Virus record (IMG/VR): IMGVR_UViG_3300045988_132388
Origin: a virus
DNA: 64,000 bases
Strand: one strand, 5' to 3'
Part shown: positions 1 through 64,000 of the stretch, piece by piece
Numbering within the stretch: the first letter of the stretch is position 1
Layout of the letters: each line of letters begins with the position of its first letter
Made by a program: the position numbers and the translations under genes
Notes under the pieces: generated by a model
Databases searched by the model: none
Told to the model about the DNA's origin: nothing
What the model saw: only the letters and a program-made list of their open reading frames with translations

Positions 1-29
1 ATATTCTATAAAGTATTTAAAATGTTATT

Positions 30-66
30 GCCGCTCTTGGTCCGCGAGGATGAAGGGCGGCTTTTT
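30..66. terminator. GC-rich hairpin plus T5 run just past the 3' end of the lysis genes
   Basis: GCCGCTCTT (30-38) pairs with AAGGGCGGC (53-61) as a 9-bp stem and is followed by TTTTT (62-66). It lies immediately downstream of the minus-strand endolysin stop. Confidence 0.45.
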
Positions 67-82
67 AGTAGAGGTGAAAAAA

Positions 83-520
83 TTATTTCTTGAAGAACCA
101 GTCGGCTTCCCACTGTCTGCGCTTTACCAGTCCTGGCAGAACTTTTTTGCCGCAATGCACCCATTTGGCGAACTCTGCTCTTATCTCCGCCTCACTGGCT
201 CTTGCTGTCACCTTCTTCAGTAGGGTGGAACTGGCGAGACGTGCGCTGCCGAGGTTGTAGCAGAAGTCGCAGAGGGCATCAAACTCAAACTGGTTTCGGC
301 ATACTTCGAGGTTGGTGACGAAGCGTTCGGCAGATGCGAGGTCACGGCGCAGGAGTTCCGTTGCGGCATCCCGTGTTATCGTCATGTGAGGCTTTACGTC
401 GGGACCGTAGTGTCCGTAGCCGATGGTTAGATACTTCTCCGTCTTGTATGCCTTGCAGGGTTTCGCGGAGAATCCTTCGAATGTCTTGATTTTTTCAATC
501 AGTAAGTCACTTGCTTTCAT
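83..520 (-). CDS. endolysin, T4/lambda-type lysozyme (glycoside hydrolase 24-like)
   Basis: 145 aa. The N-terminal FEGFSAKPCKAYKTEKYLTIGYGHYG matches the E-x8-(D/C)-x5-T catalytic pattern of GH24 phage lysozymes. A small 2-TM protein is adjacent. Confidence 0.88.
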   Translation of the reverse strand: MKASDLLIEKIKTFEGFSAKPCKAYKTEKYLTIGYGHYGPDVKPHMTITRDAATELLRRDLASAERFVTNLEVCRNQFEFDALCDFCYNLGSARLASSTLLKKVTARASEAEIRAEFAKWVHCGKKVLPGLVKRRQWEADWFFKK

Positions 521-591
521 GTTGTTTATTTTTTATGTTTTTTGCATCAGGTAAAACAGATTTCACGAATCTTTTCTTCTTCGTGCAACTT

Positions 592-840
592 TTATAATAT
601 GTAGTTTATCCAATTGACGGGAAGAGTATTGGCGAGGAGGACTCTCACCATGCACCCCACCGCCACGGCGAGGCATCCTCTCATTATGTCTCCCCTGTTC
701 CACTCACCATGGTAGTAATGGCAGCGGTCGTTGTCTTCATGCACTATCAACGCCAGCAGACCGAAGCCGCCGCCCAGCAGCACGGCAATACCGAAGTATA
801 CCGCCATGCCCATTATGTTCCTTCTCGTTTTCTGTTTCAT
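592..840 (-). CDS. putative holin (small 2-TM membrane protein)
   Basis: 82 aa with two hydrophobic helices (MAVYFGIAVLLGGGFGLLALIV and GCLAVAVGCMVRVLLA). It lies directly upstream of the endolysin. Confidence 0.55.
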   Translation of the reverse strand: MKQKTRRNIMGMAVYFGIAVLLGGGFGLLALIVHEDNDRCHYYHGEWNRGDIMRGCLAVAVGCMVRVLLANTLPVNWINYIL

Positions 841-946
841 TGTCCCTTTTTTACGTTATACGTTGAAAACCTCTTTGTCGCTCACTATTATATGCAAGCC
901 GTCCTGGTCGTTCCATACCTCAATCATGCAGTCGTGGTCAAGGCAG

Positions 947-2188
947 TCATCCACAATGTCGCCCAATAGCATCATATCCGTACAGTACTTTTTCTATGTT
1001 TCTCTTGTCTCTCAGCATCCTCTTTGCCGCTTCGCCTTCCCTGTACCGTTTCTTCAGCCTTACACTCCTGAACCGACCTTTCACATAGACGTACCTATAG
1101 AAGTCATCGCTGAGCATAGACAACGCCTTGCGTCGTATGGCATAGCTGTTGCAGTGGGTCATGATGCCGAGATAGCTATTGAGGGAGCATACGAAATGCC
1201 TTATTTCCACCACACTGCAGTCCTGAACCCTGCTGTTGATATAGTGTACAAGGTCAAACAGTTTCGCCACCGTGCGGTTGCCGATATACACCCTGTCTTT
1301 CTTCACCACCATACCCGTGAACTTCGCGCCCTTGTACGCATCCTGCACCATAATCTTGCGAGGATGGAGCGTAACGTCAAGCGTGCGCAGGTACTCTCTT
1401 ATCTTCGGTATGCTGTTCAACAACACCCCTTTGTTGCCATGCACAATAATGAAGTCATCCACATATCTGCCGTGGAAGGAGAATCCCAATGCCAACTCCA
1501 GCATCCAGTCGAAGTCCGACAGCCAGTAGTTGGCGTTGTGCTGACTCGTCAGATTACCGATTGGCACGCCGTGTCCGGGTTTTGATGTCTCCAAGGATTT
1601 CCCTTTGGGGACTTTATCCACCAGATCCTGTGGCGATTTCCGTCGGCATCCGTCAAGAGGGTCATTCATTATCGTTACCATCGATAGGTAGCGTAGGTCT
1701 TCTTTGTCGCTGCCATCGTAATACTTCATAATGAAGCGGTCCACTTTCTCGGCAAGAGCTTTTCTCGGTATGCTCATGAAGAATCCCTTCATATCGCATT
1801 TTAGATACCAGCACGGCTTCGTGAAATTTCCGGAGCACAGTCTGATGTCGTCCCGTAGCTGCATGATGCCGTAGAGTTGTCCTTTCCCTTTTCTGCAATT
1901 ATACGTCCTTGTATTGAACACCTTCTCATACAGAGGTTCCAGGCGCAACATGATATAGTGGTGTATGACCCTATCGCGGTAGTTTGCCGCAAAAACCTCC
2001 CGGAGGACAGGCTTGGTAACAACGAACGATATGGAAGGCAGAGGCTCGTAACATCTGTTGTTGATGTCTTCCGTCAGACTTGTTATATTCTCAAACAGCC
2101 TGATATTGAACTGTATAGCATCGGGCGATTTCGCCTTCCTCTTTATACAGTTGTAATGAGCCTTCAGTAATTCTTCTGCTTCAACCAT
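947..2188 (-). CDS. DGR reverse transcriptase
   Basis: 413 aa. Contains RT motifs including the DGR-specific IGNLTSQ (I/LGxxxSQ) and the catalytic YVDDF. It lies 31 nt downstream of the template repeat. Confidence 0.92.
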   Translation of the reverse strand: MVEAEELLKAHYNCIKRKAKSPDAIQFNIRLFENITSLTEDINNRCYEPLPSISFVVTKPVLREVFAANYRDRVIHHYIMLRLEPLYEKVFNTRTYNCRKGKGQLYGIMQLRDDIRLCSGNFTKPCWYLKCDMKGFFMSIPRKALAEKVDRFIMKYYDGSDKEDLRYLSMVTIMNDPLDGCRRKSPQDLVDKVPKGKSLETSKPGHGVPIGNLTSQHNANYWLSDFDWMLELALGFSFHGRYVDDFIIVHGNKGVLLNSIPKIREYLRTLDVTLHPRKIMVQDAYKGAKFTGMVVKKDRVYIGNRTVAKLFDLVHYINSRVQDCSVVEIRHFVCSLNSYLGIMTHCNSYAIRRKALSMLSDDFYRYVYVKGRFRSVRLKKRYREGEAAKRMLRDKRNIEKVLYGYDAIGRHCG

Positions 2189-2219
2189 ACCTGTATGTTT
2201 ACCGCTTTTCTCTTCTTAG

Positions 2220-2345
2220 TGCTGTAACCGGACGAACTTGATTGCTAACGCCGCGGCCGTTGTTGCCGCGATTGCCATTGTCGAAGTTCAGATTCCTCGC
2301 GTTCGTAGCGCCGTTCTCGACACACGACCAATAGTTCGCACGATT
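2220..2345 (-). repeat. DGR template repeat (TR)
   Basis: Gap-free alignment to 2938-3063 at an offset of 718. All 14 mismatches in the 122-nt core are at T on the plus strand, which is A on the coding strand. The TR reading frame is rich in AAC/AAT codons. Confidence 0.92.
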
Positions 2346-2383
2346 TTCCTGCATTACCTTATTCTTAACTGATTCCCGACAGC

Positions 2384-2842
2384 CTACAAACGCTGTCGCG
2401 GATTGACAGTAGCAGGACCATTATTCAACTGAGAATCGCTTCTCCCGTCAGCCGTAGCCGGACGGAACTCTCGCTTTCTGTCATTGACCGCAACGGGATT
2501 CGATGACTTTCTCATAGCTGTAGCCTGTCTGCCGATAGAGGTCATAAGACGACAGATGTCCGCCTGTTTTCTTTCGTCGAACAGCTTGCGCTCAAAACAG
2601 AGACGCAGCAGGGTACCAAGCAGCTCATACTTCACCGTAAAGCCGAGTATATACTTGTATCGGTTTTCAAACGGCGCAATATTATAAAGCTGTATATACT
2701 CAAACAGCTCCAGTGTCACCTTCGTCAGCTTTTCGCCGAGGTCGTATCTGAACATCCGTGGAAAGTTCCCCTTCCACCCCATCAGCTTGCTTGTCAGCTC
2801 GTATGTCGCCTTGTATATCTGCGTATCCCTTGCCAGTCCCAT
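2384..2842 (-). CDS. avd: DGR accessory variability determinant (four-helix-bundle, 23S rRNA IVS-protein-like)
   Basis: 152 aa. The helical N-terminal ~115 aa (YKATYELT...LGEKL...ELFEYI...) are typical of the four-helix-bundle/Avd family. It is positioned between the target gene and the TR. Confidence 0.75.
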   Translation of the reverse strand: MGLARDTQIYKATYELTSKLMGWKGNFPRMFRYDLGEKLTKVTLELFEYIQLYNIAPFENRYKYILGFTVKYELLGTLLRLCFERKLFDERKQADICRLMTSIGRQATAMRKSSNPVAVNDRKREFRPATADGRSDSQLNNGPATVNPRQRL

Positions 2843-2863
2843 GTCTCTTTTCTGTCGTTAAGG

Positions 2864-2886
2864 CTTCCCGACACAAGGTCGGGAAG
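2864..2886 (-). promoter_or_regulatory. perfect 9-bp hairpin downstream of the VR
   Basis: CTTCCCGAC (2864-2872), loop ACAAG, GTCGGGAAG (2878-2886). It lies about 50 nt 3' of the VR/stop codon on the coding strand and has no U-run. Confidence 0.5.
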
Positions 2887-2931
2887 TAGAGAGATAATCG
2901 AAATTGATAAATTGATTAAATGATAAATGGA

Positions 2932-3684
2932 TTAAAATGCTGTAACCGGACGAACTCGAGCGCTAACGCCGCGGCCGTTGCCGCCGCGACCGCCAATGCC
3001 GAAGTACAGATGCCTCGCGCTCGCAGCGCCGTTCTCGACACACGACCAATAGTCCGCACGGTTGAGTGGTACCGCCCTCTGCTTGCCTGCCGCATTGATG
3101 CGTGCGATGGCAAGGTTGATGGTGTTGAAGTGATCGTGGATCAGGGCAAGGTCGCCCATCGTGGGCAACCACCAGGACTTCGCCGCAATGACGCTGTCGC
3201 CGCCCACGTCGCCTGTATGCCCTTTCGAGTATGCGTAGGCATACGCCACGGCGTAGGTATCGGGGCTGTCGGAGGCAAATGCTGCGTTCGCCATAATCGC
3301 CGCCGTGCGAGCCTTGCCGTCATACGAGTTCAGATCCTGGCTGCTGTTCACCTCTACCGTCGTAGAGCTTCCCCACTGTCTTGTCACCTCGTCGAGGGCG
3401 ATACCGAGACGGTATCCTCCATACTGGACCACTATGGCATCGGCATCCGCCTGGGTTATGCCGATATTCGTGCGGTTCCACTCTTCCATTCGCAGGTAAG
3501 ATCCCCTTTCCTCTCTCTGCATCTTACCGATAAATACTCCGTCGCCAAGAGCCGTAAGGTTCTTGTTCATCAAATCCACCATGTCGTTTTTTGCTATCTT
3601 TAGAAAATCGTCCTTGATAGCGTTGCTTACTACCGTCGGGTTGGCTGCCAACCACTCGGTCAGTGATATTGTCTTGATTGCCAT
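2932..3684 (-). CDS. DGR target protein, C-type-lectin/DUF1566-like variable C-terminus (probable receptor-binding tip)
   Basis: 250 aa. Contains WWLPTMGDL plus a C-terminal ...DYWSCVENGAASARHLYFGIGGRGGNGRGVSARVRPVTAF that carries the VR. It is adjacent to the 848-aa fibre gene. Confidence 0.85.
   Translation of the reverse strand: MAIKTISLTEWLAANPTVVSNAIKDDFLKIAKNDMVDLMNKNLTALGDGVFIGKMQREERGSYLRMEEWNRTNIGITQADADAIVVQYGGYRLGIALDEVTRQWGSSTTVEVNSSQDLNSYDGKARTAAIMANAAFASDSPDTYAVAYAYAYSKGHTGDVGGDSVIAAKSWWLPTMGDLALIHDHFNTINLAIARINAAGKQRAVPLNRADYWSCVENGAASARHLYFGIGGRGGNGRGVSARVRPVTAF
2938..3063 (-). repeat. DGR variable repeat (VR)
   Basis: Matches the TR (2220-2345) and ends 3 nt before the target stop codon. 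14 adenine-specific differences affect about 12 codons. Confidence 0.92.
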
Positions 3685-3718
3685 ATAATTTTTATTGTTT
3701 AAAAGTTAATAATTCTGT

Positions 3719-6265
3719 TTATTTGGTATTTGCCATGTGTAGAGCGTAGTATTCCGTGCCGTCCCACACAAGCAGGATGTCTATTATATTACCTGCGTTA
3801 CAATAGAGTCCGTCTGTCTTCACGGAGCTCTTGTTGTATAGTTGCGGAACTTGTGTGGTGTTATACGACCCACTTGTCTGGCGACCGCAAATCTTTACGT
3901 TGTGCGGTGATACAGGGCTACATATCACCTGTACTCTCAAGCACCATGTGTGGTCGGCGCTTGCGATAAATGCTGCCACATCGTCGCGTTTGGGTAACAC
4001 CGCAAGCACATCAACCTTTGGGCAGACAAAAAGCCAACGGTTGCCATAGGTGTTCAAGTTCACACACCCGAACTGCTCCGTATTGTGCGTAATGGGCGCA
4101 AAGGATATACCCTCTATCATACCTCGCAAGACGCCATGTCCGACACCCATAAAGGCATAGTTCCTTCCTTTTATACTACCCGAAGCCTCCAGCCATGCCG
4201 CCACATTGTACGTACCCCACGGTATGTCAGTTTTCGCATAGTTTACCTTGAACTCCGCTCCCATCAGGAAGTTGTTGTCACGTATCACGCCCACCTTGCT
4301 GCTCAGATTGCCGCCGTCTGCGGAGATATGGATATTGCTCGCTTCACCTTTGGAAGTGCCAAGCCAATCATCAGGGATGTTATACGTAAGTCCGTTACTT
4401 CCAACTTCAAAACCACCGAGTATTGTGCCGTCCTTCTGCCGTTCACCGCAGAACTTTCCGCCGTTAATCCACGAGCTGTCCGTCACGTTTATGTTTTTGT
4501 ATATTCCGTTTACAGCAGTAATATCAGTAAACGTGCCGCCATTGGAATGGATATTCTTGAATGTGCCGCCGTTGCAAACAATATCGTCCGTCTCGAACAC
4601 ACCGTCAGCATTCACCCTTGCGGTCGTCTTGCCGAGGTTGTTTCTTACCTCGAACTTATCTGCCGTCACGATAACTTTCCGGTTGAAAATGTCGATTCCT
4701 GTCGCTAACATCTCCTCTGTCGTGATAGCCCTGTTGGTGTATTCCGTCGCCCTGCCGTAGGGTTCGAGCTTCAGTCCTGCTATCGCAATCATGCTGTTCT
4801 TCCTCAGCTGCACGGGAATAACGCCTACTGTGCCATCGGTATCTACGCTGAACGTCACGCTGTATCTCGTCCATTCGTATGTCAGCGTCCTGTCGGGCGA
4901 TACGGCGCCGTTGCCGTCCATCGACCAGTTACCATCGTCACGCACTGCCCACGAACAGCCGCTGTTGCTGCCATCGTAGAGATAGGAGTTGAACGAACCT
5001 TTGCCCTGCGCCCAGAAGCTCAACGTATAGACCGAACCTCTGCCGAGCGTCAGCACCTTGCCCGAATCCACCACGTCGAGGTTTGCCGACGAGGATGAAG
5101 CACCCGCAACCACATCGAGCATTTTTCCGTCAATCTCCGCCTTGTCGTCAGCTATCGCCGTACCGTTGCCGAAGCTCCATGCGTTGCTGCGGATGTCGGG
5201 CAGGATATTACCGAGAGCAACAGCATCATCTCTGTTTGCCGACCATGCCGTGCCGTAGCCGTTCGCCGCATCCTCTATCTTCTCTATCTGCGCACATTGC
5301 AGGAAACACTTGCCGCCGCCGTCGTCCTTGCGAGGGTAGGGGAACACGGCAAACTGATATTCTCCTGTCGCTCCGGCATGTGTCCATTTCGTCTCCGCCT
5401 TGCTGTCGGTGGTAGACCTAAGGTCCACATACTGCGTATACGTCCATGTTCCGCTGCCATTCTCCTTGTAGACATAAGCCCTCATGCTGCCGCCACGGGC
5501 AGAGAGTGTAGCGTCAATCCGTCCCCAAATGCTCATGGCATAACTCTTGCCCTTCTCTAAGCGTACCTTGCGCTTGCAGAAGCCGTAGATGCCGCTGCCC
5601 TGGTTCACATAGGAGTTAGGAATCAGATTTCTGTCCCTCACCTCCGTCTGGTTTACCTTCGCACTAATCCTGTTGGAAGTCACCTCTAACGTGCCGACTC
5701 TCTTCGTGAGAGCACCGTTCGCAGTTTTGAGAGAATCAATCTTCCCTTCCGCACTGTCCACTCTGTCGCTTATGCTCGTATAGCTTGCAACAAGTCCCTT
5801 GCTCGTAGAAGACAAGCCACCCCAGAAGGAGCCGCCGTCAACCGTGAACTTCACCTGTGCCGTATACGTCTTGCCGTCGAGTGTGCAGGGGATGGAGATG
5901 TTGGCATATCCTGCCGTACTCGGAATCCTGTGTCCGTCAACGGTCGCTGCCGTGTTGATGGCAGAAAACTGTACCAGCCCCACGGCGCTGCCGCCGACAA
6001 CACTCTTCGATACATAGCCTTGGCAGTTTACGAACACCGCGTTCTTGTCGGCGAAGGTGCAGGAGGCTGTAATGTCCTCGCTGCCCTTGAATACCTTTAT
6101 CTGCGCCTTCTGCGACAACGAGGAGCTTTTAATCTCTCCGTTGTCGTCAGTAGAGAACACAAGGGTGTCGGGGGTAATCCTTACGACAACCCCGTCTTCG
6201 CCATCCTTGCCGTCCTTACCCTTGCGCAGATAGTTTACGATTGTTACATATTGTGCTCCTGCCAT
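3719..6265 (-). CDS. tail fibre / receptor-binding protein
   Basis: 848 aa. Has an N-terminal collagen-like KGKDGKDGEDG, a coiled segment (RVDSAEGKIDSLKTANGALTKRVGTLEV), and repeated jelly-roll-like blocks beginning NLIPNSY... and NILPDIRS... It lies between baseplate-like genes and the DGR target. Confidence 0.65.
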   Translation of the reverse strand: MAGAQYVTIVNYLRKGKDGKDGEDGVVVRITPDTLVFSTDDNGEIKSSSLSQKAQIKVFKGSEDITASCTFADKNAVFVNCQGYVSKSVVGGSAVGLVQFSAINTAATVDGHRIPSTAGYANISIPCTLDGKTYTAQVKFTVDGGSFWGGLSSTSKGLVASYTSISDRVDSAEGKIDSLKTANGALTKRVGTLEVTSNRISAKVNQTEVRDRNLIPNSYVNQGSGIYGFCKRKVRLEKGKSYAMSIWGRIDATLSARGGSMRAYVYKENGSGTWTYTQYVDLRSTTDSKAETKWTHAGATGEYQFAVFPYPRKDDGGGKCFLQCAQIEKIEDAANGYGTAWSANRDDAVALGNILPDIRSNAWSFGNGTAIADDKAEIDGKMLDVVAGASSSSANLDVVDSGKVLTLGRGSVYTLSFWAQGKGSFNSYLYDGSNSGCSWAVRDDGNWSMDGNGAVSPDRTLTYEWTRYSVTFSVDTDGTVGVIPVQLRKNSMIAIAGLKLEPYGRATEYTNRAITTEEMLATGIDIFNRKVIVTADKFEVRNNLGKTTARVNADGVFETDDIVCNGGTFKNIHSNGGTFTDITAVNGIYKNINVTDSSWINGGKFCGERQKDGTILGGFEVGSNGLTYNIPDDWLGTSKGEASNIHISADGGNLSSKVGVIRDNNFLMGAEFKVNYAKTDIPWGTYNVAAWLEASGSIKGRNYAFMGVGHGVLRGMIEGISFAPITHNTEQFGCVNLNTYGNRWLFVCPKVDVLAVLPKRDDVAAFIASADHTWCLRVQVICSPVSPHNVKICGRQTSGSYNTTQVPQLYNKSSVKTDGLYCNAGNIIDILLVWDGTEYYALHMANTK

Positions 6266-6279
6266 ATTCCTTCAAATTT

Positions 6280-7371
6280 TTAAAGCGTTACTGTTGCCGT
6301 TATCGCCACCTGCACGTTGCCCACATTGGACACAATCTCCTCGGTTACAACGAACTGCTCCTTGTCTGTAATCGGGTCGTCGTATACCGTAGAGCCTTCG
6401 GGGTCGTAGATGACGAACTTCCACTCCACCTTGCTGTCGGGAATAACGGTGTCGTTCATCATTACTACAGGTGTCCATTTCACCTGCGCATGGGTGGGGT
6501 CGCCCTCAATAATCTGCTCGTCCTCCGGGGTAGGGTGGGGTTCTATGCGCAGAGGGTCGGAGATGTCCTTAACGAGCTGTGTGTCCCAGCCTACATTCTC
6601 TCCCGATGCTCCAGTCACCACAACCTTGTACATCCTTGACTGGTTCACGTCTGACGGAGTTACGGTCAACGACTGTGAGGTCTTGCCTGTCAGAATCTCC
6701 ATCACGCCAGTCTCGTTGTTGTTCGCATACCATTGATACTTGAATCCTGATGTAATTGGCGAACCCTCAGCTGCACTGACCTCTGCCGTCAATACCGTGG
6801 ACGCATAGGTAGGGTCACTCGCACTCACAAGACCGCCGTTAGTGGCTCGTATGTTCACTACCGACGCACCAACTGACGCAAGCTTGATGCCCACGTTGGT
6901 ACTTGCCGATACACTTGCGCTGCTCATGCCGTTGGCGATGGTGGCAGTCGCCATGATGTTAAACGGTGTAGCCTGCGAAGCCACAACAACGTTTTTTATT
7001 ATCTTCAGTCCTGCCCTGCGCTGTGCTGTGGCATCCGCATCAATGAGCTGGAAATGTCCCGTTTCACCATTGAAGGTGTTGGTGGAGATACCCTTGTCAT
7101 TAAAGGTCAGCAGGGTGTTTGCCACACGCCATGCCACGCTGCCCTTACTCGGGTAAATCTCGCTGCCCGACTTTTTTGAGCTGAATATCGCCAATTCCAC
7201 GGTCGGCGGATTTGTCTCAAACGAAGGCGAAATGCCTGTTGCTTGCTTGGTGTTCGGGTCGTAACTTGTGTACTGCTGGTATATGTCTCCATAGTCGGAA
7301 ACGAGCATAGCGGAGTATGTTCCGCCCTGCTTGGTATATTGTACTTCAACGATATAACTCGCTTTATCCAT
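6280..7371 (-). CDS. virion protein with Ig-like/beta-sandwich repeats
   Basis: 363 aa, Thr/Val/Ser-rich beta-type sequence with internally similar segments, in the tail operon. Confidence 0.5.
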   Translation of the reverse strand: MDKASYIVEVQYTKQGGTYSAMLVSDYGDIYQQYTSYDPNTKQATGISPSFETNPPTVELAIFSSKKSGSEIYPSKGSVAWRVANTLLTFNDKGISTNTFNGETGHFQLIDADATAQRRAGLKIIKNVVVASQATPFNIMATATIANGMSSASVSASTNVGIKLASVGASVVNIRATNGGLVSASDPTYASTVLTAEVSAAEGSPITSGFKYQWYANNNETGVMEILTGKTSQSLTVTPSDVNQSRMYKVVVTGASGENVGWDTQLVKDISDPLRIEPHPTPEDEQIIEGDPTHAQVKWTPVVMMNDTVIPDSKVEWKFVIYDPEGSTVYDDPITDKEQFVVTEEIVSNVGNVQVAITATVTL

Positions 7372-7374
7372 GTC

Positions 7375-7845
7375 TTACTCCTTTCTTTTTTTGTTGTCTA
7401 CTGTACTTTCTTTCTGCTCTTCCTGGTTCTCTGCCCCGTCTGTCGGCATGTGCGACATGTTCTCGTCAGGTATCACAGGCGGTGTGACCGGCACTACAGG
7501 CTCTGCGGTCTCCGTATTGCCGGAATTGTCATCTGTAGTCCCCTCCGCTGTCTCTGTTGTCTTTGTAGAGCTTGCCTCTGCTTCTGCGTCCTTGTCTAAA
7601 TAGATTGGGGTGTACACGGTAGCTGGAGGGTTTGCCGTGCCGTTGCGCTCTGCCTTTGCTTCCATAGGCGAAAGCAGGGCACCGCCCACATAACTTACCC
7701 TGTCGGCAAGCGTCAAGCCCGGCACGCTGTTGATGTCGGTCATCCAGATAATGTAATTGCCGTCCTTTGTCTTGTTTCTTAACGCGAGGTTGGCGAATAG
7801 TTTTGCAACCTTCGTGGTCACTTTGATTCGTGGAAACTGTGTCAT
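7375..7845 (-). CDS. hypothetical virion protein with acidic disordered C-terminus
   Basis: 156 aa ORF packed between structural genes on the same strand. Confidence 0.55.
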   Translation of the reverse strand: MTQFPRIKVTTKVAKLFANLALRNKTKDGNYIIWMTDINSVPGLTLADRVSYVGGALLSPMEAKAERNGTANPPATVYTPIYLDKDAEAEASSTKTTETAEGTTDDNSGNTETAEPVVPVTPPVIPDENMSHMPTDGAENQEEQKESTVDNKKRKE

Positions 7846-7859
7846 GATTCTTATTTTTT

Positions 7860-9098
7860 TTAGTTCGTATATACTAATTTTCCGTCATCGGTGGCAACAT
7901 AGCTGTCGCCATCCGTGAGAAGCTTCTGTGCTCCCTTGTCTTCAACGCCGAGCCCGATTACCATTCCTGCTGAGAAAGGTATTTCAGGGTTTATCTCGTT
8001 GGATACCACCTTGTCAACGGTCTCGTCAGACTTTCTTACTGTCCAGCTAACAGTGAAATGCTTGTTTATCTCCTCGTCCGTCAACGTCTTGCCGTCCACT
8101 TCCACTACGCAGCGAGGGTTAATGTACTCCTGGTCGGGGTCGGAAGCGTTGCTCACGCCAAGTATGTATGCCTTGTAGTCCGGCATCGTGCGCTTTGCCG
8201 CTAATTCGGCGTAAGGGTCACGCTCGCCGAAGGTGTCTGAAGATCTCAGGGCTGTCCTTCTCATTGCCTTGCACACATACATCTCCATGTCGCCTATAAG
8301 GTTTCTGTCAATCGTCAACGTGCTGCCCTGTACATCGGTCTCCACACCGTCCACGACAGCTTTCTTTGTGGACAATGACACCACGTCCACATCCTCGATA
8401 TGTGTGCCATCGATAAGCTGTAGGTCGTAGGATGTGCCCTGCACATTCACCTTCCTGTACCACTCAAATTTCGTATTCTTAGCGTTGGTAATGTCTCCGC
8501 TACCGTCTGTCAGCAGAGCCTCGAATGTCACGATGGAAGCCTCTGTGACAGGATTCCACACCGATACGGTAGGCGATATATGTAATACTGGAACTGTCTC
8601 TTCCATGTCGTCGCAGAGGATGGTCTTCTGTGCGACGTAGTTGTACACCTGTCCGGACTGGGGGTCAACATACCGTCCCTCGAATTGCAGTCGGATGGGA
8701 TTCTGTACCGAACTGTTCTTGTTGACGAGTAGCATACCCCTTGTCAGCCCGTCGGCAGAGTTACTTACAATCTCGTAGCCGTTCTTGCCGTTCACAATGG
8801 CATCACCTTTCACGTACTTGTTTGATGTCTTGTTATAGACCATCTCGTACCAAGCGAAAGTGAAATTGTCGCTGCTGTTGATATTCACATCCTCACCGCT
8901 GCCGTTCACGTCACGGCTGTTCATGGCACGGCATACCGGGAACAGACATAGCGGTCCATCCTCGTAGTCGGGATAGAAGCCGCCCGTTGCACTGTTGTAG
9001 ACTTGCCTGTCTACCGTGCCTCCGTAGGGAATGATGTCCACGCTCACGTCGAGCGGAGTATAGATAATCCCTAATCTTCTTTTTTTTGCGATTCTCAT
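7860..9098 (-). CDS. hypothetical tail/baseplate protein
   Basis: 412 aa ORF in the structural operon. No recognisable motif. Confidence 0.6.
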   Translation of the reverse strand: MRIAKKRRLGIIYTPLDVSVDIIPYGGTVDRQVYNSATGGFYPDYEDGPLCLFPVCRAMNSRDVNGSGEDVNINSSDNFTFAWYEMVYNKTSNKYVKGDAIVNGKNGYEIVSNSADGLTRGMLLVNKNSSVQNPIRLQFEGRYVDPQSGQVYNYVAQKTILCDDMEETVPVLHISPTVSVWNPVTEASIVTFEALLTDGSGDITNAKNTKFEWYRKVNVQGTSYDLQLIDGTHIEDVDVVSLSTKKAVVDGVETDVQGSTLTIDRNLIGDMEMYVCKAMRRTALRSSDTFGERDPYAELAAKRTMPDYKAYILGVSNASDPDQEYINPRCVVEVDGKTLTDEEINKHFTVSWTVRKSDETVDKVVSNEINPEIPFSAGMVIGLGVEDKGAQKLLTDGDSYVATDDGKLVYTN

Positions 9099-9118
9099 AA
9101 AATGTATATTTATAATGA

Positions 9119-11302
9119 TTAAATCTCTGTCTCGTCAGATGCCTTCTTTATCGTCTTCTCTTCCTCGCTCCGGGCATTTACTGTCTCGTCTATGATGGCA
9201 ACCTCCACCTTGAAGGAGCACGAAAGACGTTCCTCGGCATTCTTGCCTAAGTCTTCCCATGTCAGAGGCACCGAGAATCCTGCGTTTGCATGTGCCACCG
9301 CCCAGATGTTGTCTTCGTTTGCATTGCCTGTATCTCTCGTCCACACCACGTTCTTTGCAAGGATATGGTCTGTCACGTCCTCGTTATAGAGGTAGCCTCT
9401 TACCGAGAGTGTGGTAAACACGGGATAGTTGCCGTTGTCGTCCCTCGTACTTATGACATCCGCATCAAAGGTTTGGTCGGCACCCGATATGCGACAGGTG
9501 AATTCGGGATTACCTTCAAGGAATGCCCATCCTGTGCTCGCATACTTCGGCTCTTCTGTAGTCTTGTCGGAGATACACCGCCACTTGCAGCCGTTGCGCC
9601 ACACGTCATGTACCTCGGTGGCTGTAGCACGGTACGGCTTGTCGCCCTGCGCCGTGGCAAGGCTCCACATTCCCCTGTCCACGACATTCTGCTGCACATT
9701 GCCCTCGTAATCCACATTGATGATGTTCTGCACAGCAAGCCATTTTGCATAGAACGCTCCGTCGCGCCTGTCTGCTTGGGGAAAGTCCTGGAATACGAAC
9801 GACAAGGCGTCGGGCAGCTTGCCTATTGCTACGGAATAGTTTGTCTTGTCTATGATAGGCTTCGTCACATGGTCCAGCCACACAAGCAGACCTGTCTCGG
9901 AAGAGATATACCAACAGCTCTGCCGCTTCTCGTCAACGGGATTACCCCACCTTATAAGTCTTGCTAACTCGCAAGGAGGGTAGTTTTTGCCGCTCGGCAC
10001 TTCATCGTCGGGGTACATCACCACGCTAATGGTGTTCGTCAGAGTATTCACGCTGAGCACCCTGAACCACATGTCGTAGTATTTGCCGTCTTCAAGGAGC
10101 GTATTGATGCTCGCTCTTATACAGTCCTGCTCGTGGAATGCCGTAAAGTCATTGTCCCATCTCTTCTTTAGTTTCAGGTCGTAGGTGGTGTTGTCACCCT
10201 CTGTTGCAGGCGGCACTACGGTAACGCTCTCCACGCTGCCGCTCTCCGTGAACATGAAGTCGCTCTCCACCGCCTGCTGCCTGTTGACGATAAGCTCCTT
10301 GGCTATGATGGAGCTTCGTGAAGTTATGCTTTCAAATTCGGCATTACCTCTCTCGTCCACCCTGCCGCCTGTACCGTACAGTATGCCCTGTATATATTCT
10401 CCGAACTCCGCACCGCCCTTGAATCTCGACATCAGCCCTGCCACAACCTTGCCCAATATGGCATTCCCGTTCTCGTCAATGCCGTGGCCAACGTTTATCT
10501 TCAGGCCCTTGAGGAAAGTGATAAGTCCCTGTGCCGCATCATTGTTAACTCGGCTAAGAGAATTATCCTTGAGATATTTCGGGATAACAATCCTGTCTTC
10601 CGCTTCCACAGCAGTATTCTCGTCGGCAATACCCATAAGGCTCCTCTCGTCGCCGACAAAAGATATGTGTCCACCTGTATCAATACTTAGGTTCTGTGCA
10701 AGAAGGTTAAGGAACTTCTTGCCCGTCTCCATATCGACATTCTTCAGAAAGGTAACAATACCATCAACCGAAGAATACTTATACCACTCGCTTTCCGTGC
10801 CCGTGGCAGCAATCGCTTCGTCTGAAGACAGAAGACCGGTTGTAATACGCTGTTGCCAATCGCGATGAATACTACCATTGTCGCCCGACGATGTAATGAT
10901 ACCTTGCAAGAAGATATAATAATAGTCGATAGAACCGATCTGCTCCTCAGCAGCATTCTTGCCGTATACATCTATTTTCTCAGACGGAAAACATACGTAT
11001 GCAGTCTGATTTGCTGTACCGTCTTTGGGGATAGCGGCATAGACGTATTTTTCCGTATGCGTATTGAAAACCGTAGGCGAGGCTTGCAGCGTCCACCTAC
11101 GGTAGTTATGTCCGGCATCAAAAGAGATAATGCCTTTCATGTACACAAGTATCTTGGCACCGCTGATACACGCTGCCTGTATATAGTCAGGATTGCCCGT
11201 GGTGTTAAGCTCTATATAGAGCGCATTGGGCGAGATCCAATAATCGTTAGGAGTAGCTTGTGTCATATATAGCGTATTAAGTCCTTCATTTTCTGATAAC
11301 AA
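9119..11302 (-). CDS. hypothetical large tail/baseplate protein
   Basis: 727 aa ORF in the structural operon. Confidence 0.6.
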   Translation of the reverse strand: MLSENEGLNTLYMTQATPNDYWISPNALYIELNTTGNPDYIQAACISGAKILVYMKGIISFDAGHNYRRWTLQASPTVFNTHTEKYVYAAIPKDGTANQTAYVCFPSEKIDVYGKNAAEEQIGSIDYYYIFLQGIITSSGDNGSIHRDWQQRITTGLLSSDEAIAATGTESEWYKYSSVDGIVTFLKNVDMETGKKFLNLLAQNLSIDTGGHISFVGDERSLMGIADENTAVEAEDRIVIPKYLKDNSLSRVNNDAAQGLITFLKGLKINVGHGIDENGNAILGKVVAGLMSRFKGGAEFGEYIQGILYGTGGRVDERGNAEFESITSRSSIIAKELIVNRQQAVESDFMFTESGSVESVTVVPPATEGDNTTYDLKLKKRWDNDFTAFHEQDCIRASINTLLEDGKYYDMWFRVLSVNTLTNTISVVMYPDDEVPSGKNYPPCELARLIRWGNPVDEKRQSCWYISSETGLLVWLDHVTKPIIDKTNYSVAIGKLPDALSFVFQDFPQADRRDGAFYAKWLAVQNIINVDYEGNVQQNVVDRGMWSLATAQGDKPYRATATEVHDVWRNGCKWRCISDKTTEEPKYASTGWAFLEGNPEFTCRISGADQTFDADVISTRDDNGNYPVFTTLSVRGYLYNEDVTDHILAKNVVWTRDTGNANEDNIWAVAHANAGFSVPLTWEDLGKNAEERLSCSFKVEVAIIDETVNARSEEEKTIKKASDETEI

Positions 11303-11351
11303 AGGTAAGAAAAAAGAGGTTGGCGGTACGGACGTACCCTATGGCAACAGT

Positions 11352-11392
11352 ACAGAAAACACCCAAAATCACCATCACGGAGACTTTGGGTG
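11352..11392 (-). terminator. rho-independent-type terminator
   Basis: CACCCAAA (11360-11367) pairs with TTTGGGTG (11385-11392). On the minus strand the stem is followed by TTTTCTGT. It lies downstream of the 11437-12495 gene. Confidence 0.45.
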
Positions 11393-11436
11393 CAAGCGTC
11401 TTTCATGATTACGTATGAGAAAAACAATAAGAAATG

Positions 11437-12495
11437 TCAAAGTAAGGGACTGCCATTGATACCAAGCACGGCTGTAAACGATACAATGAGAGGGTCCCTT
11501 TCAGTCCGATTAAAGAATGTGGTATTATCCTCCGGCGTGATAGAGCAAGGAATGAAGCGCCCCTCTATGTCCATCCATATATGTTCCGACATAAGGAACT
11601 CATGCAGATACCACCGTAACCACGCCTTGTTTAACGGGTCAGACTGAAACAGCCATGACTCATTATTACTCATCTTTCTAACCGCTGCACGACTGAACTT
11701 TCTGAAGGTCTCCTGTCGTGCCACGACGTAGGAGGAGGATTTTACCGACAGCTTATTGCTATGGACCCTCGGCACACTCACGCTCTCCAATACACCAAAG
11801 GAGTTGATAAAGCGGAATACCTGTCGTGTGTTACCTTCGCTGGCGGGCAGGGCATATACCAATTGTCCACCGATGATCTGCTGCCCCTCCTCGGTAATAG
11901 CTACCGCTTTCGATTCCGGTTGCGTAAGACTTGCGCTTTTAAGCAGGTTTTGCGCCGTGTCATAGGGTGGGGTATAAACAAACTTCTCACCTACAAAGGC
12001 GAGGTGGGGGGTGTCGGTTGGCTTACGAGACAATGTAGTTGTGTCTTTATACCCGTTCGACATGATACGGTCGAGATCGGAGTAGGCACCGAATAGGGTA
12101 GCAAGTACGGGTTGCTCGGTAGAACTGCCAGTCTTTGCCGGATAGATGATTTCGCCCATAGTCTTTACAACCCCATCTAACATATACTCGTCATACACCT
12201 TCAGGTAGAACTTCACCAAAGGATAACGTGCGGTCTCCGCTGAATATTCATAGCTGTCACGGAAGGAACGTAAGGCAGAGGAGATGTCGAGGTTAACCAC
12301 CGAACTATCCTTCTCCTCTTTCACGGGTTCCGACATCTTGATGGTTTCGTAGTTACCGCCACTCATTCCGCAGTTTACTTCGATAATGACACGATGGAAA
12401 GACGGTGTACCATTTATTACGTTAGGCTGTATGCTGAACGTGATAGGGTTGCCGTTGAATATGCTGCCTGAAGATAAATTAACTGATCTTGCCAT
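11437..12495 (-). CDS. hypothetical virion protein
   Basis: 352 aa ORF in the structural operon. Confidence 0.6.
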   Translation of the reverse strand: MARSVNLSSGSIFNGNPITFSIQPNVINGTPSFHRVIIEVNCGMSGGNYETIKMSEPVKEEKDSSVVNLDISSALRSFRDSYEYSAETARYPLVKFYLKVYDEYMLDGVVKTMGEIIYPAKTGSSTEQPVLATLFGAYSDLDRIMSNGYKDTTTLSRKPTDTPHLAFVGEKFVYTPPYDTAQNLLKSASLTQPESKAVAITEEGQQIIGGQLVYALPASEGNTRQVFRFINSFGVLESVSVPRVHSNKLSVKSSSYVVARQETFRKFSRAAVRKMSNNESWLFQSDPLNKAWLRWYLHEFLMSEHIWMDIEGRFIPCSITPEDNTTFFNRTERDPLIVSFTAVLGINGSPLL

Positions 12496-12545
12496 GATAG
12501 TTATTAGTGATTAATTATTAGGGATTAGTGATTGATTATTAGTGA

Positions 12546-15350
12546 TTATAGACTGTATACTTCTAACTCCACCTCGCCCATGCCGTCCTGAACGGAAATG
12601 TCGGTGGTAACTTTATTGATAAGACATTTTTTGCCACCTATCAACCACCATTCTTTCCAATGATTCGGTATGTCGGCTATCTGTGCGACGGAAGCAAGAC
12701 ACTTTACGCGGTACTTCTTTCGGTTCAGAAGGAAGTAAGCATAGTCTATCATAAAGGTGTCGAAATAACCACGGTTCTTAATGAGTGGGTCGCTAACCAC
12801 GAGTGGGGCATCTGCCCATTCGGGCTGCACCCAAGCACGAGGTTTTAGTGAAAAACGTTCCTCGTTGCCGATGCCCGACTCTGTACCGTTGTAGTCATAG
12901 ACATTACCGTAGGGGTCTACGGAATCGGTGGTAAGGGCATACTCACCTACGGTAGTACGCCACTTGGAGTTGCCGAATCCGTCATAGTTGTAGTCGAAAG
13001 TCTCCGTGCTGGAGTCGGTGCCACCACCACGCATTACAGCAATACTCAGTCCCCAATCGTATGACTGAAGAGGCGAGTTGCCGTCGTCGGTGCCCGACGG
13101 ATCGTAAGACTCACGGAGTTGCAAGGTTTCCGTCACATAAAAATCAGCCACGGTAGACGACAGCGGATTCTTGATATATTGCTTGATGAACTCATGCTCC
13201 ATATCTTCATCCACATTAGCTGCCATGATGGTTTGTGCGGAATCGCCATTTACGGCAGTAGTAGCATAACCCTCGATATTCTCTCCCGATGTAGGCTGTT
13301 TCTCTGAATCGGTAAAGCACACGGTATCGAAACTTGCCGAGAGTGCCATGCGGTAATTGACATCAACCATGCCTGTCGGTACGAAGTTAGACAAGAACTC
13401 CTGCACAAAGTCTTTGTTGATGGTTGAACAATCACCCATCTCAACACCCTTATATGCTCCCACCTCAAACAGGCGAGGCTTCATATCATTGCTGCTGGTG
13501 AAGTCGGAATCAATCTTGACACGATATTTATTGCCTGTCTGAAGGTCAATAAAGACGTTCATCTGACCGTTGTATACATTATGAATGATGTCTTTATATG
13601 TAAGGCTCATTACGGTGGAGTTCTTCGGGTATTCGATATAGTCATAATCCGTATTGTAATCCTTCACCTCGTTCTTCACATTGTCCTTCTGCTCCTTTGC
13701 TTCACTCTCGGCAGAATAGCCCACACGTACACCGGTTATCTTCTCACTGAGCTGAATCATGCTAAGCACGTTCGCATTGAATGTGCGAGGTTGCGGGTTC
13801 TGTTTGCGGAACACGTCGCGGATGAGATAAGCCGTTACCTTCTTCCGCTCGTAGTCGTAATGGAACTTTATTCCAAACTGGTTTTCGAGCGAACTGATAA
13901 CGTCTGATACCGACTCGGCAGGGAAATTCTTTTCGTTGGCAAACATCTGGACAATACTTGCATTCATGTATGCCTCAGTGATAGTAGACTTTGTTGTAAT
14001 ACTTGCAACTCCGTCCTTTCCTACTTCAACCTTTGTTTCTTCCTTGGCTATAACTTTTGTAACCGTCGTCTTTGTGGATGAAAACTCAGGGAAACGAGGA
14101 TCTTTTGCCGTCTCGAACTTATACTTTGCCTTTCGGTAAGTAATCTGCTGCATGGATTTGTCTTTAGGGTTTTCCAAAGACAACTTACCCCCGCAACCAC
14201 GACTATCAAGCCATTCGTTGACACCATCAAACAGTTTTTTGCACTCCGCTTCACCTTTTGCGTGAGTATTAAAAATGCCGAACTTGATGTCTTCCGTGGT
14301 TTTCAGTCCAGCTTTCACGGCTTCGTCTTCCTTATTGTACTTCTCTCCATAATACAGCGGTTTTGTATCATACGAACATTTTGTAGTAAAGAAACACAAA
14401 CGCTTCAAGTCGCCGATAGCCGTCAATGCCGACTTGTCGAACGATACACCAAGGCTCTCAAACAAGCAATCAAGGAAGAACAATACATAAAAGCAGATAC
14501 CCGACTGTGGGCGGTCAGCTTCGAGTACCCATATCGGACCATGATTCTCATACATCTGCTCCTTGTCAACATTGGAAAGGTTCTCCACAATTTTGTCTGA
14601 TGTTTCCCCATCTTTTATATCATAATGTTTATAGCAGACGCGGGCATTGCAGAAGGGCTTTATGGGATAGGCATCTTTTACATTGATATAAGACTGCACC
14701 ACCTTTGGCATATTCACCTTGTTGCCGTCGGAATAGGTGCGCTGCACATCCAGTACGGCTTTATGCAAACTACCCGTCTCCTGACATTTGCCAGGAAAGG
14801 AGAAACCAAGAGCCTGTGGCGAGAATGTTGCTGCCGTGGTATAGCCGCTACCTACCGAACCATACTTCTTGTCGCCCTTCTTGCCCTCATATTTTATCAC
14901 AACATCGGTGTTGTAGACAACCTGCACGTTCACCTCGTCGATTTTCTCTCCAATCAGGAGCTGGTCGCGGTAACGTTCGGGGATAGGCACCTCGTTACAC
15001 TTCAGGTCGCTGATAAGATCGTCAAACGACTGTGTGCTTGCATCAACATTAATAGAGAGGGAGTCTTCCACGGCTTCCTCTTCCTGCATTACCGCCGTTC
15101 CGCTGGCAAGAGGTACACCGTCGGCGAATATCTGCATCGGCATGTGCTCATAGCTGACAGGGCGAATGTCGGAGTTAGGGTTGTCGATATTCTTCAGCAG
15201 ATGGCGATTACCTTCGAGTGGAATGGCAACCGGATAGGAGAACATCTCCGTAGTGTTGAAGAGAGGATTGCTCAGTTCAACACTTATAGAGAAATCGTCC
15301 GCAAGATTCACGAGCTTGTCTCCGGCAAGAATTGCAAGTTTACTGTTCAT
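12546..15350 (-). CDS. hypothetical large baseplate/hub-like protein
   Basis: 934 aa ORF in the structural operon. Confidence 0.6.
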   Translation of the reverse strand: MNSKLAILAGDKLVNLADDFSISVELSNPLFNTTEMFSYPVAIPLEGNRHLLKNIDNPNSDIRPVSYEHMPMQIFADGVPLASGTAVMQEEEAVEDSLSINVDASTQSFDDLISDLKCNEVPIPERYRDQLLIGEKIDEVNVQVVYNTDVVIKYEGKKGDKKYGSVGSGYTTAATFSPQALGFSFPGKCQETGSLHKAVLDVQRTYSDGNKVNMPKVVQSYINVKDAYPIKPFCNARVCYKHYDIKDGETSDKIVENLSNVDKEQMYENHGPIWVLEADRPQSGICFYVLFFLDCLFESLGVSFDKSALTAIGDLKRLCFFTTKCSYDTKPLYYGEKYNKEDEAVKAGLKTTEDIKFGIFNTHAKGEAECKKLFDGVNEWLDSRGCGGKLSLENPKDKSMQQITYRKAKYKFETAKDPRFPEFSSTKTTVTKVIAKEETKVEVGKDGVASITTKSTITEAYMNASIVQMFANEKNFPAESVSDVISSLENQFGIKFHYDYERKKVTAYLIRDVFRKQNPQPRTFNANVLSMIQLSEKITGVRVGYSAESEAKEQKDNVKNEVKDYNTDYDYIEYPKNSTVMSLTYKDIIHNVYNGQMNVFIDLQTGNKYRVKIDSDFTSSNDMKPRLFEVGAYKGVEMGDCSTINKDFVQEFLSNFVPTGMVDVNYRMALSASFDTVCFTDSEKQPTSGENIEGYATTAVNGDSAQTIMAANVDEDMEHEFIKQYIKNPLSSTVADFYVTETLQLRESYDPSGTDDGNSPLQSYDWGLSIAVMRGGGTDSSTETFDYNYDGFGNSKWRTTVGEYALTTDSVDPYGNVYDYNGTESGIGNEERFSLKPRAWVQPEWADAPLVVSDPLIKNRGYFDTFMIDYAYFLLNRKKYRVKCLASVAQIADIPNHWKEWWLIGGKKCLINKVTTDISVQDGMGEVELEVYSL

Positions 15351-15401
15351 AATATATATAATGTATAATGTTTGCGTTGGTACAACAATGGCAAGTATCG
15401 G

Positions 15402-16052
15402 TTACACTACGATACAGGCATTGCCGTACAGAGTGATGTTGTGGTCCGTCTTGCTAAACACCTTGGTGTCGCCATAGGCTTCAATCTTCAGATAGCTACG
15501 AGCATGAATTTTTCCACCGTGGGCTTCACACTTTGCGCTTTCGTGAAGCGAAGCACGGGTAGATGACCATAAACGGGAACGGCCATAGGCTTCTACCCAA
15601 CCTTTGCTTATATGACCATAGGAATGGTCGTAGAGCTGGACGAGACATTCATCATTCTTCTCGCTATACACCTGGGAGTGGTCCCACGCCCGAACGTGAG
15701 CCTTGCCAAGAACATAGCATTTTGCACGATCGTATATATCAACGACAAAGTCATGGTCGGTCACTATGACAAGGACAAACTCAGGTGCAATCCGAGGACA
15801 TTCGTTGAAGTAGATGCCAGCGGCGTTCATTTCTGCTTTGAGAGCAGGGTAGAGGGCAGGGACTTGATCGTTAGCAATGTCGGCAAACTTGCTGTTTACT
15901 ATATCGTCCCAGTTCTTACGCCATGTTGCCATCATCTGGCTCACGTCGCCGGATGCCAACATCTGCTTGTAGCCTTCGGCACAGGCATGACGTTCGTGAC
16001 AGGCACGTTTGCTGATTTCCTTCAGATTCTTGTAGGCTTCTTCCTTTTCCAT
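15402..16052 (-). CDS. hypothetical protein
   Basis: 216 aa ORF on the same strand with tight spacing. Confidence 0.55.
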   Translation of the reverse strand: MEKEEAYKNLKEISKRACHERHACAEGYKQMLASGDVSQMMATWRKNWDDIVNSKFADIANDQVPALYPALKAEMNAAGIYFNECPRIAPEFVLVIVTDHDFVVDIYDRAKCYVLGKAHVRAWDHSQVYSEKNDECLVQLYDHSYGHISKGWVEAYGRSRLWSSTRASLHESAKCEAHGGKIHARSYLKIEAYGDTKVFSKTDHNITLYGNACIVV

Positions 16053-16084
16053 ATATCTTTCCTTTCTGTTACTCTTTTTGGTTT

Positions 16085-17146
16085 TTATGCTCCTGCCTCC
16101 TCGATGGTCTTGGAGAGGATAGCTTCGTAGCCCATCAGTTCGTCTTCCGACACCACGTCGCTGTACTCCTGGCGCAATCTGTCGATGCGAGTCTTGATGC
16201 CTCTCACACGGGTCTTATTGCTCGGTTTGTCCTTGCGCATGATGTACTTGATGATAGCGTCAGCTTCAGCCTTGTGCTGTGCGGCAGCCTCACGGGCGGC
16301 TTTCACCTCCGGTCGGTCGGCAGCTATCTTGTCGGCTATCGACTTCGCGAAGAGTGGATCGCGCTGCTGTGCCTTCTCATAGAAAGGCTTAAACTGCGTG
16401 CGGAGTTTCTGAGGGTCGATATTGAAGGTCTTTTCGACATACTTGATGTATTCGGGGTCGCCGGTGCGCTGACTGAGGCGCAGATACACCTCACCCATCT
16501 CACGGTCAACGGCAGTGTAGATGTCGGGCAGGATATGGCTCTCTATCTCCACGGCACGAGTGGCAACCTCCGCTATCTCGGCTTCGGTATAGACGGTGCG
16601 TCCGGCTTTTTCGTTGGCTTCCGCCATCGTCTTCGCCTGTTCTGCCTTTGCCGACATTTCGTTGCGGAGGTCACGCACGGTGTTCACCTGCTCCTGCAGG
16701 GAAGAGGAGAGGAATACACGTATCTGTTTCAGTGTGGGCATGGTGGCAGCAATGCTCTCGCCGTTGGGGTCAGCCACGATGCCGTTGTATGTAAGAGGTT
16801 GAAGTGATACGTCGGGTTTGAGTTCCGGAAACAGACTCTCTTTTGCGTCCTGCAAGGCTTTCTGCTTTTGCTGTTGAGCGTAAAGAGCCTGCTCCTCCTT
16901 GGTAGGTCTGCCTACACGACGCTTCTGTATAGCCGGTGTGTCGGAGGTGCTGAGGGTCTGAAGATAGGTGAGGAGCTGACGCACGCGGCGGTGGTAGTCG
17001 CGGAAGCGTCGGCTGTCACGGACAAACGACTGTGCTTTGGTGTTGCCTTCCAACAGGGTTAGTCCTTGCTCGAAAGCGTCGTGCTGCTCAGAGGTGAGCA
17101 CTCGGGCTTGGAGGGCAGGAGTGAGGATTTTGATTATTTCTTCCAT
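16085..17146 (-). CDS. hypothetical protein, highly charged/helical
   Basis: 353 aa, rich in E/K/A/Q helical segments. Confidence 0.55.
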   Translation of the reverse strand: MEEIIKILTPALQARVLTSEQHDAFEQGLTLLEGNTKAQSFVRDSRRFRDYHRRVRQLLTYLQTLSTSDTPAIQKRRVGRPTKEEQALYAQQQKQKALQDAKESLFPELKPDVSLQPLTYNGIVADPNGESIAATMPTLKQIRVFLSSSLQEQVNTVRDLRNEMSAKAEQAKTMAEANEKAGRTVYTEAEIAEVATRAVEIESHILPDIYTAVDREMGEVYLRLSQRTGDPEYIKYVEKTFNIDPQKLRTQFKPFYEKAQQRDPLFAKSIADKIAADRPEVKAAREAAAQHKAEADAIIKYIMRKDKPSNKTRVRGIKTRIDRLRQEYSDVVSEDELMGYEAILSKTIEEAGA

Positions 17147-17176
17147 ATCTTTTCGTTTTTATTGTTTAACATAAAA

Positions 17177-18244
17177 TCAATACAACAGAGGGGACACGAA
17201 TATCCGCGAATCGTCCTGGTTGTTCTGGTAGCCTTGTGTGGTGGTTGAGGTATCGGTGTCGGTGGTTGTGGTGTCGGCTTCAGACTGTTCGGCTGCCTTG
17301 CGGTCTGCGAGGAGGCGAAGAATGTTGTCACGGAGCGAGATTGCGGCATCATGGGCTTGCTGACGGGTCTGTTTGTCGAAAGCAATGATTGACGTGCGCT
17401 CAGTAAGGAGTGCAACAATCAATCGGCGGGTCTTCTTCAGAAGCTTATTGCGGTCATCGGCTTGCAGCATCTCGGATATGAAGTCTTCGCCAAAGGCATC
17501 CTCCACATATTCCTCCTGAATAAAGCGTAGGTCGGGCAGTAGACGAATAAACTTGTCGCGGTTCTCGTAAACGTCGAGGTACTGCTGCAGGATGGCACAG
17601 GTAGGTATTATCAGGTCGTGGTGCAAATAGAAATAGTTGCTCTGCTGCCAGAGGTTTACTATCTCCTCGATTTCCGCTATCTGTACGTTTTCATCTGTTT
17701 TCTGTACGCTATCGCCGGTTGTCGGTACGTCTTCGTCCGTTTTCTGTACATTATCGTCCGTATTCGGTACGGAGATAGGCGAGGGTTTTGTGAGTTTTGC
17801 CCAGTTCTCAAGCAGAAGGAGAAGGTTGTTGAGCGTTATCATTGCTTCCTTCTTGTAGCCTGCCACACCCTTGTCGAGGAGCTTCTCTGAGGCAGGGTCG
17901 TAGTCGTTGCTGGAGGCGATATTTACTCCGGCACCGTTCACGGAGAGAATCTGCTGATAGGCGTAGCGCGACATGGCATCGTTGGCTACCATGCGCTGGG
18001 CGTTCAGCAGGAGTTCGTTCCATGGGTGTTGGGCATAGGTGCCGTTTGTTACTTCGAGAAAGAAGTCATCGGGAGTGACCGACTGCTTGTAGTATTCACA
18101 CAGACGGTTGTAGAGCGGTGTGCCTAACTTGTCACGCAAGAAATCCTTCTCGCTGTTGTCGAGTATGCCTTGAAGAGAGCTTATCTCGTCAATGGCGTTG
18201 CTGGGGATGTGGAGCCGAAGCTCCTTGGTGGTTGAAAGTATCAT
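17177..18244 (-). CDS. hypothetical protein
   Basis: 355 aa ORF. The C-terminal region is acidic and Thr-rich. Confidence 0.55.
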   Translation of the reverse strand: MILSTTKELRLHIPSNAIDEISSLQGILDNSEKDFLRDKLGTPLYNRLCEYYKQSVTPDDFFLEVTNGTYAQHPWNELLLNAQRMVANDAMSRYAYQQILSVNGAGVNIASSNDYDPASEKLLDKGVAGYKKEAMITLNNLLLLLENWAKLTKPSPISVPNTDDNVQKTDEDVPTTGDSVQKTDENVQIAEIEEIVNLWQQSNYFYLHHDLIIPTCAILQQYLDVYENRDKFIRLLPDLRFIQEEYVEDAFGEDFISEMLQADDRNKLLKKTRRLIVALLTERTSIIAFDKQTRQQAHDAAISLRDNILRLLADRKAAEQSEADTTTTDTDTSTTTQGYQNNQDDSRIFVSPLLY

Positions 18245-18271
18245 ACACTATGCGAATTTTGAGTTTTGAAT

Positions 18272-20026
18272 TTATTCCTGCTTTGCCACCCCTGTTTTCG
18301 AGTTATCTAATGTGGTGAGCACTTCGCGGTCTATCTGCCACACTAAGTGTTCATCCCAACCATTAAACTTACTTATCACTTCCAAAGGTCGGAGCATGAG
18401 CTGCTGGAGTGGCGCAAACTGAATCTGCTTGACAAGGAAACGTTCGCGGAGGTCGGTACCGCCCGATGATGTAGCGTCGCCTGGGGTGTTGCCGATGAGC
18501 TTTGAGTCCAAGCCCATGGCAAAGAAGATGATTGAGGAGATTTCCTGTAGCTCGGTCTTTTCAGCTTGCGCTTGCGAGTTAGCCTTGCTCTCAATCTCCA
18601 CGATCTCCCACGCCTTGTGCTCCTTGCCGTCCAGACCGGTGAACACGGCAGAGATGAGCGCCTGGCCTGCGTTGTCGGGATTGGAGAGCCAGCGGTTGAT
18701 GTCGCTGAACACCTCCTGCTGTATCTGTGCAATCGTCTTGCTCTTGTTTTCACCCTGCTGGGCGTAAAGCTGCTTGAGGTATTCCTGGTGGATGTATATG
18801 ACGCGACCGATAATATTGCTGTTGCGCTTGCGAGTCAGTCGGTCGTCAACGATGGTGAAGGCATACTCGAAGATGCTTCCGGCAAAGATGCTGTGCCAAA
18901 GGGCATCGGCATAGTAAGGCCCGCCGAAGTCGCGTGGCGACATGATGAAGCGTGTGGGTCGGTTCTTGCGGCTCACGCGCTGCTGACGAGCCTCTCGCAC
19001 CTTGCGCTCCAAATCCTTCACGGCTGTGGCAGCGGGGAGATATGGCACAGCGGCAATCTTGATGTCTTCCGGTCTGAGCGAGATGTTCTGTTGCGTGGAG
19101 TCGAGCCACTGGTTGGACAGATACGCATAGTTAATGCGATACTGCTCGTCCTGTCGCTCCAGTCGTGTGGTAAACACGGAGCGCGGCTTGATGCCCACCA
19201 CCTTGGGTGTCCATTGCGAGGTGGGCGTGGGTGTGCCGTCTTCGTTGAGCTGCCGCTGGTTGAGTTGTAACTCTACAAAGCATTGCGACATGATTGCCAT
19301 ATCGCCTGCCAGCTGCAGATATGTATCCATAAGATCGTTGTCCTCCTTAAACTGCCGCAGCTCTATGTCGGTACGCTGCCATGCCGTGAGGGCTTCCTTG
19401 AGCGACTTCATCTCTTCGGAGTCGCCGGTGTCGGCAGTGGGGGGCTGGGCGATTTCTGCCAATGGATTGTCGGTGGTGGCTGCTGCTGACTGCTTGTTGT
19501 CTTGTCGTTCTGCCTCTTCGCGAGCTTTCAGGTCGGCTATCCATCCGCGTATCAATGCTCCGGCAGCGACGAAGGGGATGTATTTCTCCGTGATGTTGCC
19601 GCCGACGTACTGTACGTAGTAGTATTTCGGCACAGGACCGTGACCTACGAGTATCTTCTTTACGAAGTCGATGCCTGCTGCCGTGAAGGGCGACATGCGC
19701 GACAGTAGCCAGATGATGTTGGGCAGACGATTACCCACGCCCCACTCCATGAATCCGAGTCCGGGTGTGCCTACACCTTCGGGCTTGGCTTTGTTCTCGC
19801 CGCCGCTGGAGCCGAACACGGCAGAGATTTCGCGTCGGGCATTGCCGCCGCTTGCCGTGCCTTGCGACGAGGTGAGCATGGTGTGGGCATATTCTGCCCA
19901 GGAGAATGTGCGGCTGCCGTCGGTATTGGGACGTATGTATGCCGCTGGGCGCACAGCCTCGTAGCCTTGCGCCCGGAGCTCCTCACTACGCTGTTGGAGC
20001 TGGTCGATAGAAGATACTGTTGTCAT
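18272..20026 (-). CDS. large virion protein, possible portal (function not supported by a motif)
   Basis: 584 aa. It is the first gene of the long minus-strand operon and is preceded by a 370-bp regulatory spacer. The size fits a portal, but no diagnostic motif was seen. Confidence 0.3.
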   Translation of the reverse strand: MTTVSSIDQLQQRSEELRAQGYEAVRPAAYIRPNTDGSRTFSWAEYAHTMLTSSQGTASGGNARREISAVFGSSGGENKAKPEGVGTPGLGFMEWGVGNRLPNIIWLLSRMSPFTAAGIDFVKKILVGHGPVPKYYYVQYVGGNITEKYIPFVAAGALIRGWIADLKAREEAERQDNKQSAAATTDNPLAEIAQPPTADTGDSEEMKSLKEALTAWQRTDIELRQFKEDNDLMDTYLQLAGDMAIMSQCFVELQLNQRQLNEDGTPTPTSQWTPKVVGIKPRSVFTTRLERQDEQYRINYAYLSNQWLDSTQQNISLRPEDIKIAAVPYLPAATAVKDLERKVREARQQRVSRKNRPTRFIMSPRDFGGPYYADALWHSIFAGSIFEYAFTIVDDRLTRKRNSNIIGRVIYIHQEYLKQLYAQQGENKSKTIAQIQQEVFSDINRWLSNPDNAGQALISAVFTGLDGKEHKAWEIVEIESKANSQAQAEKTELQEISSIIFFAMGLDSKLIGNTPGDATSSGGTDLRERFLVKQIQFAPLQQLMLRPLEVISKFNGWDEHLVWQIDREVLTTLDNSKTGVAKQE

Positions 20027-20112
20027 CCTTAGTGCTTGTTTTATTAGTGTTGTTGGCTGAGGGCTGCGAGATACCGCGAGAGACCTCTTGCTTTATCCGA
20101 TTTATTACAGGA

Positions 20113-20120
20113 CAAAGATA
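20113..20120 (-). promoter_or_regulatory. candidate Bacteroidota -7 promoter box (TATCTTTG on the minus strand)
   Basis: Matches TAnnTTTG. Located 87 nt upstream of the 18272-20026 start. Confidence 0.35.
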
Positions 20121-20399
20121 GGGGATTTTGGGTTGGTGAGGCGGACATTGTTTATCGGAGGATTCTAACAACGAATGGCACGAACGACACGAATTTTTTG
20201 CATGTTCATGAAATTCGTGAAATTTGTTGTTTAAAAAAAGACTGCGGGCTTCGCTGTCTTCCTTTTCCTTTGCACCCTGGATAAGTTTGGAAAGTTCGAG
20301 GTGTGGGGGATTCGGAGGAAAACTATGCGAGTTGCGCAGTCTAAGTAGCATGTTTTATTAACCTATTCCTCTTGCATACATGATGCAACCATGCCGTTA

Positions 20400-20795
20400 T
20401 TAAAAATCAAAGTCATTCATTTCGTTTGCAGCTTGGAGGTCATAGCTCTCCACGTTCTCAATCACCATGTCCTCGCCCTGAAATAGCTTAACGGTAATCT
20501 TGCTGTTCTTCAAGTCGGGGTGTACGCTGCGAATATTGTTGTGCGAAATCCACATCGGGATATTGCTCTCCTTGGTATATACCACGAGATACCACGGTCC
20601 GGTCTTGCACTTCTCTATAGAAACAGCAAGGTGAGACGTAACGAAGTTTGAAACCTTGTCAAGAATTTCGTCGAGAAACTCCACCTTGCGCTTGTCGCTG
20701 CACTTTTTCGCCCAACAGACGAGGAGCATAAAGAGAACGACGGAAAGAAGAAGAGTAAGGATAAGGATTAGAAAACCCATAGTTGTTGCTATCAT
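20400..20795 (-). CDS. membrane-anchored hypothetical protein
   Basis: 131 aa with an N-terminal TM helix (GFLILILTLLLSVVLFMLLV). Confidence 0.55.
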   Translation of the reverse strand: MIATTMGFLILILTLLLSVVLFMLLVCWAKKCSDKRKVEFLDEILDKVSNFVTSHLAVSIEKCKTGPWYLVVYTKESNIPMWISHNNIRSVHPDLKNSKITVKLFQGEDMVIENVESYDLQAANEMNDFDF

Positions 20796-20830
20796 AATTG
20801 TTCTGTTTTAATTGTTATTGTTTTAATTGT

Positions 20831-21649
20831 TTATCGTTTGATATTCCACATGTGCTCAGCCGGGCCAACGAGCACGTCAATGTTTGCGCCCTGCTTCTGA
20901 GCCACCGTCTCCACCCATTTAAGCTGAATAAACTGCTGTGGATTGAGGTTCATTTCGCTCATATACGCCTTGTCTGCCACAGCCTTTTGGCGTTCAGCCT
21001 TCTCGCGAGCCACCTGAACCTCATACTCACGTTCCTGCGTCTGCTTGGCCTGTACCATTTTAGCCGTACGGTTCATTTCGGCAAGCTGCTCCTTGTTGGG
21101 TGTTGCCTTGCCGATGATAACGTCCTTGATGATGACTGGCATAGGCTTGTGTTTGGAGAGGGCTGCGACGTAATCCTGCATCTGCTTCAGAATCTTCTTA
21201 TCGATGGTGCTGAGTACTTCACGGTTCGACATAAGGTCAAACGGACTGTACTGCGAGATATGGTCTCTAACAAGATTACAGAAGTAGTTGTAGAGGTTGG
21301 TGTTAAACCAGTCGCGTCCATAGTTCTGAAGAAGCACGGGCGAACTGCCCTGCTCTACTTGAGTGACGATTACCGAGTGGAAATCAAGCGGAGTGTTGTC
21401 GTCAGAGAAAATGTCGTCAAGAAACACCTCATGGCGTACCGGGACAATCTTGAACGTCTCGGCGCGGGTGCTCATTGCACACCATGTCAGACCACTCTGA
21501 ACGGGAGTGCTGTCAACACCACCGTGTCCGAATATCCAAGGCTTCTTCACCAACACGGCTTCCTCGTCGGCATCGGGCGACACAAAACGACACGAGGATA
21601 ACATCACTACTGCGACAAGCGCAAAAAGAATTGAAAATAATTTTCTCAT
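20831..21649 (-). CDS. lipoprotein with SPFH/band-7 (prohibitin)-like domain
   Basis: 272 aa. Signal peptide plus lipobox (VVMLSSC). The core resembles SPFH, and there is a C-terminal Ala/Glu/Lys/Gln coiled coil (AKQTQEREYEVQVAREKAERQKAVADKA). Confidence 0.5.
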   Translation of the reverse strand: MRKLFSILFALVAVVMLSSCRFVSPDADEEAVLVKKPWIFGHGGVDSTPVQSGLTWCAMSTRAETFKIVPVRHEVFLDDIFSDDNTPLDFHSVIVTQVEQGSSPVLLQNYGRDWFNTNLYNYFCNLVRDHISQYSPFDLMSNREVLSTIDKKILKQMQDYVAALSKHKPMPVIIKDVIIGKATPNKEQLAEMNRTAKMVQAKQTQEREYEVQVAREKAERQKAVADKAYMSEMNLNPQQFIQLKWVETVAQKQGANIDVLVGPAEHMWNIKR

Positions 21650-21672
21650 AATTGTTGTTGTTTAATTGTTTG

Positions 21673-22296
21673 TTATTTTGTTCTTGTTTCCTTCAACCGG
21701 TATTTGTAAGAGCTCAGTCCGTTATCTTCGCCCTTCTCAATCTTCCAGTCGAACCCAGCCGCTTGCAAGCTCTGCATGAAGACATTGTAGTCTCTATCAT
21801 CGATATACGGAGAAATGTTCTCTTCTTCAAAGACAACGAGGTGGGGATTGCGGTCGAGGTTGATGTGAAGTCGGTTTTTGCCGAGGAAGTCGCAAGACTT
21901 GGCCGTATCAATAGGAGCTTCAATATGCAGATTGTAATCTCCCTTTCCGCTTATCCAAAGGTAAGCATAGCAATAGAGTCTTTCTTCTTCAGCATCATAT
22001 CGCTTTGCACATACAATGCAAATTTCAGAGCTGCGGAACGAGAGGATTGCGTAAAGCCGTCCGTCCTCGATATGGTTGAGTATGTATTCGCGACGGTCTT
22101 TCGGAGAGAGGAGCACCGGCACATTGTCAGGGGCGGTCTTTTGCTTCCTCTCTTCCTTCCGTTGCTTTCTCTTCGCAAGATGCTCCTCACACGTTGCCTG
22201 TATGCGCCAAACGGAAAGGGTTACGAAAAAGGAACAAACGGCAACAGCGACGATGAAGAAGCCCCAGCCTAAAAAAGTAGATATAAATACGTTCAT
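21673..22296 (-). CDS. membrane-anchored hypothetical protein
   Basis: 207 aa with an N-terminal TM helix followed by a basic stretch (KRKQRKEERKQK). Confidence 0.55.
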   Translation of the reverse strand: MNVFISTFLGWGFFIVAVAVCSFFVTLSVWRIQATCEEHLAKRKQRKEERKQKTAPDNVPVLLSPKDRREYILNHIEDGRLYAILSFRSSEICIVCAKRYDAEEERLYCYAYLWISGKGDYNLHIEAPIDTAKSCDFLGKNRLHINLDRNPHLVVFEEENISPYIDDRDYNVFMQSLQAAGFDWKIEKGEDNGLSSYKYRLKETRTK

Positions 22297-22321
22297 TGTT
22301 CTATAAATTCGTTATTTGTTA

Positions 22322-23500
22322 TTACTTTGCCTTGAAGTTGTATATCGGCTTGATGCGCTCCACGATTTTTACGGTGTCGCCTATCAACGCTTCTATTTCC
22401 TTTGCCGACTTGTACGCCATTGGAGCTTCGTCGATGGTGGACTCACATACCGATGTGGAGTATATATCGTGCATCTGCTGTCGGTATTCCTCCATACTGA
22501 ACTGTTTCTTTGCCGCCGAGCGCGACATCAGTCTGCCTGCACCGTGGGGAGCCGACCGAAGCCAGTCGTCATTGCCCTTGCCGATACATAGTAGTGAACC
22601 GTCACGCATATTCAGAGGGATAATCAACGGCTCGCCAAACTCTGCGCTCACGGCTCCTTTGCGGATGATGCCATTGAAGATGTTGATATAGTTATGTACG
22701 GTGGTGAACGATTCGCCCCATGTCTTTATTCCGAGGCCCTTGATGATGGTTTGCGCCATAAGTCGGCGGCTCGTTTCGGCATACATCTGGCACACGTGCA
22801 TGGCATCATAGTAGTTGACGAGCGTGAAACCGCTGATATAGGCCATGTCTTTAGAAACGGGCTTCAGCTGGCGTAGCGCGTCGTTTATCTCGCTCTGTCT
22901 GCCCTGGGCTTTCAGTTCGGAAATGATACGTTCCCGCTCATCGCTGTTGTTGCATTGTCTTGATGCCAACTGCTGGAAATGCTTGCATATCTTCACGCCT
23001 AAATTGCGGCTACCCGAATGTATCACGAGATACTTGCGTCCGCTATTGTCCACGTCCACCTCGATGAAGTGGTTGCCACCGCCGAGGGTGCCAAGCGAGC
23101 GCATGACGTAATTGAGGTCGAAAAAATATTCCCAAGAATGCATAAATTCCCGAATTTTGCGCAACATAAGGTCAACCATATCCGAGGCTAAGGGACGCTC
23201 GTGCACGTTGAATCCGCTTGGAATATTGTCGTTGATGATGCGATCGAGCAAGGACAGGTCGATGTTGGCAAAGCCTAAATTCACGACGTGCATACCACAG
23301 CCTATATCCACGCCTACGGTATTAGGTACAACCTTGCCGGCAGTCTGAATTACCGTACCTATTGTGCATCCCTTACCCGCATGACAATCGGGCATAATGC
23401 GTATCTTGCAGTCGCGATAAGCCTCGCTCTCTGCCATCCGCCTTACTTGCTCCTGGGCTTCCGGCTCGATGGTCTTTGCAAAAATCTTTAAGTCGCTCAT
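22322..23500 (-). CDS. rtcB: RtcB-family RNA ligase (3'-phosphate/5'-hydroxyl)
   Basis: 392 aa. Carries MPDCHAGKG, VGVDIGCGM, GGGNHFIE, HSGSRNLG, HNY, APHGAGR and DEAPMAYK, which is the full RtcB motif set. Confidence 0.92.
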   Translation of the reverse strand: MSDLKIFAKTIEPEAQEQVRRMAESEAYRDCKIRIMPDCHAGKGCTIGTVIQTAGKVVPNTVGVDIGCGMHVVNLGFANIDLSLLDRIINDNIPSGFNVHERPLASDMVDLMLRKIREFMHSWEYFFDLNYVMRSLGTLGGGNHFIEVDVDNSGRKYLVIHSGSRNLGVKICKHFQQLASRQCNNSDERERIISELKAQGRQSEINDALRQLKPVSKDMAYISGFTLVNYYDAMHVCQMYAETSRRLMAQTIIKGLGIKTWGESFTTVHNYINIFNGIIRKGAVSAEFGEPLIIPLNMRDGSLLCIGKGNDDWLRSAPHGAGRLMSRSAAKKQFSMEEYRQQMHDIYSTSVCESTIDEAPMAYKSAKEIEALIGDTVKIVERIKPIYNFKAK

Positions 23501-23663
23501 TGTTCGTTGTTCTCTATAAATCCGTTAATAAAAAGAAATGTGCAGTGGTTGAGTTTTCCTTCTCCTCGCTGGTCTGCACCACAGCCCGTTAAGTACGTTG
23601 AACGGAGCGGCGACATGCGCACGCTGAGTACGGTCCCTTGGCCTTCGGGATGAATAGGGGCAA

Positions 23664-24056
23664 CTACAAACGTTTGAGGAGCGTACAGCATCGATAGTCA
23701 AACGCTTTTTCTTCGTAGCCCAACCTTTTATACCATTGCAACACCCACGGAGGAGAGTCGCGTCCGTCCCACGATATTGCAACGGTTTCTATGCCGTAAC
23801 GCTTCAGTGCCTTTTCGGCTGCCTCCATCAGGTGCTTTGCCACCTCACAGCCACGGTGCCGTTCGCCCACCCACAGCGAGTAGATAAGAGCGTCTGCCTC
23901 GCCATCCAAAGGCTTGTCTTCGGTGCGGTGAGGAATGAACGCCTGTATGCTGCCATGATGCTGCTCGTCGGTGACGAGTATGCGAATGGAGTCTTCCCAA
24001 TGTTGAAATTGTATCATGTGCAAAGATATGTTGTTTCTTTTACTCGATATGGACAT
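23664..24056 (-). CDS. GNAT-family N-acetyltransferase
   Basis: 130 aa. LWVGERHRGCEVAKHLMEAAEKALKRYG is an acetyl-CoA-binding R/Q-x-x-G-x-G/A-like segment. The C-terminus has YKRLGY. Confidence 0.75.
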   Translation of the reverse strand: MSISSKRNNISLHMIQFQHWEDSIRILVTDEQHHGSIQAFIPHRTEDKPLDGEADALIYSLWVGERHRGCEVAKHLMEAAEKALKRYGIETVAISWDGRDSPPWVLQWYKRLGYEEKAFDYRCCTLLKRL

Positions 24057-24379
24057 TCTCCTCGAAGTCGTATCTCTTGATAGTGCGGTCGGTGAAGTTG
24101 AGTTTTGTGATCATTGTTATATGTATTCTAAAATTGCTCTTTGTATGCGGTCGCTCATCGGGTTGGCAGGGATTGTATAAACACTGCACCGACTGAACGA
24201 ATAGGCTTCCTTGTCGCGGTCGCCACAACGCTGAAAAATGGTGATGTTATTCATATTCTTTAATCAGAAATACATTATGCTGCCACGAGTTGATTGTTAT
24301 GGTCGGGCAAACGGCTGGGCCTAATTTACCTCCATCGTTGTTGCCACGAGGATATTGGTAGAGGTCGTAGTTAGTCATA

Positions 24380-24670
24380 TTACCTTTTTTCTACTAATTC
24401 CCATGTCTTTTCATCACGAGAGGAATAGACAGTATAGGTAAGTTCGCCACAGTTCTTGGCTGTCCGCACTTCATTCAACATATCTCTCGTATAGAAGCAA
24501 CGCTCCATAAGGTACGCCAATGCCTTAAACTGGTCTTGAGTAAGGAAAACATCCTGCTCGCCACAAGTGATACCTACATTGTCGGTAATGGTGGAATAGA
24601 AGAGTTTTACATCTTCATCTTTTTCCTTTTCGTCGTTAAATACGGTTATCTTCGTTGTATTGTAACTCAT
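24380..24670 (-). CDS. hypothetical protein
   Basis: 96 aa ORF on the same strand. Confidence 0.5.
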   Translation of the reverse strand: MSYNTTKITVFNDEKEKDEDVKLFYSTITDNVGITCGEQDVFLTQDQFKALAYLMERCFYTRDMLNEVRTAKNCGELTYTVYSSRDEKTWELVEKR

Positions 24671-24689
24671 AATTCATTTCTCCTTTTCT

Positions 24690-25013
24690 TTATAATTCAA
24701 CAAACACGCAGATTCCGCCACTTGCAGCGGTCAGTGTGTTTACGAGCTTACCTCTCCCGACTGTGCGACTGCGCCTCAGTGCCGAGGACGGATAACTGAG
24801 GTCGGCAGCTTCGGGGCATGGGCAGTCAGTGTAACCCAGTTCAGTGGCTTGGCGTATGCGAAGGAACGTCTCGCCCTCTCGGTCCACCAACTGAAGGAAC
24901 GGTCGGTCGGTGGTAGAGTAGATGCGGTAGAGCGATCCGTCGGGACAGCGTCCATACAGCTTGCCGTTCTTAGTAATGGTGCCGCGCTTGTAGTGAGGGT
25001 CAGTCATATTCAA
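24690..25013 (-). CDS. small protein resembling a C5-cytosine methyltransferase target-recognition segment
   Basis: 107 aa with a TTG start. ...ATELGYTDCPCPEAADLSYPSSALRRSRTVGRGKLVNTLTAASGG resembles the ...GY..GD...L..P.S..RRGRVG....TLT... block seen in phage Dcm enzymes. No catalytic motifs are present. Confidence 0.4.
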   Translation of the reverse strand: MNMTDPHYKRGTITKNGKLYGRCPDGSLYRIYSTTDRPFLQLVDREGETFLRIRQATELGYTDCPCPEAADLSYPSSALRRSRTVGRGKLVNTLTAASGGICVFVEL

Positions 25014-25242
25014 TCATTATACAGTGTGGGCATTTGTAGTCGGTGGCCCGAAGAGCGGGCGAGAAGTTTCCCCCCCCCATCCTCGCCATTCGAGCCGATG
25101 GCTAACGGGATGCACGGAAATCTTAATGCCGGTCATTACTCAAAGCTAATCTTTGCATCCGACAGCTTCTGTTTGCAGACTACTCCGAGGTCCTTAATGA
25201 CACCCAGACACATATTGCACTCCAGGCATCTCGTGGAACAAA

Positions 25243-25692
25243 TTATAGGGCGGCTTTCCCAGTATAGGCAGGACATTCCTTTCGGCATATACAGCTTTTG
25301 TTCTTCACGAAGGAATTGATAGACTTCTCGTACTCCATCAGCCGACTAATCTTTTTGTCCAACTCATCGCAGAGGTCACGCATCTTGCGCATTTCGCAGA
25401 ACGTCTGTATTATAGGATGTTCCTCCTTGCGCTCTTTTGCTTCGCACAACTGATTCACCACTCTGTTGTAGTCGTCCACAAGCTCATTTACACGCTGCTC
25501 CAACTCCGCGTTCTCCTTCACCATCTGGCCCAGTCGCTGGATGAGCACATCATCTTTAATTCTCGAATCTCTAACCATAATATCTATTTTTTTTACGTTC
25601 AACGAAAAACTCTTTTTCCAACAACGAATTTCACGAATCTCCTCTGTGTTCATCTGTGTCCTCCGTAGTTTTCTTCTTACATCGGATTCCAC
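25243..25692 (-). CDS. hypothetical coiled-coil protein
   Basis: 149 aa with a GTG start and heptad-like E/K/L-rich sequence. Confidence 0.5.
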   Translation of the reverse strand: MESDVRRKLRRTQMNTEEIREIRCWKKSFSLNVKKIDIMVRDSRIKDDVLIQRLGQMVKENAELEQRVNELVDDYNRVVNQLCEAKERKEEHPIIQTFCEMRKMRDLCDELDKKISRLMEYEKSINSFVKNKSCICRKECPAYTGKAAL

Positions 25693-25772
25693 GGATTCAA
25701 CGGATTTTTCTGTTTATTCCGTGCATTCTGTTGGACCTATCTTCATGTAATACGTGTAATACGTAGTTTCTT

Positions 25773-26318
25773 TCATCTATGGAACATACATGGAGACGTA
25801 GATTTTTTATGCAGTGTATCGCGCTCCGCATCTTTCTGTTCATTCTGCAGTTCTACGTCCGTCACTTCCTGCCATGTATTACCGCGTCCGAATCCACACC
25901 TTGCAGCCACCGCACAAAAGCTCTTGTCGTGATGACCAGACCGACAAGTTCCAAAGTCAGCACAGGTATCACAGCCGAAATCCATCCAATCAGGATGATA
26001 CCACACCTTGTCGCCAATCCTGCGGATATAGCCCCTCTTTGTATCTACCACCAAGGTTCTCCCTACGGAAGGCCTTTTGGGCTTATTCAGAACAACCTTA
26101 TACCGATTGTTTTTCTTTCTTACGATATGATAATCATTAGGCAGTTCAAATCTCGGGTCTAAAACCCAGGGGACAATGCGCCACTTTTTGGGAAAATGAA
26201 ACTTCTTCGGGTCGCAATAGTCAAGAGACAGCTTGTCTTCTATTGAAAAAAAGTCTTTGTTGTTATCACAACGACCGAGCACGTCAACCCTCCATCCTAT
26301 GCGACGCTTTGCTGCCAT
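25773..26318 (-). CDS. hypothetical protein (paralog family with 26816-27157), Cys-rich C-terminal extension
   Basis: 181 aa. It shares W-x-V/F-x-V-x3-CDN...FP-KK...H-I-R-K-NR-KVV with the 113-aa ORF. Confidence 0.55.
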   Translation of the reverse strand: MAAKRRIGWRVDVLGRCDNNKDFFSIEDKLSLDYCDPKKFHFPKKWRIVPWVLDPRFELPNDYHIVRKKNNRYKVVLNKPKRPSVGRTLVVDTKRGYIRRIGDKVWYHPDWMDFGCDTCADFGTCRSGHHDKSFCAVAARCGFGRGNTWQEVTDVELQNEQKDAERDTLHKKSTSPCMFHR

Positions 26319-26342
26319 ACGCTATTCGTCTTTTAAGTTCAA

Positions 26343-26789
26343 CTACTCCTGCCATTCCTTATCATAAACGGAGCTTACAACCTCGAAGTCTTGCATCATC
26401 TTTTGCGAAATGGAATCGCGGATGCCGCCGGAAATGCCTCTGACGGACGACTTAGGGTTCTTGATAGCCACGATATAGAACGATGCCTCTTCCTCGCTCC
26501 AGCCTATCGCACCGTAATAATTGTCATACTTGTTGTCTTCGATACAACTGAACGGATAGATGTCGGACCGCAACACGTCGCCCTCATAAATCTCCTTGCC
26601 GTTCTTGTCGAGAAAGCCGGTAAACTGGCAGACGGTATCAGAGACTACCTTGTAGGCGATGTTTCTATTCAACATACTTTCCTTTTGTCTATCCTCGATA
26701 ATGTATGTATTACCATTCTCCTTATAGAATAATCCACAAGTCCATTCTTTGTTATCAAGGCGTTTACCCTTAAACTTGATTGTTCTCAT
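26343..26789 (-). CDS. YopX-family protein
   Basis: 148 aa. MRTIKFKGKR...W..G... followed by QFTGFLDKNGKEIYEGDV is typical of YopX. Confidence 0.75.
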   Translation of the reverse strand: MRTIKFKGKRLDNKEWTCGLFYKENGNTYIIEDRQKESMLNRNIAYKVVSDTVCQFTGFLDKNGKEIYEGDVLRSDIYPFSCIEDNKYDNYYGAIGWSEEEASFYIVAIKNPKSSVRGISGGIRDSISQKMMQDFEVVSSVYDKEWQE

Positions 26790-26815
26790 TGTTCTCTATA
26801 TTTTCGTTAATACTA

Positions 26816-27157
26816 TTAATGCTTATTCTTTATCCAGACAACCTTGAACCGATTTTCCTTTAACCTGATGATATGAAACAACGGTTTAGGTTTATCCATG
26901 AGCGGAAGATTCTTAGGAACGTATTTCTTAGGTGGAAAACGTAAACAGCGAGAGTCTCGCCAATCAAAATAGCCTTTTATCTTCAATACAGAACTATCAA
27001 ACTCTTCCTTATTGTCGCAATATTCAATCACTTCGAATTTCCACCAAAGACGACGTACCAGTTCTTCACTCAACTTTCGCTGGTTTTTCACCCTAACCCG
27101 AAAATTTTTAGAGTTGGGCATCAATTTCTTTATGATTTGAGTTGTCTTTATCTTCAT
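26816..27157 (-). CDS. hypothetical protein (paralog of the N-terminal part of 25773-26318)
   Basis: 113 aa. Similarity to the paralog was seen by eye. Confidence 0.55.
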   Translation of the reverse strand: MKIKTTQIIKKLMPNSKNFRVRVKNQRKLSEELVRRLWWKFEVIEYCDNKEEFDSSVLKIKGYFDWRDSRCLRFPPKKYVPKNLPLMDKPKPLFHIIRLKENRFKVVWIKNKH

Positions 27158-27163
27158 TGTCCT

Positions 27164-27457
27164 CTACCTTTTCGTTAATACATTATTACGTTCTCGCTCC
27201 AACTCCTCCCTTTCCTGCTGCATCTTTTTCAAGCGAATGGCAAGCTTGTTGTCGGTTCCATACTGCTTGATGAGCTGGCGCGACTTATACACCCCTGCGA
27301 AAACGTAAAGAAAGAGGACGAGGATATTCAACACCACAATTAAGAGCGTTGGCAGCATAACTAACCACCACGACCAACTGATTGCTCCGCAGAGTTTCAT
27401 AACAATGAAGGCTACCTGAAGCAATGCCATCATAAAATCAATAATTCCAAATTTCAT
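27164..27457 (-). CDS. small membrane protein
   Basis: 97 aa with 2-3 TM helices and a charged coiled tail. Confidence 0.55.
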   Translation of the reverse strand: MKFGIIDFMMALLQVAFIVMKLCGAISWSWWLVMLPTLLIVVLNILVLFLYVFAGVYKSRQLIKQYGTDNKLAIRLKKMQQEREELERERNNVLTKR

Positions 27458-27464
27458 ATCTCGT

Positions 27465-27920
27465 TTATAATTTTAGTTTTGCATCAAAGCCCAGCACCCA
27501 AAGGATATTTTGGAGCTCGTGGACGTGTTGAATGTGGCGTATCAGAACATGGTCAGGCAAACTACGATACTTTATGAAAACGGACATTTTACCAATTTTA
27601 CGCTCTACCGCCAAATATCTCGCAAGAGAATACTCCTCGTTATCAAGAGACTTTGTATAGTATTCGCCAACGATTTCTTCTTTGAAACCGTTCTTGTTAA
27701 GTATTTCGGGTGTGACGGGTATGCCTTCAATATTACAGCACCAAGCTCCCCAAGGACCGTCGTCTTCATCGTTGATAGTACTTAGACTAACGACACCTTT
27801 TTTATCCTCAAAGACTTTTAGGGGATTTATATCGGTAACAGCGCACATTGTGCCTTTGGGAAACATGCAATCGTGGTTTACCCTTACAAGGTTGCCCGTT
27901 CTTAGATTTTCGGGTTTAAT
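27465..27920 (-). CDS. hypothetical protein (start moved to the internal ATG)
   Basis: The track ORF runs to 28028, but its first 36 codons overlap the upstream YopX gene. MIKPENL... gives an ATGA start/stop overlap at 27916-27920. Confidence 0.5.
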   Translation of the reverse strand: MKPENLRTGNLVRVNHDCMFPKGTMCAVTDINPLKVFEDKKGVVSLSTINDEDDGPWGAWCCNIEGIPVTPEILNKNGFKEEIVGEYYTKSLDNEEYSLARYLAVERKIGKMSVFIKYRSLPDHVLIRHIQHVHELQNILWVLGFDAKLKL

Positions 27921-28341
27921 CATTGCTTCCCTCCTCTTCTTTACGTTGAGAAACCTTAAATAGCATTGTCCACTTCTGCTCGTAGATATTGCCAATAACC
28001 TCAATGTCGCAACGACGCAACATTGCACCTAAAGGACTGGTACAAGGTAATTTTGCATAATCCGCTTTCGGGTAGAAGCCGCCTAAATCTTCCGCCCATA
28101 TCACGACACAGTAATCTGGTCCGATATGGATAACGTCACCCTCATATATTTCCTTGCCGTTCTTATCATGGAAGCCAGTGAACTGGCAGACAGTCTGGGG
28201 GTCTACTTCAAACGTAAATTTAGGACGTCCATCACGGCACGGATTGTTTTTTATAAGAGTCTGATCTGCCACATGGGACAGATCGCCGTAATTCCACTGT
28301 CCATCCTCTATGCTCTTACCTTTAAACTTAATCGTTCTCAT
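27916..28341 (-). CDS. YopX-family protein (second copy)
   Basis: 141 aa. MRTIKFKGKS...QFTGFHDKNGKEIYEGDVI. Confidence 0.75.
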   Translation of the reverse strand: MRTIKFKGKSIEDGQWNYGDLSHVADQTLIKNNPCRDGRPKFTFEVDPQTVCQFTGFHDKNGKEIYEGDVIHIGPDYCVVIWAEDLGGFYPKADYAKLPCTSPLGAMLRRCDIEVIGNIYEQKWTMLFKVSQRKEEEGSND

Positions 28342-28374
28342 ATTCTCTATAAATCCGTTAATGTTGTTCGATTA

Positions 28375-28638
28375 TTATCTCTTTCTTCGCTTCGCCCTAC
28401 GTCGCTCTTGCAGGTTATGCCGCACAAGGGGCGTGATGATGATTGAGTGCGAACCGTCGGGCATGATGTATTGGGCTATCCATTTACACTTGCCTTCAAT
28501 AAAATCGTCTATATCCTGCAATACGCCCTGTAGAATCTGTGCCGTCGGTTTTCTCTCACCTACTTGGTTTTTATACAAATGGCGAATGTATGCCGGATTA
28601 ACGGTAACGATGTATTGTTTTTCTTTGTGTACTTTCAT
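28375..28638 (-). CDS. hypothetical protein with basic tail
   Basis: 87 aa ORF with a C-terminal ERRRAKRRKR. Confidence 0.5.
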   Translation of the reverse strand: MKVHKEKQYIVTVNPAYIRHLYKNQVGERKPTAQILQGVLQDIDDFIEGKCKWIAQYIMPDGSHSIIITPLVRHNLQERRRAKRRKR

Positions 28639-28846
28639 TGTTCTCTATTTTTTTCGTTGTGCTTTACTTTGTTCCTCTTAAATTCTGTAGTTTCAACCTT
28701 ACGACATTACAATCCAGTTTCTCCCAATTTTTCAACGCATCTTTTATAGGCGAAAAAATGGCGGAAGGGTCGATTCTTATGACGTTATTGTTTGTTACTT
28801 TTACGCAGTCGGGACGGTTGCGACGGTTTACTTTTATGTACATAAG

Positions 28847-29460
28847 CTAATCTATTAGTTCAAAATCATAAACGAATACATAAGGATTGCTCTCCCAAGT
28901 GCCTTTGCCGGAGATGCGGTCTATAAGGGAGGCGTAGGCTCTTTTTACAGAAGGAAACAATTGCCAGGGTCCGTAGCCTAAGACGGAATGTTCATAGGTT
29001 GTTCCTGACTCGCCTTCCCCACGAATAGGAGCTACACCCCACAGCGTGTTTTAATGTCTGAACGACATATACCCTCCTTCAAACAGTCCTCGTCGCTTAT
29101 ATCCTGCAAACGCTCCATGCGGATCTTAGTTATGCGGATGTGGTGAGGCATAAGGTCTGCACGGACAAACATCTTATTGTTGCACCCTCTCTCGTACTTG
29201 ATACACTCCAAAGGCATTCCGTTTTTGCCACAAAGACGGTAAAATTCATCATTCTTTATCAGATCTTCGTATTTCTGAGCAATGGCTATAGTTTCGCCGA
29301 GTGTGTAGCGAGACCTGACTGAAATTAAATATTCCGGTGTTATACCGTGTAAAAGAGACTCTTCGCCGCGTTTTAGAAACGTTCTTCTTGTCTGGGTCTT
29401 TCTTCCTTCGAGTACTGCCTGCGTGAGACCGTACTTGTCGTTGAACATAATCTTCTTCAT
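28847..29460 (-). pseudogene. ASCH-domain protein gene split by a frameshift
   Basis: The N-terminal ORF 29032-29460 begins MKKIMFNDKYGLTQAVLEGRKTQTRR, an ASCH-type start. The C-terminal part (...GYGPWQLFPSVKRAYASLIDRISGKGTWESNPYVFVYDFELID*) continues in another frame to 28847. The two frames overlap at a GGGG run near 29040. Confidence 0.6.
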
Positions 29461-29485
29461 ACTCTATATTTCCGTAAATACATTA

Positions 29486-30538
29486 TTACTTACTCTTCCT
29501 TATCCTCTCCATCTCCTCGTTCTCCTTGCTCAATCGCTCCAGATGCTCCAATACGAGAGAATACGACTGGTTGTTCACCTGGTCTTCAGTCAGTCCAGCG
29601 TACTTCTGCATCGTGGCGGTCGTGGCGGTGTAAATTTCGAGTGGTGTGGAAGGCCGCTTGCCGTTGAGCTTTTGCACCTTGAACACATGAGGAAACCTAC
29701 GGCTCAACGTGTGCATGATGCCAGTCCACCAAAACAGCACCGGCTGCCACTGGTAATCGGGAAAATTGCGGAAATACCGTGCATTGTCCGTGCACTGGGT
29801 GCTCTCGTAATGGAAGTCACGCTTCACCATACCGGTATTAGAGTCCACAAACTTCGTCTTGGCATTGAACACCGTGGCGAGAAACATTGCCCGAGCCAAG
29901 TCAACATTCTCTGCCTGCCTCATAAGCTGCTCCCCGCTGTATTTATCCATCCGCTGCATCCAGATCAGACTGTTGCTCAGCTGCGTGTAGCTACCCATCG
30001 TGTCGGTGGCAAAACGATATTGCGCCCAACTGAAACCGTCGAGGTCCGGCAATGCACCCTGAAACTCCTTCTTCATGCGCCACCACGAACGACGATGCTT
30101 CACGGTAGGGTAGGGAAACTTGGTGAGAAACATTCCACGCTCATTGTCGAGCCAGTCGAGCAAGCCCGCTCCCTGCGCTATGTATTCAGGCGAATGCTTA
30201 TTGTCGGTCTTTGCCCTGGGCGAGAGCCAATAGTTTATTTGCCAAAGATATAGAGGAAAAGTATCACCATGCTTGCCTTCCTTCAGAAAGCGGCAGGAGT
30301 AATACTGCTCCTCTATAGGCTCTTGCGGATTGATACCCTCCACAACCTGAATGCCGGACAGGGCGAAGAATATAGCGATTTTCACGTTCTGCATAGAGAA
30401 CGGATGATAGCGGTCCTGCCGCTCCAACTGCTCCTGCATCACACGGGAAATGAGTTCCAACTGTTCAGTAGAACATTGGTTCCAATGCTTGGGCAGCGTT
30501 AGGTCTATTTTCTTTATCATAGTCATTGTCGCCTCCAT
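29486..30538 (-). CDS. hypothetical protein
   Basis: 350 aa ORF, Trp-rich, with no recognised motif. Confidence 0.55.
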   Translation of the reverse strand: MEATMTMIKKIDLTLPKHWNQCSTEQLELISRVMQEQLERQDRYHPFSMQNVKIAIFFALSGIQVVEGINPQEPIEEQYYSCRFLKEGKHGDTFPLYLWQINYWLSPRAKTDNKHSPEYIAQGAGLLDWLDNERGMFLTKFPYPTVKHRRSWWRMKKEFQGALPDLDGFSWAQYRFATDTMGSYTQLSNSLIWMQRMDKYSGEQLMRQAENVDLARAMFLATVFNAKTKFVDSNTGMVKRDFHYESTQCTDNARYFRNFPDYQWQPVLFWWTGIMHTLSRRFPHVFKVQKLNGKRPSTPLEIYTATTATMQKYAGLTEDQVNNQSYSLVLEHLERLSKENEEMERIRKSK

Positions 30539-30663
30539 GAGATTTTAATGCGTTAAGCGAATCATAGTTGTAATTGAACTTTCCGCTTCAAAGATAGACT
30601 TTTCCTTTGACGACATAAGGACATGGTGCTTTCCACGGCAGTACGAAAAAGGACAGTACAGAA

Positions 30664-30722
30664 TACAAAAAGCCCCGGTATCTACACCTTTTATTATATA
30701 TATAAGGCTCGATACCAGGGCT
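30664..30722 (-). terminator. long hairpin terminator
   Basis: AGCCCCGGTATC (30671-30682) pairs with GATACCAGGGCT (30711-30722) at 11/12 bp. On the minus strand the stem is followed by TTTTTGT. It lies downstream of the 30854-31408 gene. Confidence 0.5.
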
Positions 30723-30853
30723 ATCATGATTGGAAGTTTTCGAGAGCGATTATTTACCGTCCGCGTCAGAAGAAGGCGTTGCCGCTTCCTTCGGGTTAGA
30801 CCGGGACGATTGTTTGGCGACAGCGGGTCCGCTCTGCTGCTCCGTGTCGCCTG

Positions 30854-31408
30854 TTATTTTGATGCCGAGGCGAGAAGGGAATCCCAACCCTTTTCATCCG
30901 TAGGCTCCGTAACGTAGAGGTTCGGATAATACACAGGTGATAACTTAGCTTCGTAAGTGGTAATACGGTCGTCACTGGCTGCTGCACCAGTGTCGGTAGT
31001 GATAGCACCCGAGTCAAACTTCACCTTACGGTTCGGATCGTAGATAATCTGCGAAACGTCATCATCCTTTGCGATGATGAAGATGTCGTTGTTGTTGATT
31101 GCACGCGCCAACTTACCTGCTGCAGGATTAACAAAGTCTACAACGAAAGTACAAGTGAGCTCAAAACCTTTGCGACGACCAAGAGACGAGCCCTTGATCT
31201 GCTGCTTCTCGTCAGCACACTGCACCTTATATAGACCCTTTCCTGCTGCGAAGGCAGGAGTGGAATAACTGTTCTCGGTCGCAACAAGAGGAGCAGTGAG
31301 CTCACTCTTCAGTCCGATGTAAATATCAGTGCCAAGACCTGCGAGGTTCTCCAAGCACTCTTCTTCGTTGAGCACATCAACGAGCTGTGGACATGTTACT
31401 GATCCCAT
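30854..31408 (-). CDS. hypothetical head/tail-associated protein
   Basis: 184 aa. It lies directly downstream of the capsid gene and is bracketed by two terminators. Confidence 0.5.
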   Translation of the reverse strand: MGSVTCPQLVDVLNEEECLENLAGLGTDIYIGLKSELTAPLVATENSYSTPAFAAGKGLYKVQCADEKQQIKGSSLGRRKGFELTCTFVVDFVNPAAGKLARAINNNDIFIIAKDDDVSQIIYDPNRKVKFDSGAITTDTGAAASDDRITTYEAKLSPVYYPNLYVTEPTDEKGWDSLLASASK

Positions 31409-31429
31409 AATATTTAATGTTTTTGTGTT

Positions 31430-31490
31430 GTTAAAAGGAAAAGGGGCGGCGGTTGGCTATTTTCGTTCGGGTCAAGTTACCCGTCGCCCC
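31430..31490 (-). terminator. rho-independent terminator after the capsid gene
   Basis: GGGGCGGCGG (31443-31452) pairs with CCGTCGCCCC (31481-31490) with one mismatch. On the minus strand the stem is followed by TTTTCCTTTT. Confidence 0.6.
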
Positions 31491-31526
31491 CATTGATTTA
31501 TAGAGCTTATGAGTGAAGCCGTTGAA

Positions 31527-32831
31527 TTAATCTCCTGTCTTCTTGAAGAACACTGTCAAGCCCATGCTCATGCCGGTGGCAGTGAGCTGGATCTTCTTCT
31601 CGGTTGAACCGTTGTTCCAGTTCACAAACTTGTAGTTGGTGCCGTCGGTTGCCTCAAGCGAGATAATCTGATTTACAGAAGTCTCGATAGGATCCTTGTA
31701 GGGAGCACCATTCACCTTCACTGTTCCGTCGATGTTGCCCGCGTCCTGAGCGTTGGCCTTTGCGAGAGTAACAACGAGGTTAGAGTTGGTGTAATCACCA
31801 GCTACAAAGTCAGAGTTAGCGAGATTACCGTCCGACATTGCAAACGAGTGTGCGTAGGGCACCTTCAGTCCGGATCCCTGTATTGACTGAATCTGGAGTT
31901 GGATTTGGCGCAAATCTGTGTCCGTACCGACCTTAACGCCCACATAAGTCTCGTTGCTAAGTGTATCTACACCGTAAACAAGATTCTTCGGTACAGTGGC
32001 GTACATACGGTCGCCTACGCCAAAGTCAGAAACAGGACAGATTGTAACCTTTGACATTCCAGGCAAAACGAAATTGCCACCTGCGTCATAATCAACCTTG
32101 TAGTTGCCGTGATACTTGTTAGCATAGCCGGCTGCGATGTTATGAGCAGTGATTTCGTTCATATACACAAGAGTCTTCTGCTTGCGCAGACGAGCGTCCC
32201 ACTTCAGATACCAGTTGTAGAAGTTGTCGTAAGGTGTAGAGTCGTTGTTGTCAGCTGGAGCGCCGATAGCCTCGCAAGGAATGAGGTTGCCATTAGCCTC
32301 AGAAATAATGCCAGCCTCGATGTCATGCTTGATGCAGGTGTGAATACCGTCATAGAGAGCCAATGCCTGGTCGTGGGCAGGAACGTTTTCCTTGCCATCA
32401 TCGAGCGAGATGTCGCCAAACCAGAAGTTAGCAGCAAGGTTGTCGGCGTAATTGCGAAGGATTGCTTCTACCGCTGCTGTTGACATCGGGTACTGCCCCT
32501 GAGCGTCCGTACCGAATACTGTTTCACAATATGCGTCAATAGAATCAGTAAAGTGATCCCAAGCAAGACGGGCGACAAGGGTACGCTCAGTCAAAAATCC
32601 CGCCTGACTGTTTACTACTGAGTGAACGTCTTTACGACGTGTTGTACCACCCTTGCGGAGAAGAATGTGGAAGGTACGCTTAAACTGCATACCGCTGATA
32701 ATGTCGATACCAAGACGGTCGGTTTCTGCGGGATCGGTATAACCAATACCCATGAGAATTTCCTTAGAAACCTGCTCGGCTACATGCTGAAGCGCATCCT
32801 TTCCGATAAAGTTGTTTGGAAGTGTTGCCAT
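31527..32831 (-). CDS. major capsid protein candidate with C-terminal Ig-like repeat domain
   Basis: 434 aa counted from ATG 32831. The track start at 32900 (TTG) translates the CA-rich leader. The gene follows the protease-scaffold gene and is followed by a strong terminator. C-terminal ...YKFVNWNNGSTEKKIQLTATGMSMGLTVFF resembles the Listeria-Bacteroides repeat. Confidence 0.6.
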   Translation of the reverse strand: MATLPNNFIGKDALQHVAEQVSKEILMGIGYTDPAETDRLGIDIISGMQFKRTFHILLRKGGTTRRKDVHSVVNSQAGFLTERTLVARLAWDHFTDSIDAYCETVFGTDAQGQYPMSTAAVEAILRNYADNLAANFWFGDISLDDGKENVPAHDQALALYDGIHTCIKHDIEAGIISEANGNLIPCEAIGAPADNNDSTPYDNFYNWYLKWDARLRKQKTLVYMNEITAHNIAAGYANKYHGNYKVDYDAGGNFVLPGMSKVTICPVSDFGVGDRMYATVPKNLVYGVDTLSNETYVGVKVGTDTDLRQIQLQIQSIQGSGLKVPYAHSFAMSDGNLANSDFVAGDYTNSNLVVTLAKANAQDAGNIDGTVKVNGAPYKDPIETSVNQIISLEATDGTNYKFVNWNNGSTEKKIQLTATGMSMGLTVFFKKTGD

Positions 32832-32903
32832 AATTGTGTTTGAGTTTTGTGTTGTTGTTAATGTGTTGTTTTGTGTTGGTTGAGAACTTTGATTTAGCAA
32901 GGA

Positions 32904-34589
32904 TTAATCCTCACCACGCTTGAAACGCTCAAAAGCTGCCTTACGCTCGACATTGGTCTTGTAAGGTGAAGGGTCAAACTCACGGAGAGTCTGCGTCTTC
33001 ACTCCCTCACCATTACTTTCGGGAGCTGCACCAATCTCCTGCTCCTCGCTCGGCTCGTTGGTGAGCGAAACAATCTGAGCATCCTTGTCAGAAAGGTTCT
33101 GCTCGGCTGTAGCAAGTGCATTCTTGGTGTTCTTCAACTCCTCGTCAGCCTTTGCCTTGCCGTCGTTGAGTGTAGCGATTTCCGCGTTTTTGTTAGCAAT
33201 AGCCTCGGCATGTGTAGCATTGAGAGTTTCGATTTCTTTACTGTGAGCCTCCTTAGCCTCGGCAAGTGCGGTCTCCGCGACTTCCTTTGCTTCGTTGGCT
33301 GCGTCTACCTGTGCGGAGAGTTCGTCGAACTTGCCCTGCAATTCTGCGAGAGCGTTCTCCGCTGTAGTGACTTTCTGCTCGGCATCAGTCACCTTCTGCT
33401 CAGCTTCCTTCATGTGGGCTTCAAGATTGTCAAGAAGCGAGGCGTTCATATACGCGCCCTCTTCCGTAACGGCAATCTCGCCAGCCTGCAATCCGCAAGC
33501 GTTGCAAATAAGAGGATATTTCTCCATATTTATATTGGTGTTTGTGTTTGTTGCTTCCGGTTTCTCTGGCTCCGGCTCGTTCTCAGGCTCGTTCTGTGGA
33601 TCGTCCTCTGGTTCATCTTCCGGCTCGTTCTGTGGCTCAATCGTCTGCTCACGGTTGATAAGTTCAGCTCTACCATCATAAAGGGCAAAAGTGTGTTGAA
33701 CCACCTCCTTAAACGACGACTGACCATCCATAAGAATACCCTTCACGTCCTCGGCATTGAACACCTTGCCATGCAGATGCTCATCGGTGGCGTTAGGGCA
33801 AGCTTTTTTAACGTCGGCACGGAACTCAACGCCAAGTTCGGCAAGCTCCTTGATAAGCTCCTTGTCATCATCCTTGTTAGCAAGGTCGCGGTAAGCCTTA
33901 TTCTTGTCGAACGACTTAGGATCGTAAAGTTCATGATAGGTCTCGTCGGTATACTTGTCTTTAGCTCCATCGGGCAAAGTGTAGAACGCTGCCATCACGC
34001 CGATACAACCTACAATATCTTTCGGATTCATATAATAGCGTTCGTCGCAAAGAGAGGCAAGATACATTCCTGCTGAAGCACACATACCATCAACCAGGGC
34101 TATAACCTTCTGCCCCTTAGAGTGGGCATAGTCGATGGCAAGTGCATAGTCATTCTTTGCCCATGCCGAGCCGCCAGGAGTGTTGATGATGAAAACGTGT
34201 CCACGACAAAGAGGATGATCGGCTACCCGCATCATCATGTCGCGATGGTCTATTGAACCATACGAACAATAGCCACCGTTGCGAGTGATAGGGCCGTCAA
34301 CAGACAATACCGAAACGAACGGGAAGTTCTGTGCCAGCTCGTCGTCGGCGGGAAGATCCAAAGTCCAGTTGCCTCTCACCTGCTTGCCATCCTCTGAAAT
34401 CTGATATTCCTCGGGATAGTAAGTCTTGCCGTCGGCATCCTCCGCGGTAACATATCCACAAGTCTTCTCCGGCTTGCTGAAAGCCGCATGAGTATTCAGA
34501 TTGTGCTCAAGCGACTGACGGATGCCATGCACGAAGTCCGGACTGACCATCCACTTCTTTTCAGTTAGAATTTCGTAAAGTCCTTTCAT
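32904..34589 (-). CDS. head maturation protease (S49/ClpP-fold) fused to a coiled-coil scaffold
   Basis: 561 aa. FIINTPGGSAWA...VIALVDGMCASAGMYLA is an S49/SppA-type core. An acidic PE-repeat linker and a long Ala/Glu/Lys coiled coil follow. Confidence 0.75.
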   Translation of the reverse strand: MKGLYEILTEKKWMVSPDFVHGIRQSLEHNLNTHAAFSKPEKTCGYVTAEDADGKTYYPEEYQISEDGKQVRGNWTLDLPADDELAQNFPFVSVLSVDGPITRNGGYCSYGSIDHRDMMMRVADHPLCRGHVFIINTPGGSAWAKNDYALAIDYAHSKGQKVIALVDGMCASAGMYLASLCDERYYMNPKDIVGCIGVMAAFYTLPDGAKDKYTDETYHELYDPKSFDKNKAYRDLANKDDDKELIKELAELGVEFRADVKKACPNATDEHLHGKVFNAEDVKGILMDGQSSFKEVVQHTFALYDGRAELINREQTIEPQNEPEDEPEDDPQNEPENEPEPEKPEATNTNTNINMEKYPLICNACGLQAGEIAVTEEGAYMNASLLDNLEAHMKEAEQKVTDAEQKVTTAENALAELQGKFDELSAQVDAANEAKEVAETALAEAKEAHSKEIETLNATHAEAIANKNAEIATLNDGKAKADEELKNTKNALATAEQNLSDKDAQIVSLTNEPSEEQEIGAAPESNGEGVKTQTLREFDPSPYKTNVERKAAFERFKRGED

Positions 34590-34650
34590 TTAAAATTTTG
34601 TGTTTGTGTTGTTGTTATCCTGAATACAACCTTTTTACCAGTTGCTAAAG

Positions 34651-34724
34651 TTGCGGAGGAGGGACTCGAACCCTCGACCTCCTGGTTATGAGCCAAGCGA
34701 GCTGCCAGCTGCTACTACTCCGCT
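34651..34724 (-). tRNA. tRNA with CAU anticodon (Met, or Ile2 if lysidine-modified)
   Basis: Minus strand: acceptor GCGGAG/CTCCGC; D loop AGCTGGCA; anticodon arm CTTGG-CTCATAA-CCAGG; variable AGGTC; T arm GAGGG-TTCGAGT-CCCTC. The acceptor/D junction is slightly irregular (6 clean bp). Confidence 0.75.
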
Positions 34725-34738
34725 GTGTTATCCGAATG

Positions 34739-34746
34739 CAAAAGTA
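34739..34746 (-). promoter_or_regulatory. candidate -7 box (TACTTTTG) for the tRNA
   Basis: Matches TAnnTTTG and ends 15 nt upstream of the tRNA 5' end. Confidence 0.4.
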
Positions 34747-34841
34747 AAAAACATCCTATTAAGGCTTTGGACGAAAAATGCCGTCATCCTCACAGACAAC
34801 GGCACCGGTAGATAAAAAAAAATCAAAAAAAGAAATCAGCT

Positions 34842-35333
34842 TCATCTTACTGTAATCGGAATAAAATCCGACAGCGACTTGCATGAAGTAGTTAGCGACA
34901 TCTGCTCTTCAGTCTGCGAAACATTTGTAGTCGCATTGAAGGAAAAGGTGTTTGGTAACGTGTAACAAAGGTACAACTGCCCGTCTTCACGACGAATCAC
35001 AATATAGCAATCCTCCTCTTCGATAGCTATTTTTCTCTGTGTTTCGCGCACATTTTCCTTTCCGTCAGTGATTGTTGCACTTATTTCTAAAGAAAACAGC
35101 GTTTGGGAACCCATTTTACTGATAGTGGATTTAGCGGTCAAGGTTTCGGCAACCACCAGTGATTTATCCTGTGTGGCTATATGTAGAAGAGCATCGGTAA
35201 AACTACAGTTGTTGATATTCAGTATCTGTGCCACACTGAATGGCACAGGAATACTACTGCTTTTAGTAGGGTAGATGTAAACATCTGTTATTCCTGCAAG
35301 AAAAATCTCTTTGCAATTATCGGGTAAAACCAT
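34842..35333 (-). CDS. hypothetical protein
   Basis: 163 aa ORF. Confidence 0.5.
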   Translation of the reverse strand: MVLPDNCKEIFLAGITDVYIYPTKSSSIPVPFSVAQILNINNCSFTDALLHIATQDKSLVVAETLTAKSTISKMGSQTLFSLEISATITDGKENVRETQRKIAIEEEDCYIVIRREDGQLYLCYTLPNTFSFNATTNVSQTEEQMSLTTSCKSLSDFIPITVR

Positions 35334-35398
35334 ACGTATTATAATTTTGCTTGTTTTTTAATATTATTTTACATTCAATTTAACAATCATAAAGACTT

Positions 35399-36133
35399 TT
35401 AGTCCAACCATTGAAATTCATCAATATGATGACTACGTTCGGAGTCATCCCCATATTTCATGTCAAGACAGGAATACGACCGGAAGAAGTAGTGCTCCGC
35501 CTTGAGCCATCTTTCCACAATCCGGCGCATATTATCCTTCTCTTCCTTCGTGGGGTCTATGCCATAACGCATCAGAAAACGCTCAAGCATGGCAGCTTTG
35601 CTACGGGCTACGATTCTGCCGTTTGCCGTGCAATAGTCAAAGGTGGCAAGCACCCATTCCACTACGCTGCGCTTGAAGTCGTTGTTCAATGATTCAAGGA
35701 GCTTGTACACCCCATGCTTATCAAGATTCCACGTAGGAGTAACCACGCGAACGGTATCTATAACTTCAATCTCGTTGGGCAATTTTATACAGAGAAAGTC
35801 TTCATTGTCGCTCCTGCTGTAATCCTTATACCCATTGAGCTGCTGCACCTCTGCAAAGGTAAGATATTCCGAACTGTCACGCTTTACAACGACATTGCCT
35901 CCGAGAGGGTGTCTACCGTTCATCATGTTGCGCCACTGCTGATGGGAGAAGCACTGTGCGTTCACTTGTTGTGTAACGGCATCCGCATTGGACAGGGAGT
36001 TGCGCATCAGGAAGTGCTCAGGCATGTACATGTTGAATACTACAGGCTCGTTCTTGGCAAGAGTTTTGTTCGGGTCACGGTGGCGAAAATACTGACACCG
36101 GCTCGTAGGTAGACGAAGATAGATGTTAGGCAT
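35399..36133 (-). CDS. hypothetical protein
   Basis: 244 aa ORF. Confidence 0.55.
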   Translation of the reverse strand: MPNIYLRLPTSRCQYFRHRDPNKTLAKNEPVVFNMYMPEHFLMRNSLSNADAVTQQVNAQCFSHQQWRNMMNGRHPLGGNVVVKRDSSEYLTFAEVQQLNGYKDYSRSDNEDFLCIKLPNEIEVIDTVRVVTPTWNLDKHGVYKLLESLNNDFKRSVVEWVLATFDYCTANGRIVARSKAAMLERFLMRYGIDPTKEEKDNMRRIVERWLKAEHYFFRSYSCLDMKYGDDSERSHHIDEFQWLD

Positions 36134-36144
36134 GAATGAAAAAA

Positions 36145-37101
36145 TTAATGCTTTGTTTCAAAATATGTTTTCATTATCGCCGTAGTTACGGTAAAGGAGT
36201 AGTTAAGGGCATCACGGGCTTCAACCTTGCCTGTTATGCGGTCGATTTTCTTGGCTTTCTCTTCATCGACATTCATGGCAAGAGACATGGTGTCAATATA
36301 TCTGCCGCCAGACTCGGTATGCTTGATAAACGTCTTGGCGATTTTCTTGTCAACATCAAAAATCTTGTGTATGGCTTCCACCATATCCTCTTCCGTGCAG
36401 AAGCGAGACAACGGATGCAGCTTGCGATATTTCGCAGAGTAGGTCTTCAACCGTTTAGTCATATATTCATTGATGGAATCGGAGTAGTCAAGATACAACT
36501 GTGTTTCCGGTCTACAGACATCATCGGGGCGAGAAGACTTGAAGAAACCGCGCAGTTGGGTAAGAACCTGCTGTACGGCATCAAACTGGTTGAACTCTAT
36601 TGCATTACCGAACACGTTGTACATATTCTGCTTTGCGTCTACGAGCAGACCTTCAAGCATATCGGCAAGAAAAACAATCTTGTCAAGGCTACTCACTAAA
36701 GTTTCAACCTTTTCCATAATTCCATCCTTGGAATAATCGACATAATACCTCAGCACATTGCCGAAAGGCAGAAAATCATAGGTTACGTCAGACTGGATAT
36801 TTGACTGCACTAAGACAGAATATATCAAATCAGCCAACCTGCGGTCGCGCTGCTGAATGGCGTTGACAATGGCTGCCATTTGCGTAGTATTCTTTGGTAT
36901 ACGTACCGTTGACCTTACCAGGGCGTTGCGCTTTTCCACGGCTTCAGTAAAATCAGGGTTGGCAAACAGTATTTTTAGTGCCTCGGTATACTTCTGGGCA
37001 GGCACGTCTTTCATATCAAACGTATATAACGTAGGCTGCGCCTTTATTTTCTTTTCTCGAAGCTCGTTGGTCGTCGAGGTAGATTTATTCTTCTTGCTCA
37101 T
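36145..37101 (-). CDS. hypothetical protein
   Basis: 318 aa ORF. Confidence 0.55.
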   Translation of the reverse strand: MSKKNKSTSTTNELREKKIKAQPTLYTFDMKDVPAQKYTEALKILFANPDFTEAVEKRNALVRSTVRIPKNTTQMAAIVNAIQQRDRRLADLIYSVLVQSNIQSDVTYDFLPFGNVLRYYVDYSKDGIMEKVETLVSSLDKIVFLADMLEGLLVDAKQNMYNVFGNAIEFNQFDAVQQVLTQLRGFFKSSRPDDVCRPETQLYLDYSDSINEYMTKRLKTYSAKYRKLHPLSRFCTEEDMVEAIHKIFDVDKKIAKTFIKHTESGGRYIDTMSLAMNVDEEKAKKIDRITGKVEARDALNYSFTVTTAIMKTYFETKH

Positions 37102-37148
37102 GGTCTATTTTACATAATATGCGTTATTCATAAAACGGACAGCCGCTT

Positions 37149-37541
37149 TTAACGGTTGTCTCCGTTACCGTCAATCAAGCCATGCTGCTGACGCGACTGA
37201 AGCTTTTCGAGGTTCTGCCGGCAGACATCTTCAAGACTGAAACCAAGCACAGAACATACTCCGGCTATCTGCCACATCACGTCGCCACATTTTTTCTCGA
37301 TGTCCTTGATTTCTTCCTCAGTCATGCCATGGAAGGTCTGTGTCAAGATGCGCTCTCCGTTCTTGTCACGATCGCTCGTGCCGATAAACAACTTGCCCTT
37401 GCGGATTGCTTTTGCAAGTTTGGAGTGTAGTTCACCCACCTCTCCGCAGAGATTCATTGTCATGTAGGCGATATTGTTACAAGTAGGCATGCAGGTAGTC
37501 ATTGCCTTCTGCTGATATTCATTCAAAGTAAGATTATCCAT
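37149..37541 (-). CDS. MazG-like nucleoside triphosphate pyrophosphohydrolase
   Basis: 130 aa. LNEYQQKAMTT...LCGEVGELHSKLAKAIRKG...GDVMWQIAG is the all-alpha NTP-PPase EExxE/D-type pattern. Confidence 0.75.
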   Translation of the reverse strand: MDNLTLNEYQQKAMTTCMPTCNNIAYMTMNLCGEVGELHSKLAKAIRKGKLFIGTSDRDKNGERILTQTFHGMTEEEIKDIEKKCGDVMWQIAGVCSVLGFSLEDVCRQNLEKLQSRQQHGLIDGNGDNR

Positions 37542-37572
37542 AAACTAATTTGCGTTTTATTCAACTTTATGG

Positions 37573-38472
37573 TTATATATCAAAGTCGGGAATATATTCT
37601 CGCATTCTTCCTATTATAATTCCGCGTATCACACCGCACACGTATTTTGCGTTGGGATGTGCCTTGCCGGTAGTCTCATTGAAGCGTAGGTCAATGATAT
37701 GTTTCCACTCATTGAGGTTATAGGTGTAGGCAACCACGGTGTAAGTGTCGAGAGGTAAAATGCCACGTGCGTCCTGCGGTTGCAGTCCGGCTCTCAGCAG
37801 ACGGGTATATATCCATGAGCTGAAGCGGCAAGCTGTCCGGTAGAGGAATCGCTGACGGCGTGTACCAGCATGATACCATTCGGGCTCGGCTATCTGTACT
37901 CCTCCTTTCTTCTCCAGGTTACAGTAACGGGTACTTTGCTCGGCAATAGCGTTGGGGGATGTACGGTTGAGCTCTCGCGAGGTGCTTATCTGTGTGGTGA
38001 CAACGAACGTCATACGCAAGAGCCACAAAGCTGCATTGCATTTGGCTTTCACAGCCCGACGAATAAACTCTTCCTCGTCTATCTGGAACGGCATAAGCAT
38101 GTTCTTCAACTGCTCTTGCTCGCACAAAAACTGCAGATTGGTACTAATCCATACCTTGCTGCCCTTTACGGCATAGGATATATAAGGCGAGGCAACCATC
38201 AAAGACCATACCAGGGTAGTATGCAATTGCTTCTCGTTAGGCACGAAGAAATATGCGGTAGCATGGCGAAACATGGAGCGGTGTCCGCTTTCCCAGAAAC
38301 TCTTGCTACGCAACATGTCGCGCTCATGCAAGAAAGCCTTGCGTTCTTCGCCATCAAGACCTGGATCGGGCAGCTTGCCCTCACTCTTGTAACATATCCT
38401 GCCTACATCGGCGATATGTTGTGCAAAATCTTTCATTGGCCACCAAGCCACAGAGGGATCTATAAATTTCAT
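37573..38472 (-). CDS. ThyX-fold protein with a degenerate ThyX signature
   Basis: 299 aa. SGHRSMFRHATAYFFV and ARGILPLDTYT...NLNEWKHIIDLR align with ThyX. The signature RHRxxSxxxxSxRY reads RTSPNAIAEQSTRY, so His, the second Arg and the first Ser are not conserved. Confidence 0.65.
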   Translation of the reverse strand: MKFIDPSVAWWPMKDFAQHIADVGRICYKSEGKLPDPGLDGEERKAFLHERDMLRSKSFWESGHRSMFRHATAYFFVPNEKQLHTTLVWSLMVASPYISYAVKGSKVWISTNLQFLCEQEQLKNMLMPFQIDEEEFIRRAVKAKCNAALWLLRMTFVVTTQISTSRELNRTSPNAIAEQSTRYCNLEKKGGVQIAEPEWYHAGTRRQRFLYRTACRFSSWIYTRLLRAGLQPQDARGILPLDTYTVVAYTYNLNEWKHIIDLRFNETTGKAHPNAKYVCGVIRGIIIGRMREYIPDFDI

Positions 38473-38498
38473 ATATATATGTATCTTTAAGTTTTTTA

Positions 38499-39080
38499 TT
38501 AATCAGTAAAAGTAGACGAGGTTTCGCCAAAGGGACTGAGCTTATCCATGACAAATGGTATAGTACAGACATATTGCGCTACTTTATAGCGTAGGTCTTC
38601 TTTCGACATACCTCCATTGTTAAATATTCTGCGGTCGAATTTAATCCCCATAGCTGCATTCAGACGCTCCACGTCCCGCAATATACGTGAGAGCTTGACA
38701 CCTCTTGCCAAACGTGTTACTGTAGAACTTTTGATATAAAAGGAATATATCTGAATTTCGGGATGACGATCTTTCATGTCTATCAATCCGACTTCATCCA
38801 CAATATAGATAGCTATATCTTTCACCTGATCTACAGTAGCCCAATATTCATAGCCACCATACTGTGTATATGCTAACACCTCATCAGGATCCACATTAAA
38901 CTCTTTTACAAAATGATGCTCTCTGCCTTCCTGTTCTCCTTCACGCATAGGACGTGTGGTATAGGAACAGATAATAGGCCAGTCTGTCATTTCTGACATT
39001 ATCCGAGCTACAGTGTCCTTTCCTGCACCGCTCAGACCGGTAATTGTTATTAGTTTCATATCAATCTTCTTTATATTCAC
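38499..39080 (-). CDS. guanylate-kinase-like nucleotide (dNMP) kinase
   Basis: 193 aa. P-loop GLSGAGKDT and SYTTRPMREGEQEGREHHFV (the Gmk signature S-x-TTR-x-x-R-x-x-E-x-x-G-x-x-Y/H-x-F). Confidence 0.75.
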   Translation of the reverse strand: MNIKKIDMKLITITGLSGAGKDTVARIMSEMTDWPIICSYTTRPMREGEQEGREHHFVKEFNVDPDEVLAYTQYGGYEYWATVDQVKDIAIYIVDEVGLIDMKDRHPEIQIYSFYIKSSTVTRLARGVKLSRILRDVERLNAAMGIKFDRRIFNNGGMSKEDLRYKVAQYVCTIPFVMDKLSPFGETSSTFTD

Positions 39081-40167
39081 TCAAAAGAGCGTTGCCGCAG
39101 GTTATTCTATCCTCGTCCTCTTCCACAGAAGGAACAAAAACAATCACATCCCAACCTGCCTTGACAAGCGGTTGTTCAAACTGTTTGTAAACATCGTATG
39201 TGTAATATCCCTCCTCAGTCTGAATGCCATTACTTATAGCCTCTTTTGTCTCGTGAATAGGAGTTATCTTTACAATGAACTTTTCCTTATCAAAGAGTTT
39301 GTCCAAAACGGCAGGGTCTAATATCGTGTCTTTAGTGACAGGAAAATTCAACGTGTACTTTCTGCCGACCGGCATAGGTAAATCACGGCAAATCTCTGAG
39401 ATTTCCTGCAAAGTCAAGGATCGACCACGGAACAAATCATTACGCTGCTCTTCATCTGTAGAGTTTATAGACAACTGCAATCCGGCTTCACCTCTAAACT
39501 CGTAGTTCTTGAGTTGACAGAACTCACCAAGAATACGTTTCAGAGTTTTGCTTCCCAAAGAACCCGGAAGCATGGTCGTAAATACAGGATGGATAACATC
39601 TGCATCCATGAATACGTTGACATCATCCCTGAGATAGCACAGCAAATATATCTTGATGTTATTCCAGTTGAATGACGGTTCGCCCATACGAGCCAGATGA
39701 AGGTTGAAACGCTTGGTGTGCTGACACTCCGAACGAACGATAGCCGATATTACTTCTTCTCGCAGATCGCTAACCTTAGCATTACCGTGGAAACCGACTT
39801 TAGGGCAGTCACAGAACTTACATTTCATCGGACATCCTTTTTGAGTGGAAATAGTAACAACCATCTTATCCTCAAGATCTACCTTCTTATGGGTTACACC
39901 ATTAATTTCCTTAGTCAATCCAAGGAAGTCCGCCTTTATGTTGGCTTCCTTGCCATAGTCGCCAACATATAAATATTCAAGACATTTTTTAGTATCACTA
40001 AAAATTGCTCCAGTACGAGTCTTAGATTCTTTAATCATAATAGAAATACATATCGTTTTATTGATATTTTCAATCTTTAATTCAAATGGACGAGAAGTTA
40101 TAAAACGAGGTGAGCCACATTCTTTATACGGCACTTCTGTGATAGTGATGGCGATAGTGATAGCCAC
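39061..40167 (-). CDS. radical SAM enzyme of the RlmN/Cfr family (start uncertain)
   Basis: ISTQKGCPMKCKFCDCPKVGFHGNAKVSDLREEV, MGEPSFNWNN, LQLSINSTDEEQRNDL and a C-terminal DRITCGNAL align with E. coli RlmN CVSSQVGCALECKFC...GFNRNL, MGMGEPLLN, ISLHAPNDEIR and DIDAACGQL. The first ~12 codons of the track ORF are encoded by GATAGTGAT repeats and may be non-coding. Confidence 0.7.
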   Translation of the reverse strand: MAITIAITITEVPYKECGSPRFITSRPFELKIENINKTICISIMIKESKTRTGAIFSDTKKCLEYLYVGDYGKEANIKADFLGLTKEINGVTHKKVDLEDKMVVTISTQKGCPMKCKFCDCPKVGFHGNAKVSDLREEVISAIVRSECQHTKRFNLHLARMGEPSFNWNNIKIYLLCYLRDDVNVFMDADVIHPVFTTMLPGSLGSKTLKRILGEFCQLKNYEFRGEAGLQLSINSTDEEQRNDLFRGRSLTLQEISEICRDLPMPVGRKYTLNFPVTKDTILDPAVLDKLFDKEKFIVKITPIHETKEAISNGIQTEEGYYTYDVYKQFEQPLVKAGWDVIVFVPSVEEDEDRITCGNALLSEYKED

Positions 40168-40190
40168 CGCAGTCGGGTGATAGTGATAGC
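40139..40190. repeat. three 12-13 bp direct repeats GATAGTGAT(G/A)GC
   Basis: Copies at 40141-40152 and 40153-40164 (tandem) and at 40179-40190. They lie between the tRNA-like RNA and the body of the RlmN-like ORF. Confidence 0.7.
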
Positions 40191-40210
40191 GAAATAAAAG
40201 ATGTTGACTG

Positions 40211-40346
40211 CGGAGTGATTTTCGCGCAATACTTGCTCTAACCAGCTGAGCTACTTTTCTTCCGAAAAGAAAAGATAGGATTCGAACCTATGACCTCGTG
40301 AGACACGTTTCGGAAAAACGTATGATTCACTAAAAAGAAAACTCCG
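40211..40346 (-). ncRNA. circularly permuted tRNA-like RNA (Y-RNA/YrlA-type tRNA mimic or permuted tRNA gene)
   Basis: Order on the minus strand: ACGTT-TTTCCGA-AACGT hairpin; 13 nt ending AGGTC; T arm ATAGG-TTCGAAT-CCTAT; CTTTTCT; a 7-nt loop; AGAAAAG; TA; D arm GCTC-AGCTGGTTA-GAGC. The flanks CGGAGTTTTC and GAAAA(TC)ACTCCG pair with each other. Confidence 0.6.
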
Positions 40347-40426
40347 TATGCTATCAGTGTGAGGGTCAGTTTCACGGTACAAAACCTTCAGTCTGACCTT
40401 ACCCACCTCGTATTATATTTTATGTT

Positions 40427-41350
40427 TTACAAACCGTTGACCTCCGCATATATTCCCTGGAGATTATTAGGGATGATAATGCGCAGAGACGTTATCTCTT
40501 TGATTTCTTCCTGTTGCCACTCAACGAACATCGTCTGTAATCTCGACATTTCGGTATCGAAATTGTTTCTCTTTTCTTGATGTTCTGCATACTTCTTCTT
40601 GTATTCAGCCAATCGCTTGCTGTACTCCTTCTCGGCTTCAATGCGGAAACGATGCTCAATACCATTAAACTCAGCTTGCAATGCTCGATATTCGCCCTGA
40701 AGCTGAAAGAAGGTCCTGTTCAGTCGGTCGATGGTACCGGGTTCAACATTATAAGAGAACACGACCATATCGCGGCCTTCACCTTCTATCTCCGTAGGAT
40801 TAGCCAGACGGTGTGACACTCTCTTCAAGGCCAGAGGCAACAGTCCGTCGGGATGAATATACTTACCATACACCGCCATCTTGGTTTTCAACTCAATATA
40901 GCGGTTGCGATCCTTTACGTTCAGAATCTCGTTGCCCACCTTGTCAATATCGGAAACGGGGTCAGGAGCAACCGGCTTTTCAGGAAGAGTAATATTGTGA
41001 TCGTCAGCCCACACCATGAAGTTGCAGTCTTGCACTGACTTCAAACCTTTCTCACGTTCATTGATAGCCTCACGCAGCCAACCGATAAGGGCATTGCACT
41101 GAGCTACGCGACGTATAACATCGGGAATAGCATCAAGGGTGTCAAGAGGGGCTTCCACAATCGACGGCTGTGTATCCCCAAGCAGACGTGCGCTCTTGGT
41201 GTAAAGACGTAAGGTATCAGCCTGCGCTAAGATGCGCTGCGCATACTCTTTAGCCATGTTTGCAACATGGTTAGCAGATGTGGCTGTCAAACCTTCTTTC
41301 GCAAAAAATACTTTGTTCATATATATCGTTTTTTGTTCGTATTTTAACAT
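40427..41350 (-). CDS. hypothetical protein
   Basis: 307 aa ORF with a C-terminal coiled coil. Confidence 0.55.
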   Translation of the reverse strand: MLKYEQKTIYMNKVFFAKEGLTATSANHVANMAKEYAQRILAQADTLRLYTKSARLLGDTQPSIVEAPLDTLDAIPDVIRRVAQCNALIGWLREAINEREKGLKSVQDCNFMVWADDHNITLPEKPVAPDPVSDIDKVGNEILNVKDRNRYIELKTKMAVYGKYIHPDGLLPLALKRVSHRLANPTEIEGEGRDMVVFSYNVEPGTIDRLNRTFFQLQGEYRALQAEFNGIEHRFRIEAEKEYSKRLAEYKKKYAEHQEKRNNFDTEMSRLQTMFVEWQQEEIKEITSLRIIIPNNLQGIYAEVNGL

Positions 41351-41380
41351 TTTAGCAATCAGTAGAGAATCATAAGACCA

Positions 41381-41411
41381 CCGTAAGACATCCGTAAGCT
41401 ATCCGTAAAGG
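41381..41411. repeat. three CCGTAA(G/A) repeats at 11-bp phasing (iteron-like)
   Basis: CCGTAAG at 41381 and 41392, CCGTAAA at 41403. They sit in the spacer between the primase-like gene and the 40427-41350 gene. Confidence 0.6.
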
Positions 41412-41514
41412 ACGCATAGAAGGTGTTTTTAGTTAAAAATCCTTCCGATTTACTGTGTCTGCAACTGTTCTAAAAAGAAACATCTTACTACATATCTTAA
41501 TCAATTTCGTCACT

Positions 41515-42618
41515 TCAATTCGTTCTTCCATATATTTCCCGCAGTTCTTCACGTGTAAGGAAAATATCACTCTTATGACACATTTTTATGAAAGTGTTTT
41601 CTGTTACTTTCGGATAATTGGCAAACTGCGGCCACATTCTTCTTAACTCCGACTCACGACGAGCATTAGAATCTGGTGGACGGAAACGTGATATACGTCT
41701 CCACATATCCAGTCCTGCCACATGGTCAATGCTATATAAAGAAATGCCACACTTCACCCACTCTTCATAATTACCCATAATGTCAATACCTTTTGCTTCT
41801 ATCTTGCTCACCAAACGCTGAGCCTTGAGGTAAACAATATCGGGAGTATCATCCTCCCAAGAAAATTTGCGGTATCCAGGATTACAACCCGAAGCACCAT
41901 TCGACACGTGCGAAAAGGTTCGATGATAACATGGCGCTGGTGTCAGTTCCACTTCGCTTACATTAAGCCCCTTGTACGCCACGGCACCTTTATTTATATA
42001 TATATGCCCAGGATCATCCCACGAGGCAAAGCGTACACGACCAATATTGCCACACTGTCTGTCGAGCATAATACCGAAAGCAGCATACTCTTTTAGTAGG
42101 GCTTTAAATTGTTCCTTATGTCGGTCCGGATAAGCAAGACGTACTAAGCCGAAACATCCCATACCACTACACGAACGCATCAATAAGGCTATCTCAGGGC
42201 GGAACTGGCAGACCATGCGGATATTCTCGAAATTGCTCAGTTGAGCATTATCTGCCAAGTCAATGTCTATGGCGAGCCATCCGGTATGCTGCTTCAGATG
42301 GGTTTCACGGCGCGACACAGGGGCGATATATTTGCTTCCGTCACGACGAGTACATTCGTCGTTGCGTATCTCAAAGAGTCCGCTCAATGTAGCACCAGGT
42401 AATCGCTTCTTGGTTTTAATATACTCAGGCATTTTCTTTGCCTTGGCTCCATACTCCTGGCGCAGGGCGCGAAGATGCTCCACATACGGCTTCCACCTTT
42501 CCGTCAGACAAAACTCACGGATAGACATCTGCTGAATACACTCCCCTGTCTCTTGGTCTACATATCGACCTACATTGTCAAGTGCGTCAGAATATATGGA
42601 ACATATCTCGTCGAACAT
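41515..42618 (-). CDS. primase-polymerase-like protein (BT4734/VirE N-terminal-domain-like)
   Basis: 367 aa. HTGWLAIDIDL... followed by MRSCSGMGCFGLVRL resembles the hhhDhD plus sGxG pattern of Bacteroides VirE_N/prim-pol proteins. The assignment is from memory only. Confidence 0.4.
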   Translation of the reverse strand: MFDEICSIYSDALDNVGRYVDQETGECIQQMSIREFCLTERWKPYVEHLRALRQEYGAKAKKMPEYIKTKKRLPGATLSGLFEIRNDECTRRDGSKYIAPVSRRETHLKQHTGWLAIDIDLADNAQLSNFENIRMVCQFRPEIALLMRSCSGMGCFGLVRLAYPDRHKEQFKALLKEYAAFGIMLDRQCGNIGRVRFASWDDPGHIYINKGAVAYKGLNVSEVELTPAPCYHRTFSHVSNGASGCNPGYRKFSWEDDTPDIVYLKAQRLVSKIEAKGIDIMGNYEEWVKCGISLYSIDHVAGLDMWRRISRFRPPDSNARRESELRRMWPQFANYPKVTENTFIKMCHKSDIFLTREELREIYGRTN

Positions 42619-42807
42619 ATCTTTTACACTCCTTATTGTTTTCGGTTACAAAATTAAAAAATACATTTCACTCCAACAAACATTTTGTCTTTTTATTTGA
42701 GTGTCACATACTTTTTAACTTTTATAGTTCTATTAGTTAAGGGTTATACCTAATATTAAGCCAAGTAATATTCATAAACATCAGTTTCGCCCCAACCTTT
42801 ATATATA

Positions 42808-42815
42808 TACCTTTG
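42808..42815 (+). promoter_or_regulatory. -7 promoter box TACCTTTG
   Basis: Matches the Bacteroidota TAnnTTTG consensus. It is 43 nt upstream of ATG 42858, in a 240-bp AT-rich divergent spacer. Confidence 0.5.
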
Positions 42816-42857
42816 CCACAAGTCCGATAATGGACGAAACTAAACAACACAAACACT

Positions 42858-43367
42858 ATGCAGATTAAAACGCAAAACGGCGACTATGACGTTGCCAGCA
42901 AGGGACTGGGCAATACAGCTCTCGGTCTCGGCATCGCAGGATTGGCTACCAGTCTGTTAGGCGGTGGTGCAATGCTCGGTGGTCTTGGAAATGGCAAACA
43001 AATGACTGCCAACCCTAACGACCCCGACGCAAGGTTCGTAACCAAGAGCGAGACTAACCTGATCCAGGAGAACTCTACTCTCAAAACGGAACTTGCTATC
43101 CAGAAGAGTGAAAACTACACAGACAAGAAGCTTGTAGAGGTGACACAGTATATCGACACGAAGCTGCGCCGTGTGGAAGACAAGGTTGATGCCAACAAGG
43201 ACGCACAGCAAGCCGTGAACGCACAGCAGATGGCTTACAATGCCGCTGCAAATGCAAACATCGACGTGCTGAAGTCACAGGTGGCAGCACTGAACGGTGT
43301 CACTAAACTCTTTGTACCGTCATCTAATGTCTGTCAGACGGGATGCGGTTGTGGTTGCAACGCATAA
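42858..43367 (+). CDS. membrane/coiled-coil protein with Gly-zipper N-terminus and CxxGCGCGC tail
   Basis: 169 aa. GLGNTALGLGIAGLATSLLGGGAMLGGLG, a central coiled coil, and the C-terminus NVCQTGCGCGCNA. Confidence 0.6.
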   Translation: MQIKTQNGDYDVASKGLGNTALGLGIAGLATSLLGGGAMLGGLGNGKQMTANPNDPDARFVTKSETNLIQENSTLKTELAIQKSENYTDKKLVEVTQYIDTKLRRVEDKVDANKDAQQAVNAQQMAYNAAANANIDVLKSQVAALNGVTKLFVPSSNVCQTGCGCGCNA

Positions 43368-43380
43368 AACGTGAAGTGAT

Positions 43381-43803
43381 ATGGAATATTCTAATTCACA
43401 AATCTTGGCAGCAGTCGTGTCCGAATGGGCGCGACCTGCCATTTCACAGATTGCCGCAGGTAACATCATGCGTCTGCCTATGCTCCAATCGCTGCAAGCT
43501 ACTATCGGCTCGCTCGGACTGGTAAGCGGAACGTATAACCTACAGAAGGATATAGAACCGCTCATCCAACCTGTAGTCAACTCACTGGTTACTCCAATGC
43601 TCACGCGCTACTTCAGACAGATACCGGAAGAAAGTATTCCGCAGATGGCGCACGACATTGTGGAGAAGATTCGCTACAACGGACCGCTATCCGTTCTCGA
43701 AGGCGTGATAACGTTTGACGAGGAAGACCTGGATGAACTTGCTGACCTCTTGCAGAAAAACCTGCCGGTGGAAAGTGTAGACCATTACCAGGTTAAGAGA
43801 TAA
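43381..43803 (+). CDS. hypothetical protein
   Basis: 140 aa ORF in the plus-strand cassette. Confidence 0.55.
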   Translation: MEYSNSQILAAVVSEWARPAISQIAAGNIMRLPMLQSLQATIGSLGLVSGTYNLQKDIEPLIQPVVNSLVTPMLTRYFRQIPEESIPQMAHDIVEKIRYNGPLSVLEGVITFDEEDLDELADLLQKNLPVESVDHYQVKR

Positions 43804-43860
43804 GTTTACTAACATAAGCGTCGGCTCGCATCGTCGCTATATTAAAACACAAATAAGAAT

Positions 43861-44283
43861 ATGAACAAACGTACTATTCCGGCTATTATTACAGCCACGC
43901 TTGCAGTAGGCGCAACAGCCACTGCTCCCTATTATGACGTGAATATCACACAGCAGCTCTGTACTCCGGCTTGTGTGGACGAGACACCCGTGTTTACTCC
44001 CTCATTCTCGGTAAAGAGTATTGCAAAAGTGGGTACATCGCAATACCTTGTAGTACTCCATGTGGAAGGTGTTATCAACTATGTTCCGTGTAACTGTGGC
44101 ACATGCTGCACTCGCTCGCAGATGGTAAGTCAAGATTTCACCATTCCGGTATTCAGTGCTACCGACATCAATAGCGTCACACCTACCATCGGCGCGGTAC
44201 AGAACGGTATCGCCAGGATTGCCTGCTGCTCATGCAGCAAGACTTTCGTATCGGATGCACCCCTCACCTTAACCATCGCATAG
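43861..44283 (+). CDS. secreted Cys-rich protein
   Basis: 140 aa. Signal-like N-terminus (IPAIITATLAVGATATA) and Cys clusters CTPAC, CNCGTCC and CCSCS. Confidence 0.6.
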   Translation: MNKRTIPAIITATLAVGATATAPYYDVNITQQLCTPACVDETPVFTPSFSVKSIAKVGTSQYLVVLHVEGVINYVPCNCGTCCTRSQMVSQDFTIPVFSATDINSVTPTIGAVQNGIARIACCSCSKTFVSDAPLTLTIA

Positions 44284-44284
44284 C

Positions 44285-44581
44285 ATGCCTATGTTCCTGT
44301 TGACAAGCATGATCCTGATGGTATCCGTGAATCTCATTCACCATCTCGGACTGGCTCAGGCTGTTGCCGAGGTGGTGGATAAGATACTGGGATGCAGCCA
44401 ATGCTTGACGTTCTGGAGCGTTATTGCCGGACTGACATATCTCGGTCAGGACATTATTACGGCGGTATTCCTTGCTATCACGATGGCTTACCTATCTAAT
44501 TGGTTTGGACTGATATTATTGTATCTCCAAAGAAAATTCACTACATTGTATGAAAGAGAAAAAGATAAAAAAGCAAGATGA
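44285..44581 (+). CDS. small integral membrane protein (3 TM)
   Basis: 98 aa. Its start overlaps the preceding stop (TAGCATG). Confidence 0.6.
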   Translation: MPMFLLTSMILMVSVNLIHHLGLAQAVAEVVDKILGCSQCLTFWSVIAGLTYLGQDIITAVFLAITMAYLSNWFGLILLYLQRKFTTLYEREKDKKAR

Positions 44582-44696
44582 AAGTAAGCCAATGGAGAAA
44601 TCTTCCGGCTTTCAACGGCATACAACATTCGCTACTTTGGTGCCGATAATTCCCAAATTCAAGGGCATCTGCCCTAATTGTTAAAACAAAAAGAAA

Positions 44697-45194
44697 ATGA
44701 AATACATTCAATTAATAGAACAGGCTCGCGCCACTGGAGTGGCGAACGAGAGTAAAATGAACGCGGCCATCGCGCAGATGTCGTGCGACCTTGAAAGCGT
44801 AAAGAACGAGAAACCAAACTTGTTTTGGCGTATTATGCGTCATCAGCATGCTGTACTCTATGACCGCCACTACAGCGAGAAGTTTGCCAATCATGACGTG
44901 AATTGTCTGGAGTATGGTGAACCGGATGAAGAGGGTATGCCCACCCTGCATGGCGCACATTGGACACGTTCGCAGGTTATGGAAGCTACACGCGACCTTG
45001 AGTTTCATCCAAAGGTGAACAACTGGGACAAATATGTAGCCTTCAATGCCATGTACGCCGACCTCTGCACCGACATGAAAGAGGAAGAGATAATCACGGC
45101 AGCATACCTGTTTTACTTCCGTGATGCCGACTGGCAGACGGATGATGATTGCACTAAGATATGGGATTACATGTCCTTACATGCAACAATGTAA
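44697..45194 (+). CDS. hypothetical protein
   Basis: 165 aa ORF. Confidence 0.55.
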   Translation: MKYIQLIEQARATGVANESKMNAAIAQMSCDLESVKNEKPNLFWRIMRHQHAVLYDRHYSEKFANHDVNCLEYGEPDEEGMPTLHGAHWTRSQVMEATRDLEFHPKVNNWDKYVAFNAMYADLCTDMKEEEIITAAYLFYFRDADWQTDDDCTKIWDYMSLHATM

Positions 45195-45228
45195 AATGAC
45201 TTTTTGCTAAAAAGAATAAAGCATCAAA

Positions 45229-45270
45229 AAAGTCCCTCGCGCCATTCATTATGCCGCAAAGGGACTTTCA
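45229..45270 (+). terminator. hairpin terminator candidate
   Basis: AAGTCCCT (45230-45237) pairs with AGGGACTT (45260-45267), followed by a weak T-run. Confidence 0.35.
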
Positions 45271-45348
45271 TTATGCAACAAAAAACTTATTTTATCTTTC
45301 TATTAGTATTTCTTTTTACTAATAAGTCTAACATAAGCGGAATTTATC

Positions 45349-45356
45349 TACCTTTG
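45349..45356 (+). promoter_or_regulatory. -7 promoter box TACCTTTG
   Basis: The octamer and its spacing (42 nt to the ATG) are the same as at 42808. Confidence 0.5.
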
Positions 45357-45397
45357 TATTCATAAAACTTACATTCTTTCATTTAAAAACAATAACT

Positions 45398-46303
45398 ATG
45401 GAACTACGACATCTACGATCTTTTGTTTATGTGGCGGAAACTCTTTCATTTTCTGTCGCCGCCGACCGATGTTGCGTCACGCAATCGGCAATCAGTCAAC
45501 ACATCAAAACCCTGGAGGAAGAGCTGGGATGCAAACTACTAATTCGTACCTCGCACGACATTACGCTTACAGAATACGGCGAAGCTCTTTTGCCTCGCGC
45601 AAAGGACATACTAAAGCAGACCGCCGACTGTAAAGAACATATACATGCACTAAACAACTGCATGACCGGTGAGTTGCGTATTGGTGTTGGTTCGTTTATC
45701 GCTCCATATATCCGCGAGGCTGCAATCATTTTTATGGAGCGTTACCCTAACGTAAGGCTTAATGCTGAAATGACAAAAGCCACCAGCCTGAACCATCTGT
45801 TACGCAACCACGAACTCGACATAGCGTTCACGATGAACACAGCATATAAGAATGAGGGTATTGAATCTATACCGTGCATACCCTTCCATATCTACGCCAT
45901 AATGCGCAACACCCATCCATTGGCAAAACTGCCGGAGGTGTCATATAAGGATATGCTCTGCCACAGCGTTATTATGCCGGCTGTGGGGGAACGTGTGTTC
46001 AATACCTTTCAGCAATATATGCGACACGACCTTACGAAGCTCAACATCAAGTGTATAGTAAGTGATCCTGACGAAGACCTTGCTATCGTGGAGGAAAAAC
46101 AAAGCATAACTTTTATGCCTAAGCTTTATCTGAAGAACCACCCTACCCTCGTTGCCAAACCTATTGCTGAACTAAAGACAGCCCTTATGAGTAATGCTCA
46201 CTATATGCAGGACGTGCCTCTCAAACGCTCCGCACAGATATTCCTTGACATTATAAGACAAGAAGCAATACCATATATCCAGGAATTGGAGAAAACCTAT
46301 TGA
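45398..46303 (+). CDS. LysR-family transcriptional regulator
   Basis: 301 aa. N-terminal wHTH MELRHLRSFVYVAETLSFSVAADRCCVTQSAISQHIKTLEEELG... plus a LysR substrate-binding-type C-terminal domain. Confidence 0.88.
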   Translation: MELRHLRSFVYVAETLSFSVAADRCCVTQSAISQHIKTLEEELGCKLLIRTSHDITLTEYGEALLPRAKDILKQTADCKEHIHALNNCMTGELRIGVGSFIAPYIREAAIIFMERYPNVRLNAEMTKATSLNHLLRNHELDIAFTMNTAYKNEGIESIPCIPFHIYAIMRNTHPLAKLPEVSYKDMLCHSVIMPAVGERVFNTFQQYMRHDLTKLNIKCIVSDPDEDLAIVEEKQSITFMPKLYLKNHPTLVAKPIAELKTALMSNAHYMQDVPLKRSAQIFLDIIRQEAIPYIQELEKTY

Positions 46304-46846
46304 AGATGCGAGAAACGGCAGAGAAAAATGAACTTTACCGCTTCTCGTGAACATTTTTGCCCTCAAAAGTTCAAAAATGATTTCTACCCTATTGTTAATT
46401 TTCCTTTTATTGTTCAAAAACGCTCTATGGAGTTCACGTCGTGACCCCCATTTGACCGCTATTTGAATACTCTCAAAAAGGTTTTTTTTGCCTAATTTTC
46501 AACTACTTATTATATATAAAGTTCAAAAAATAAATTATTTTCTTGGTTTTCAGGAGCGTAAAGACAACAAAAAAATATAAAAATATAGAAATATATGGCG
46601 AAAAAACCTCTTTTTCGAGCCGTTTGCCTTTCCTCTTAACTATCGAAAACGATTTGATTATCAGATGTTTACGGCATAGCCGTGAATGCTACTCACTTAT
46701 TGTTTGAGGTCGGGGGATTTTGAAAAGGGCAAAATAAAAATGGTCGGAAAATTTTAAAGTCAGTAGTGAAACGGGGAGATTTTTGGACTTTTGGACTTCT
46801 GTGGGCGAAAAAAGACGCGTTTTCGACGATGGAAGTCCACTAAAAT

Positions 46847-46886
46847 AAAAGACCGTCACGTCATCACGACGGGGCGGTCTTTTTTA
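46847..46886. terminator. bidirectional-looking terminator downstream of the tape measure gene
   Basis: AAAA-GACCG (46851-46855) ... CGGTC (46875-46879)-TTTTTT with an inner CGTC/GACG stem. There are U-runs on both strands. Confidence 0.6.
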
Positions 46887-46928
46887 ATGTTTGCTATATG
46901 AAAACTATCGAAATGTTCTTTTTGCGTT

Positions 46929-49900
46929 TTATGCCTTACCTTTCATAAACTGATAGGCTTTTGTCATGCTGTCATAGAGTTTACCACGGCCATACATATC
47001 TATTCTTGCCTCTATTGGCTCGTCGAGACGCACGAGGAGGGCTCGTACGGCTTGCAGGAGGGCTGCATTGCTGGCGACGCTTGCTGTCAACAGGTCGTCT
47101 GCCGCTGACGCGCCAGACGGGAGATTACCTATGGTCTCGCCAACGTTGCCATTATCAAATGCCCGGCGGGACGCGCTGCGTCCCGAATAGTTGCGGTCGT
47201 AATTGACGAGAGCCTTCAGAAGTTGCGGATTGTTCATCATCATGGCTTGTGTGGTCTCGCGTCCGATTACCAATTCTGGGCCATTCTCGGCTACTAAGGA
47301 TGGTTGGCCGTTGATGGTGGTGGCGGTAGGCTGTGTGAGGAGCGATACGCCATCGTGGGGCTTGTTGTCCTCTGTTGCCCAATAGAGACTGCCATCGTTG
47401 CCAACGAACGGTTTCAGGTCTTGCACGTTACCGGAATCGTAAGTAAGCATGCCGGAGACGATTTTGGTGTTTTTGCCGGAAGAAGATGTGTTTGCCTTAT
47501 CACCTCCTCCAATCTTACTGATAGCAAAGTTGAGCAAGCCCATAAGGGTAGCCATCATTGCACTAAAGGCGATTGGTCCGGCGATAGGTCCGAGAGTGCT
47601 GACACACCAGCCGAAGATACCTGCTGAACGAAGGGCTGCCATTACTTGCTGATGAATACCTTCAAGTTGCTGTTCGGTCAAATGCGTTGCTTCATCCGCA
47701 GCTATCATTGCTTCCCCATTAGCTACCTGTCCTTGAACTTGTGCCGTACCGAACGCCTGCTGCATAAGGAGCAACTGCGTATAGTGAGCCGTGGTCTGCG
47801 CACGGTCTATTTGCTGTTGGCTTATCATCTGAAGGGTGTTGGTGGCAAACGCTTTTATCATCTGCTTTAAGGCTGTCTTCAATGCCTTGCGTCCTTCAGA
47901 AGCGTTTTCGGTCATAGTGGCAAAAGCATCGCCCACCGACTCGCCGAAGGTTTGCAACGGTCCCATGAAGGTAAGAAGTGAATTATACTGCTCAAACATA
48001 TCTCCCGTGAGCTTCTTGGCATAGTTAGCCTGTTCTGCCATGATTGACTTTCGGGCATCAGCAAGATGTAGCTCACTGGCGTTGTGCTCTTCGAGGAACC
48101 TATAATATCGCTCGGCAAACTCCATGCGAGCCTTCATTAGTTCAAGTTCAGGATCGGAAGCCTGTACCGACTCCATACCCATACGCTGACCGGCATTACG
48201 GTAGCCACCCTTGACTGCCACCTCTTGCTCTGCACCAGGTAGAGCTTTCTGATATTCCTTATAATAATCAGTCTTAGACCATCCGTAATCATTCAGTCTC
48301 TTGCGCTCGTCGTCGCCCTTCTTGCTTGCCGACTCGTATTCGTTGTTATACTTTATCAGTTCGAGATAAAGAGCCTTGAGATTTTGCGCCGAGAGTTTTG
48401 AAAAATCGAAGCCCTCATTTGCTACAGACAGGAACTGAAGGAACTGATTCTGAAATTCCTCGCTTTCCGGATTGAGACTATATAATACAGTAATAGACTC
48501 GCGTGCCTTAGTAGTCAGCTTGTCAAAAGCAACATTCATCTTTTCAAGACCTTCGGGAGAGTCGGTACGAATACCCGCGGCTGGCTGCAGGAAACCTAAG
48601 CGATCGAAATTGCTACGGGTGTTGCGGTCAACAGCACCTGTATAGTCATGTTCGTTCAAGATCTTCTGTATCTCGCGCTGACGGGCAAGCAACTTCTCTG
48701 CTGCCTCGCGCAATTCCTTAGAGCCATTGGCAAATATCTGGTCGAGCAATGCGCCGAGGTTTTCTGCGAGAGTCTTATTGTTTTCGCGAGAGAGGTCGCC
48801 GGACAGTTTGGTGAACAATTTATGAAGTTCGCCCACATCCGCTTTGCCAATCAAATCGAGCAGTTGCTTAGAAGTTTCCTCATCGTAAACCATCACATCC
48901 TCGTCCATGTGGGAATAGAACTCTTTCCAGCCATCGCCAAGATTAGTGATAGACTGGCGAGCCGTACCAAGAGCACGATCCATTTGCGATTGTAGATAAT
49001 CCAACTGTTCCTTCTGCTGACCTTCACTAATCTTCTCCCCATCGGCATTCATCTGAACCACCCATTCCAGGTATTTGCGCATTTGTTCCTCATAGAAAGC
49101 CTTGATATTAGCGATAAGCGCATTGGCACGGTCTTTTGCTATGTTCTTTTCATCACGGTTAGGATTACCACCGGAACCAGTGTTTCCCCCACCTTTACCA
49201 CCACCAACAATTTTTTCCTTTTTCTTGTCTTTCTTGTCATCAACAACAAGTTTTGCTCCAAATTCTTTATACAACGCATCCTCTTGTGCAACAATATCTT
49301 TATATTCGCGTAGAGCTTTATTACGCGCCCACTCTGCTGCATACTTTTGCATCCGTTGTCCGATAGCACCGGATGCCTGTCCACCCATCGCAGCACCACC
49401 CGAAGTGACCGGTGTTGCTCCAAAATATTTTTTAGAAGACTTCGCAAGTTTTTTCGAGTCAAGAGAATATGTAGGGTTAGGTGTACCGGAAAAGGTATTC
49501 ACATTAGTATTGGCATACGCTTCTGTCTTCTGCTGAAGTTTAAGGAAAGCATCCACTTTTTTACGTCCAAGTTCGGCAAGTTTAGAGCGAGCACCTTCCA
49601 GTTCATAGTAACTCTGCAAACGCGTGAAGTTTTTATCCCAAGCCTTAGTGTTCTCTTTAACAGCTCCTGTCTCTGAGTTAATCTTTGCGTTAAGGTTAGG
49701 AATAGCGCTATTCAACTTTTCCATAGCTTGACGACGAAGAGCCATAGAGGCTGTAGTATCGTGCATCACGTTGTGCAAACTCTTCAAGGATTCTTGCTCC
49801 TCCATAGCTCTGCGCTTACCTTCCTCTTGAACCTCATTGAGCACTCGCTGTCCTGCTGACACCTGATAAAGCGAAGCCGTCCACTGGGCAAGTTTCACAA

Positions 49901-52397
49901 CAAGAACTCCAGCAAGACCAATAAGACCGCCCATCACACTCATCTGTCCCACAAAAGATAACTTCTTGAAAGACGAAAACATCACATTCCAAGCGTTCGC
50001 AAGAGACATTGTTTTGCCAGTCAACCCAGTTGTAAGTTCTGCTAACTTAGCAAACGCACCGGCTACTCCTGCCGTACCCAACATAGTAACGAGCGTCGGC
50101 AACATACTAAGGAACAGCTTCATTGCGGTCATAAGCAGCATAATAAGCATACGCACCTCGGTCATAAACGTAATGTTATGAACGAGAGCATCCACCATTT
50201 CATACCATGCCTTAGCCAAATCGCGCACCGGACCACTTGCAGCATCTGCCGAAACGAACTGCTTCTCAAAAAGGTTAGCGGCTCGTTCCATATATGCAGC
50301 AGCGGTCTCCTGCTGCATTTCATACTCCGTAGTAACAGCCGTACCCTCATTGAAAGCCTTGTTAGATTCAGTAACGGCCTTGTCGAGCATACCTACTTTT
50401 TCTGCCATCGTAACCATGACCTTAGTAAGACGAGCACCGTCCTCAGAACCAAGATCCTTGAAGAGAGAGTTTAGCGCAAACACGTTCTTGCTTTCGTGCA
50501 TCTTATGGAATATAGTTTGAATGGCTTCCATACCTTTGCCTTCCTCAACCATCTTCTTCAACGATCCTTGCGCAATGCCAAGGTCTTTTTCTATTGAAGA
50601 AGTTCCCTTGCGCAACTCTACCACAAGTTTACCAAACGCAGTAGCTGCCACTTCGGGCTCAAGGGCCATGGAGTCTACAGCAGAACCGATAGCGAGAATG
50701 TCAGGTGTCGTAAGGGATGCTGCATCACCAAGCGCAAGCAAACGGTTGGAGAAGTCAACGATTTTGCCCGAACTGGCCGTAGATGTAGATGCCAATCGGA
50801 AAATGGCAGAGCCAGTTCTCAGCATAGCATCTTCCACGCCATACTTATCTATAAGGCCCGACACCTCAGTAATCTTAGCAAGAGCCGTTAACGCTTCAGC
50901 GCCCAAATCCTCTTTCAATGCGACGTTTACCTGGTCGGCGGCACGAACGAAACCTGCTAAATCTTTAGTTGTAACGCCAAGCTTAGCTCCCGCATAGGCC
51001 AAGTTGTTTAGCTCTTCTATGCTTGTACGGGTCTCAATTTTAGAAAGTTCCTTAGACAACTGAGCCACGTCTTCTTGTGAACTTAGCGCAACCTTGCGGA
51101 TATTGGTAAGCTGTTCTGCAAACTTGGCGTTCAGACGAAATATATCAAAGAGATATGTCTTGAGCATATTGAACGCTGAAAACAATCCGACGTATGCCGT
51201 GAGGTTCTTCAGGGCTGTCTGCCATGCCCCGCCCTGCTTGTGTGCTGCGCCCGTCGCCTCGTCGATATTCTTCTTCAGCTCCTTCATCGACTTCTGTCTG
51301 TCAGCAAACTCCTTACTCTTGGTATTAATTTGGTTCAGTTCCTCTTCGAGTTGCTTGTAAGCACGACGCAGTTCGTCGAGAGAAGCCTTGCCTTGCTTGC
51401 TACGAGTGAGAATGTCGTTAAGAGCCATCTGCGACATGCGGGTACCCTTGAGGGTCTGTTCGAGCATGGAGTATTGGCGACGGAGGTCGGCTACATACTT
51501 GCTACCAGCGGGGAGTTGTTGTATCTTCTGTGCGATTACTTCCATCGTGCGCTTGATGTCTTCACCCGAAGCCTTGTTAGGTTCAGCCAATACCTGCTTC
51601 ATCTGCTTCCAGCTCATTGATGCTTTCTGAGTCTTACCCGACACAGCCTCTAATCGCTTCTCTATCTCCTGGAGCTCGCTGTTGTATTTTGCAATATCAG
51701 CCGAATTGCCTGTAGGTGTATTGTCGCGAGCCTCAGTAAGCGTAGACTTGGCTCGGCGCAAATCAGATGCCGAAGCGTTTTGACTGGTTACGGTCTGACG
51801 AGCCTCAGTTACGCTCATCTTACCCTTGCGTCTGTCCTCCTCGGCTTCAAGCTGCTTCAATGTGGCGAGATTCTGCTGATAGGACGCATCCGATTTTTGC
51901 AGCGAACCTACGAGGTCACGCTGTTGCTTGATGGCCTTGTCGAGCCATTGATCTGACTGGTTGGAGACATTCTTCAGACCATCAGCAATCTTGACGTACT
52001 GACCCTCTATAAGGCGTATCTCATCACCCACCTGCTTCATCTCGCTTCGTATCTGCTCTGCCCTTTTCAGGTCGGCATCCGAGCCGGTAAGTTTAGCGAG
52101 AGCCGACTTGCCAGAACCCATAGCGCGGCGCAGATCGCGGAGCTTAGTATTGGTGAGGTCTTGCACCACCTCGCCCAATCGTTTCGTGTCCTCGATATTG
52201 TCGCGCTGCACTTGCGAGAGAGCCTTTAGCGTGCGTTCAGCCTGCTTACACTCAGCCGTATTAGCCTGACCTGCGGCTGTCATCCTCTGAATGTCGGCAG
52301 TATATTTTTGCACAAGATTGTCAATCTCTTCCAACACCTTCTTGGCTGTAGAGGCATTGGCCGTGATTACTACTTTTGCTAATCTTTGTGTTGCCAT
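46929..52397 (-). CDS. tail tape measure protein
   Basis: 1822 aa. Long coiled-coil segments, central hydrophobic/TM blocks (MLIMLLMTAMKLFLSMLPTLVTMLGTAGVAG; MSVMGGLIGLAGVLVV) and Gly-rich stretches. The size and architecture are typical of a TMP. Confidence 0.85.
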   Translation of the reverse strand: MATQRLAKVVITANASTAKKVLEEIDNLVQKYTADIQRMTAAGQANTAECKQAERTLKALSQVQRDNIEDTKRLGEVVQDLTNTKLRDLRRAMGSGKSALAKLTGSDADLKRAEQIRSEMKQVGDEIRLIEGQYVKIADGLKNVSNQSDQWLDKAIKQQRDLVGSLQKSDASYQQNLATLKQLEAEEDRRKGKMSVTEARQTVTSQNASASDLRRAKSTLTEARDNTPTGNSADIAKYNSELQEIEKRLEAVSGKTQKASMSWKQMKQVLAEPNKASGEDIKRTMEVIAQKIQQLPAGSKYVADLRRQYSMLEQTLKGTRMSQMALNDILTRSKQGKASLDELRRAYKQLEEELNQINTKSKEFADRQKSMKELKKNIDEATGAAHKQGGAWQTALKNLTAYVGLFSAFNMLKTYLFDIFRLNAKFAEQLTNIRKVALSSQEDVAQLSKELSKIETRTSIEELNNLAYAGAKLGVTTKDLAGFVRAADQVNVALKEDLGAEALTALAKITEVSGLIDKYGVEDAMLRTGSAIFRLASTSTASSGKIVDFSNRLLALGDAASLTTPDILAIGSAVDSMALEPEVAATAFGKLVVELRKGTSSIEKDLGIAQGSLKKMVEEGKGMEAIQTIFHKMHESKNVFALNSLFKDLGSEDGARLTKVMVTMAEKVGMLDKAVTESNKAFNEGTAVTTEYEMQQETAAAYMERAANLFEKQFVSADAASGPVRDLAKAWYEMVDALVHNITFMTEVRMLIMLLMTAMKLFLSMLPTLVTMLGTAGVAGAFAKLAELTTGLTGKTMSLANAWNVMFSSFKKLSFVGQMSVMGGLIGLAGVLVVKLAQWTASLYQVSAGQRVLNEVQEEGKRRAMEEQESLKSLHNVMHDTTASMALRRQAMEKLNSAIPNLNAKINSETGAVKENTKAWDKNFTRLQSYYELEGARSKLAELGRKKVDAFLKLQQKTEAYANTNVNTFSGTPNPTYSLDSKKLAKSSKKYFGATPVTSGGAAMGGQASGAIGQRMQKYAAEWARNKALREYKDIVAQEDALYKEFGAKLVVDDKKDKKKEKIVGGGKGGGNTGSGGNPNRDEKNIAKDRANALIANIKAFYEEQMRKYLEWVVQMNADGEKISEGQQKEQLDYLQSQMDRALGTARQSITNLGDGWKEFYSHMDEDVMVYDEETSKQLLDLIGKADVGELHKLFTKLSGDLSRENNKTLAENLGALLDQIFANGSKELREAAEKLLARQREIQKILNEHDYTGAVDRNTRSNFDRLGFLQPAAGIRTDSPEGLEKMNVAFDKLTTKARESITVLYSLNPESEEFQNQFLQFLSVANEGFDFSKLSAQNLKALYLELIKYNNEYESASKKGDDERKRLNDYGWSKTDYYKEYQKALPGAEQEVAVKGGYRNAGQRMGMESVQASDPELELMKARMEFAERYYRFLEEHNASELHLADARKSIMAEQANYAKKLTGDMFEQYNSLLTFMGPLQTFGESVGDAFATMTENASEGRKALKTALKQMIKAFATNTLQMISQQQIDRAQTTAHYTQLLLMQQAFGTAQVQGQVANGEAMIAADEATHLTEQQLEGIHQQVMAALRSAGIFGWCVSTLGPIAGPIAFSAMMATLMGLLNFAISKIGGGDKANTSSSGKNTKIVSGMLTYDSGNVQDLKPFVGNDGSLYWATEDNKPHDGVSLLTQPTATTINGQPSLVAENGPELVIGRETTQAMMMNNPQLLKALVNYDRNYSGRSASRRAFDNGNVGETIGNLPSGASAADDLLTASVASNAALLQAVRALLVRLDEPIEARIDMYGRGKLYDSMTKAYQFMKGKA

Positions 52398-52419
52398 TGT
52401 TATTATTGTTTTTGTGTTG

Positions 52420-52947
52420 TTAGAGTGTGATATGAATATCCGAATTCTCGAAAGCCTTAATTATCTGTGCTTCGCCTTGGTAGCCGTAGAAATCAACGAG
52501 ATAGTTTTGCATACGTGTCTGCAGGTGTCGAAGCTCCATCATAATGGCAGGACGCTGTGACCGACCCGCTCCATAGCGTTTCCATGAACGGACGTAGCGT
52601 CTTGCGTAGTTGGCCTTTCGTGCGCTATCCACATCGTTGTACTTAGTACCGAGACCTACACCCATATCTACAAAGCGCATATAGTCGTTGTAGGTAAACT
52701 CGTAGGTCCAGCCTTCGGGAGTGTCGTTCACAATCCTGCCTTGGAAAGAGTTTACGCCCACTCCTTCGGCGTGCCATTGACCGCGTGCCGCACGAGCCGC
52801 ATTGACTGCTCTGAATCCGCTATAGATTTCCTTCGGATAGATACATTGCGTCTCGGTGTTAATCTTGAGCTGACGCAGAACGTCGCCAAGATACCAACGT
52901 GCGGTGTCTTGAAGGTCGAAGGCGGGAGATTGAATAGCTTTAGCCAT
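52420..52947 (-). CDS. hypothetical tail-associated protein
   Basis: 175 aa, immediately upstream of the TMP. Confidence 0.5.
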   Translation of the reverse strand: MAKAIQSPAFDLQDTARWYLGDVLRQLKINTETQCIYPKEIYSGFRAVNAARAARGQWHAEGVGVNSFQGRIVNDTPEGWTYEFTYNDYMRFVDMGVGLGTKYNDVDSARKANYARRYVRSWKRYGAGRSQRPAIMMELRHLQTRMQNYLVDFYGYQGEAQIIKAFENSDIHITL

Positions 52948-52958
52948 ACCCTACCCTC

Positions 52959-53549
52959 CTATCCTTTCGTGTTGTCCTTTGGCACGATATACTTGCCGTT
53001 GCTGCCACACGCGAAGTTGTAGAGCGGTTGCAGGCTCTTCCAATCCATGCCCACTACGAGCCATTGTCCGGCATAGATGTCGCCCACCAAACCGAAGGAG
53101 ATGGAACTGGTGTCGATGCTTTGCAACTCTGCCATCACCACGGCATCGTCGGCAAAACTGCGCTTTGTGACGGGGCAGCGGCCTGTGCGTTTCACCTCAA
53201 GAAGCCACGACACGAGGTCTTTACAATAGTCCTTCAGACTTTCGGCTGTCTGTTCTATCTTGCGACCGTCGTAACGGCCAAGGGTCTGCGGTGTGTCTTT
53301 TACTTTAGCGAGAAACCACACCTGCTGAGAGACAGATGCCTTCTTTGCGTCAACGAGTTCGCCAGTGGTAATGATACTGTATAGCATGCAGGGCGAGTGT
53401 ATGATGTTGGCGTTACGGGAAAAGATGTTCTCAAGGTCGATGTAGCGGATGCGGAAGAAACTCTGGTCTTCGAGGCGTTCGCTTTCGGGTTTATGAGAAA
53501 GGGGCTTGTAAATGGAAGCCCAATGCTCAAGAATGTTGCTTATTGTCAT
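52959..53549 (-). CDS. hypothetical tail-associated protein
   Basis: 196 aa, in the TMP operon. Confidence 0.5.
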   Translation of the reverse strand: MTISNILEHWASIYKPLSHKPESERLEDQSFFRIRYIDLENIFSRNANIIHSPCMLYSIITTGELVDAKKASVSQQVWFLAKVKDTPQTLGRYDGRKIEQTAESLKDYCKDLVSWLLEVKRTGRCPVTKRSFADDAVVMAELQSIDTSSISFGLVGDIYAGQWLVVGMDWKSLQPLYNFACGSNGKYIVPKDNTKG

Positions 53550-53589
53550 AGTGCTATATATTTATTAACCGCAGAATACGCAGAAACTC

Positions 53590-54120
53590 TTATTTTGCTG
53601 ACTCATCCGATGTTTCCGATGCTTCAGCTTCCTCCTTATCCTTCATCAGCTCTTTCAGCTTCACGTTGAAGTGTCGCTCGGTCTTGTCTGCCACAATCTT
53701 TTGCAGCACTCTTGCCCAAGCCGCTCCGTTGCAGGTGCTCTCGTTCTCAAGTATGCTGACGAACTGTACGAGGCAGTACATGGCGGTGAGCTGGTTGGCG
53801 AGGTGGGTGTTCATATAGCCCAACACGTTGCGGTCGAGATACGAGGCGAGGCAAATGCACATGATGAGCACAGAAAAGGTCCACACCATCTTTGCCATCT
53901 TCTTGGAGCGCAGCTTACCATCCATCTTGCACTTTGGGTTGCGCTTGATGGCTTCGCGGTATCTTTGGTAGATGCGTCGGTTGCACCGCCACGCCGTGTA
54001 GCAGTCGATGATGAGAGCGAAGAAGCACACGGTGATAAAATTGATCGAGGGCTCTATGTGAACCCACAGCAAGCCGAGCACTGCGGCAATGGCTCGCGAG
54101 ATGTAGAAGGGGTTGTTCAT
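53590..54120 (-). CDS. holin-like membrane protein (TcdE/Phage_holin_4-like)
   Basis: 176 aa with 3-4 TM helices. ...IDCYTAW... and ...VQFVSILENESTCNG... resemble the D...G and SI.EN....G blocks of TcdE-type holins. Confidence 0.5.
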   Translation of the reverse strand: MNNPFYISRAIAAVLGLLWVHIEPSINFITVCFFALIIDCYTAWRCNRRIYQRYREAIKRNPKCKMDGKLRSKKMAKMVWTFSVLIMCICLASYLDRNVLGYMNTHLANQLTAMYCLVQFVSILENESTCNGAAWARVLQKIVADKTERHFNVKLKELMKDKEEAEASETSDESAK

Positions 54121-54163
54121 TTTTGTGTTGTGTTTTATGTGTTGTTGTTCTGAATTTTATACA

Positions 54164-54171
54164 CAAAGTTA
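54164..54171 (-). promoter_or_regulatory. -7 box TAACTTTG (minus strand)
   Basis: CAAAGTTA on the plus strand, 44 nt upstream of the 54120 start. Confidence 0.45.
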
Positions 54172-54251
54172 CTGATAAACTGCTACGCACAGCGGACATG
54201 GTGGGGTGCGTGGAGATGGGGTATGTCCGTATGGGGAAGAAAGAATATCGT

Positions 54252-54259
54252 AACTTTGG
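54252..54259 (+). promoter_or_regulatory. -7 box TAACTTTG (plus strand)
   Basis: It is divergent from the box at 54164 and lies 21 nt upstream of ATG 54280, followed by the leader ACATAAAACACAACACT. Confidence 0.45.
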
Positions 54260-54279
54260 CTACATAAAACACAACACTA

Positions 54280-55082
54280 TGTCAGGAATTACGCAAAATA
54301 CATTGGCTCGCATCGACAAGTGGCTCTCATACGGCACGAGCATACAGACGGCTTTTCCGAAGCTGGAGCAACGCTACCGTATGGAGGTGTGCTCGGAGTT
54401 CTACAAACGATGGGTGCGAAACAAGGACATCGACCCTCGGACCACCTGCTGCAATATTGCCCGACGCGACTATGAGATGTTCTTCAACCGTGCGGCGCAG
54501 GGCCACAAGGATGCGCAGGAAATGGTGCTTGCGCTGAAGATTACACTCGACGACGAGGGTAATATCCGTCCGCGCACCATTACGGAGCTCAACAACGACG
54601 TGATGGTGTGCAACCACCTGATACGTTTCTTTCAGACCGACGAGAGTCCACGCCACAGGGCTATGTATCTGAGCAGTGCCGAGTGGTTGATACGCACGGG
54701 TAAGCAGCAGAACAACGATCGTGCGGTGGATAAGGGTATGCAAGCCTTAGCTAATGTGTATGGCAACTTCCAGGAGGAGAAGGACGCTACGGACGAGATG
54801 CCGGACATGAGTCGCATTGCCATCACGCAGGACGTGAGTATCGTGAAGCGCGACCGCATCAACTACACCGAGGAGGAGAAGCTGCGCATGGCTCGCAAGT
54901 ATGGTCTCACCACCAAAGACCTGCAGGAGATAGAGGACGACGAGATGTTCGGCGACAAGCGCGAGGAGGAGCCGGACTATTTCGAGTATATGGAAGAGAA
55001 GGACGAGGAGGATGTGATTAGACACGGGTACATGAAAGAAAGCAAATTGACGAATCCTGAGCCAACGAATGATGCGGAATAA
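54280..55082 (+). CDS. hypothetical protein with acidic C-terminus (start moved to ATG 54280)
   Basis: The track ORF begins at 54123 inside the divergent promoter region. ATG 54280 is preceded by the CA-rich leader and a -7 box. Confidence 0.55.
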
Positions 55083-55105
55083 ACAGAAGATATAAAAGAA
55101 TAGAG

Positions 55106-56161
55106 ATGAAAATAGGACTCATAGACGTGGACGGACGACACGGCAAAAAGAAATGGGGAGCTACGATATACCCTAACGTGGCTCTCGGCAAGATTGCACG
55201 TTGGCACACGAAGTGGGGCGACAAGGTTGAATGGGCTCAGCCTACCAACCTTTTCGACAGGCATCATTACGACATACTGTATGCCAGCAAGGTGTTCAAC
55301 TTTTCGCCCGACATCGACTTTCGACAGTTCTCATTCGGCCGACTGGAGAAGGGTGGCACTGGCTATGACATCTATAAGCGCCTGCCTGACGAGATAGACC
55401 GACTGCAACCGCTATATGAGTTGTTCCCATGGGTACCAAAGAACCATGCTTACGGCAAACTGACCGAAGGCTGTCCCAACAAGTGTTTCTGGTGTGTAGT
55501 GCCAAAGAAGGAAGGACTCATACGCCCGTACATGGATATAGAGGAGATAGCCATCGAGGGCAGAACGCACGTTGTGCTGATGGACAACAACATTCTTGCG
55601 GCGGGCGACTATGCCAAGAAGCAGCTTCAGAAGATAATCGACCTCGGTCTGCATATCGACTTCAATCAGGCGATGGACGCACGGCTTGTCACTCCCGAAT
55701 ATGCCGAGCTGTTAGGCAAGGTGAAATGGATAGACTCCCGCATCCGCTTTGGTTGCGACACCACCGCACAGATTGCAGAATGTGAGCGAGCCATGCAACT
55801 TATCAATGCGGCAGGATTCCGTGGCGAATATTTCCTATATACCATGATAGGCGGAAAGAACGACTTTCGAGAATGTTTCCACCGTCTGCACTACTGGTGG
55901 GAGCGACTGCAACGCTTCCGCAAGAACCATGAAGGCAGAGCCGTGTATGCCTACGCACAACCATACCGCGACCCTACAAATCCCAATCACGCCATCCCCG
56001 AATGGCAGAAGGATATGGCCCGATGGTGCAACAAGCGAATGATATTCTACGCCACCGATTTCAAGGACTTCATGCCAAGAAAAGGATTCAGGTGCGAGGA
56101 ATATCTGAGGGAATACGAAGTGAACGGAAACGGAATCGAGGCATCTACTGCCTGTAGGTGA
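55106..56161 (+). CDS. radical SAM domain protein
   Basis: 351 aa. TEGCPNKCFWCVVP is a CxxxCxxC cluster motif preceded by a Rossmann-like N-terminal domain. Confidence 0.7.
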   Translation: MKIGLIDVDGRHGKKKWGATIYPNVALGKIARWHTKWGDKVEWAQPTNLFDRHHYDILYASKVFNFSPDIDFRQFSFGRLEKGGTGYDIYKRLPDEIDRLQPLYELFPWVPKNHAYGKLTEGCPNKCFWCVVPKKEGLIRPYMDIEEIAIEGRTHVVLMDNNILAAGDYAKKQLQKIIDLGLHIDFNQAMDARLVTPEYAELLGKVKWIDSRIRFGCDTTAQIAECERAMQLINAAGFRGEYFLYTMIGGKNDFRECFHRLHYWWERLQRFRKNHEGRAVYAYAQPYRDPTNPNHAIPEWQKDMARWCNKRMIFYATDFKDFMPRKGFRCEEYLREYEVNGNGIEASTACR

Positions 56162-56287
56162 TAGGCATCACTTGATGAAGGTAATAGCATTGTTTACATA
56201 CAACAATGGGTATCGCTTTGTATGCAACTTTATAAAGTTACTCCTTGTGAGCTATGGGGCAAGTTTTCATAAAGAAAGGAATGAATT

Positions 56288-56650
56288 ATGATAGAAAAAG
56301 AAAATATCAAGGTTGGGTTGGATTTTGTTTTGCCATATAGAGAGTTCTATGACAAGGCAGAAGAGGAGAAATATCACAATCGTTTGATAAGTGGCAATAG
56401 AGAATGGCGTGGTCAGAGATACTATACAGATATACGACTTGCTGGGGTAGATGATACAGTAATAACGGCATACCAGCCGATTTTTAGAGTTGTTGAAATA
56501 ACAACAGTGGCTAACATAACTGGCGTGTATGATGTAGTTAGTATTAAAAATATAAAGAGTGCCAACGGGGATTTTGAGCAGATTGATTTCTCTTTTATAG
56601 AAGAATATGGTGAGGTTGTAATGGACAAGAAAAAAATGAAGATATTATAA
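56288..56650 (+). CDS. hypothetical protein in an AT-rich insert
   Basis: 120 aa ORF whose composition is markedly AT-richer than its neighbours. Confidence 0.5.
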   Translation: MIEKENIKVGLDFVLPYREFYDKAEEEKYHNRLISGNREWRGQRYYTDIRLAGVDDTVITAYQPIFRVVEITTVANITGVYDVVSIKNIKSANGDFEQIDFSFIEEYGEVVMDKKKMKIL

Positions 56651-56655
56651 AAAAT

Positions 56656-57687
56656 ATGGAGTTAAACATTACGCTTTCTGAAGCATTGGAGCGAGCTTCG
56701 GAAGGACTGCGAAAGAAGATGCTTCACTCAGTGGAGCTACTGCAAAAAGCAGAGAGGATTGCTCTGAACTATGATGCCGAGAATGGATATTACTTAGCGT
56801 TTAGTGGTGGAAAGGACTCTCAAACTCTTTTCCACATAACTCAGTTAGCTGGAGTTAAATTCCACGGTCACATGAGTCTAACAAGCATTGATCCACCCGA
56901 AGTGATACGTTTCGCAAAGAAGAACTATCCCGAAGTGGAACTGCTAAAGCCTGGCAAATCAATCTTCCAGCACGCTGTAGAAAATCAAATTCTGCCCACT
57001 ATGCGTGTGCGTTGGTGTTGCGCTGAATACAAGGAGACGGCAGGTGCTGGCAAGGTTACGCTAATCGGCATCCGCAAGGCAGAGAGCACACGCCGAGCCA
57101 AGCGAAATGAGGTGGAAATAAACAACCGAAAGTTTAGCGGCGATCTTGACGGTCTCGACGAATACCGACAGGAGCAGAAGGCTAAACGTGCTCGTCGCAA
57201 ATCTAAAGAGCAAGGTGTGAACATCACAAATGCTGATGAAGAAAAGACGTTAGGTTGCATCCACGGCAAAGAGAGTCTGCTGATCTCGCCCATCATCTAT
57301 TGGACGGAAAAGGACGTATGGGAGTTCCTCAACGATGTAGTGAGGGTTCCACATTGCTCGCTTTACGATGAGGGTTGGCATCGCATAGGTTGCATAGGCT
57401 GCCCAATGTCGTCTGCAAAGCAGAAGCGCATCGAGAACGAACGTTATCCGCACGTAAAACGAAACTGGATTAAGGCGATTAAAGCCATCCGAAACGGGGG
57501 GGGTATTCAAAAAAGAATATATCTGGTGGAACATCCGGAAGGACTGGATGCCTCTCAGAAATGTCAGAGGATTGCTCAGGACGCAGGCGGCTACATCAAG
57601 CATTCAGACCCAAAACACTGGATGGGGAGGAAGAATACGAGGAGCAGCTATGCCAACACCAGGGGTTTCATCCAGCTCCTCTTCTGA
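56656..57687 (+). CDS. PAPS-reductase-like PP-loop protein (IbrA-like); the 3' end is probably mis-framed
   Basis: LAFSGGKDSQTLFHI is a PP-loop SGGKDS motif. A G8 run at 57496-57503 lies where the +1 frame (open 57458-57820) becomes the better-looking coding frame. Confidence 0.7.
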   Translation: MELNITLSEALERASEGLRKKMLHSVELLQKAERIALNYDAENGYYLAFSGGKDSQTLFHITQLAGVKFHGHMSLTSIDPPEVIRFAKKNYPEVELLKPGKSIFQHAVENQILPTMRVRWCCAEYKETAGAGKVTLIGIRKAESTRRAKRNEVEINNRKFSGDLDGLDEYRQEQKAKRARRKSKEQGVNITNADEEKTLGCIHGKESLLISPIIYWTEKDVWEFLNDVVRVPHCSLYDEGWHRIGCIGCPMSSAKQKRIENERYPHVKRNWIKAIKAIRNGGGIQKRIYLVEHPEGLDASQKCQRIAQDAGGYIKHSDPKHWMGRKNTRSSYANTRGFIQLLF

Positions 57688-57876
57688 CCGCTTGACAGAG
57701 GAGCAAGAGAACGAAATAGCGGAGAATATCTACGATTGGTGGATTTCGGGCAAATCATACAAACAATGGTATGCCGAGAAATTCCAACAGATGAAATTTG
57801 ACTTTGGGGAGGAATTATAAACAACACAAAACAACACACAATATGAACAACAAACTAAACGGAAAGGAGGTCCACA

Positions 57877-58470
57877 ATGGCTAAGGACTGGGTGGGCGGC
57901 TCGGCTGCTGTATTCAAGACATTAGGCGCAAGCAACCATACGGATGCGGATCGGCAGCGGGAGGATTACTATGCCACTGAGCCGAAAGCGACGGAATGGC
58001 TGTGCAAGCTGGAGCGATTTGAGGGAAGGATATTGGAACCTTCGTGTGGCGAGGGTCACATGAGCGAGGTGCTGAAAGCAGCAGGGTATGAGGTGGTGAG
58101 CCGCGACCTTGTGGATAGAGGTTACGGTGAGGTGGCCGACTTCCTCGCAATAGACAACTTGGCGTGGAACGGAAACATCGTCACCAATCCGCCCTACAAA
58201 TTCGCGCAGCAGTTTGTGGAGAAGGCCCTAAGCATCATCCCCGAAGGAAAGAAGGTGGCGATGTTCCTGAAACTGACTTTCCTTGAAGGCAAGGCGCGAC
58301 GCGCTCTCTTCCGTTCTACTCCCCCCATTCGTGTTTGGGTAAGTTCGTCACGACTGAAATGTGCTCCCAACGGAGATTTCAATGCTATTGTTGGCAGCGC
58401 AGCGGCATACGCATGGTTCGTATGGGAGAAAGGATATAAAGGCGAGACAACTGTGAAATGGTTTAACTGA
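57877..58470 (+). CDS. N6-adenine DNA methyltransferase
   Basis: 197 aa. EPSCGEGH (motif I) and IVTNPPYKF (motif IV, NPPY). Confidence 0.8.
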   Translation: MAKDWVGGSAAVFKTLGASNHTDADRQREDYYATEPKATEWLCKLERFEGRILEPSCGEGHMSEVLKAAGYEVVSRDLVDRGYGEVADFLAIDNLAWNGNIVTNPPYKFAQQFVEKALSIIPEGKKVAMFLKLTFLEGKARRALFRSTPPIRVWVSSSRLKCAPNGDFNAIVGSAAAYAWFVWEKGYKGETTVKWFN

Positions 58471-58492
58471 TAGAATTACAAAACGACAAAGC

Positions 58493-59263
58493 ATGATAGA
58501 ACTGAATAAGATATATAATGAGGACTGCCTGGAAGGGATGAAACGGATTCCTGACGGGAGCGTGGATTGCATTGTGTGCGATTTGCCGTATGAAGTTCTG
58601 AACAAAGGCAATGAAAAAGTACGATGGGATAACATTATCCCGATAAAGCCTCTATTCAAGGAGTACTGGCGAATAGCGAAAACTAACGCTCCCATTATTC
58701 TCTTCGGTCAAGGAATGTTTACGGCACAGCTAATGATGGCAGAGCCAGACACATGGCGATATAATCTAATTTGGCAAAAAGACAGACCAACAGGCTTTCT
58801 TAATGCGAAGCGTATGCCTATGCGAAGCCATGAGGATATTGCTGTGTTCTACCGTGCGTTACCTACATACAATCCACAAATGAGACAGGGTTCCCCCTCT
58901 CATTCACGAGGACATAAACAAGGAAAAGCAAGGGGTAATGCTTGTTATGGCAACTATAATATTGAGACCTACTCAAAAGAAGCAACAACAGAGAAATATC
59001 CTATATCTGTATTGTTATTCGACAAAGAAAAGAATCTTGATATGCACCCCACCCAAAAACCTGTCGCTCTTATTCAGTATCTCATCCGTACCTACTCCAA
59101 CGAGGGCGACACCATCTTGGACAACTGTATGGGCAGCGGCACCACCGCCATTGCTTGTATAAAAGAGAAGCGCAACTTCATCGGCTTCGAGCTCAACAAG
59201 GAGTATTACGACAAAGCTTGCAAGCGCATCAAACTGGAGCTGGCGCAACCCACTCTCTTCTGA
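58493..59263 (+). CDS. DNA methyltransferase, N4/N6 beta-class (PF01555-like)
   Basis: 256 aa. DCIVCDLPYEV (a D-P-P-Y variant), HPTQKPVAL and ILDNCMGSGTTAIAC. Confidence 0.85.
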   Translation: MIELNKIYNEDCLEGMKRIPDGSVDCIVCDLPYEVLNKGNEKVRWDNIIPIKPLFKEYWRIAKTNAPIILFGQGMFTAQLMMAEPDTWRYNLIWQKDRPTGFLNAKRMPMRSHEDIAVFYRALPTYNPQMRQGSPSHSRGHKQGKARGNACYGNYNIETYSKEATTEKYPISVLLFDKEKNLDMHPTQKPVALIQYLIRTYSNEGDTILDNCMGSGTTAIACIKEKRNFIGFELNKEYYDKACKRIKLELAQPTLF

Positions 59264-59293
59264 CAACACAAAAAACAACACACAAAACAACAC

Positions 59294-59524
59294 ATGAGTA
59301 ACAAACGGCACAAATACTTCAACAAGATTCCGCCATTCAAGCCAGATCCCGAGCACTACACTCGCAAGCAGCGCTCATGGAAGGCGAAGGAAGCTTACAA
59401 GACCGAGGATGATGCTTGGGAATATCTCAATCAGAACCCGAAGCTAAGGGCGCAGGGCATGACGGTGTATAGATGCAGGACGTGCAACAAATGGCACATA
59501 GGGCATAAGACGCACAGCGAATAA
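59294..59524 (+). CDS. small zinc-ribbon-like protein
   Basis: 76 aa. YRCRTCNKWHIGH. Confidence 0.5.
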   Translation: MSNKRHKYFNKIPPFKPDPEHYTRKQRSWKAKEAYKTEDDAWEYLNQNPKLRAQGMTVYRCRTCNKWHIGHKTHSE

Positions 59525-59551
59525 GGAACACAACACAAAATCAGGATAACA

Positions 59552-61546
59552 ATGCAGCAAGCACACAACATTTACTTAACTAAATTCCAGCAGCAGTCGC
59601 TTTATATGGGGGCCAAGGACGAACGAGTGATTGCTGCCCGCCGTGTGGGTAAGACCGACGGATTGGTGGCTCCTTACGTCTGGACGGCATCAAACTCCAT
59701 GCCTGGTATGCTCGGTGCATGGGTGGCAGTGTCGCGTCAGCAGGGCTTCGGCAAGACCATACCAAGTACGATGGCGGCCATGGAACGCATGTTCGGATTT
59801 ACGCAGGGCATCCATTTCGGCTGGGGGCGACCGCCGAAGCACGCGCGAGAGAGCATCTTCAAGCCTAAGAACTACGATAATTACATCTGGTTTGCCAATG
59901 GTGCCGGATGGGTGCTTATATCACTCTCGCAGACTGCCAGTGCCAACAGCTACACGTTTAGCGCGCTTGTGGGGGACGAAGCGAGGTTCTTTCCGCTAAA
60001 AAAGGTAACTGACGAGTTGCTGCCGGCTCTTTCAGGCCAGACGCATCCGTTGGGCGACATCAACTTTACGGAGTATAATCCGATGTATAAGAGCACGCGC
60101 TTTCTCTCTGATGCTGCCCTTACAGCCAAAGGGTCGTGGCTCGAAAGAGAGGAGGAGAAGTTGGACTTGACCGTTGAGACAGGTCCATTCAAGGGCAAGA
60201 CTTACCGATGGGTACAAGAGCAGTTGGAGGATTACGCCAACAAGGTGATACGCTACAACGACCTGCTGTATAACGCCAAGAAGACCAATCACTCGGTTCA
60301 TGTGGTGCCGAAGGAGCTGTGCACGATGATCCGTGCCGTGGCTCTGAAGATGATGAAACATGAAGGGCAGTTCAAGATTATGCCCAACCACGGGCAACAT
60401 GTCACAAAGGGCATGGTGGAAATGGCCGTCAACTATAAGCTCATTTCGCAGGACGATGCCGAACTGATTTACGATTACGAATATCTGATTACACCGGAAG
60501 AGGATTTTGAGATGCAGATGTTCCTGCGCTCAAAGAAATTCTCTGAAGACTATCTGCGTGAGCTGCGCCGTGTGGCTTTCTGTGTGCGACGTGCGTCATC
60601 GCTCGACAATGTAGATATTTTAGGTGAAGACTATATCCGTCAGATGAAGCGAGATCTTCCGCCATACACTTTCGCGGTCTCAATTCTCAACATAAAAGTG
60701 CAGAAGTCGAACGATGGCTTCTACTCCAACCTCGACATTGATCATGTCCACGGATATATCCCCGACGAAATAAACCCTTTATCGTCTGCCAACTTTACCA
60801 CGCAAAAAGTGTCGGGCATCATCGGCGGACGGAAAGTTACAAGCGAGAGCTATCAACCCGACTTCAAGGAGTTGGGCGAGCGCAACGACTCGCGCCAGGA
60901 TTCCGACTGCATCAACTCACTCCCTTTATATATAGCCCTCGACTACAATGCCAACATCAATACGTTGGTAGTGGGACAAATATACGAGCGTGACGGCATG
61001 GAGTGTCTGAATGTCATCAAGAGTTTCTATGTAAAGAACGAGCGCAAGCTGCGTGAGTTGATTGCCGATTTCTCTGCCTATTACGCACCCAAGCGAGCCA
61101 TCAACCGCGACGTGACGTATTTCTATGATGCTACGGCAAAGCAGGGCGCGTCATACGCCACCACCGACGAACGTTTCTACATGACCGTGATTGCCGAACT
61201 GGAGAAGCACGGCTGGAACGTGACGGCCATTGACATGGGCGTGCCGGAGAAGCATGAGGTTAAACATAAGGTAATCAACGATGCCTTGGCGGGTATCGAA
61301 TATCCTGCCATCCGCATAAACCAGGTGAACAACCCTGACCTTATCATTGCCATGCAGCTGTGCGAGGTACAGATTTCATATAAAGGTTTCCGCAAGAACA
61401 AATCAGGAGAAAAGGAACCCGAGGCGGAAGACAACCTGCCTCTCCAGCAGCGTACCGATTTTACGGACGCTTTCGACCCCCTGTTTCTCGGCTGCAAATA
61501 CTTCAGAGGAAGCCTCGGATGGTTCTGTCTGCCGAGCGGAAGATGA
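59552..61546 (+). CDS. terminase large subunit
   Basis: 664 aa. Walker A-like AARRVGKTD and Walker B ALVGDEARF. The size fits, and it is the last gene of the plus-strand operon. Confidence 0.75.
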   Translation: MQQAHNIYLTKFQQQSLYMGAKDERVIAARRVGKTDGLVAPYVWTASNSMPGMLGAWVAVSRQQGFGKTIPSTMAAMERMFGFTQGIHFGWGRPPKHARESIFKPKNYDNYIWFANGAGWVLISLSQTASANSYTFSALVGDEARFFPLKKVTDELLPALSGQTHPLGDINFTEYNPMYKSTRFLSDAALTAKGSWLEREEEKLDLTVETGPFKGKTYRWVQEQLEDYANKVIRYNDLLYNAKKTNHSVHVVPKELCTMIRAVALKMMKHEGQFKIMPNHGQHVTKGMVEMAVNYKLISQDDAELIYDYEYLITPEEDFEMQMFLRSKKFSEDYLRELRRVAFCVRRASSLDNVDILGEDYIRQMKRDLPPYTFAVSILNIKVQKSNDGFYSNLDIDHVHGYIPDEINPLSSANFTTQKVSGIIGGRKVTSESYQPDFKELGERNDSRQDSDCINSLPLYIALDYNANINTLVVGQIYERDGMECLNVIKSFYVKNERKLRELIADFSAYYAPKRAINRDVTYFYDATAKQGASYATTDERFYMTVIAELEKHGWNVTAIDMGVPEKHEVKHKVINDALAGIEYPAIRINQVNNPDLIIAMQLCEVQISYKGFRKNKSGEKEPEAEDNLPLQQRTDFTDAFDPLFLGCKYFRGSLGWFCLPSGR

Positions 61547-61556
61547 AAAACAACAG

Positions 61557-61590
61557 AAAAGGCAGACGTTTCGCAACGGCTGCCTTTTTT
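61557..61590 (+). terminator. rho-independent terminator
   Basis: AAGGCAGACG...CGGCTGCCTT stem followed by TTTT, 10 nt after the terminase stop. Confidence 0.7.
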
Positions 61591-61668
61591 GTCCCCTTCA
61601 CTAAGGGAACTCAACTATATTTTATTAAACATACCAGGTCAAACATTCTCTTTTTCTTTGCTCATTGC

Positions 61669-62031
61669 TTATCTTATTTTAAACTGCTTTGATAAAAATG
61701 AATCATTCTTTATCAAGTTGATAATTTCTTCTTCCGTATGAATGCCTTTCCAAAATAGTTCTGTATGATCGCCAACTCGTTCTTCATCTACAGAGTATGG
61801 AACACCATAATTTGTATAAAACTCTCCATGATGTTTGATGAGATGGCGACCAGGATTCTTCCGAATATTATTTATCCAAGCATCACAGTCGCACTCACAC
61901 CATATCTCATATTCTGCATTTGTCAGTGTTTTGTCAATGCCGATTGGATAATGTCCGGAACACCCATTTGTTCCAAAGTAAATAATCTCTGCCATATTCT
62001 CTTCTTTTAATCCTCTCCCTGCTGTCACCAA
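61669..62031 (-). CDS. hypothetical protein (likely start at MAEIIYFG, 61995)
   Basis: ORF in the AT-rich right-end region. Confidence 0.45.
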   Translation of the reverse strand: MVTAGRGLKEENMAEIIYFGTNGCSGHYPIGIDKTLTNAEYEIWCECDCDAWINNIRKNPGRHLIKHHGEFYTNYGVPYSVDEERVGDHTELFWKGIHTEEEIINLIKNDSFLSKQFKIR

Positions 62032-62402
62032 GGAGAGGAGGGTTAGTTACTCTACTTCTGCAGTCTTCCAGTCTGGGTAGCCGCCCAAGTCCTTCTCTTC
62101 ACCACAATTCATTTCAAGCCACTCTTGCAGACAATCCTTAACTTCTTCTCTGTCTTCTGTGTCGTCATACGATTCAATGACAACTGTAAATTTGTATTTC
62201 ATATTATTACTATTTATATCCTTTGCAGGATGGGTTAATTAATCTTCTACAATAAATCCATTTTCTGTGCAAGTATCAATAGCTCTAATTGCTACCCAAA
62301 TAGCTTGCCTCTGTTCATCGTCTGTAAGACTACTCCTAATCTCACACAACTTTCTCTTTGCTTCTGTTGCTTTCATATTATTATTTTTTTGCCCGAAGGC
62401 GG

Positions 62403-62801
62403 TTAAACGCCCAACATTCTATCAATAAATTTATGCACAACTTCTACAGCCTTGTATTCTTCTACCCTTATTTTTTTTTCATATCTGTTGCAAAGTAAGG
62501 TCAATGCGCCTCTAAGATTAATTAATTCATCTTCCGCAAGCATCTCTTTACTTACCAAACCTTTAATAGAAGTCGAGTTGAGTTTTAAAACTTTGCTATT
62601 TACAACTTGTCTGTCTAATCCACAAAAACGTATTGCTTTATCTATTGCATCAAACGTTGCTTCATGACAAATACAAGCATCATCATCATCCAGATATGCC
62701 ATTGTATGCCACCGACATGGTATTCCACAAAAGGTATTTTTCTGAACCGAGTAACGTATTTCTCCATTAGCAAGAGTTTCTTCAACTATTCTCTTAGCCA
62801 T
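62403..62801 (-). CDS. hypothetical protein
   Basis: 132 aa ORF. Confidence 0.45.
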   Translation of the reverse strand: MAKRIVEETLANGEIRYSVQKNTFCGIPCRWHTMAYLDDDDACICHEATFDAIDKAIRFCGLDRQVVNSKVLKLNSTSIKGLVSKEMLAEDELINLRGALTLLCNRYEKKIRVEEYKAVEVVHKFIDRMLGV

Positions 62802-62982
62802 ATCTACACCTCCATTTCGTGATTAATTCCAAATCCAAAGAGAAGATGCTGTAATTGGTGGACGTATCGTAACTTTAGACGGAGACCATCAACTATAAAA
62901 TAATTCGATTCGGGATATATTGCTATTGGTGCTGTCCCGAAAGTCAGTTCTTCTATTTTCTTGTTGTCAGTCATACTCATAA

Positions 62983-63678
62983 TTATTTTGTTTGCTTTTC
63001 TTTATCTTCGTCTGCAAGTATGCTCTCGACATACCTCACAACTCTTTCATATTCTCTGCCCGACTTCTCGCCATCGGCATAAGCTTTTTTTATCAGTTCT
63101 TCGCCTGTGCCATAGAAACAGCCTACTTTCCATTTTTTATTAGAACGAGTCCATGTGAAATACCGTCCACTGCTCCAGAAATTCTTAAAGACGATGTAGT
63201 CTGTATCGTTATAGACCGTCGCATAGCCACAGACCACCGCATTGCCATATACCTCTGCATTGCCACAGATTCTTACATTGCCATGTACCTCTGCAATGCC
63301 ATAGATCATTGCGTTGCCATAGACCTCTGCATTGCCATGTACCTCTGCAATGCCATAGATCCTTGCGTTGCCATAGACCTTTGCATAGTTATAGACATTT
63401 GCGTTACCATAGACACATGCGTTGCCATAGACCTCTGCATTGCCATAGACCTCTGCATTGCCATAGATCCCTGCGTTGCCATAGACCTTTGCATGGATAT
63501 AGACCTTTGCGTTACCATAGACCCATGCGCTGCCAACGTGTGAAAGGTTTTCCTCCTTCTCTATCCAACCGCCAAGTTCTCCGGCTTTAACAGAGCCAAA
63601 ATCCTTTAATGCTTTAATTCTATACAATCTGTGACCTACATGTACAATAAATTCAGAGGTTAATTCGTACTTTTTCAT
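62983..63678 (-). CDS. hexapeptide-repeat (YGNAxV) beta-helix protein
   Basis: 231 aa with about 17 consecutive 6-residue units (VYGNAE/IYGNAE/VHGNAE...) flanked by non-repetitive N- and C-terminal domains. Confidence 0.7.
   Translation of the reverse strand: MKKYELTSEFIVHVGHRLYRIKALKDFGSVKAGELGGWIEKEENLSHVGSAWVYGNAKVYIHAKVYGNAGIYGNAEVYGNAEVYGNACVYGNANVYNYAKVYGNARIYGIAEVHGNAEVYGNAMIYGIAEVHGNVRICGNAEVYGNAVVCGYATVYNDTDYIVFKNFWSSGRYFTWTRSNKKWKVGCFYGTGEELIKKAYADGEKSGREYERVVRYVESILADEDKEKQTK
63207..63525 (-). repeat. tandem 18-bp coding repeats
   Basis: The GCATTGCCATAGACCTCT-type unit is repeated. This explains the stack of overlapping ORFs in all frames here. Confidence 0.8.
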
Positions 63679-64000
63679 AATTCACTGTTGTTTTCTATAT
63701 TTACTAATTACCGTCTTTATTTGTTCATTCCTGCCCCCCAAAGCCTTGGATACCATTTAGGAGAGACGGTCAATCGGTGTAGTAGTTATCTTCTTTGCAA
63801 GTCTTGCTTTCATGATCTTTTTAAATTCTTCCAAATTACCACAACTCATCGACTATATTTTTGAGTGTAGCCATTACGGTTTTCTTATCAGGATAAAGGC
63901 GGGTTTTTTTGCCGGACTATCCTAATTATATTAGAACGAGAAAGAAGAGATCCTTCTTCTTTGTTCCCACTTATAACCAAATAGCCTTGCTCTTCCAAAT

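Follow-up and report, generated by a model that had tools for sequence, protein, structure and literature searches.

A diversity-generating retroelement of the BPP-1 cassette type with a conserved folded RNA element before TR in an uncultivated human-gut phage

The reference diversity-generating retroelement (DGR) is that of BPP-1 (mtd-avd-TR-brt; AY029185), in which TR lies directly against avd, with 144 nt of spacer RNA between TR and brt, and in which the target, Mtd, has the Mtd-type lectin fold. Structured spacer RNA downstream of TR, comprising an Avd-binding stem-loop and a primer segment, has been described for BPP-1 and for 207 of 278 Avd-type DGRs (bioRxiv 10.1101/2023.10.23.563531). 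IMH and IMH* are identical in some DGRs, and discrimination must then lie further downstream (Wu et al., PMC5758913). Phage DGRs have been described with a GC-rich hairpin/cruciform that has a 4-nt GRNA loop and is located 4-34 bp after VR (PMC3240598); such a hairpin has been reported in only 34% of DGRs (PMC5758913). In the Legionella pneumophila DGR and other category 'd' systems with CLec2 (DUF1566) targets, VR lies in a DUF1566-type C-terminal domain (PMC5758913), and about half of the CLec2 targets are short proteins with little beyond this domain (Wu et al. 2018, PMC5758913). In Legionella, the target LdtA is a lipoprotein of the bacterial surface, and its gene lies on a chromosomal island. 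Finally, DGRs are present in the Bacteroides phages Bacuni_F1, F2 and F4 (MT635598, MT806186 and MT806185; PMC8143477), and differences in the homologous VR of these phages track with host range (PMC8143477).

Here, we analysed a stretch of 64,000 nt of viral DNA, referred to as the window, for which a preliminary description had proposed a complete DGR with the canonical minus-strand order target, avd, TR and reverse transcriptase (RT). The genes for the target, Avd, RT and the neighbouring 848-aa protein all exist as described (Table 1), and the order of target, avd, TR and RT is that of BPP-1 and of Bacuni_F1. Every part of the DGR is present and intact. We conclude, with a probability of about 0.88, that the locus is a complete DGR of the BPP-1 cassette type in an uncultivated human-gut phage of ~100 kb, and that it diversifies a probable tail-tip adhesin. 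The DGR itself is ordinary and of a well-known kind; its unusual detail is a conserved folded RNA element that lies before, and not after, TR.

Table 1. Coordinates of the DGR and of neighbouring features in the window
Feature	Position	Strand	Basis or remark
Lysis genes directly after RT	83-840	minus	82-aa protein and phage lysozyme
Phage lysozyme	83-520	minus	Pfam Phage_lysozyme, E 4.6e-34
82-aa protein with hydrophobic N-terminal stretch	592-840	minus	putative holin
DGR reverse transcriptase, 413 aa	947-2188	minus	RVT_1, PHROG 1423 and bRT matches
TR-to-RT-start spacer, 31 nt, purine-rich, CTAAGAAGAGAAAAGCGGTAAACATACAGGT	2189-2219	minus	read directly
TR	2220-2342	minus	123 nt, 31 adenines, 10 AAY codons
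IMH*-like TR 3' end, GTTCGTCCGGTTACAGCA	2220-2237	minus	identical to VR 3' end, 2938-2955
Conserved structured RNA element, 71 nt, three nested helices	2347-2417	minus	directly 5' of TR
RNA element P1	2412-2417 pairs with 2347-2352
RNA element P2	2407-2410 pairs with 2368-2371
RNA element P3	2392-2401 pairs with 2375-2383		8-nt loop GTTTGTAG (2384-2391)
avd (accessory variability determinant), 152 aa	2384-2842	minus	three Avd models
GC-rich hairpin, CTTCCCGAC[CTTGT]GTCGGGAAG	2864-2886	minus	downstream of VR; DNA fold
Short A/T-rich direct repeats, three to four units resembling ATTTATCA	2901-2928	minus	between target stop codon and hairpin
DGR target gene, 250 aa	2932-3684	minus	DUF1566/Lcl_C family, VR at 3' end
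VR	2938-3060	minus	target codons 209-249 of 250
Probable tail fibre or receptor-binding protein, 848 aa	3719-6265	minus	weak matches and context

The closest characterised relative is Bacuni_F1. Both are gut Bacteroidales phages, and in both the target (DUF1566), avd, TR and RT are followed by lysis genes. The RT is 42-45% identical over its full length to those of the Bacuni phages and the target ~30% identical to that of Bacuni_F1 over 84% of its length; moreover, the Bacuni DGRs also have VR as the last 35-40 codons of the target, a short TR-to-RT spacer and ~120 nt between avd and TR. By contrast, the Bacuni genomes are 40 kb and have no detectable DNA in common with the phage studied here, they carry two VRs whereas one is seen in the 64-kb window, and their hairpin has the canonical GAAA loop rather than CTTGT. 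The terminase of the phage studied here is at most ~29% identical to any GenBank phage record, and a megablast search with positions 800-6300 against GenBank phages gave no match. With BPP-1, the locus shares the gene order, a VR placed 3' in the target gene, a homologous RT with the same motifs and substitutions specific to adenines; in both, moreover, a 3' segment is conserved and IMH-like, and VR is followed by a GC-rich hairpin. It differs from BPP-1 in that the target is of the DUF1566 and not the Mtd type, and in that the layout around TR is reversed, with ~158 nt including the structured element before TR and only 31 nt after it. As for Legionella, where the target domain is of the same type, the target here is by contrast a phage protein encoded in a tail/lysis module. 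Finally, the Segatella copri G8 chromosome (NZ_CP146523) and gut viral contigs of a sister clade carry the same gene order and the same RNA element, with adenine-only TR/VR differences, a target that is 46-49% identical and an RT that is 57-60% identical; they differ in an Avd that lacks a 38-residue tail and in a shorter hairpin with a 6-bp stem and a 3-nt loop. At least one related copy of the cassette lies in a bacterial chromosome and is therefore probably part of a prophage.

The RT matches Pfam RVT_1 (E 3e-14) and the reverse transcriptase family PHROG 1423 (E 2e-74), and its best PDB sequence match is BPP-1 bRT (8ub7, E 4.6e-15), with retron and group II RTs behind (~1e-4). The motifs IGNLTSQ and YVDD, to which the preliminary description had pointed, are both present, have the form of the DGR-clade motifs [I/L/V]GxxxSQ and YxDD, and align with IGSLTSQ and YMDD of Brt in a BLASTP comparison (25% identity, E 2e-19). 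Relative to BPP-1 bRT, the RT contains an insertion of ~35 residues (roughly 160-200) and its catalytic motifs are intact. Assignments as a group II intron RT/maturase (TIGR04416, 66.8 bits vs a cut-off of 300), a retron RT (Retron St85 model, 36 vs 235) or a defence RT (Drt2, Drt3a and Drt4 models, 20-33 vs cut-offs of 200-450) were rejected.

Avd was recognised by three independent models, by PHROG 3206 'Avd protein of DGR' (E 3e-14) and, below the respective cut-offs, by Pfam bAvd (E 2.9e-8, 34.6 bits vs 40) and NCBIfam DivGenRetAVD (E 4.7e-7, 30 bits vs 80), and it is 34% identical to the annotated Avd of Bacuni_F1. The direct comparison with BPP-1 Avd using hhalign was not significant, and searches with the single sequence or a 10-sequence profile did not find the Avd structures in PDB. 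The conserved core comprises residues 1 to ~114, and the remaining 38-residue tail, which is lacking in the sister clade, reads through the RNA element. In a single-sequence structure model of low confidence (pLDDT 45), the protein is four-helical with a disordered tail.

TR and VR form a gapless alignment of 123 nt. The preliminary description had assigned them to 2220-2345 and 2938-3063 with a core of 122 nt; the gapless alignment stood while the boundaries did not, as the exact homology is 123 nt long and the three outer bases of the 126-nt ranges include a T/C difference outside the repeat. Its 14 mismatches, all at TR adenines (A>G x10, A>C x2 and A>T x2) with none at other positions, were recovered, as were the translations of both repeats with the richness of TR in AAY codons; the adenines that are unchanged in VR, by contrast, number 17 of 31 and not 16 of 30. 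The TR adenines occupy codon position 1 in 14 cases, position 2 in 14 and position 3 in only three, and no substitution at any of them can create a stop codon, giving a theoretical repertoire of ~10^16.5 protein variants. TR lies inside a 51-aa open reading frame (2199-2354), which is probably not a gene. An 18-nt GC-rich segment ends both repeats and, in a further difference from BPP-1, is identical in TR and VR, with its three adenines unmutated; the last A-to-N difference is at target codon 243, and target residues 244-249 are nearly invariant among 98 homologues. A second VR was not found in the 64-kb window, including in a scan with 40- and 60-nt pieces of TR.

The target has a helix at its N-terminus, then a small beta domain and, at its C-terminus, a DUF1566/Lcl_C domain that ends in VR. 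That it is lectin-like, as had been proposed, is supported by Pfam Lcl_C/DUF1566 (PF07603), which is matched by 102 of 119 homologues although not by the window copy itself, and by an AlphaFold2 model (pLDDT 86), for which the best PDB fold match is the C-terminal domain of Legionella Lcl (8q4e, probability 0.99, E 1.9e-3), a domain called C-type-lectin-like by its authors (PMC11162425). Mtd-, TvpA- and FGE-type structures were not among the 50 PDB fold matches listed. Matches in BFVD were to phage DUF1566 proteins and the C-termini of tail fibres (E down to 2e-18). Across the 98 homologues, only adenine-templated codons of the target are hypervariable: mean entropy reaches 2.28 bits at VR codons whose TR counterpart carries A at codon position 1 or 2, compared with 0.83 bits at the remaining VR codons and 0.37 bits for residues 1-208. 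Among other target proteins, the nearest has 88% identity.

The hairpin downstream of VR has a 9-bp GC-rich stem and a 5-nt loop and is not followed by a T-run; it starts 48 nt past the target stop codon and 54 nt past the VR repeat. Thus, it departs from BPP-1 in loop and distance from VR (PMC3240598) and lies outside the GRNA-loop/distance pattern of phage DGRs, a feature that is not obligatory for a DGR. Most relatives have the hairpin at the same place with compensatory changes in the stem, and the DGR-deleted relatives retain it. In one relative, L007, the loop is inverted. The direct repeats between the target stop codon and the hairpin are replaced in the sister clade by repeats of a different sequence, ATCTCTTT, at the same place.

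The RNA element 5' of TR emerged from RNAalifold, and folding of the window sequence by itself gives it as the minimum-free-energy structure; the loop of P3 contains the avd stop codon. In the alignment, 91.4% of cells are paired compared with 29-44% when the partners are slid, both sides change in 13 of 19 pairs, and none of 500 shuffles matched the observed values. Altogether, covariation support for the element is strong. A covariance model matched each DGR-carrying locus exactly once, in every case immediately ahead of TR and RT, and had no match in DGR-deleted relatives, Bacuni_F1 or BPP-1; moreover, the regions upstream of TR in Bacuni_F1 and BPP-1 fold no better than shuffled sequence. 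Rfam gave no family in positions 1-8000 at E up to 1.

On the 3' side of TR, the spacer is also ~30 nt in relatives, and conserved structure was not detected in the 31-nt spacer or the first 170 nt of the RT gene. Applied to the 3' flank of nine diverse relatives, RNAalifold gave a covariation term of -0.11 and no convincing helix. The 3' spacer RNA elements of BPP-1 had no detectable counterpart downstream of TR, and template:primer duplexes with the TR 3' end predicted by RNAduplex were not conserved in position between clades. A helix in RT codons ~20-35, seen in the window's own fold, was rejected because the sister clade does not keep it. As an exception in this region, the region of the RT start codon shows weak long-range pairing.

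The adenine pattern bears directly on whether TR and VR are an ordinary duplicated segment that diverged by chance or general mutational bias without a retroelement. Nothing beyond the existence of the repeat speaks for this, and it is refuted, leaving it practically no probability: the chance of 14 mismatches in 123 positions all falling on the 31 adenines of one copy is 2.7e-10, confirming the adenine bias previously proposed, the same asymmetry recurs in 41 related gut-phage loci (522 mismatches at adenines and 14 elsewhere), and genes for an RT and an Avd adjoin. Another alternative is that the cassette is a relic, in which VR was once diversified but which is now inactive, so that the 14 differences are frozen history. 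In several close relatives avd-TR-RT has been cleanly deleted, i.e. the cassette is dispensable, and a frozen VR is kept. Moreover, the exact target protein is present on at least four contigs of 50-200 kb with no recorded variant of >90% identity, and the hairpin loop is non-canonical. On the other hand, the RT open reading frame is of full length with catalytic and DGR-specific motifs that align with bRT, avd, TR and the RNA element are intact and conserved, and TR and VR lack any non-adenine divergence, which argues against long neutral drift. A different VR from the same template is seen in L059, one of the DGR-deleted relatives, where VR differs from the window TR at 11 adenine and two other sites, and also differs from the window VR. 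The sister clade, furthermore, has diversified recently: L015 and L017 have identical TRs and targets identical outside VR (644 nt), and L013 and L029 have identical TRs and targets 99.84% identical outside VR, yet their VRs differ at 11 and 20 positions, respectively, all of them adenine-templated. When viral contigs were scanned for exact matches to the TR/VR pattern with its adenines masked, none was found, since the TRs of relatives differ at non-adenine positions. On balance, a relic is unlikely, and we infer that the DGR is active today in this strain.

Even if the DGR is active, its target might be something other than a receptor-binding tail protein, such as an adhesin that is secreted or sits on the cell surface, or a protein that serves another purpose, e.g. 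mucus or glycan binding, in which case host range is not what is tuned. DUF1566 does occur in bacterial adhesins, e.g. the glycosaminoglycan-binding Lcl (PMC11162425), the target is a separate small protein rather than the fibre itself, and the functional annotation of both the target and its 848-aa neighbour is weak. The two open reading frames lie next to each other as previously described, so the adjacency part of the claim that the target lies beside a tail fibre holds; the identity of the 848-aa protein as a fibre is probable and weakly annotated. This protein has a weak match to CBM_4_9, weak coiled-coil matches to sigma-1 and gp26, and an N-terminal GKDGKDGEDG motif; its C-terminal third is swapped in the close relative L040, which from ~4602 to at least 8000, i.e. 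over the remainder of the gene and the upstream genes, is 92.6% identical to the window in DNA. The gene upstream of it (6280-7371) matches the tail protein family PHROG 3267, and the tail-region neighbours received almost no annotation from Pfam and NCBIfam. Against a function outside the tail, the target gene lies between tail and lysis genes as in Bacuni_F1, the protein has no evident N-terminal signal peptide, its fold is that which ends annotated phage tail fibres, and VR differences in the Bacuni phages track with host range (PMC8143477). We therefore regard a target outside the tail as improbable. Judged from sequence, the target most likely sits at the tip of the tail fibre as an adhesin, and its diversification would thus change the host surface that is bound; by analogy with BPP-1 and the Bacuni phages, the DGR may therefore serve to alter host range.

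In the mechanism that we favour for the active DGR, RT and Avd would bind, as established for DGRs, a transcript that runs from the 3' part of avd through TR into the beginning of the RT gene. The cDNA made by RT from TR would be a faithful copy at all bases but adenines, opposite which any base may enter, and this cDNA would then replace the homologous VR in the 3'-terminal part of the target gene, with the 18-nt segment common to TR and VR setting the 3' limit of change. In this way, up to 18 codons, 10 of which are AAY, would be randomised on the ligand-binding face of the C-type-lectin-like DUF1566 domain, while scaffold residues encoded without adenine would remain fixed. The 5' RNA element may take part in assembling the reverse-transcription complex. 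Tentatively, and with the odds leaning against it, we suggest that the RNA scaffold placing RT and Avd on the template might, in the Bacteroidales-phage DGRs of this clade, be permuted relative to BPP-1: the 71-nt 5' domain might have taken over some or all roles of the 140-nt 3' spacer (protein binding, possibly cDNA priming or termination), with the 3' flank reduced to 31 unstructured nt and the avd frame extended through the element in the clade of the window.

If the 5' RNA element is part of the reverse-transcription complex, then the RNA architecture solved for BPP-1 is not universal, and the element would offer a compact template design for engineered DGR mutagenesis. Relatives with and without the cassette form a natural series with which the worth of a DGR to a phage could be measured. 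Among the known ways in which gut phages rewrite their adhesins, DGRs are the main one, and each confirmed case therefore helps to explain how these phages track changing host surfaces; the locus described here adds a complete cassette in a ~100-kb phage lineage without a cultured or annotated relative.

The stretch of the window between the fibre-like gene and the lysis genes holds a real and complete diversity-generating retroelement (DGR), which has a DUF1566 target and follows the BPP-1 type of cassette; it belongs to a known kind. The preliminary description, which had read 947-3684 as a complete DGR, is supported by the adenine-only differences between template repeat (TR) and variable repeat (VR), the reverse transcriptase (RT), Avd, the DUF1566 target and the BPP-1 order. 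The gene order is as in Bordetella phage BPP-1 and as in the Bacteroides phages Bacuni_F1/F2/F4, in the latter down to the lysis genes after the cassette; these are the nearest characterised cassette, with an identity of 42-45% for RT and ~30% for the target. The template-holding ORF is the TR reading frame and probably not a gene; its counterpart in Bacuni_F1 carries the annotation of a hypothetical DUF1566 protein. Two more long ORFs, both on the plus strand, are also probably not genes: 2920-3603 lies opposite the GC-rich target gene, 731-1585 opposite the RT gene.

Features of the cassette and of the wider window
Feature	Coordinates	Strand	Remark
Lysozyme	83-520	-	
ORF, 82 aa	592-840	-	hydrophobic N-terminal stretch
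RT ORF, 413 aa	947-2188	-	
Template-holding ORF, 51 aa	2199-2354	-	
RNA element	2347-2417	-	three nested helices (P1, P2, P3), directly before TR
avd ORF, 152 aa	2384-2842	-	
GC-rich hairpin	2864-2886	-	9-bp stem
Short A/T-rich direct repeats	2901-2928	-	ATTTATCA-like, between target stop codon and hairpin
Target ORF, 250 aa	2932-3684	-	
Fibre-like ORF, 848 aa	3719-6265	-	
RtcB-type RNA ligase	22322-23500	-	PHROG 1075, E 2e-126
tRNA-Met	34650-34724	-	
Tape-measure-like protein, 1822 aa	46929-52397	-	~40 kb away from fibre and DGR module

Compared without gaps and 718 nt apart, TR (2220-2342) and VR (2938-3060) formed a 123-nt repeat in which 14 of 14 differences were at adenines of the TR copy (A>G ten times, A>C twice, A>T twice); the chance of all 14 differences among 123 positions landing on the 31 adenines is 2.7e-10. 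With 14 of its 31 adenines altered, TR therefore has 17 unchanged adenines. The preliminary description had correctly placed all mismatches at adenines, but its 122-nt core and its 16 unchanged adenines were each off by one, and three outer bases of its ranges fall outside the repeat. The TR adenines are at codon positions 1 (14), 2 (14) and 3 (three), ten codons are AAY, and a stop codon cannot be created by any adenine substitution, giving a theoretical repertoire of ~10^16.5 proteins. A second VR was not detected within the 64-kb window. The final 18 nt, GTTCGTCCGGTTACAGCA, are the same in TR and VR, and the adenines there are never altered. This shared end is the expected IMH-like boundary and, being the same in both repeats, does not discriminate TR from VR.

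RT matched Pfam RVT_1 and PHROG 1423 (E 2e-74), and its closest solved structure is the BPP-1 enzyme bRT (8ub7, E 4.6e-15), with retron and group II enzymes at ~1e-4. The motifs IGNLTSQ and YVDD, already pointed out from the sequence, align with IGSLTSQ and YMDD of bRT. Relative to bRT, the window RT has a ~35-residue insertion, and no inactivating change was visible in RT. Scores for group II, retron and Drt family identity were far under the family cut-offs. GUAUGG at the RT start codon region (~2183-2191, minus strand) and CCAUAU (~2030-2036, minus strand), ~150 nt into the gene, could form a long-range helix, at which covariation of one pair in three types among nine relatives compared weakly hints.

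Avd matched PHROG 'Avd protein of DGR' (E 3e-14) as well as, with scores under the curated cut-offs, Pfam bAvd (E 2.9e-8) and NCBIfam DivGenRetAVD (E 4.7e-7). The identity shared with the Bacuni_F1 protein annotated as Avd is 34%, and direct comparison with BPP-1 Avd gave no significant match. Because avd of the sister clade stops ~100 nt earlier than that of the window clade, the 38-residue tail of Avd is probably incidental.

The sole departure from the textbook DGR picture is a conserved RNA element directly 5' of TR, found in an alignment spanning the avd 3' end to the RT gene start and strongly backed by covariation. Its fold is the minimum-energy structure of the window's own sequence. 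Among 19 distinct sequences, pairing cells amounted to 91.4% versus 29-44% with partners slid by 1-3 columns, and two-sided changes occurred in 13 of 19 pairs versus 0-5 in the slid controls; none of 500 shuffles matched the observed values. The frequent G-U pairs favour a sense-strand RNA. A covariance model hit each relative that carries the DGR exactly once, in every case immediately ahead of TR and RT, and these relatives include further clades with an RT 57-60% identical; there were no matches in DGR-deleted relatives, Bacuni_F1 or BPP-1. In the window clade, the avd frame traverses the element and ends within the P3 loop. In BPP-1, TR directly adjoins avd and has 144 nt behind it, compared with ~158 nt before TR and 31 nt after it in the window. 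In the BPP-1 complex, the 3' spacer serves Avd/RT binding and priming, and among 278 Avd-type DGRs, 207 were reported to have comparable stem-loops 3' of TR (bioRxiv 10.1101/2023.10.23.563531). In the window, neither a conserved structure nor a primer segment was found 3' of TR.

The hairpin downstream of VR is present at the same place in most relatives, with compensatory changes in the stem. The consensus for phage DGRs is a 4-nt GRNA loop at 4-34 bp (PMC3240598), from which the window hairpin deviates by its 5-nt CTTGT loop and its location 54 nt from the repeat. In the related locus L007 (~1246-1268), the loop is inverted (ACAAG versus CTTGT) with an unaltered stem, as if the palindrome had been flipped. 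At the position of the A/T-rich repeats, the sister clade has another repeat, ATCTCTTT. The hairpin is also kept in DGR-deleted relatives, so that it might have a terminator-like role; it is not followed by a T-run.

These relatives (L040, L059, L062 and L006) lack avd, TR and RT, and their targets are 83-88% identical to that of the window. L040 has a clean junction (5340-5400): target, hairpin and 52 nt from the start of avd are retained and joined to sequence 57 nt beyond the RT stop; thus, window 890-2789 is absent from L040. In these close relatives of the phage, TR, RT and most of avd were removed cleanly, and what is left is a frozen VR together with the 52-nt beginning of avd. The L059 VR differs from the window TR at 11 adenine sites and two others, and it also differs from the window VR. 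Therefore, the same template yielded different VRs before the loss.

In the related loci L019 (5826-6809) and L028 (5822-6801), the unit of RNA element and TR is doubled in tandem, ~765-769 nt apart; it was either duplicated or is an artefact of assembly due to the TR/VR repeat. One inserted sequence, starting ACCCGTTGGCGGAATTAATTTA, is common to L027 (~5320-6360, between VR hairpin and avd) and L052 (~6170 onward, within the RT 5' end); found at different sites, the insert is possibly a mobile element.

Scans of metagenomes, viral sequences and genomes yielded 55 related loci, one of them in the Segatella copri G8 chromosome. Contigs bearing the exact target protein are ~100 kb, and no near relative of the phage was found among GenBank phage records. 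Over the 41 related loci with a findable TR, 522 TR/VR mismatches were at adenines and 14 elsewhere. Target homologues at least 76% identical (n=98) formed nearly all singleton clusters, with a mean entropy of 2.28 bits at adenine-templated codons, 0.83 at other VR codons and 0.37 in the rest of the protein. Moreover, in the sister clade, L015 and L017 have identical TR and non-VR target sequences and differ at 11 VR sites, while L013 and L029 have an identical TR, 99.84% identical non-VR target sequences and 20 differing VR sites; in both pairs, every difference falls on an adenine-templated site. At the sequence level, these pairs provide direct evidence for recent diversification in the family. 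The window's own clade contained no pair as close as these; the window copy is presumably active today.

The window target itself had no Pfam match; 102 of 119 target homologues matched Lcl_C/DUF1566. The top PDB match of its AlphaFold2 model (pLDDT 86) is the C-terminal domain of Legionella Lcl, which has been described as C-type-lectin-like and trimeric (PMC11162425), and in BFVD the model matched phage DUF1566 proteins and C-termini of annotated tail fibres. Wu et al. assigned DUF1566 targets to CLec2, category 'd' (PMC5758913). In the neighbouring fibre-like protein, the C-terminal third (window 3719-4600, minus strand) is unrelated in L040 (3745-4459), and the DNA of the two is 92.6% identical from ~4602 up to at least 8000; the replacement is a module swap typical for receptor-binding proteins. 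By analogy to BPP-1 and also to the Bacuni phages (PMC8143477), the target would have a role in host range, a reading to which its weakly annotated neighbours contribute.

Follow-up and report, generated by a model that had tools for sequence, protein, structure and literature searches.

A phage-encoded radical SAM enzyme with one of the two cysteines of RlmN and Cfr: a member of a putative sister clade, found in a variable cargo spot

The window analysed here is a stretch of 64,000 nucleotides of viral DNA (IMG/VR record IMGVR_UViG_3300045988_132388), in which a radical SAM gene occupies a variable cargo spot between a primase-like gene and genes of nucleotide metabolism (Table 1). The TGA stop codon of this gene lies 1 nt ahead of the ATG (39059) of the guanylate-kinase-like gene that follows. 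On its other side are a structured non-coding RNA and a gene for a 297-aa helical protein. The RNA gives a full-length match to the Rfam model of YrlA (RF02553) at 33.6 bits and E 1.6e-5, the gathering score being 69; its ends form a 14-nt terminal inverted repeat (40404-40417 and 40099-40112), its fold z-score is -2.4, and a T arm, a closed acceptor stem and a D arm can be read directly in the sequence. The 297-aa protein yields an AF2 model with a pLDDT of 79.7, for which no significant PDB match was found. The same phage encodes RtcB and a tRNA-Met gene, and no gene for a TGT/DpdA or another base-exchange enzyme was found in the window.

Table 1. Coordinates of the features at the locus, in positions of the window
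Feature	Position	Strand	Remarks
Downstream operon partners in this phage group	37149..39059	minus	guanylate-kinase-like 38499-39059; divergent ThyX-like 37573-38472; MazG 37149-37541
Radical SAM gene	39061..40038	minus	325 aa; putative one-Cys RlmN/Cfr-like clade, PHROG 24834
Cys314 in ITCGN, equivalent of methyl-carrying RlmN C355 (AACGQL)	39097..39099	minus	aligned with RlmN/Cfr CGQ
Cys78, extra Cys of CKFCDC	39805..39807	minus	116/116 close homologues
CxxxCxxC [4Fe-4S]/SAM motif (C69, C73, C76)	39811..39834	minus	invariant or nearly so in family alignment
Thr62 at RlmN C118 (Cfr C105) position	39853..39855	minus	profile alignment to RlmN C118
Upstream extension of maximal GTG ORF	40039..40167	minus	43 surplus codons; overlaps 3' part of the non-coding RNA and direct repeats
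Structured non-coding RNA, YrlA-like (Y RNA-like) permuted tRNA domain	40099..40417	minus	core 40205-40316
297-aa helical protein gene	40427..41320	minus	366 homologues, no Pfam domain
Primase-like gene (BT4734-like N domain and PriCT_2)	41515..42618	minus	left border of the variable cargo spot

The first-pass annotation had placed the radical SAM gene at 39061-40167. A minus-strand open reading frame of that extent is present, its maximal GTG version encoding 368 aa, but the start has to be moved: 91 of 120 close homologues begin with MIKE and have a length of about 323 aa, so that the real start is probably the ATG at 40038 and not the GTG at 40167. Homologues span just 87% of the 368-aa frame, and the extension, in the region where direct repeats GGYGATAGTGATAGC occur at 40138-40190, is probably untranslated. 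The reading frame is clearly not a chance one, as more than 6,600 proteins match the enzyme at E<=1e-5 and a relative is encoded in 585 IMG/VR stretches; scans of viral contigs with single proteins (P0126 and P0127) returned nothing, and an alignment query was needed. The gene is very common in phages and prophages from gut and rumen, whose hosts include Bacteroidota, Firmicutes, Alphaproteobacteria and others; a culturable carrier is Bacteroides phage Versailles, with a relative at 50% identity. It usually resides within replication, nucleotide-metabolism or DNA-methylase modules, and no conserved neighbour was found in about 210 phage or prophage loci. Membership of a defence system was considered and set aside, there being no meaningful PADLOC match.

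The protein had been described as an RlmN/Cfr-family enzyme, a view that stands with regard to homology across the whole catalytic core, which the family profile and the AF2 model both support, but not with regard to strict membership. With the single sequence as query, similarity to RlmN centres on the cluster motif (TIGR00048, 41.7 bits, limited to residues 96-178 of the 368-aa frame; RlmN entries in the PDB, E about 6e-7), while the alignment of a family profile to RlmN and Cfr extends from immediately ahead of the cluster to the C-terminal CGQ and retrieves 6fz6 (E 2.4e-22), E. coli RlmN (2e-19) and Cfr 9p0p (1e-18) from the PDB. The AF2 model (pLDDT 89.5) matches the fold of RlmN, Cfr and many other radical SAM enzymes; its nine best PDB fold matches are RlmN structures, with E values of 3e-11 to 2e-9, TM scores of 0.54-0.64 and an identity of about 14% to RlmN in the structural alignment. 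With PF04055 the sequence scores 24.9 bits (gathering score 29.5), and it is the modelled structure together with the motif that places the enzyme in the radical SAM superfamily. The comparison with RlmN and Cfr profiles proposed in the first-pass annotation thus returns these two as the nearest known families, yet with scores far beneath their cut-offs: 41.7 bits against 290 for TIGR00048, 30.4 against 633 for NF008396, and 18.5 against 530 for Cfr. A profile of PHROG 24834, a family of unknown function, matches residues 52-363 of the 368-aa frame at 330 bits (E 2.7e-98).

The motifs that had been aligned block by block with RlmN are present; in the numbering of the 325-aa protein they are STQKGC69PMKC73KFC76, RMGEP (117-121), LQLSINSTD (186-194) and ITC314GN, and R199, R226, K257 and the CGQ loop are common to the enzyme and RlmN. 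Cys314 is, as had been proposed, the retained equivalent of the methyl-carrying cysteine, and it is conserved in at least 90% of the family. The replacement of the RlmN C118 equivalent by threonine was likewise borne out, and is a family-wide trait rather than a local accident: Thr62, seven residues ahead of the first cluster cysteine, is threonine in 116 of 116 close homologues, and cysteine occurs at this position in 0 of 89 family representatives and never in the 205 relatives overall. Among characterised enzymes, RlmN and Cfr are to our knowledge alone in using a methyl-cysteine radical mechanism, and both need two cysteines. The earlier suggestion that the extra cysteine of CKFCDC could take the place of the missing one fails for the family at large; Cys78 is kept in the close clade only and is replaced by valine or alanine in the wider family, and it therefore cannot be a general substitute for C118. 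The loop that carries the remaining cysteine can even be detached from the enzyme: in the cultured phages Wc4, MTATph1 and Kehishuvirus tikkala it is found as a separate reading frame of 40-60 aa (AACGQL/V), and the persistence of so small a frame speaks for an essential function of the cysteine.

Neither the enzyme nor any other family member examined has an equivalent of the N-terminal ~100 residues of RlmN, a stretch that contains the RNA-binding domain; the profile alignment begins at RlmN residue 102, the AF2 model is largely beta-stranded over residues 1-60, and the close clade is acidic, with a pI of 5.7. The lack of a cysteine at the C118 position, the lack of the RNA-binding domain and the low scores together suggest, as far as sequence comparison goes, that the enzyme is neither RlmN nor Cfr and belongs to a distinct and large sister clade of both, here referred to as the one-Cys clade.

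The sole recurrent partners of the enzyme are flavoprotein reductases. A gene for an FMN reductase lies directly 3' of the enzyme gene in 14 loci from five phage lineages, and in 13 of these 14 the two frames overlap or abut, usually through a 4-nt overlap of stop and start codons; one such reductase is encoded at 10954-11553 of locus L132. In cells, distant relatives make up a three-gene cassette together with an isochorismatase-like hydrolase and a TrxR-like flavoprotein devoid of CxxC, or exist as fusions with these two proteins; the neighbourhood of the cassette, surveyed over 102 neighbouring proteins, had no recurring theme. In other relatives, at 41% identity, the enzyme is joined to an ECF-S/QueT-like membrane domain, and two of these three proteins additionally carry a nucleosidase domain. 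Such fusion proteins are rare (4 representative clusters), the membrane domain is only marginally QueT-like (30-40 bits, gathering score 33.7), and a search for homologues of this fused membrane domain returned one match only. The nucleosidase domain, examined in P0135, is a bona fide MTA/SAH nucleosidase (MtnN; 223.9 bits against a cut-off of 169). Enzymes of this type remove both SAH and 5'-deoxyadenosine, which are by-products of RlmN-type chemistry.

We tentatively favour, at a probability of roughly 0.4, the view that the gene product is a stand-alone accessory enzyme from the one-Cys clade, which would retain the methyl-cysteine radical chemistry of RlmN, resolve its adduct by a different step, and act on a substrate supplied by the host. 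This view draws on the homology and fold shared with RlmN and Cfr, the family-wide cysteine pattern and the split Cys loop; on the coupling to FMN reductases, the cassette with TrxR-like and isochorismatase-like proteins and the MtnN fusions; and on the missing RNA-binding domain, the acidic close clade, the independence from the neighbouring RNA described below and the lack of a conserved neighbour. In the proposed mechanism the enzyme would bind a [4Fe-4S] cluster and receive electrons from a flavoprotein, which in several phage lineages would be the phage FMN reductase and otherwise the flavodoxin of the host. Two SAM molecules would be used as in RlmN, the first to methylate Cys314, with release of SAH, and the second to generate a 5'-deoxyadenosyl radical that activates the Cys314 methyl group for addition to the substrate. 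As there is no second cysteine, the resulting adduct would have to be resolved by another route, either by another base and an electron from the reductase or by a different acceptor chemistry. Our best guess for the substrate is a ubiquitous molecule supplied by the host, a purine-type nucleoside or metabolite being likelier than an RNA, and not the neighbouring RNA. The MtnN fusions are no proof of double SAM use, since such a domain would help any radical SAM enzyme, and the rarity of the fusions and the marginal likeness of their membrane domain to QueT also count against this scheme.

It is possible, though doubtful, that the enzyme is a true RNA methyltransferase after all, acting on A37 of host or phage tRNAs or on A2503 of 23S rRNA and resolving the adduct without a second cysteine, so that the phage could tune translation or shield RNA from host nucleases or antibiotics. 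RlmN and Cfr are its closest homologues in both sequence and fold, a universal target of this kind would fit phages of many host phyla that carry no phage-encoded partners, and RtcB, a tRNA-Met gene and a tRNA-like RNA are found on the same phage. Moreover, R199, R226, K257 and the CGQ loop could equally well fit an adenine within a nucleic acid. Arrays of tRNA genes start less than 200 nt downstream of the enzyme gene in nine loci of three lineages, and these, together with YrlA-like RNAs within a few kb in two lineages, would be compatible with a link to RNA. A general adjacency to tRNA genes was nevertheless rejected, as it is absent from a second set of 80 phage loci, of which only 4 contain a tRNA gene at a distance of up to 8 kb, in no case an adjacent one. 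The absence of C118 in all members also speaks against an RNA methyltransferase, this cysteine being essential in the known enzymes: the corresponding Cfr C105 is essential for resistance (PMC2836569), and the titles of PDB entries among the fold matches describe C118A RlmN cross-linked to tRNA. The enzyme also has no equivalent of the N-terminal part of RlmN, and among its cellular relatives there are fusions to a domain resembling a membrane transporter and pairings with a small-molecule hydrolase.

A different and unlikely alternative dispenses with methyl transfer. Here the 5'-deoxyadenosyl radical would abstract a hydrogen from the substrate and Cys314 would return a hydrogen atom, as in a lyase-, isomerase- or reductase-type reaction, with the flavoprotein serving to re-reduce the enzyme. 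Cys314 could indeed be such a hydrogen-atom donor instead of a methyl carrier: a single conserved cysteine accompanied by a dedicated reductase would fit this role, the loss of the resolving cysteine would be expected because no covalent adduct is formed, and the MtnN fusions would be explained equally well by the removal of 5'-deoxyadenosine. However, the cysteine lies in what is the methyl-carrier CGQ loop of RlmN, and the exact AACGQL found in split phage versions suggests that the ancestral role has been kept.

The position of the gene raises the question of a pathway for the modification of DNA or nucleotides, for instance C-methylation of purine deoxynucleotides, involving the downstream kinase, ThyX-like and MazG proteins. 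The operon layout, with its 1-nt spacing to the kinase gene, and the usual residence of the enzyme gene in modules for replication, nucleotide metabolism or DNA methylation would agree with such a pathway, which we nonetheless regard as improbable. The kinase-ThyX-MazG block is also present in three related loci (L252-L254) in which the enzyme is missing at that position, and none of its members was found near the enzyme in 79 bacterial and archaeal genome loci and one Bacteroides phage locus; the window has no TGT/DpdA or other base-exchange enzyme, and 2- or 8-methyl-adenine would be expected to pair poorly in duplex DNA. A hypermodification cluster for thymidine or purines built on the same three genes was rejected since the block is independent of the enzyme, and the known DNA-modifying radical SAM enzyme, M6 gp53, resembles spore photoproduct lyase and not RlmN.

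The neighbouring tRNA-like RNA offers the more tempting story of an enzyme dedicated to a tRNA mimic, with the RNA serving as its substrate, decoy or guide, as the first-pass annotation had proposed. Adjacency on the same strand in the window and the presence, in an unrelated Clostridia prophage (L011), of a YrlA-like RNA at a distance of 3.2 kb from the enzyme gene would favour a functional link, but the order of genes in related loci speaks against it. In the closest relatives (L085-L088, with enzymes 92-93% identical) the primase is followed directly by the enzyme and there is no RNA. Conversely, in loci L252-L254 the primase is followed by the 297-aa gene, then by the YrlA-like RNA and the guanylate-kinase-like gene, the enzyme being missing from that position, and in L002 and L089 the pair lies downstream of the enzyme rather than upstream. 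The 297-aa gene and the RNA are retained together in L002/L089 and L252-L254, with homologous RNAs in L002, L089 and L252, and a permuted tRNA domain, under a strict pattern, occurs near the enzyme in only 4 of 165 loci, the window itself included, from two lineages; L157, a candidate further case, turned out to contain two adjacent tRNA genes. YrlA-type tRNA-like domains also lack an anticodon loop (PMC4201824) and therefore have no A37. The YrlA-like RNA and the 297-aa gene thus form a mobile cassette distinct from the enzyme gene, and the enzyme is gained and lost independently of this cassette. A conserved link between enzyme and RNA was rejected on the grounds of gene order, and a dedicated role for the RNA is very improbable. 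A similarly remote prospect is that the enzyme is a queuine lyase not orthologous to the known one, or that it serves elsewhere in the salvage of queuosine precursors: the fusions of QueT-like, radical SAM and nucleosidase domains mirror the queK-qrtT-queL cluster of C. difficile (PMC11130926, PMC9210968), but the solved queuine lyase 6p78 is a different radical SAM enzyme of 230 aa that ranks 22nd in the fold search (E 1.8e-3, TM 0.39) and has no sequence match at E<=10 with the single sequence or at E<=1 with the profile, the nucleosidase is MtnN, a search upstream of the fusion gene gave no preQ1 riboswitch, and TGT/DpdA was not found in the window, so that orthology was rejected.

With the story of the tRNA mimic removed and the YrlA-like RNA assigned to a different mobile cassette, what is left is a clade of thousands of proteins that keeps only the methyl carrier and has split genes and flavin reductases of its own, which points to a variant of the chemistry or to a new class of substrate. 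A bolder and speculative reading is that the one-Cys proteins might form a new mechanistic class of radical SAM enzymes, in which a methyl-cysteine-derived radical attacks the substrate and the adduct is resolved, or even deliberately kept, without a second cysteine. Some phages might supply the Cys loop in trans as a peptide of 40-60 aa, and the target might be a universal one in the host (an adenine that forms part of tRNA, of rRNA, or of a metabolite or signal), modified for host takeover or counter-defence by phages of many host phyla. Given how often gut and rumen phages and prophages carry the gene, its product could bring about a widespread modification of host RNA, DNA or metabolites that is driven by phages and has gone unrecognised.

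Among known systems, the enzyme may be set first beside RlmN (TIGR00048), the C2-methyl synthase of 23S rRNA A2503 and tRNA A37, which is its best structural match (TM about 0.6). The two have in common the radical SAM core with SxQxGCxxxCxxC and, in the same order, the MGEP..N, S.(H/N)., R, K..P.N and C-terminal CGQ blocks, whereas in place of the first ~100 residues of RlmN the enzyme has about 55, mostly in beta strands, and it is a phage-borne cargo gene product with flavin-reductase partners. With Cfr, the C8-methyltransferase of 23S rRNA A2503 that confers antibiotic resistance, it has the fold and presumably the two-SAM architecture in common but not an equivalent of C105. QueL (6p78) is also a radical SAM enzyme, and partners resembling its own, an ECF S component and a nucleosidase, occur with relatives of the window enzyme, but QueL belongs to a different family of smaller proteins and is a generic Foldseek match only. 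The neighbouring RNA has the permuted tRNA-like domain of YrlA and bacterial Y RNAs (RF02553) inside a long stem of the two RNA ends; unlike YrlA it scores below threshold and is paired with the 297-aa helical protein instead, no Ro60/Rsr (TROVE) gene having been found within the window. Literature searches returned no characterised phage RlmN-like enzyme. Short RlmN-like proteins of about 300 aa are, however, encoded by Vibrio phages such as 496E54-1 and by Salmonella phage Arash; at 23-26% identity to the window enzyme, which has only one of the two RlmN cysteines, they retain both (TVMC(I/V)STQ.GC and GCGQLW), and for that reason would probably be closer to canonical RlmN chemistry.

The radical SAM enzyme is homologous to RlmN and Cfr, yet it is a member of neither family. 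A search with its single sequence gave matches that span only some 80 residues at and beside the cluster motif, with PDB RlmN at E ~6e-7, and the scores against the RlmN model TIGR00048 (41.7 bits; cut-off 290), the Cfr model (18.5 bits; cut-off 530) and Pfam Radical_SAM (24.9 bits; threshold 29.5) all fall short. A family profile built from 25 diverse members aligned with RlmN and Cfr from just ahead of the cluster through the C-terminal CGQ, with E-values of 2.4e-22 for 6fz6, 2e-19 for E. coli RlmN and 1e-18 for Cfr (9p0p). The nine top PDB matches of the AlphaFold model (pLDDT 89.5, pTM 0.90) are RlmN structures (E 3e-11 to 2e-9, TM 0.54-0.64), and Cfr ranks after them (E 3e-5). The first-pass annotation had assigned the protein to the RlmN/Cfr family; the homology stands, as do all of the motif blocks that it listed (STQKGC69-PMK-C73-KF-C76, RMGEP at 117-121, LQLSINSTD at 186-194 and ITC314GN), and the family membership does not, the scores being far under both family cut-offs. 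RlmN residues 1-101 were left unaligned, and the first 45 positions of the family profile have no RlmN counterpart. This N-terminal region is predicted to consist mostly of beta strands, in contrast to the helical N-terminal domain of RlmN and Cfr (PMC2836569). The group already has an entry in PHROGs, phrog_24834 (E 2.7e-98), listed there as function unknown, and a literature search found no paper that characterises this one-cysteine clade.

The maximal ORF exists as annotated, but its real start is the ATG at 40038, giving a product of 325 aa, because the closest relatives are about 323 aa long and span just 87% of the 368-aa ORF and because 91 of the 120 best homologues begin with MIKE. The stop codon lies one base ahead of the ATG of the next gene. 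More than 6,600 proteins are related at E<=1e-5, and members of the family are encoded by 585 stretches in IMG/VR and by more than 590 genome stretches, for the most part sampled from gut and rumen. The carriers include Bacteroidales, Bacilli, Clostridia, Alphaproteobacteria, Treponema and Saccharibacteria and extend even to archaeal MAGs; the genes are located in runs of small same-strand genes, as is typical for phage early regions. The window itself is a tailed-phage genome or prophage, encoding a head maturation protease, a minor tail protein, a lysozyme and a holin. The closest genomic contig comes from a Bacteroidales MAG, and the nearest cultured carrier of a related enzyme is Bacteroides phage Versailles (50% identity).

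The two claims made at the outset about the catalytic cysteines are borne out. The methyl-carrying cysteine is kept, as Cys314 aligns with RlmN Cys355 at a conservation of 90% or more, and the position of RlmN Cys118 is held by Thr62, with threonine in all 116 close homologues. Among 89 representatives of 50%-identity clusters none has a cysteine there (the residues are T, I, N, M, V, A, S, L, E or F), and taken together these alignments show that loss of the resolving cysteine is a trait of the whole family. The proposal that the extra cysteine of CKFCDC acts as a substitute fared worse: Cys78 is present in 116 of 116 close homologues and in two of the fusion proteins, but it cannot be a general replacement because relatives of no more than 60% identity have Val or Ala there. 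The family alignment contains no other cysteine-rich column.

The phage relatives include forms in which the enzyme is split. This is the case in Pectobacterium phage Wc4, Moorella phage MTATph1 and crAss-like Kehishuvirus tikkala, where the core ORF stops after the K.SP.N block and a separate small ORF of 40-60 aa encodes the cysteine loop GF....V....AACGQ(L/V), which lends unexpected support to the importance of this loop. Both cysteines are retained by the homologues of Vibrio phages and of Salmonella phage Arash (TVMC(I/V)STQ.GC and GCGQLW), so that phages have at least three RlmN-derived forms: two-cysteine, one-cysteine and split one-cysteine. In Vibrio phage 496E54-1 the two-cysteine gene comes after genes annotated as a ribose-phosphate diphosphokinase and a nicotinate phosphoribosyltransferase family protein, of NAD-salvage type.

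Locations of the enzyme gene, the neighbouring cassette and related features in other loci (L numbers)
Feature	Location	Strand	Remarks
Enzyme, maximal ORF	39061..40167	minus	GTG start, 368 aa
Cassette: 297-aa gene, then ~320-nt YrlA-like RNA	40099-41320	minus	pair recurs in L002, L089, L252-L254
FMN reductase directly 3' of enzyme gene	L128-L140, L003, L094, L095, L099, L104, L106		PF03358
Separate Cys-loop ORF (Wc4 / MTATph1 / Kehishuvirus tikkala set)	L081 6099-6281; L166 4670-4792; L167 4633-4764
Two-Cys short RlmN-like genes (Vibrio phage 496E54-1 / Salmonella phage Arash)	L082 4914-5840; L165 3893-4822

Apart from one exception, no neighbour is conserved across about 210 loci. The exception is an NADPH-dependent FMN reductase gene (PF03358, E 4e-24), which lies directly 3' of the enzyme in 14 loci of five lineages, with frames that overlap or abut in 13 of them, usually by a 4-nt stop/start overlap; this reductase is probably the electron donor of the enzyme. 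Distant cellular relatives (~30% identity) belong to a three-gene cassette with an isochorismatase-like cysteine hydrolase and a TrxR-like flavoprotein that has no CxxC disulfide, and in some cases the enzyme is fused to one of the two; the genes around the cassette revealed no theme. The relatives that share 41% identity are fusion proteins encoded on bacterial chromosomes, in all of which an ECF-S/QueT-like membrane domain (30-40 bits against QueT; gathering score 33.7) precedes the enzyme. Two of the three also carry a C-terminal nucleosidase domain, which in the fusion protein P0135 is a genuine MTA/SAH nucleosidase (223.9 bits; cut-off 169).

The family combines a radical SAM core, a kept cysteine loop and flavoprotein partners, and from these we infer a [4Fe-4S]/SAM enzyme with a flavoprotein as reductant. 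A first SAM would most likely still methylate Cys314, and a second would most likely yield the 5'-deoxyadenosyl radical that activates the Cys314 methyl group. The nucleosidase fusion is consistent with this two-SAM scheme, although not proof of it, because MTA/SAH nucleosidase (MtnN) clears both SAH and 5'-deoxyadenosine. RlmN resolves its covalent adduct through C118, and PDB entry titles name C118A RlmN cross-linked to tRNA; because the enzyme has no second cysteine, such an adduct would here have to be cleared with the help of a different base and an electron from outside, unless the acceptor chemistry is a different one. In Cfr, the C105A exchange abolishes function (PMC2836569).

As to the substrate, a small, host-supplied molecule is somewhat more likely than RNA, because the enzyme has no counterpart of the RlmN N-terminal RNA-binding domain, the close clade is acidic (pI 5.7) and the partners of the cellular relatives include a transporter-like domain and a hydrolase. 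RNA is the less probable substrate, albeit an alternative of substantial weight. tRNA arrays begin less than 200 nt downstream of the enzyme in nine loci of three lineages; in a second set of 80 loci any nearby tRNA gene was seen in only four, and an adjacent one in none. The narrower suggestion of the first-pass annotation, that the enzyme is dedicated to the adjacent tRNA mimic, is not supported, as related phages show four gene orders. The window reads primase, 297-aa gene, RNA, enzyme. In L085-L088 (enzyme 92-93% identical) the primase is followed directly by the enzyme and then by the guanylate-kinase-like, ThyX-like and MazG genes, and the 297-aa gene and the RNA are both absent. L002 and L089 (75% identical) have primase, enzyme, 297-aa gene and RNA, with the kinase and ThyX next in L089, and L252-L254 have primase, 297-aa gene, a YrlA-like RNA (30.1 bits), kinase, ThyX and MazG, the enzyme being absent at that position. 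These orders show that the enzyme and the cassette are two independent cargo modules sharing one variable spot. Outside this lineage a YrlA-like RNA was found near the enzyme by the strict pattern in only one locus of 165 (L011, 37.5 bits, 3.2 kb off); what looked like a further case in L157 is a pair of adjacent tRNA genes. A hypermodification pathway shared with kinase, ThyX and MazG is unlikely, this block being present without the enzyme at that position in L252-L254, and a queuine lyase ortholog is excluded by the solved QueL (6p78), which belongs to a different radical SAM family. Defence-system libraries gave no result for the enzyme. There remains a one-cysteine variant on the RlmN/Cfr scaffold, very abundant in phages and uncharacterised, that is of interest to radical SAM enzymology and to phage-host biology.

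Several other genes of the window merit mention. A reverse transcriptase (RVT_1, YVDD motif) at 947-2188 (minus strand) and a bAvd-like gene within 83-34589 suggest a diversity-generating retroelement. The ThyX-like protein at 37573-38472 (minus strand; 54.5 bits, cut-off 87.9), between the guanylate-kinase-like and MazG genes, may differ from an ordinary thymidylate synthase, because the canonical RHR...S....S.R motif here reads LNRTSPNAIAEQSTRY. A LysR-type transcriptional regulator (HTH_1 and LysR_substrate) is encoded inside the phage region at 45398-46303 (plus strand); elsewhere in the window there are a PAPS-reductase-like protein, an N6/N4 DNA methylase (58493-59263) and a weak Sua5/YrdC-like match.

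The 297-aa gene and the RNA form a mobile cassette. The protein has 366 homologues and a mainly helical model, with no Pfam domain and no significant PDB match to the model; a distant homologue in L248 (2398-7999) lies among seven tRNA genes, a Macro-domain protein and a YAcAr-domain protein, surroundings that suggest a link of the family to tRNA biology. The sequence GGYGATAGTGATAGC, which reads ATCACTATC on the coding strand, is present in three direct copies at 40138-40190; these fall between the tRNA-like core and the start of the enzyme gene and are partially conserved in L089. The tRNA mimic itself is a sub-threshold match to YrlA, a Y RNA-like RNA (RF02553, 33.6 bits, E 1.6e-5), over the full-length model at 40205-40316. 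Read in sequence, a T arm (ATAGG-TTCGAAT-CCTAT) comes first, directly followed by the 3' strand of the acceptor, a short loop and the 5' strand that pairs with it, and last come TA and a D arm (GCTC-AGCTGGTTA-GAGC), the same permuted order of T arm, acceptor and D arm that has been described for YrlA (PMC4201824). A 14-nt inverted repeat (40404-40417 and 40099-40112) encloses about 320 nt, and fits the closure by both RNA ends that is expected of a Y RNA. No Ro60/Rsr (TROVE) protein was detected among the 67 predicted proteins of the window, which does encode an RtcB RNA ligase at 22322-23500 (minus strand; Pfam E 2e-62, HSGSR motif). The Salmonella operon with Ro60 and YrlA also encodes RtcB, whereas here the RtcB gene lies 16 kb away from the YrlA-like RNA.

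What the first reader, a model, noticed from the sequence alone, without database searches (positions are those of the whole stretch)
40211..40346. Circularly permuted tRNA-like RNA: 3' half precedes the 5' half and the acceptor stem is capped by a loop
On the minus strand the element reads:
- ACGTT-TTTCCGA-AACGT, an anticodon-arm-like 5-bp stem with a 7-nt loop and U33 (40305-40321);
- 13 nt ending in AGGTC;
- T arm ATAGG-TTCGAAT-CCTAT (40275-40291);
- CTTTTCT (40268-40274);
- loop TTTCGGA;
- AGAAAAG (40254-40260);
- TA;
- D arm GCTC-AGCTGGTTA-GAGC (40235-40251).

Every arm is perfect and the tertiary-contact residues are present (U8, A14, G18G19, C48, TTC). The order is permuted, and no 5' half exists upstream.

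The flanks CGGAGTTTTC (40337-40346) and GAAAA-TC-ACTCCG (40211-40223) pair into an 11-bp bulged helix that closes the structure at the position 26/27 junction.

This is the architecture known for bacterial and phage Y-RNA-like tRNA mimics (YrlA type), which are usually linked to rsr and rtcB. Alternatively it is a true permuted tRNA needing end-joining. The phage encodes RtcB (22322-23500), but no Ro60/TROVE gene is visible in the window.
Basis: partly seen in the sequence, partly recalled or inferred. Interest (0 to 1): 0.85.

Follow-up and report, generated by a model that had tools for sequence, protein, structure and literature searches.

The report
tRNA mimic inside larger phage RNA
A gut Prevotella-type phage encodes a roughly 300-base structured RNA whose middle folds like a transfer RNA with its halves swapped and its acceptor end sealed. 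It resembles the tRNA-mimicking bacterial Y RNAs but sits on a different scaffold, apparently undescribed, beside a gene of unknown function.

Summary
The T arm, loop-capped acceptor stem and D arm are at the stated coordinates. They are under selection: 14 homologous modules are 97% paired with compensatory changes, and the tertiary 15:48 pair covaries 14/14.

Two parts of the description fail. The "anticodon-like" hairpin is a variable hairpin at the YrlA "V" position. The 10-11 bp closing helix is not conserved and competes with two conserved helices.

The element is the core of a ~305-nt RNA (40411→40105, minus strand). This RNA has a terminal helix plus U-tract, a 5' hairpin with conserved ACUGA/GAAAC internal-loop strands, and a further long-range helix. 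It always directly follows an uncharacterised ~300-aa gene (40427-41350) in Bacteroidales phages and prophages. Most relatives keep the scaffold without a tRNA-like module; one nests a normal tRNA there.

Rfam YrlA matches only the T-acceptor-D core (33.6 bits against a gathering score of 69). There is no GNCGAA motif, and no Ro60 gene in about 84 of 99.7 kb.

Verdict: a YrlA-like tRNA mimic on a new scaffold, not a YrlA member and not a functional permuted tRNA. Its function is unknown. The phage's RtcB/Band-7 genes, about 17-19 kb away, are a candidate partner.

The parts
40105..40411 (-). Whole predicted structured RNA, about 305 nt, running from the P1 5' strand to the P1 3' strand. The ends are inferred, not mapped.
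   Evidence: MFE fold of the 315-nt stretch closes these ends. The RNAalifold consensus of 14 relatives gives the same result. The same P1 + U-tract layout is found across the family.
40401..40411 (-). P1 5' strand, ACGAGGUGGGU
   Evidence: Pairs with 40105-40115. It is 100% paired in 14 sequences with 3 compensatory pairs. It covaries in other subfamilies.
40364..40398 (-). P2 hairpin: GGUCAG / ACUGAA / GGU-loop-ACC / GUGAAA / CUGACC. The internal-loop strands ACUGA and GAAAC are conserved.
   Evidence: In 27 distinct hairpins from the family, all 7 outer-stem pairs show compensatory changes and the loop strands are nearly invariant. The hairpin is fully conserved in close relatives.
40344..40349 (-). 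P3 5' strand, AUACGG.
   Evidence: Pairs with CCGUAU at 40126-40131 and is 98% paired. An equivalent helix with a different sequence is present in L271, L346, L289, L351 and L443.
40303..40323 (-).
   Evidence: A hairpin is present in all relatives, but with changed sequence, register and loop: L375 has AUGCU-9 nt-AGCAU and L370 has CGUUU-GCAA-AAACG.
40292..40302 (-). Variable-loop equivalent, ending AGGUC (C48)
   Evidence: C48 or U48 covaries with G15 or A15 of the D loop in 14 of 14 modules.
40275..40291 (-). T arm, AUAGG-UUCGAAU-CCUAU
   Evidence: Three of its 5 pairs are compensatory across modules.
40254..40274 (-). Acceptor-like stem capped by a loop, CUUUUCU-UUUCGGA-AGAAAAG
   Evidence: All 6 aligned pairs show compensatory changes across 14 modules, for example CUCGCGC/GCGCGAG and UUUGUGA/UCACAAA.
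40235..40253 (-). U8-A9 plus D arm, GCUC-AGCUGGUUA-GAGC
   Evidence: D-stem pairs are compensatory (GCUC, GUUC, GUGC and class-II forms).
40167..40213 (-). P6 hairpin, CCGCAGUC ... GACUGCGG.
   Evidence: 100% paired in 14 sequences, with 2 compensatory pairs.
40137..40190 (-). 3' domain with UAUCAC-type direct repeats. One copy pairs with UAGUG at 40327-40331 (helix P5).
   Evidence: Repeat families were found. P5 is in the consensus fold but shows no covariation.
40126..40131 (-). P3 3' strand, CCGUAU
40098..40115 (-). P1 3' strand GCUCACCUCGU followed by a UUUUAUA tail, a terminator-like end
   Evidence: The simple terminator scan did not call it, because the stem is long-range.
40427..41350 (-). 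Upstream gene 'cc307' (about 297-307 aa, function unknown). The RNA starts about 15 nt after its stop codon.
   Evidence: Every locus that has the RNA has this gene directly upstream on the same strand. Relatives without the gene lack the RNA. It has more than 366 homologues and no Pfam, PHROG, NCBIfam, PADLOC or PDB match.
20831..23500 (-). Candidate partner only; the link is not shown. RtcB ligase is at 22322-23500, an unknown 207-aa ORF at 21673-22296, and a Band-7/SPFH protein at 20831-21649.
   Evidence: Pfam RtcB 2e-62 and Band_7 7.8e-13. The published association of RtcB, Band-7 and a tRNA-like RNA is quoted in bioRxiv 10.1101/312249.

Best explanation
Shown:
- The element is the tRNA-like domain of a ~305-nt structured non-coding RNA on the minus strand (about 40411 to 40105).
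- The RNA begins about 15 nt after the stop codon of a conserved phage gene of unknown function (cc307, 40427-41350). It ends in a long-range terminal helix (P1) followed by a U-tract.
- The scaffold consists of P1, a 5' hairpin (P2) with conserved ACUGA/GAAAC internal-loop strands, helix P3, and a repeat-rich 3' domain. It is shared by many Bacteroidales phages and prophages.
- The tRNA-like module is an optional insert in that scaffold.
- In the window, the insert runs variable loop, T arm, loop-capped 7-bp acceptor stem, U8-A9, D arm. Its tertiary 15:48 pair covaries with the rest of the family, so it most likely folds into a tRNA-like L-shape with an intact elbow.
- It has no anticodon arm and no free or CCA end. 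It cannot decode and, uncut, cannot be charged.

Inferred:
- It works like the effector domain of YrlA: a tRNA mimic displayed on a carrier RNA, so that a factor recognising the tRNA elbow or acceptor/T stack is recruited or titrated.
- The scaffold, with its P2 loop and repeats, would bind another partner. The co-inherited cc307 protein is the obvious candidate.
- The most plausible client for the mimic is tRNA damage and repair traffic: the phage's own RtcB/Band-7 module, or host tRNA-processing or tRNA-targeting enzymes.
- Because the acceptor stem is 7 bp, RNase P nicking in the capping loop is possible, as reported for M. smegmatis YrlA.
- The RNA is probably made by read-through from cc307 and ends at P1 plus the U-tract.
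For: Sequence and Rfam:
- The arms are present at the stated coordinates.
- YrlA is the only Rfam match, E = 1.6e-5, and it is reproduced in four relatives at 32-35 bits.

Selection on the module:
- 97.4% of cells are paired against 72% in shuffles (0/500), and 38-51% when the register is slid. Eleven of 14 pairs are compensatory.
- The Levitt pair (15:48) covaries 14/14.
- My covariance model of the module scores at least 53 bits only at sites downstream of cc307 homologues.

The larger RNA:
- Conservation extends well beyond the finding on both sides.
- The consensus fold has P1, P2, P3 and P6, is 98.6% paired, and has compensatory pairs in P1, P1b and P6.
- P2 covaries at all 7 outer pairs in 27 variants.
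- A Prevotella subgroup with no tRNA module has the same P1/P2/P3 layout, with 22 of 54 pairs compensatory.
- P1 plus a U-tract recurs with different sequences.

RNA rather than duplex DNA:
- G-U pairs occur on this strand in P1, P2 and the T stem.

Linkage to cc307:
- The RNA is always directly downstream of cc307 on the same strand, even at 30% protein identity. The cassette is absent from relatives that go straight from the primase gene to the radical-SAM gene.

Host range:
- Bacteroidales.

Repair context:
- RtcB and Band-7 lie in one gene cluster. The literature link between RtcB, Band-7 and tRNA-like RNAs, and RNase P cleavage of a 7-bp-stem YrlA, come from PMC4201824 and 10.1101/312249.
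Against: - There are no expression data, so the RNA ends, its processing and even its transcription are inferred.
- The modules in the covariation set were found by a search that required pairing, which biases the percentage paired. Their homologous position, the slid-register control and the 15:48 covariation argue against an artefact.
- Within the window clade there are effectively two subtypes, so compensatory changes in P1 and P6 represent few independent events.
- The interior junction (P4, P5 and the region between the D arm and P6) is not resolved.
- RtcB/Band-7 is about 17-19 kb away. Only 3 of 15 element-bearing contigs appear in the truncated top-80 RtcB list, so no specific linkage is shown.
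- Most family members lack any tRNA-like module, so the mimic is not essential to the scaffold's core function.
- cc307 has no recognisable RNA-binding fold: the AF2 model has pLDDT 80 and no PDB match.
Confidence: 0.6

Rival explanations
1. It is a bona fide YrlA-type Y RNA that binds a Ro60/Rsr protein. That protein would be encoded in the unseen ~16 kb of the phage genome or by the host. The RNA would act as a Ro60 gate or tether, as in Salmonella or mycobacteriophages.
For: YrlA is the only Rfam family matched. The module order is the same, the ends are paired, and the 15:48 pair covaries as reported for YrlA (PMC4201824). RtcB is present in the genome.
Against: The score is 33.6 against a gathering score of 69, and only the T-acceptor-D core aligns. 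The GNCGAAN0-1G motif is absent from all 14 close relatives. No TROVE gene occurs among the ORFs of 300 aa or more in the window, nor in 20 kb beyond it, whereas published YrlA genes lie within 4 kb of Ro60 on the same strand. T and D stem sequences vary freely here but are nearly invariant in YrlA. The conserved partner gene is cc307, not rsr.
Confidence: 0.08
2. The tRNA-like module is mainly a processing and stability signal. RNase P, or 3'-end enzymes, recognise the acceptor/T stack and cut or protect the carrier RNA. This would define its ends or nick it into two base-paired pieces. Canonical tRNAs nested in or abutting other family members would do the same job.
For: One relative (L443) nests a normal tRNA-Thr at the same position. 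L346, L358 and L439 have tRNA-Arg a few nucleotides after P1, and L425 has a tRNA-Gln after the RNA. The window's acceptor stem is 7 bp on a 5-bp T stem, the length reported to make M. smegmatis YrlA an RNase P substrate. The module is dispensable in most relatives.
Against: Acceptor-stem length varies from 4 to 8 bp among modules, and no CCA or discriminator is conserved in the capping loop. Conservation of the D arm and the 15:48 tertiary pair goes beyond what RNase P minimally needs. No cleavage data exist.
Confidence: 0.17
3. It is a genuine circularly permuted tRNA gene. Its transcript would be end-joined, for example by the phage RtcB, and opened at the acceptor loop to give a working tRNA.
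For: All the tertiary-contact nucleotides are present. Subtype B relatives carry a 5-bp/7-nt anticodon-like arm (UUGCUAA) directly after the D arm. Rfam's tRNA model scores L139 at 32 bits, just above its gathering score of 29. RtcB is encoded.
Against: The window copy and all subtype A copies lack the anticodon arm through a 12-nt gap. The anticodon-like loop shrinks to 6 nt in L142 and L376. No CCA is present and bacteria have no bulge-helix-bulge processing pathway. The flanks are held in conserved helices of a larger RNA. ARAGORN finds nothing here.
Confidence: 0.03
4. It is a non-functional remnant of rearranged tandem tRNA genes, or a DNA-level element such as a replication origin with hairpins and iterons next to the primase gene.
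For: The cassette lies between the primase and nucleotide-metabolism genes, and short direct repeats are present. Junctions of tandem identical tRNAs can mimic a T-acceptor-D order: most hits of the first pattern scan, and the mid-scoring hits of my model, were such junctions.
Against: Compensatory changes in every arm, plus tertiary covariation, show purifying selection on the fold. G-U pairs occur on one strand only. No complete tRNA flanks the module. The cassette is missing from close relatives, so it is accessory and not an essential origin.
Confidence: 0.05

Closest known systems
YrlA (Y RNA-like A; Rfam RF02553), the tRNA-mimicking Y RNAs bound by bacterial and mycobacteriophage Ro60/Rsr
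   Same: The 5'-to-3' order is the same: optional V hairpin, T arm, loop-capped acceptor stem, D arm. [quoted passage not shown] The tRNA tertiary nucleotides and 15:48 covariation are present. The design is modular, with a carrier plus a tRNA-like effector. A phage can encode it, and an RtcB gene is in the same genome.
   Different: The score is below half the gathering score. There is no GNCGAAN0-1G motif and no Ro60 gene nearby. T and D stems are not sequence-conserved. The carrier is a different, larger scaffold (P1/P2/P3 plus a repeat domain) that also exists without any tRNA-like module. The conserved neighbouring gene is an unrelated protein of unknown function.
RtcB/Band-7 systems with 'b7a-tRNA' (Burroughs and Aravind 2016, as quoted in bioRxiv 10.1101/312249)
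   Same: The genome has RtcB and a Band-7/SPFH protein in one cluster, plus a tRNA-like non-coding RNA. The literature notes that YrlA-type RNAs sometimes replace b7a-tRNA.
   Different: The RNA is about 17-19 kb from RtcB/Band-7, not adjacent to them. It has permuted order and does not resemble an authentic tRNA. The original paper could not be read here.
Circularly permuted tRNA genes (red alga Cyanidioschyzon merolae and some other algae and archaea; from my own knowledge)
   Same: The 3' half precedes the 5' half, with the acceptor strands joined by a loop. A likely origin is tandem duplication of a tRNA gene.
   Different: Those genes give functional tRNAs after circularisation and have complete anticodon arms. 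Here the anticodon arm is missing and the flanks are locked into a larger RNA.
Large phage-associated structured RNAs that adjoin or nest tRNAs (GOLLD, ROOL; from my own knowledge)
   Same: It is a phage- or prophage-borne structured RNA of several hundred nucleotides and unknown function, and members have tRNAs next to or inside them.
   Different: No Rfam family other than YrlA and tRNA matches the window RNA or its relatives. It is smaller (230-420 nt), is tied to a specific protein gene, and occurs in Bacteroidales.
Other tRNA mimics: the tmRNA tRNA-like domain, plant-virus 3' tRNA-like structures, MALAT1 mascRNA
   Same: A tRNA-like T/acceptor stack or elbow is used to engage tRNA enzymes (summarised in 10.1101/312249).
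   Different: Those have a free 3' end, or one generated by RNase P, and are aminoacylated or cleaved. Here the acceptor is sealed by a loop and internal to the RNA.

Membership tests
YrlA (RF02553) | T arm, loop-capped acceptor-like stem and D arm in that 5'-to-3' order | tested here: met
   Sequence; Rfam alignment; covariation in all three stems.
YrlA (RF02553) | tRNA tertiary contacts, including a compensating 15:48 Levitt pair | tested here: met
   G15:C48 six times and A15:U48 eight times, never mixed. U8, A14, G18G19 and the UUCGAAU T loop are present.
YrlA (RF02553) | Reaches Rfam's gathering score over the full model | tested here: not met
   33.6 bits against 69, with the flanks aligning poorly. 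Relatives score 32-35 bits. There was no hit at gathering threshold.
YrlA (RF02553) | GNCGAAN0-1G (Ro60/Rsr-binding) motif near the 5' end | tested here: not met
   The motif is absent from the window RNA and from all 13 relatives in alignment A3. The CCGAA in the V-hairpin loop is not conserved.
YrlA (RF02553) | Encoded within about 4 kb of a Ro60/TROVE gene on the same strand | tested here: not met
   No TROVE hit among the ORFs of 300 aa or more in the window, nor in the precomputed Pfam lists for 20 kb beyond it. About 16 kb of the genome, and the host, remain unchecked.
YrlA (RF02553) | Nearly invariant D- and T-stem sequences | tested here: not met
   T stems found: AUAGG, GUAGG, ACGGG, GCUGG, GCGGG, GCAGG. 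D stems found: GCUC, GUUC, GUGC and class-II forms.
YrlA (RF02553) | Bound by Ro60/Rsr; modified by TruB and DusA | not testable with these tools
   Needs immunoprecipitation and modification mapping.
Functional (permuted) tRNA gene | Complete anticodon arm | tested here: not met
   A 12-nt gap relative to subtype B removes the 5' strand and loop. ARAGORN makes no call. The Rfam tRNA model gives 17.3 bits against 29.
Functional (permuted) tRNA gene | Acceptor end that can be opened to give N73-CCA | tested here: not met
   The capping loop is UUUCGGA. No CCA is conserved in the loops of 14 modules.
b7a-tRNA of RtcB/Band-7 systems | tRNA-like gene adjacent to the RtcB and Band-7 genes | tested here: not met
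   RtcB is at 22322-23500 and Band-7 at 20831-21649. There is no tRNA or module next to them, and the element is about 17-19 kb away.
cc307-associated scaffold RNA (family defined here) | Lies directly downstream of a cc307 homologue on the same strand | tested here: met
   In the window the gap is about 15 nt.
cc307-associated scaffold RNA (family defined here) | P2 hairpin with ACUGA / GAAAC internal-loop strands, P1 terminal helix plus U-tract, and P3 | tested here: met
Known large phage RNAs in Rfam 15 (GOLLD, ROOL and others) | Match to the family's covariance model | tested here: not met
   No such hits at the gathering or E-value thresholds.

The most novel reading that the evidence does not exclude
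The cc307 protein and the scaffold RNA would form a previously unrecognised phage ribonucleoprotein, a Ro60-independent analogue of the Ro60/Y-RNA particle. In this reading the P2 loop and repeat domain bind cc307. Interchangeable cargo modules (permuted tRNA mimics, double mimics or real tRNAs) present a tRNA elbow to the RNA-repair machinery (RtcB/Band-7) or to host tRNA-targeting defences. That would make it an accessory counter-defence cassette of Bacteroidales phages.
Probability: 0.25. Interest if true: 0.85.

Novelty: new variant of a known kind. Interest (0 to 1): 0.68.

Why it matters
tRNA-mimicking Y RNAs have so far been defined by their partnership with Ro60. Here the same permuted, sealed tRNA fold is under clear selection with no Ro60 gene or Ro60 motif. 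It sits on a different and apparently undescribed structured RNA that is widespread in phages of dominant gut and rumen Bacteroidales, and it is inherited together with an uncharacterised protein family of more than 366 members.

If this holds, three things follow:
- tRNA-elbow display has been recruited more than once as a portable RNA module.
- There is a tractable new RNA-protein pair to study in Prevotella and Bacteroides phage biology.
- The open question of what the tRNA-like domain of Y RNAs actually recruits becomes testable in a second, independent system that also carries RtcB and a Band-7 protein.

Tried and rejected
- GenBank phage searches, near and distant, found no match.
- A search with the radical-SAM neighbour as anchor gave 18 loci. 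The closest (92-93% aa identity) lacked the element, which showed that the radical-SAM gene is not the linked gene.
- The pattern scan for T loop, gap, D arm returned mostly junctions of tandem tRNA genes. The pattern CACGAGGU...GGUUCGA returned mostly ordinary tRNAs.
- P2 as a hammerhead core (CUGA...GAAA) was rejected by inspection: there is no G8/A9 and no three-way junction. P2 as a kink-turn remains an untested idea.
- cc307 gave nothing in Pfam, PHROGs, NCBIfam, PADLOC, PDB sequence search or PDB fold search. BFVD gave one uncharacterised phage protein.
- The promoter and terminator consensus scan was uninformative on the minus strand.
- RtcB co-occurrence could not be assessed because both lists are truncated.
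- Burroughs and Aravind 2016, the 2020 Ro60 review and the supplement of Chen 2014 were not available.
- Literature searches found no description of this RNA.
Full report
**1. The observation.**
- hairpin ACGUU-UUUCCGA-AACGU, 40305-40321
- a 13-nt stretch ending AGGUC
- T arm AUAGG-UUCGAAU-CCUAU, 40275-40291
- capped stem CUUUUCU-UUUCGGA-AGAAAAG, 40254-40274
- UA, then D arm GCUC-AGCUGGUUA-GAGC, 40235-40251
- the two flanks that can pair

ARAGORN and Rfam at gathering threshold see only a normal tRNA-Met at 34650-34724. At E-value threshold, the only meaningful hit in 40000-40600 is YrlA (RF02553). It scores 33.6 bits against a gathering score of 69, E = 1.6e-5, and essentially only the T-acceptor-D core aligns. 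The 148-nt fragment is not unusually stable (z = -1.2), so the case has to rest on comparative evidence.

**2. Relatives.**
GenBank phages hold nothing similar.

I first used the downstream radical-SAM-like gene as an anchor and found 18 IMG/VR loci. The closest ones (92-93% protein identity) lack the element, while a 75% relative (L005) has it in a different position relative to that gene.

The pairwise alignment showed that conservation extends upstream of the finding into a perfectly conserved hairpin, GGUCAG...CUGACC. A pattern built on that hairpin retrieved about 17 contigs. One is a distant contig (L271) with two tandem T-acceptor-D modules behind a hairpin whose stem is changed in a compensatory way.

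A tblastn survey then showed the rule. The element always lies directly downstream of a homologue of the 307-aa ORF at 40427-41350 ("cc307"), even at 30% identity. Relatives that run primase, radical-SAM, kinase, ThyX without cc307 also lack the element.

cc307 has more than 366 homologues, all unnamed, with strongly conserved motifs such as GLTSTSANH, LIAWLREA and IIIPNDL. It has no match in Pfam, PHROGs, NCBIfam, PADLOC or the PDB. An AlphaFold model (pLDDT 80) matches only one uncharacterised phage protein.

Scans of GTDB genomes and IMG/VR with the cc307 alignment gave 160 loci. Nearly all the genome records are Bacteroidales (Prevotella, Muribaculaceae, Alistipes, Bacteroides). One is a Prevotella MAG contig at 93% identity.

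**3. The element is a domain of a larger RNA.**
In the window, the stretch from 40411 to 40105 folds with its ends paired: ACGAGGUGGGU with GCUCACCUCGU, followed by UUUUAUA.

RNAalifold on 14 sequences of the window clade gives these helices:
- P1, 9 bp, with 3 compensatory pairs
- the P2 hairpin
- a short helix, P1b
- P3, (C)AUACGG with CCGUAU(G)
- P5, weakly supported
- the T, acceptor and D arms
- P6, CCGCAGUC with GACUGCGG, with 2 compensatory pairs

Overall 98.6% of cells are paired, against 35-51% in slid registers.

Across the wider family, P2 shows compensatory changes at all seven outer-stem pairs in 27 variants, while its internal-loop strands ACUGA and GAAAC stay nearly invariant. 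A Prevotella subgroup with no tRNA-like module has the same P1, P2, P3 and U-tract layout, with 22 of 54 predicted pairs compensatory. P1 plus a U-tract recurs with unrelated sequences in other subgroups.

G-U pairs on this strand indicate a transcript rather than duplex DNA. No Rfam family covers the scaffold.

The gap between the cc307 stop codon and the RNA is about 15 nt here and 0-80 nt elsewhere. Co-transcription with cc307 is therefore the simplest reading, though it is inferred.

The radical-SAM ORF as listed (start 40167) would overlap the RNA. Homology begins near residue 37-50, so its real start is probably the ATG at 40038.

**4.
Counted on the 14-sequence alignment, the 10 proposed pairs are 80.7% paired and no better than shuffles. 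Three of the five outer pairs break in subtype B, and the innermost C-G pair exists only in the window. The same nucleotides belong to P3 and P6, which are conserved. The claim of closure at the 26/27 junction is therefore not supported.

How the interior junction is organised remains unresolved, including P4, P5 and the segment between the D arm and P6.

**5. The tRNA-like module is real and selected.**
T-acceptor-D modules occur downstream of cc307 in the window clade (subtypes A and B), in L286/L379, and in a clade (several members from rumen MAGs) where cc307 is only about 30% identical. That clade has two modules per RNA. The second has a class-II-type D arm and an anticodon-like arm.

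Acceptor stems differ almost completely between lineages yet always pair: CUUUUCU/AGAAAAG, CGUUUCU/AGAAAUG, CUCGCGC/GCGCGAG, AUCACG/CGUGAU, UUUGUGA/UCACAAA and others.

On 14 modules, 97.4% of cells pair, against 72% in shuffles (0/500) and 38-51% in slid registers. All 6 acceptor pairs, 3 of 5 T pairs and 2 of 3 D pairs are compensatory.

The nucleotide preceding the T stem and the second D-loop nucleotide are C/G in six modules and U/A in eight, never mixed. This is the Levitt-pair covariation that Chen et al. reported for YrlA, and it argues for a tRNA-like L-shape.

One caveat applies: the modules were collected by a search that required pairing. Their homologous position and the tertiary covariation are independent of that search.

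A covariance model of the module scores at least 53 bits only at these sites. Weaker hits are junctions of tandem tRNAs.

Subtype B has a 5-bp/7-nt anticodon-like arm (UUGCUAA) right after the D arm. The window and the rest of subtype A lack it through a 12-nt gap.

One relative (L443) nests a canonical tRNA-Thr at the same place in the scaffold. Several others have a tRNA immediately after P1. The tRNA-like part therefore behaves as an exchangeable insert.

**6. Comparison with YrlA and other known systems.**
From PMC4201824 and 10.1101/312249, YrlA is defined by:
- the V, T, AS, D order
- tRNA tertiary contacts
- a GNCGAAN0-1G Ro60-binding motif near the 5' end
- a stem formed by the two ends
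- nearly invariant T and D stems
- a location within 4 kb of Ro60 on the same strand

Of these, the order, the tertiary contacts and the paired ends are met here.

The others are not met. The motif is absent from all 14 close relatives. No ORF of 300 aa or more in the window has a TROVE domain. None is recorded in 20 kb beyond the window on the source contig, ENA ERZ27229675:k119_216065, a circular ~99.7-kb genome. T and D stems vary freely.

I therefore do not file it as a YrlA member, although it very likely works like the YrlA tRNA-like domain.

A functional permuted tRNA is unlikely: there is no anticodon arm, no CCA, and the flanks are locked in conserved helices.

A decayed remnant or an origin of replication is contradicted by the covariation, by the strand-specific G-U pairs, and by the absence of the cassette from close relatives.

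**7. Mechanism.**
Shown:
- a conserved, probably co-transcribed ~305-nt RNA
- a selected tRNA-like fold that is sealed at the acceptor end and lacks an anticodon arm
- strict linkage to cc307

Inferred:
- The module presents a tRNA elbow and acceptor/T stack to some tRNA-recognising factor.
- The scaffold binds another partner, most plausibly cc307.

Candidate clients for the mimic:
- The phage's RtcB (22322-23500) lies in one cluster with a Band-7/SPFH protein (20831-21649). The literature links RtcB/Band-7 systems to a tRNA-like RNA and notes occasional substitution by YrlA. Here the genes are about 17-19 kb from the RNA, and I could not demonstrate co-occurrence.
- RNase P is another candidate, because the acceptor stem is 7 bp, as in the cleavable M. 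smegmatis YrlA.
- Host tRNA-targeting defences would be a further client. This is speculation.

**8. Verdict.**
The core observation is confirmed and strengthened. The closing helix and the "anticodon arm" are not.

The YrlA interpretation is right about the kind of structure but wrong about family membership. It also missed the larger RNA and its protein-gene partner.

I rate the finding as a new variant of a known kind: a YrlA-like tRNA mimic on a new scaffold with a new genetic partner. Function is unresolved, and I give it an interest score of 0.68.

Noticed in passing
window 20831-24056 (-): One gene cluster holds a GNAT acetyltransferase (23664-24056), RtcB (22322-23500), an unknown 207-aa ORF (21673-22296, weak SieB-like hit) and a Band-7/SPFH protein (20831-21649). 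RtcB/Band-7 pairs are reported in the literature to accompany a tRNA-like RNA, but none lies next to them here.
   Followed up: partly
window 947-6265 (-): This looks like a diversity-generating retroelement: a reverse transcriptase (947-2188), a bAvd accessory protein (2384-2842) and, upstream, an 848-aa protein with a weak carbohydrate-binding hit (3719-6265) as the possible target. The template and variable repeats were not searched for.
   Followed up: partly
window 39061-40167 (-): The radical-SAM protein next to the RNA (PHROG 24834) has a weak RlmN/Cfr-like core match (TIGR00048, 7e-11, far below the cut-off). Its listed GTG start would overlap the RNA, and the real start is probably the ATG at 40038. 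Its position relative to the cassette differs in L005, and it is present without the cassette in L001-L004.
   Followed up: partly
window 40128-40192 (-): The 3' domain of the RNA contains four UAUCAC repeats and a 27-nt duplication. Other family members instead have (Y)UUG-rich repeats and a recurrent GGUUCUYG motif in the equivalent region. Their role, whether a protein-binding platform or alternative pairing, is unexplained.
   Followed up: partly
L443 2340-2620; L346, L358 and L439 downstream of cc307: One relative nests a canonical tRNA-Thr(GGU) inside the scaffold RNA. Others carry two chained permuted tRNA-like units (T1-AS1-D1-linker-T2-AS2-D2-anticodon arm) and a tRNA-Arg(ACG) a few nucleotides after the terminal helix.
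   Followed up: partly
L396, L404 and similar loci, about 270-340 nt after cc307: ARAGORN calls an odd tRNA-like gene ('tRNA-???', two-base anticodon) with T arm UUAGG-UUCGAGU-CCUAA directly after the scaffold RNA in a large group of IMG/VR contigs.
   Followed up: no
whole window; L524, L526: The window is the reverse complement of ENA contig ERZ27229675:k119_216065 (99,779 bp) and spans its ends. The genome is therefore circular or circularly permuted, at about 99.66 kb. The flanking 20 kb encodes a HicA toxin, HTH regulators, an LPD29-domain protein and a beta-clamp-like protein, with no tRNA and no TROVE gene.
   Followed up: yes
window 45398-46303 (+), 56656-59263 (+): The phage carries a full-length LysR-type regulator, plus a PAPS-reductase-domain protein and, two genes downstream, a DNA methylase.
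   Followed up: no
window 40364-40398 (-) and 26 homologous hairpins: The arrangement of the P2 internal loop (three or four unpaired bases then GA on one strand, GA(AA) on the other, next to a short covarying stem) is reminiscent of a kink-turn. This is an idea only and was not tested.
   Followed up: no
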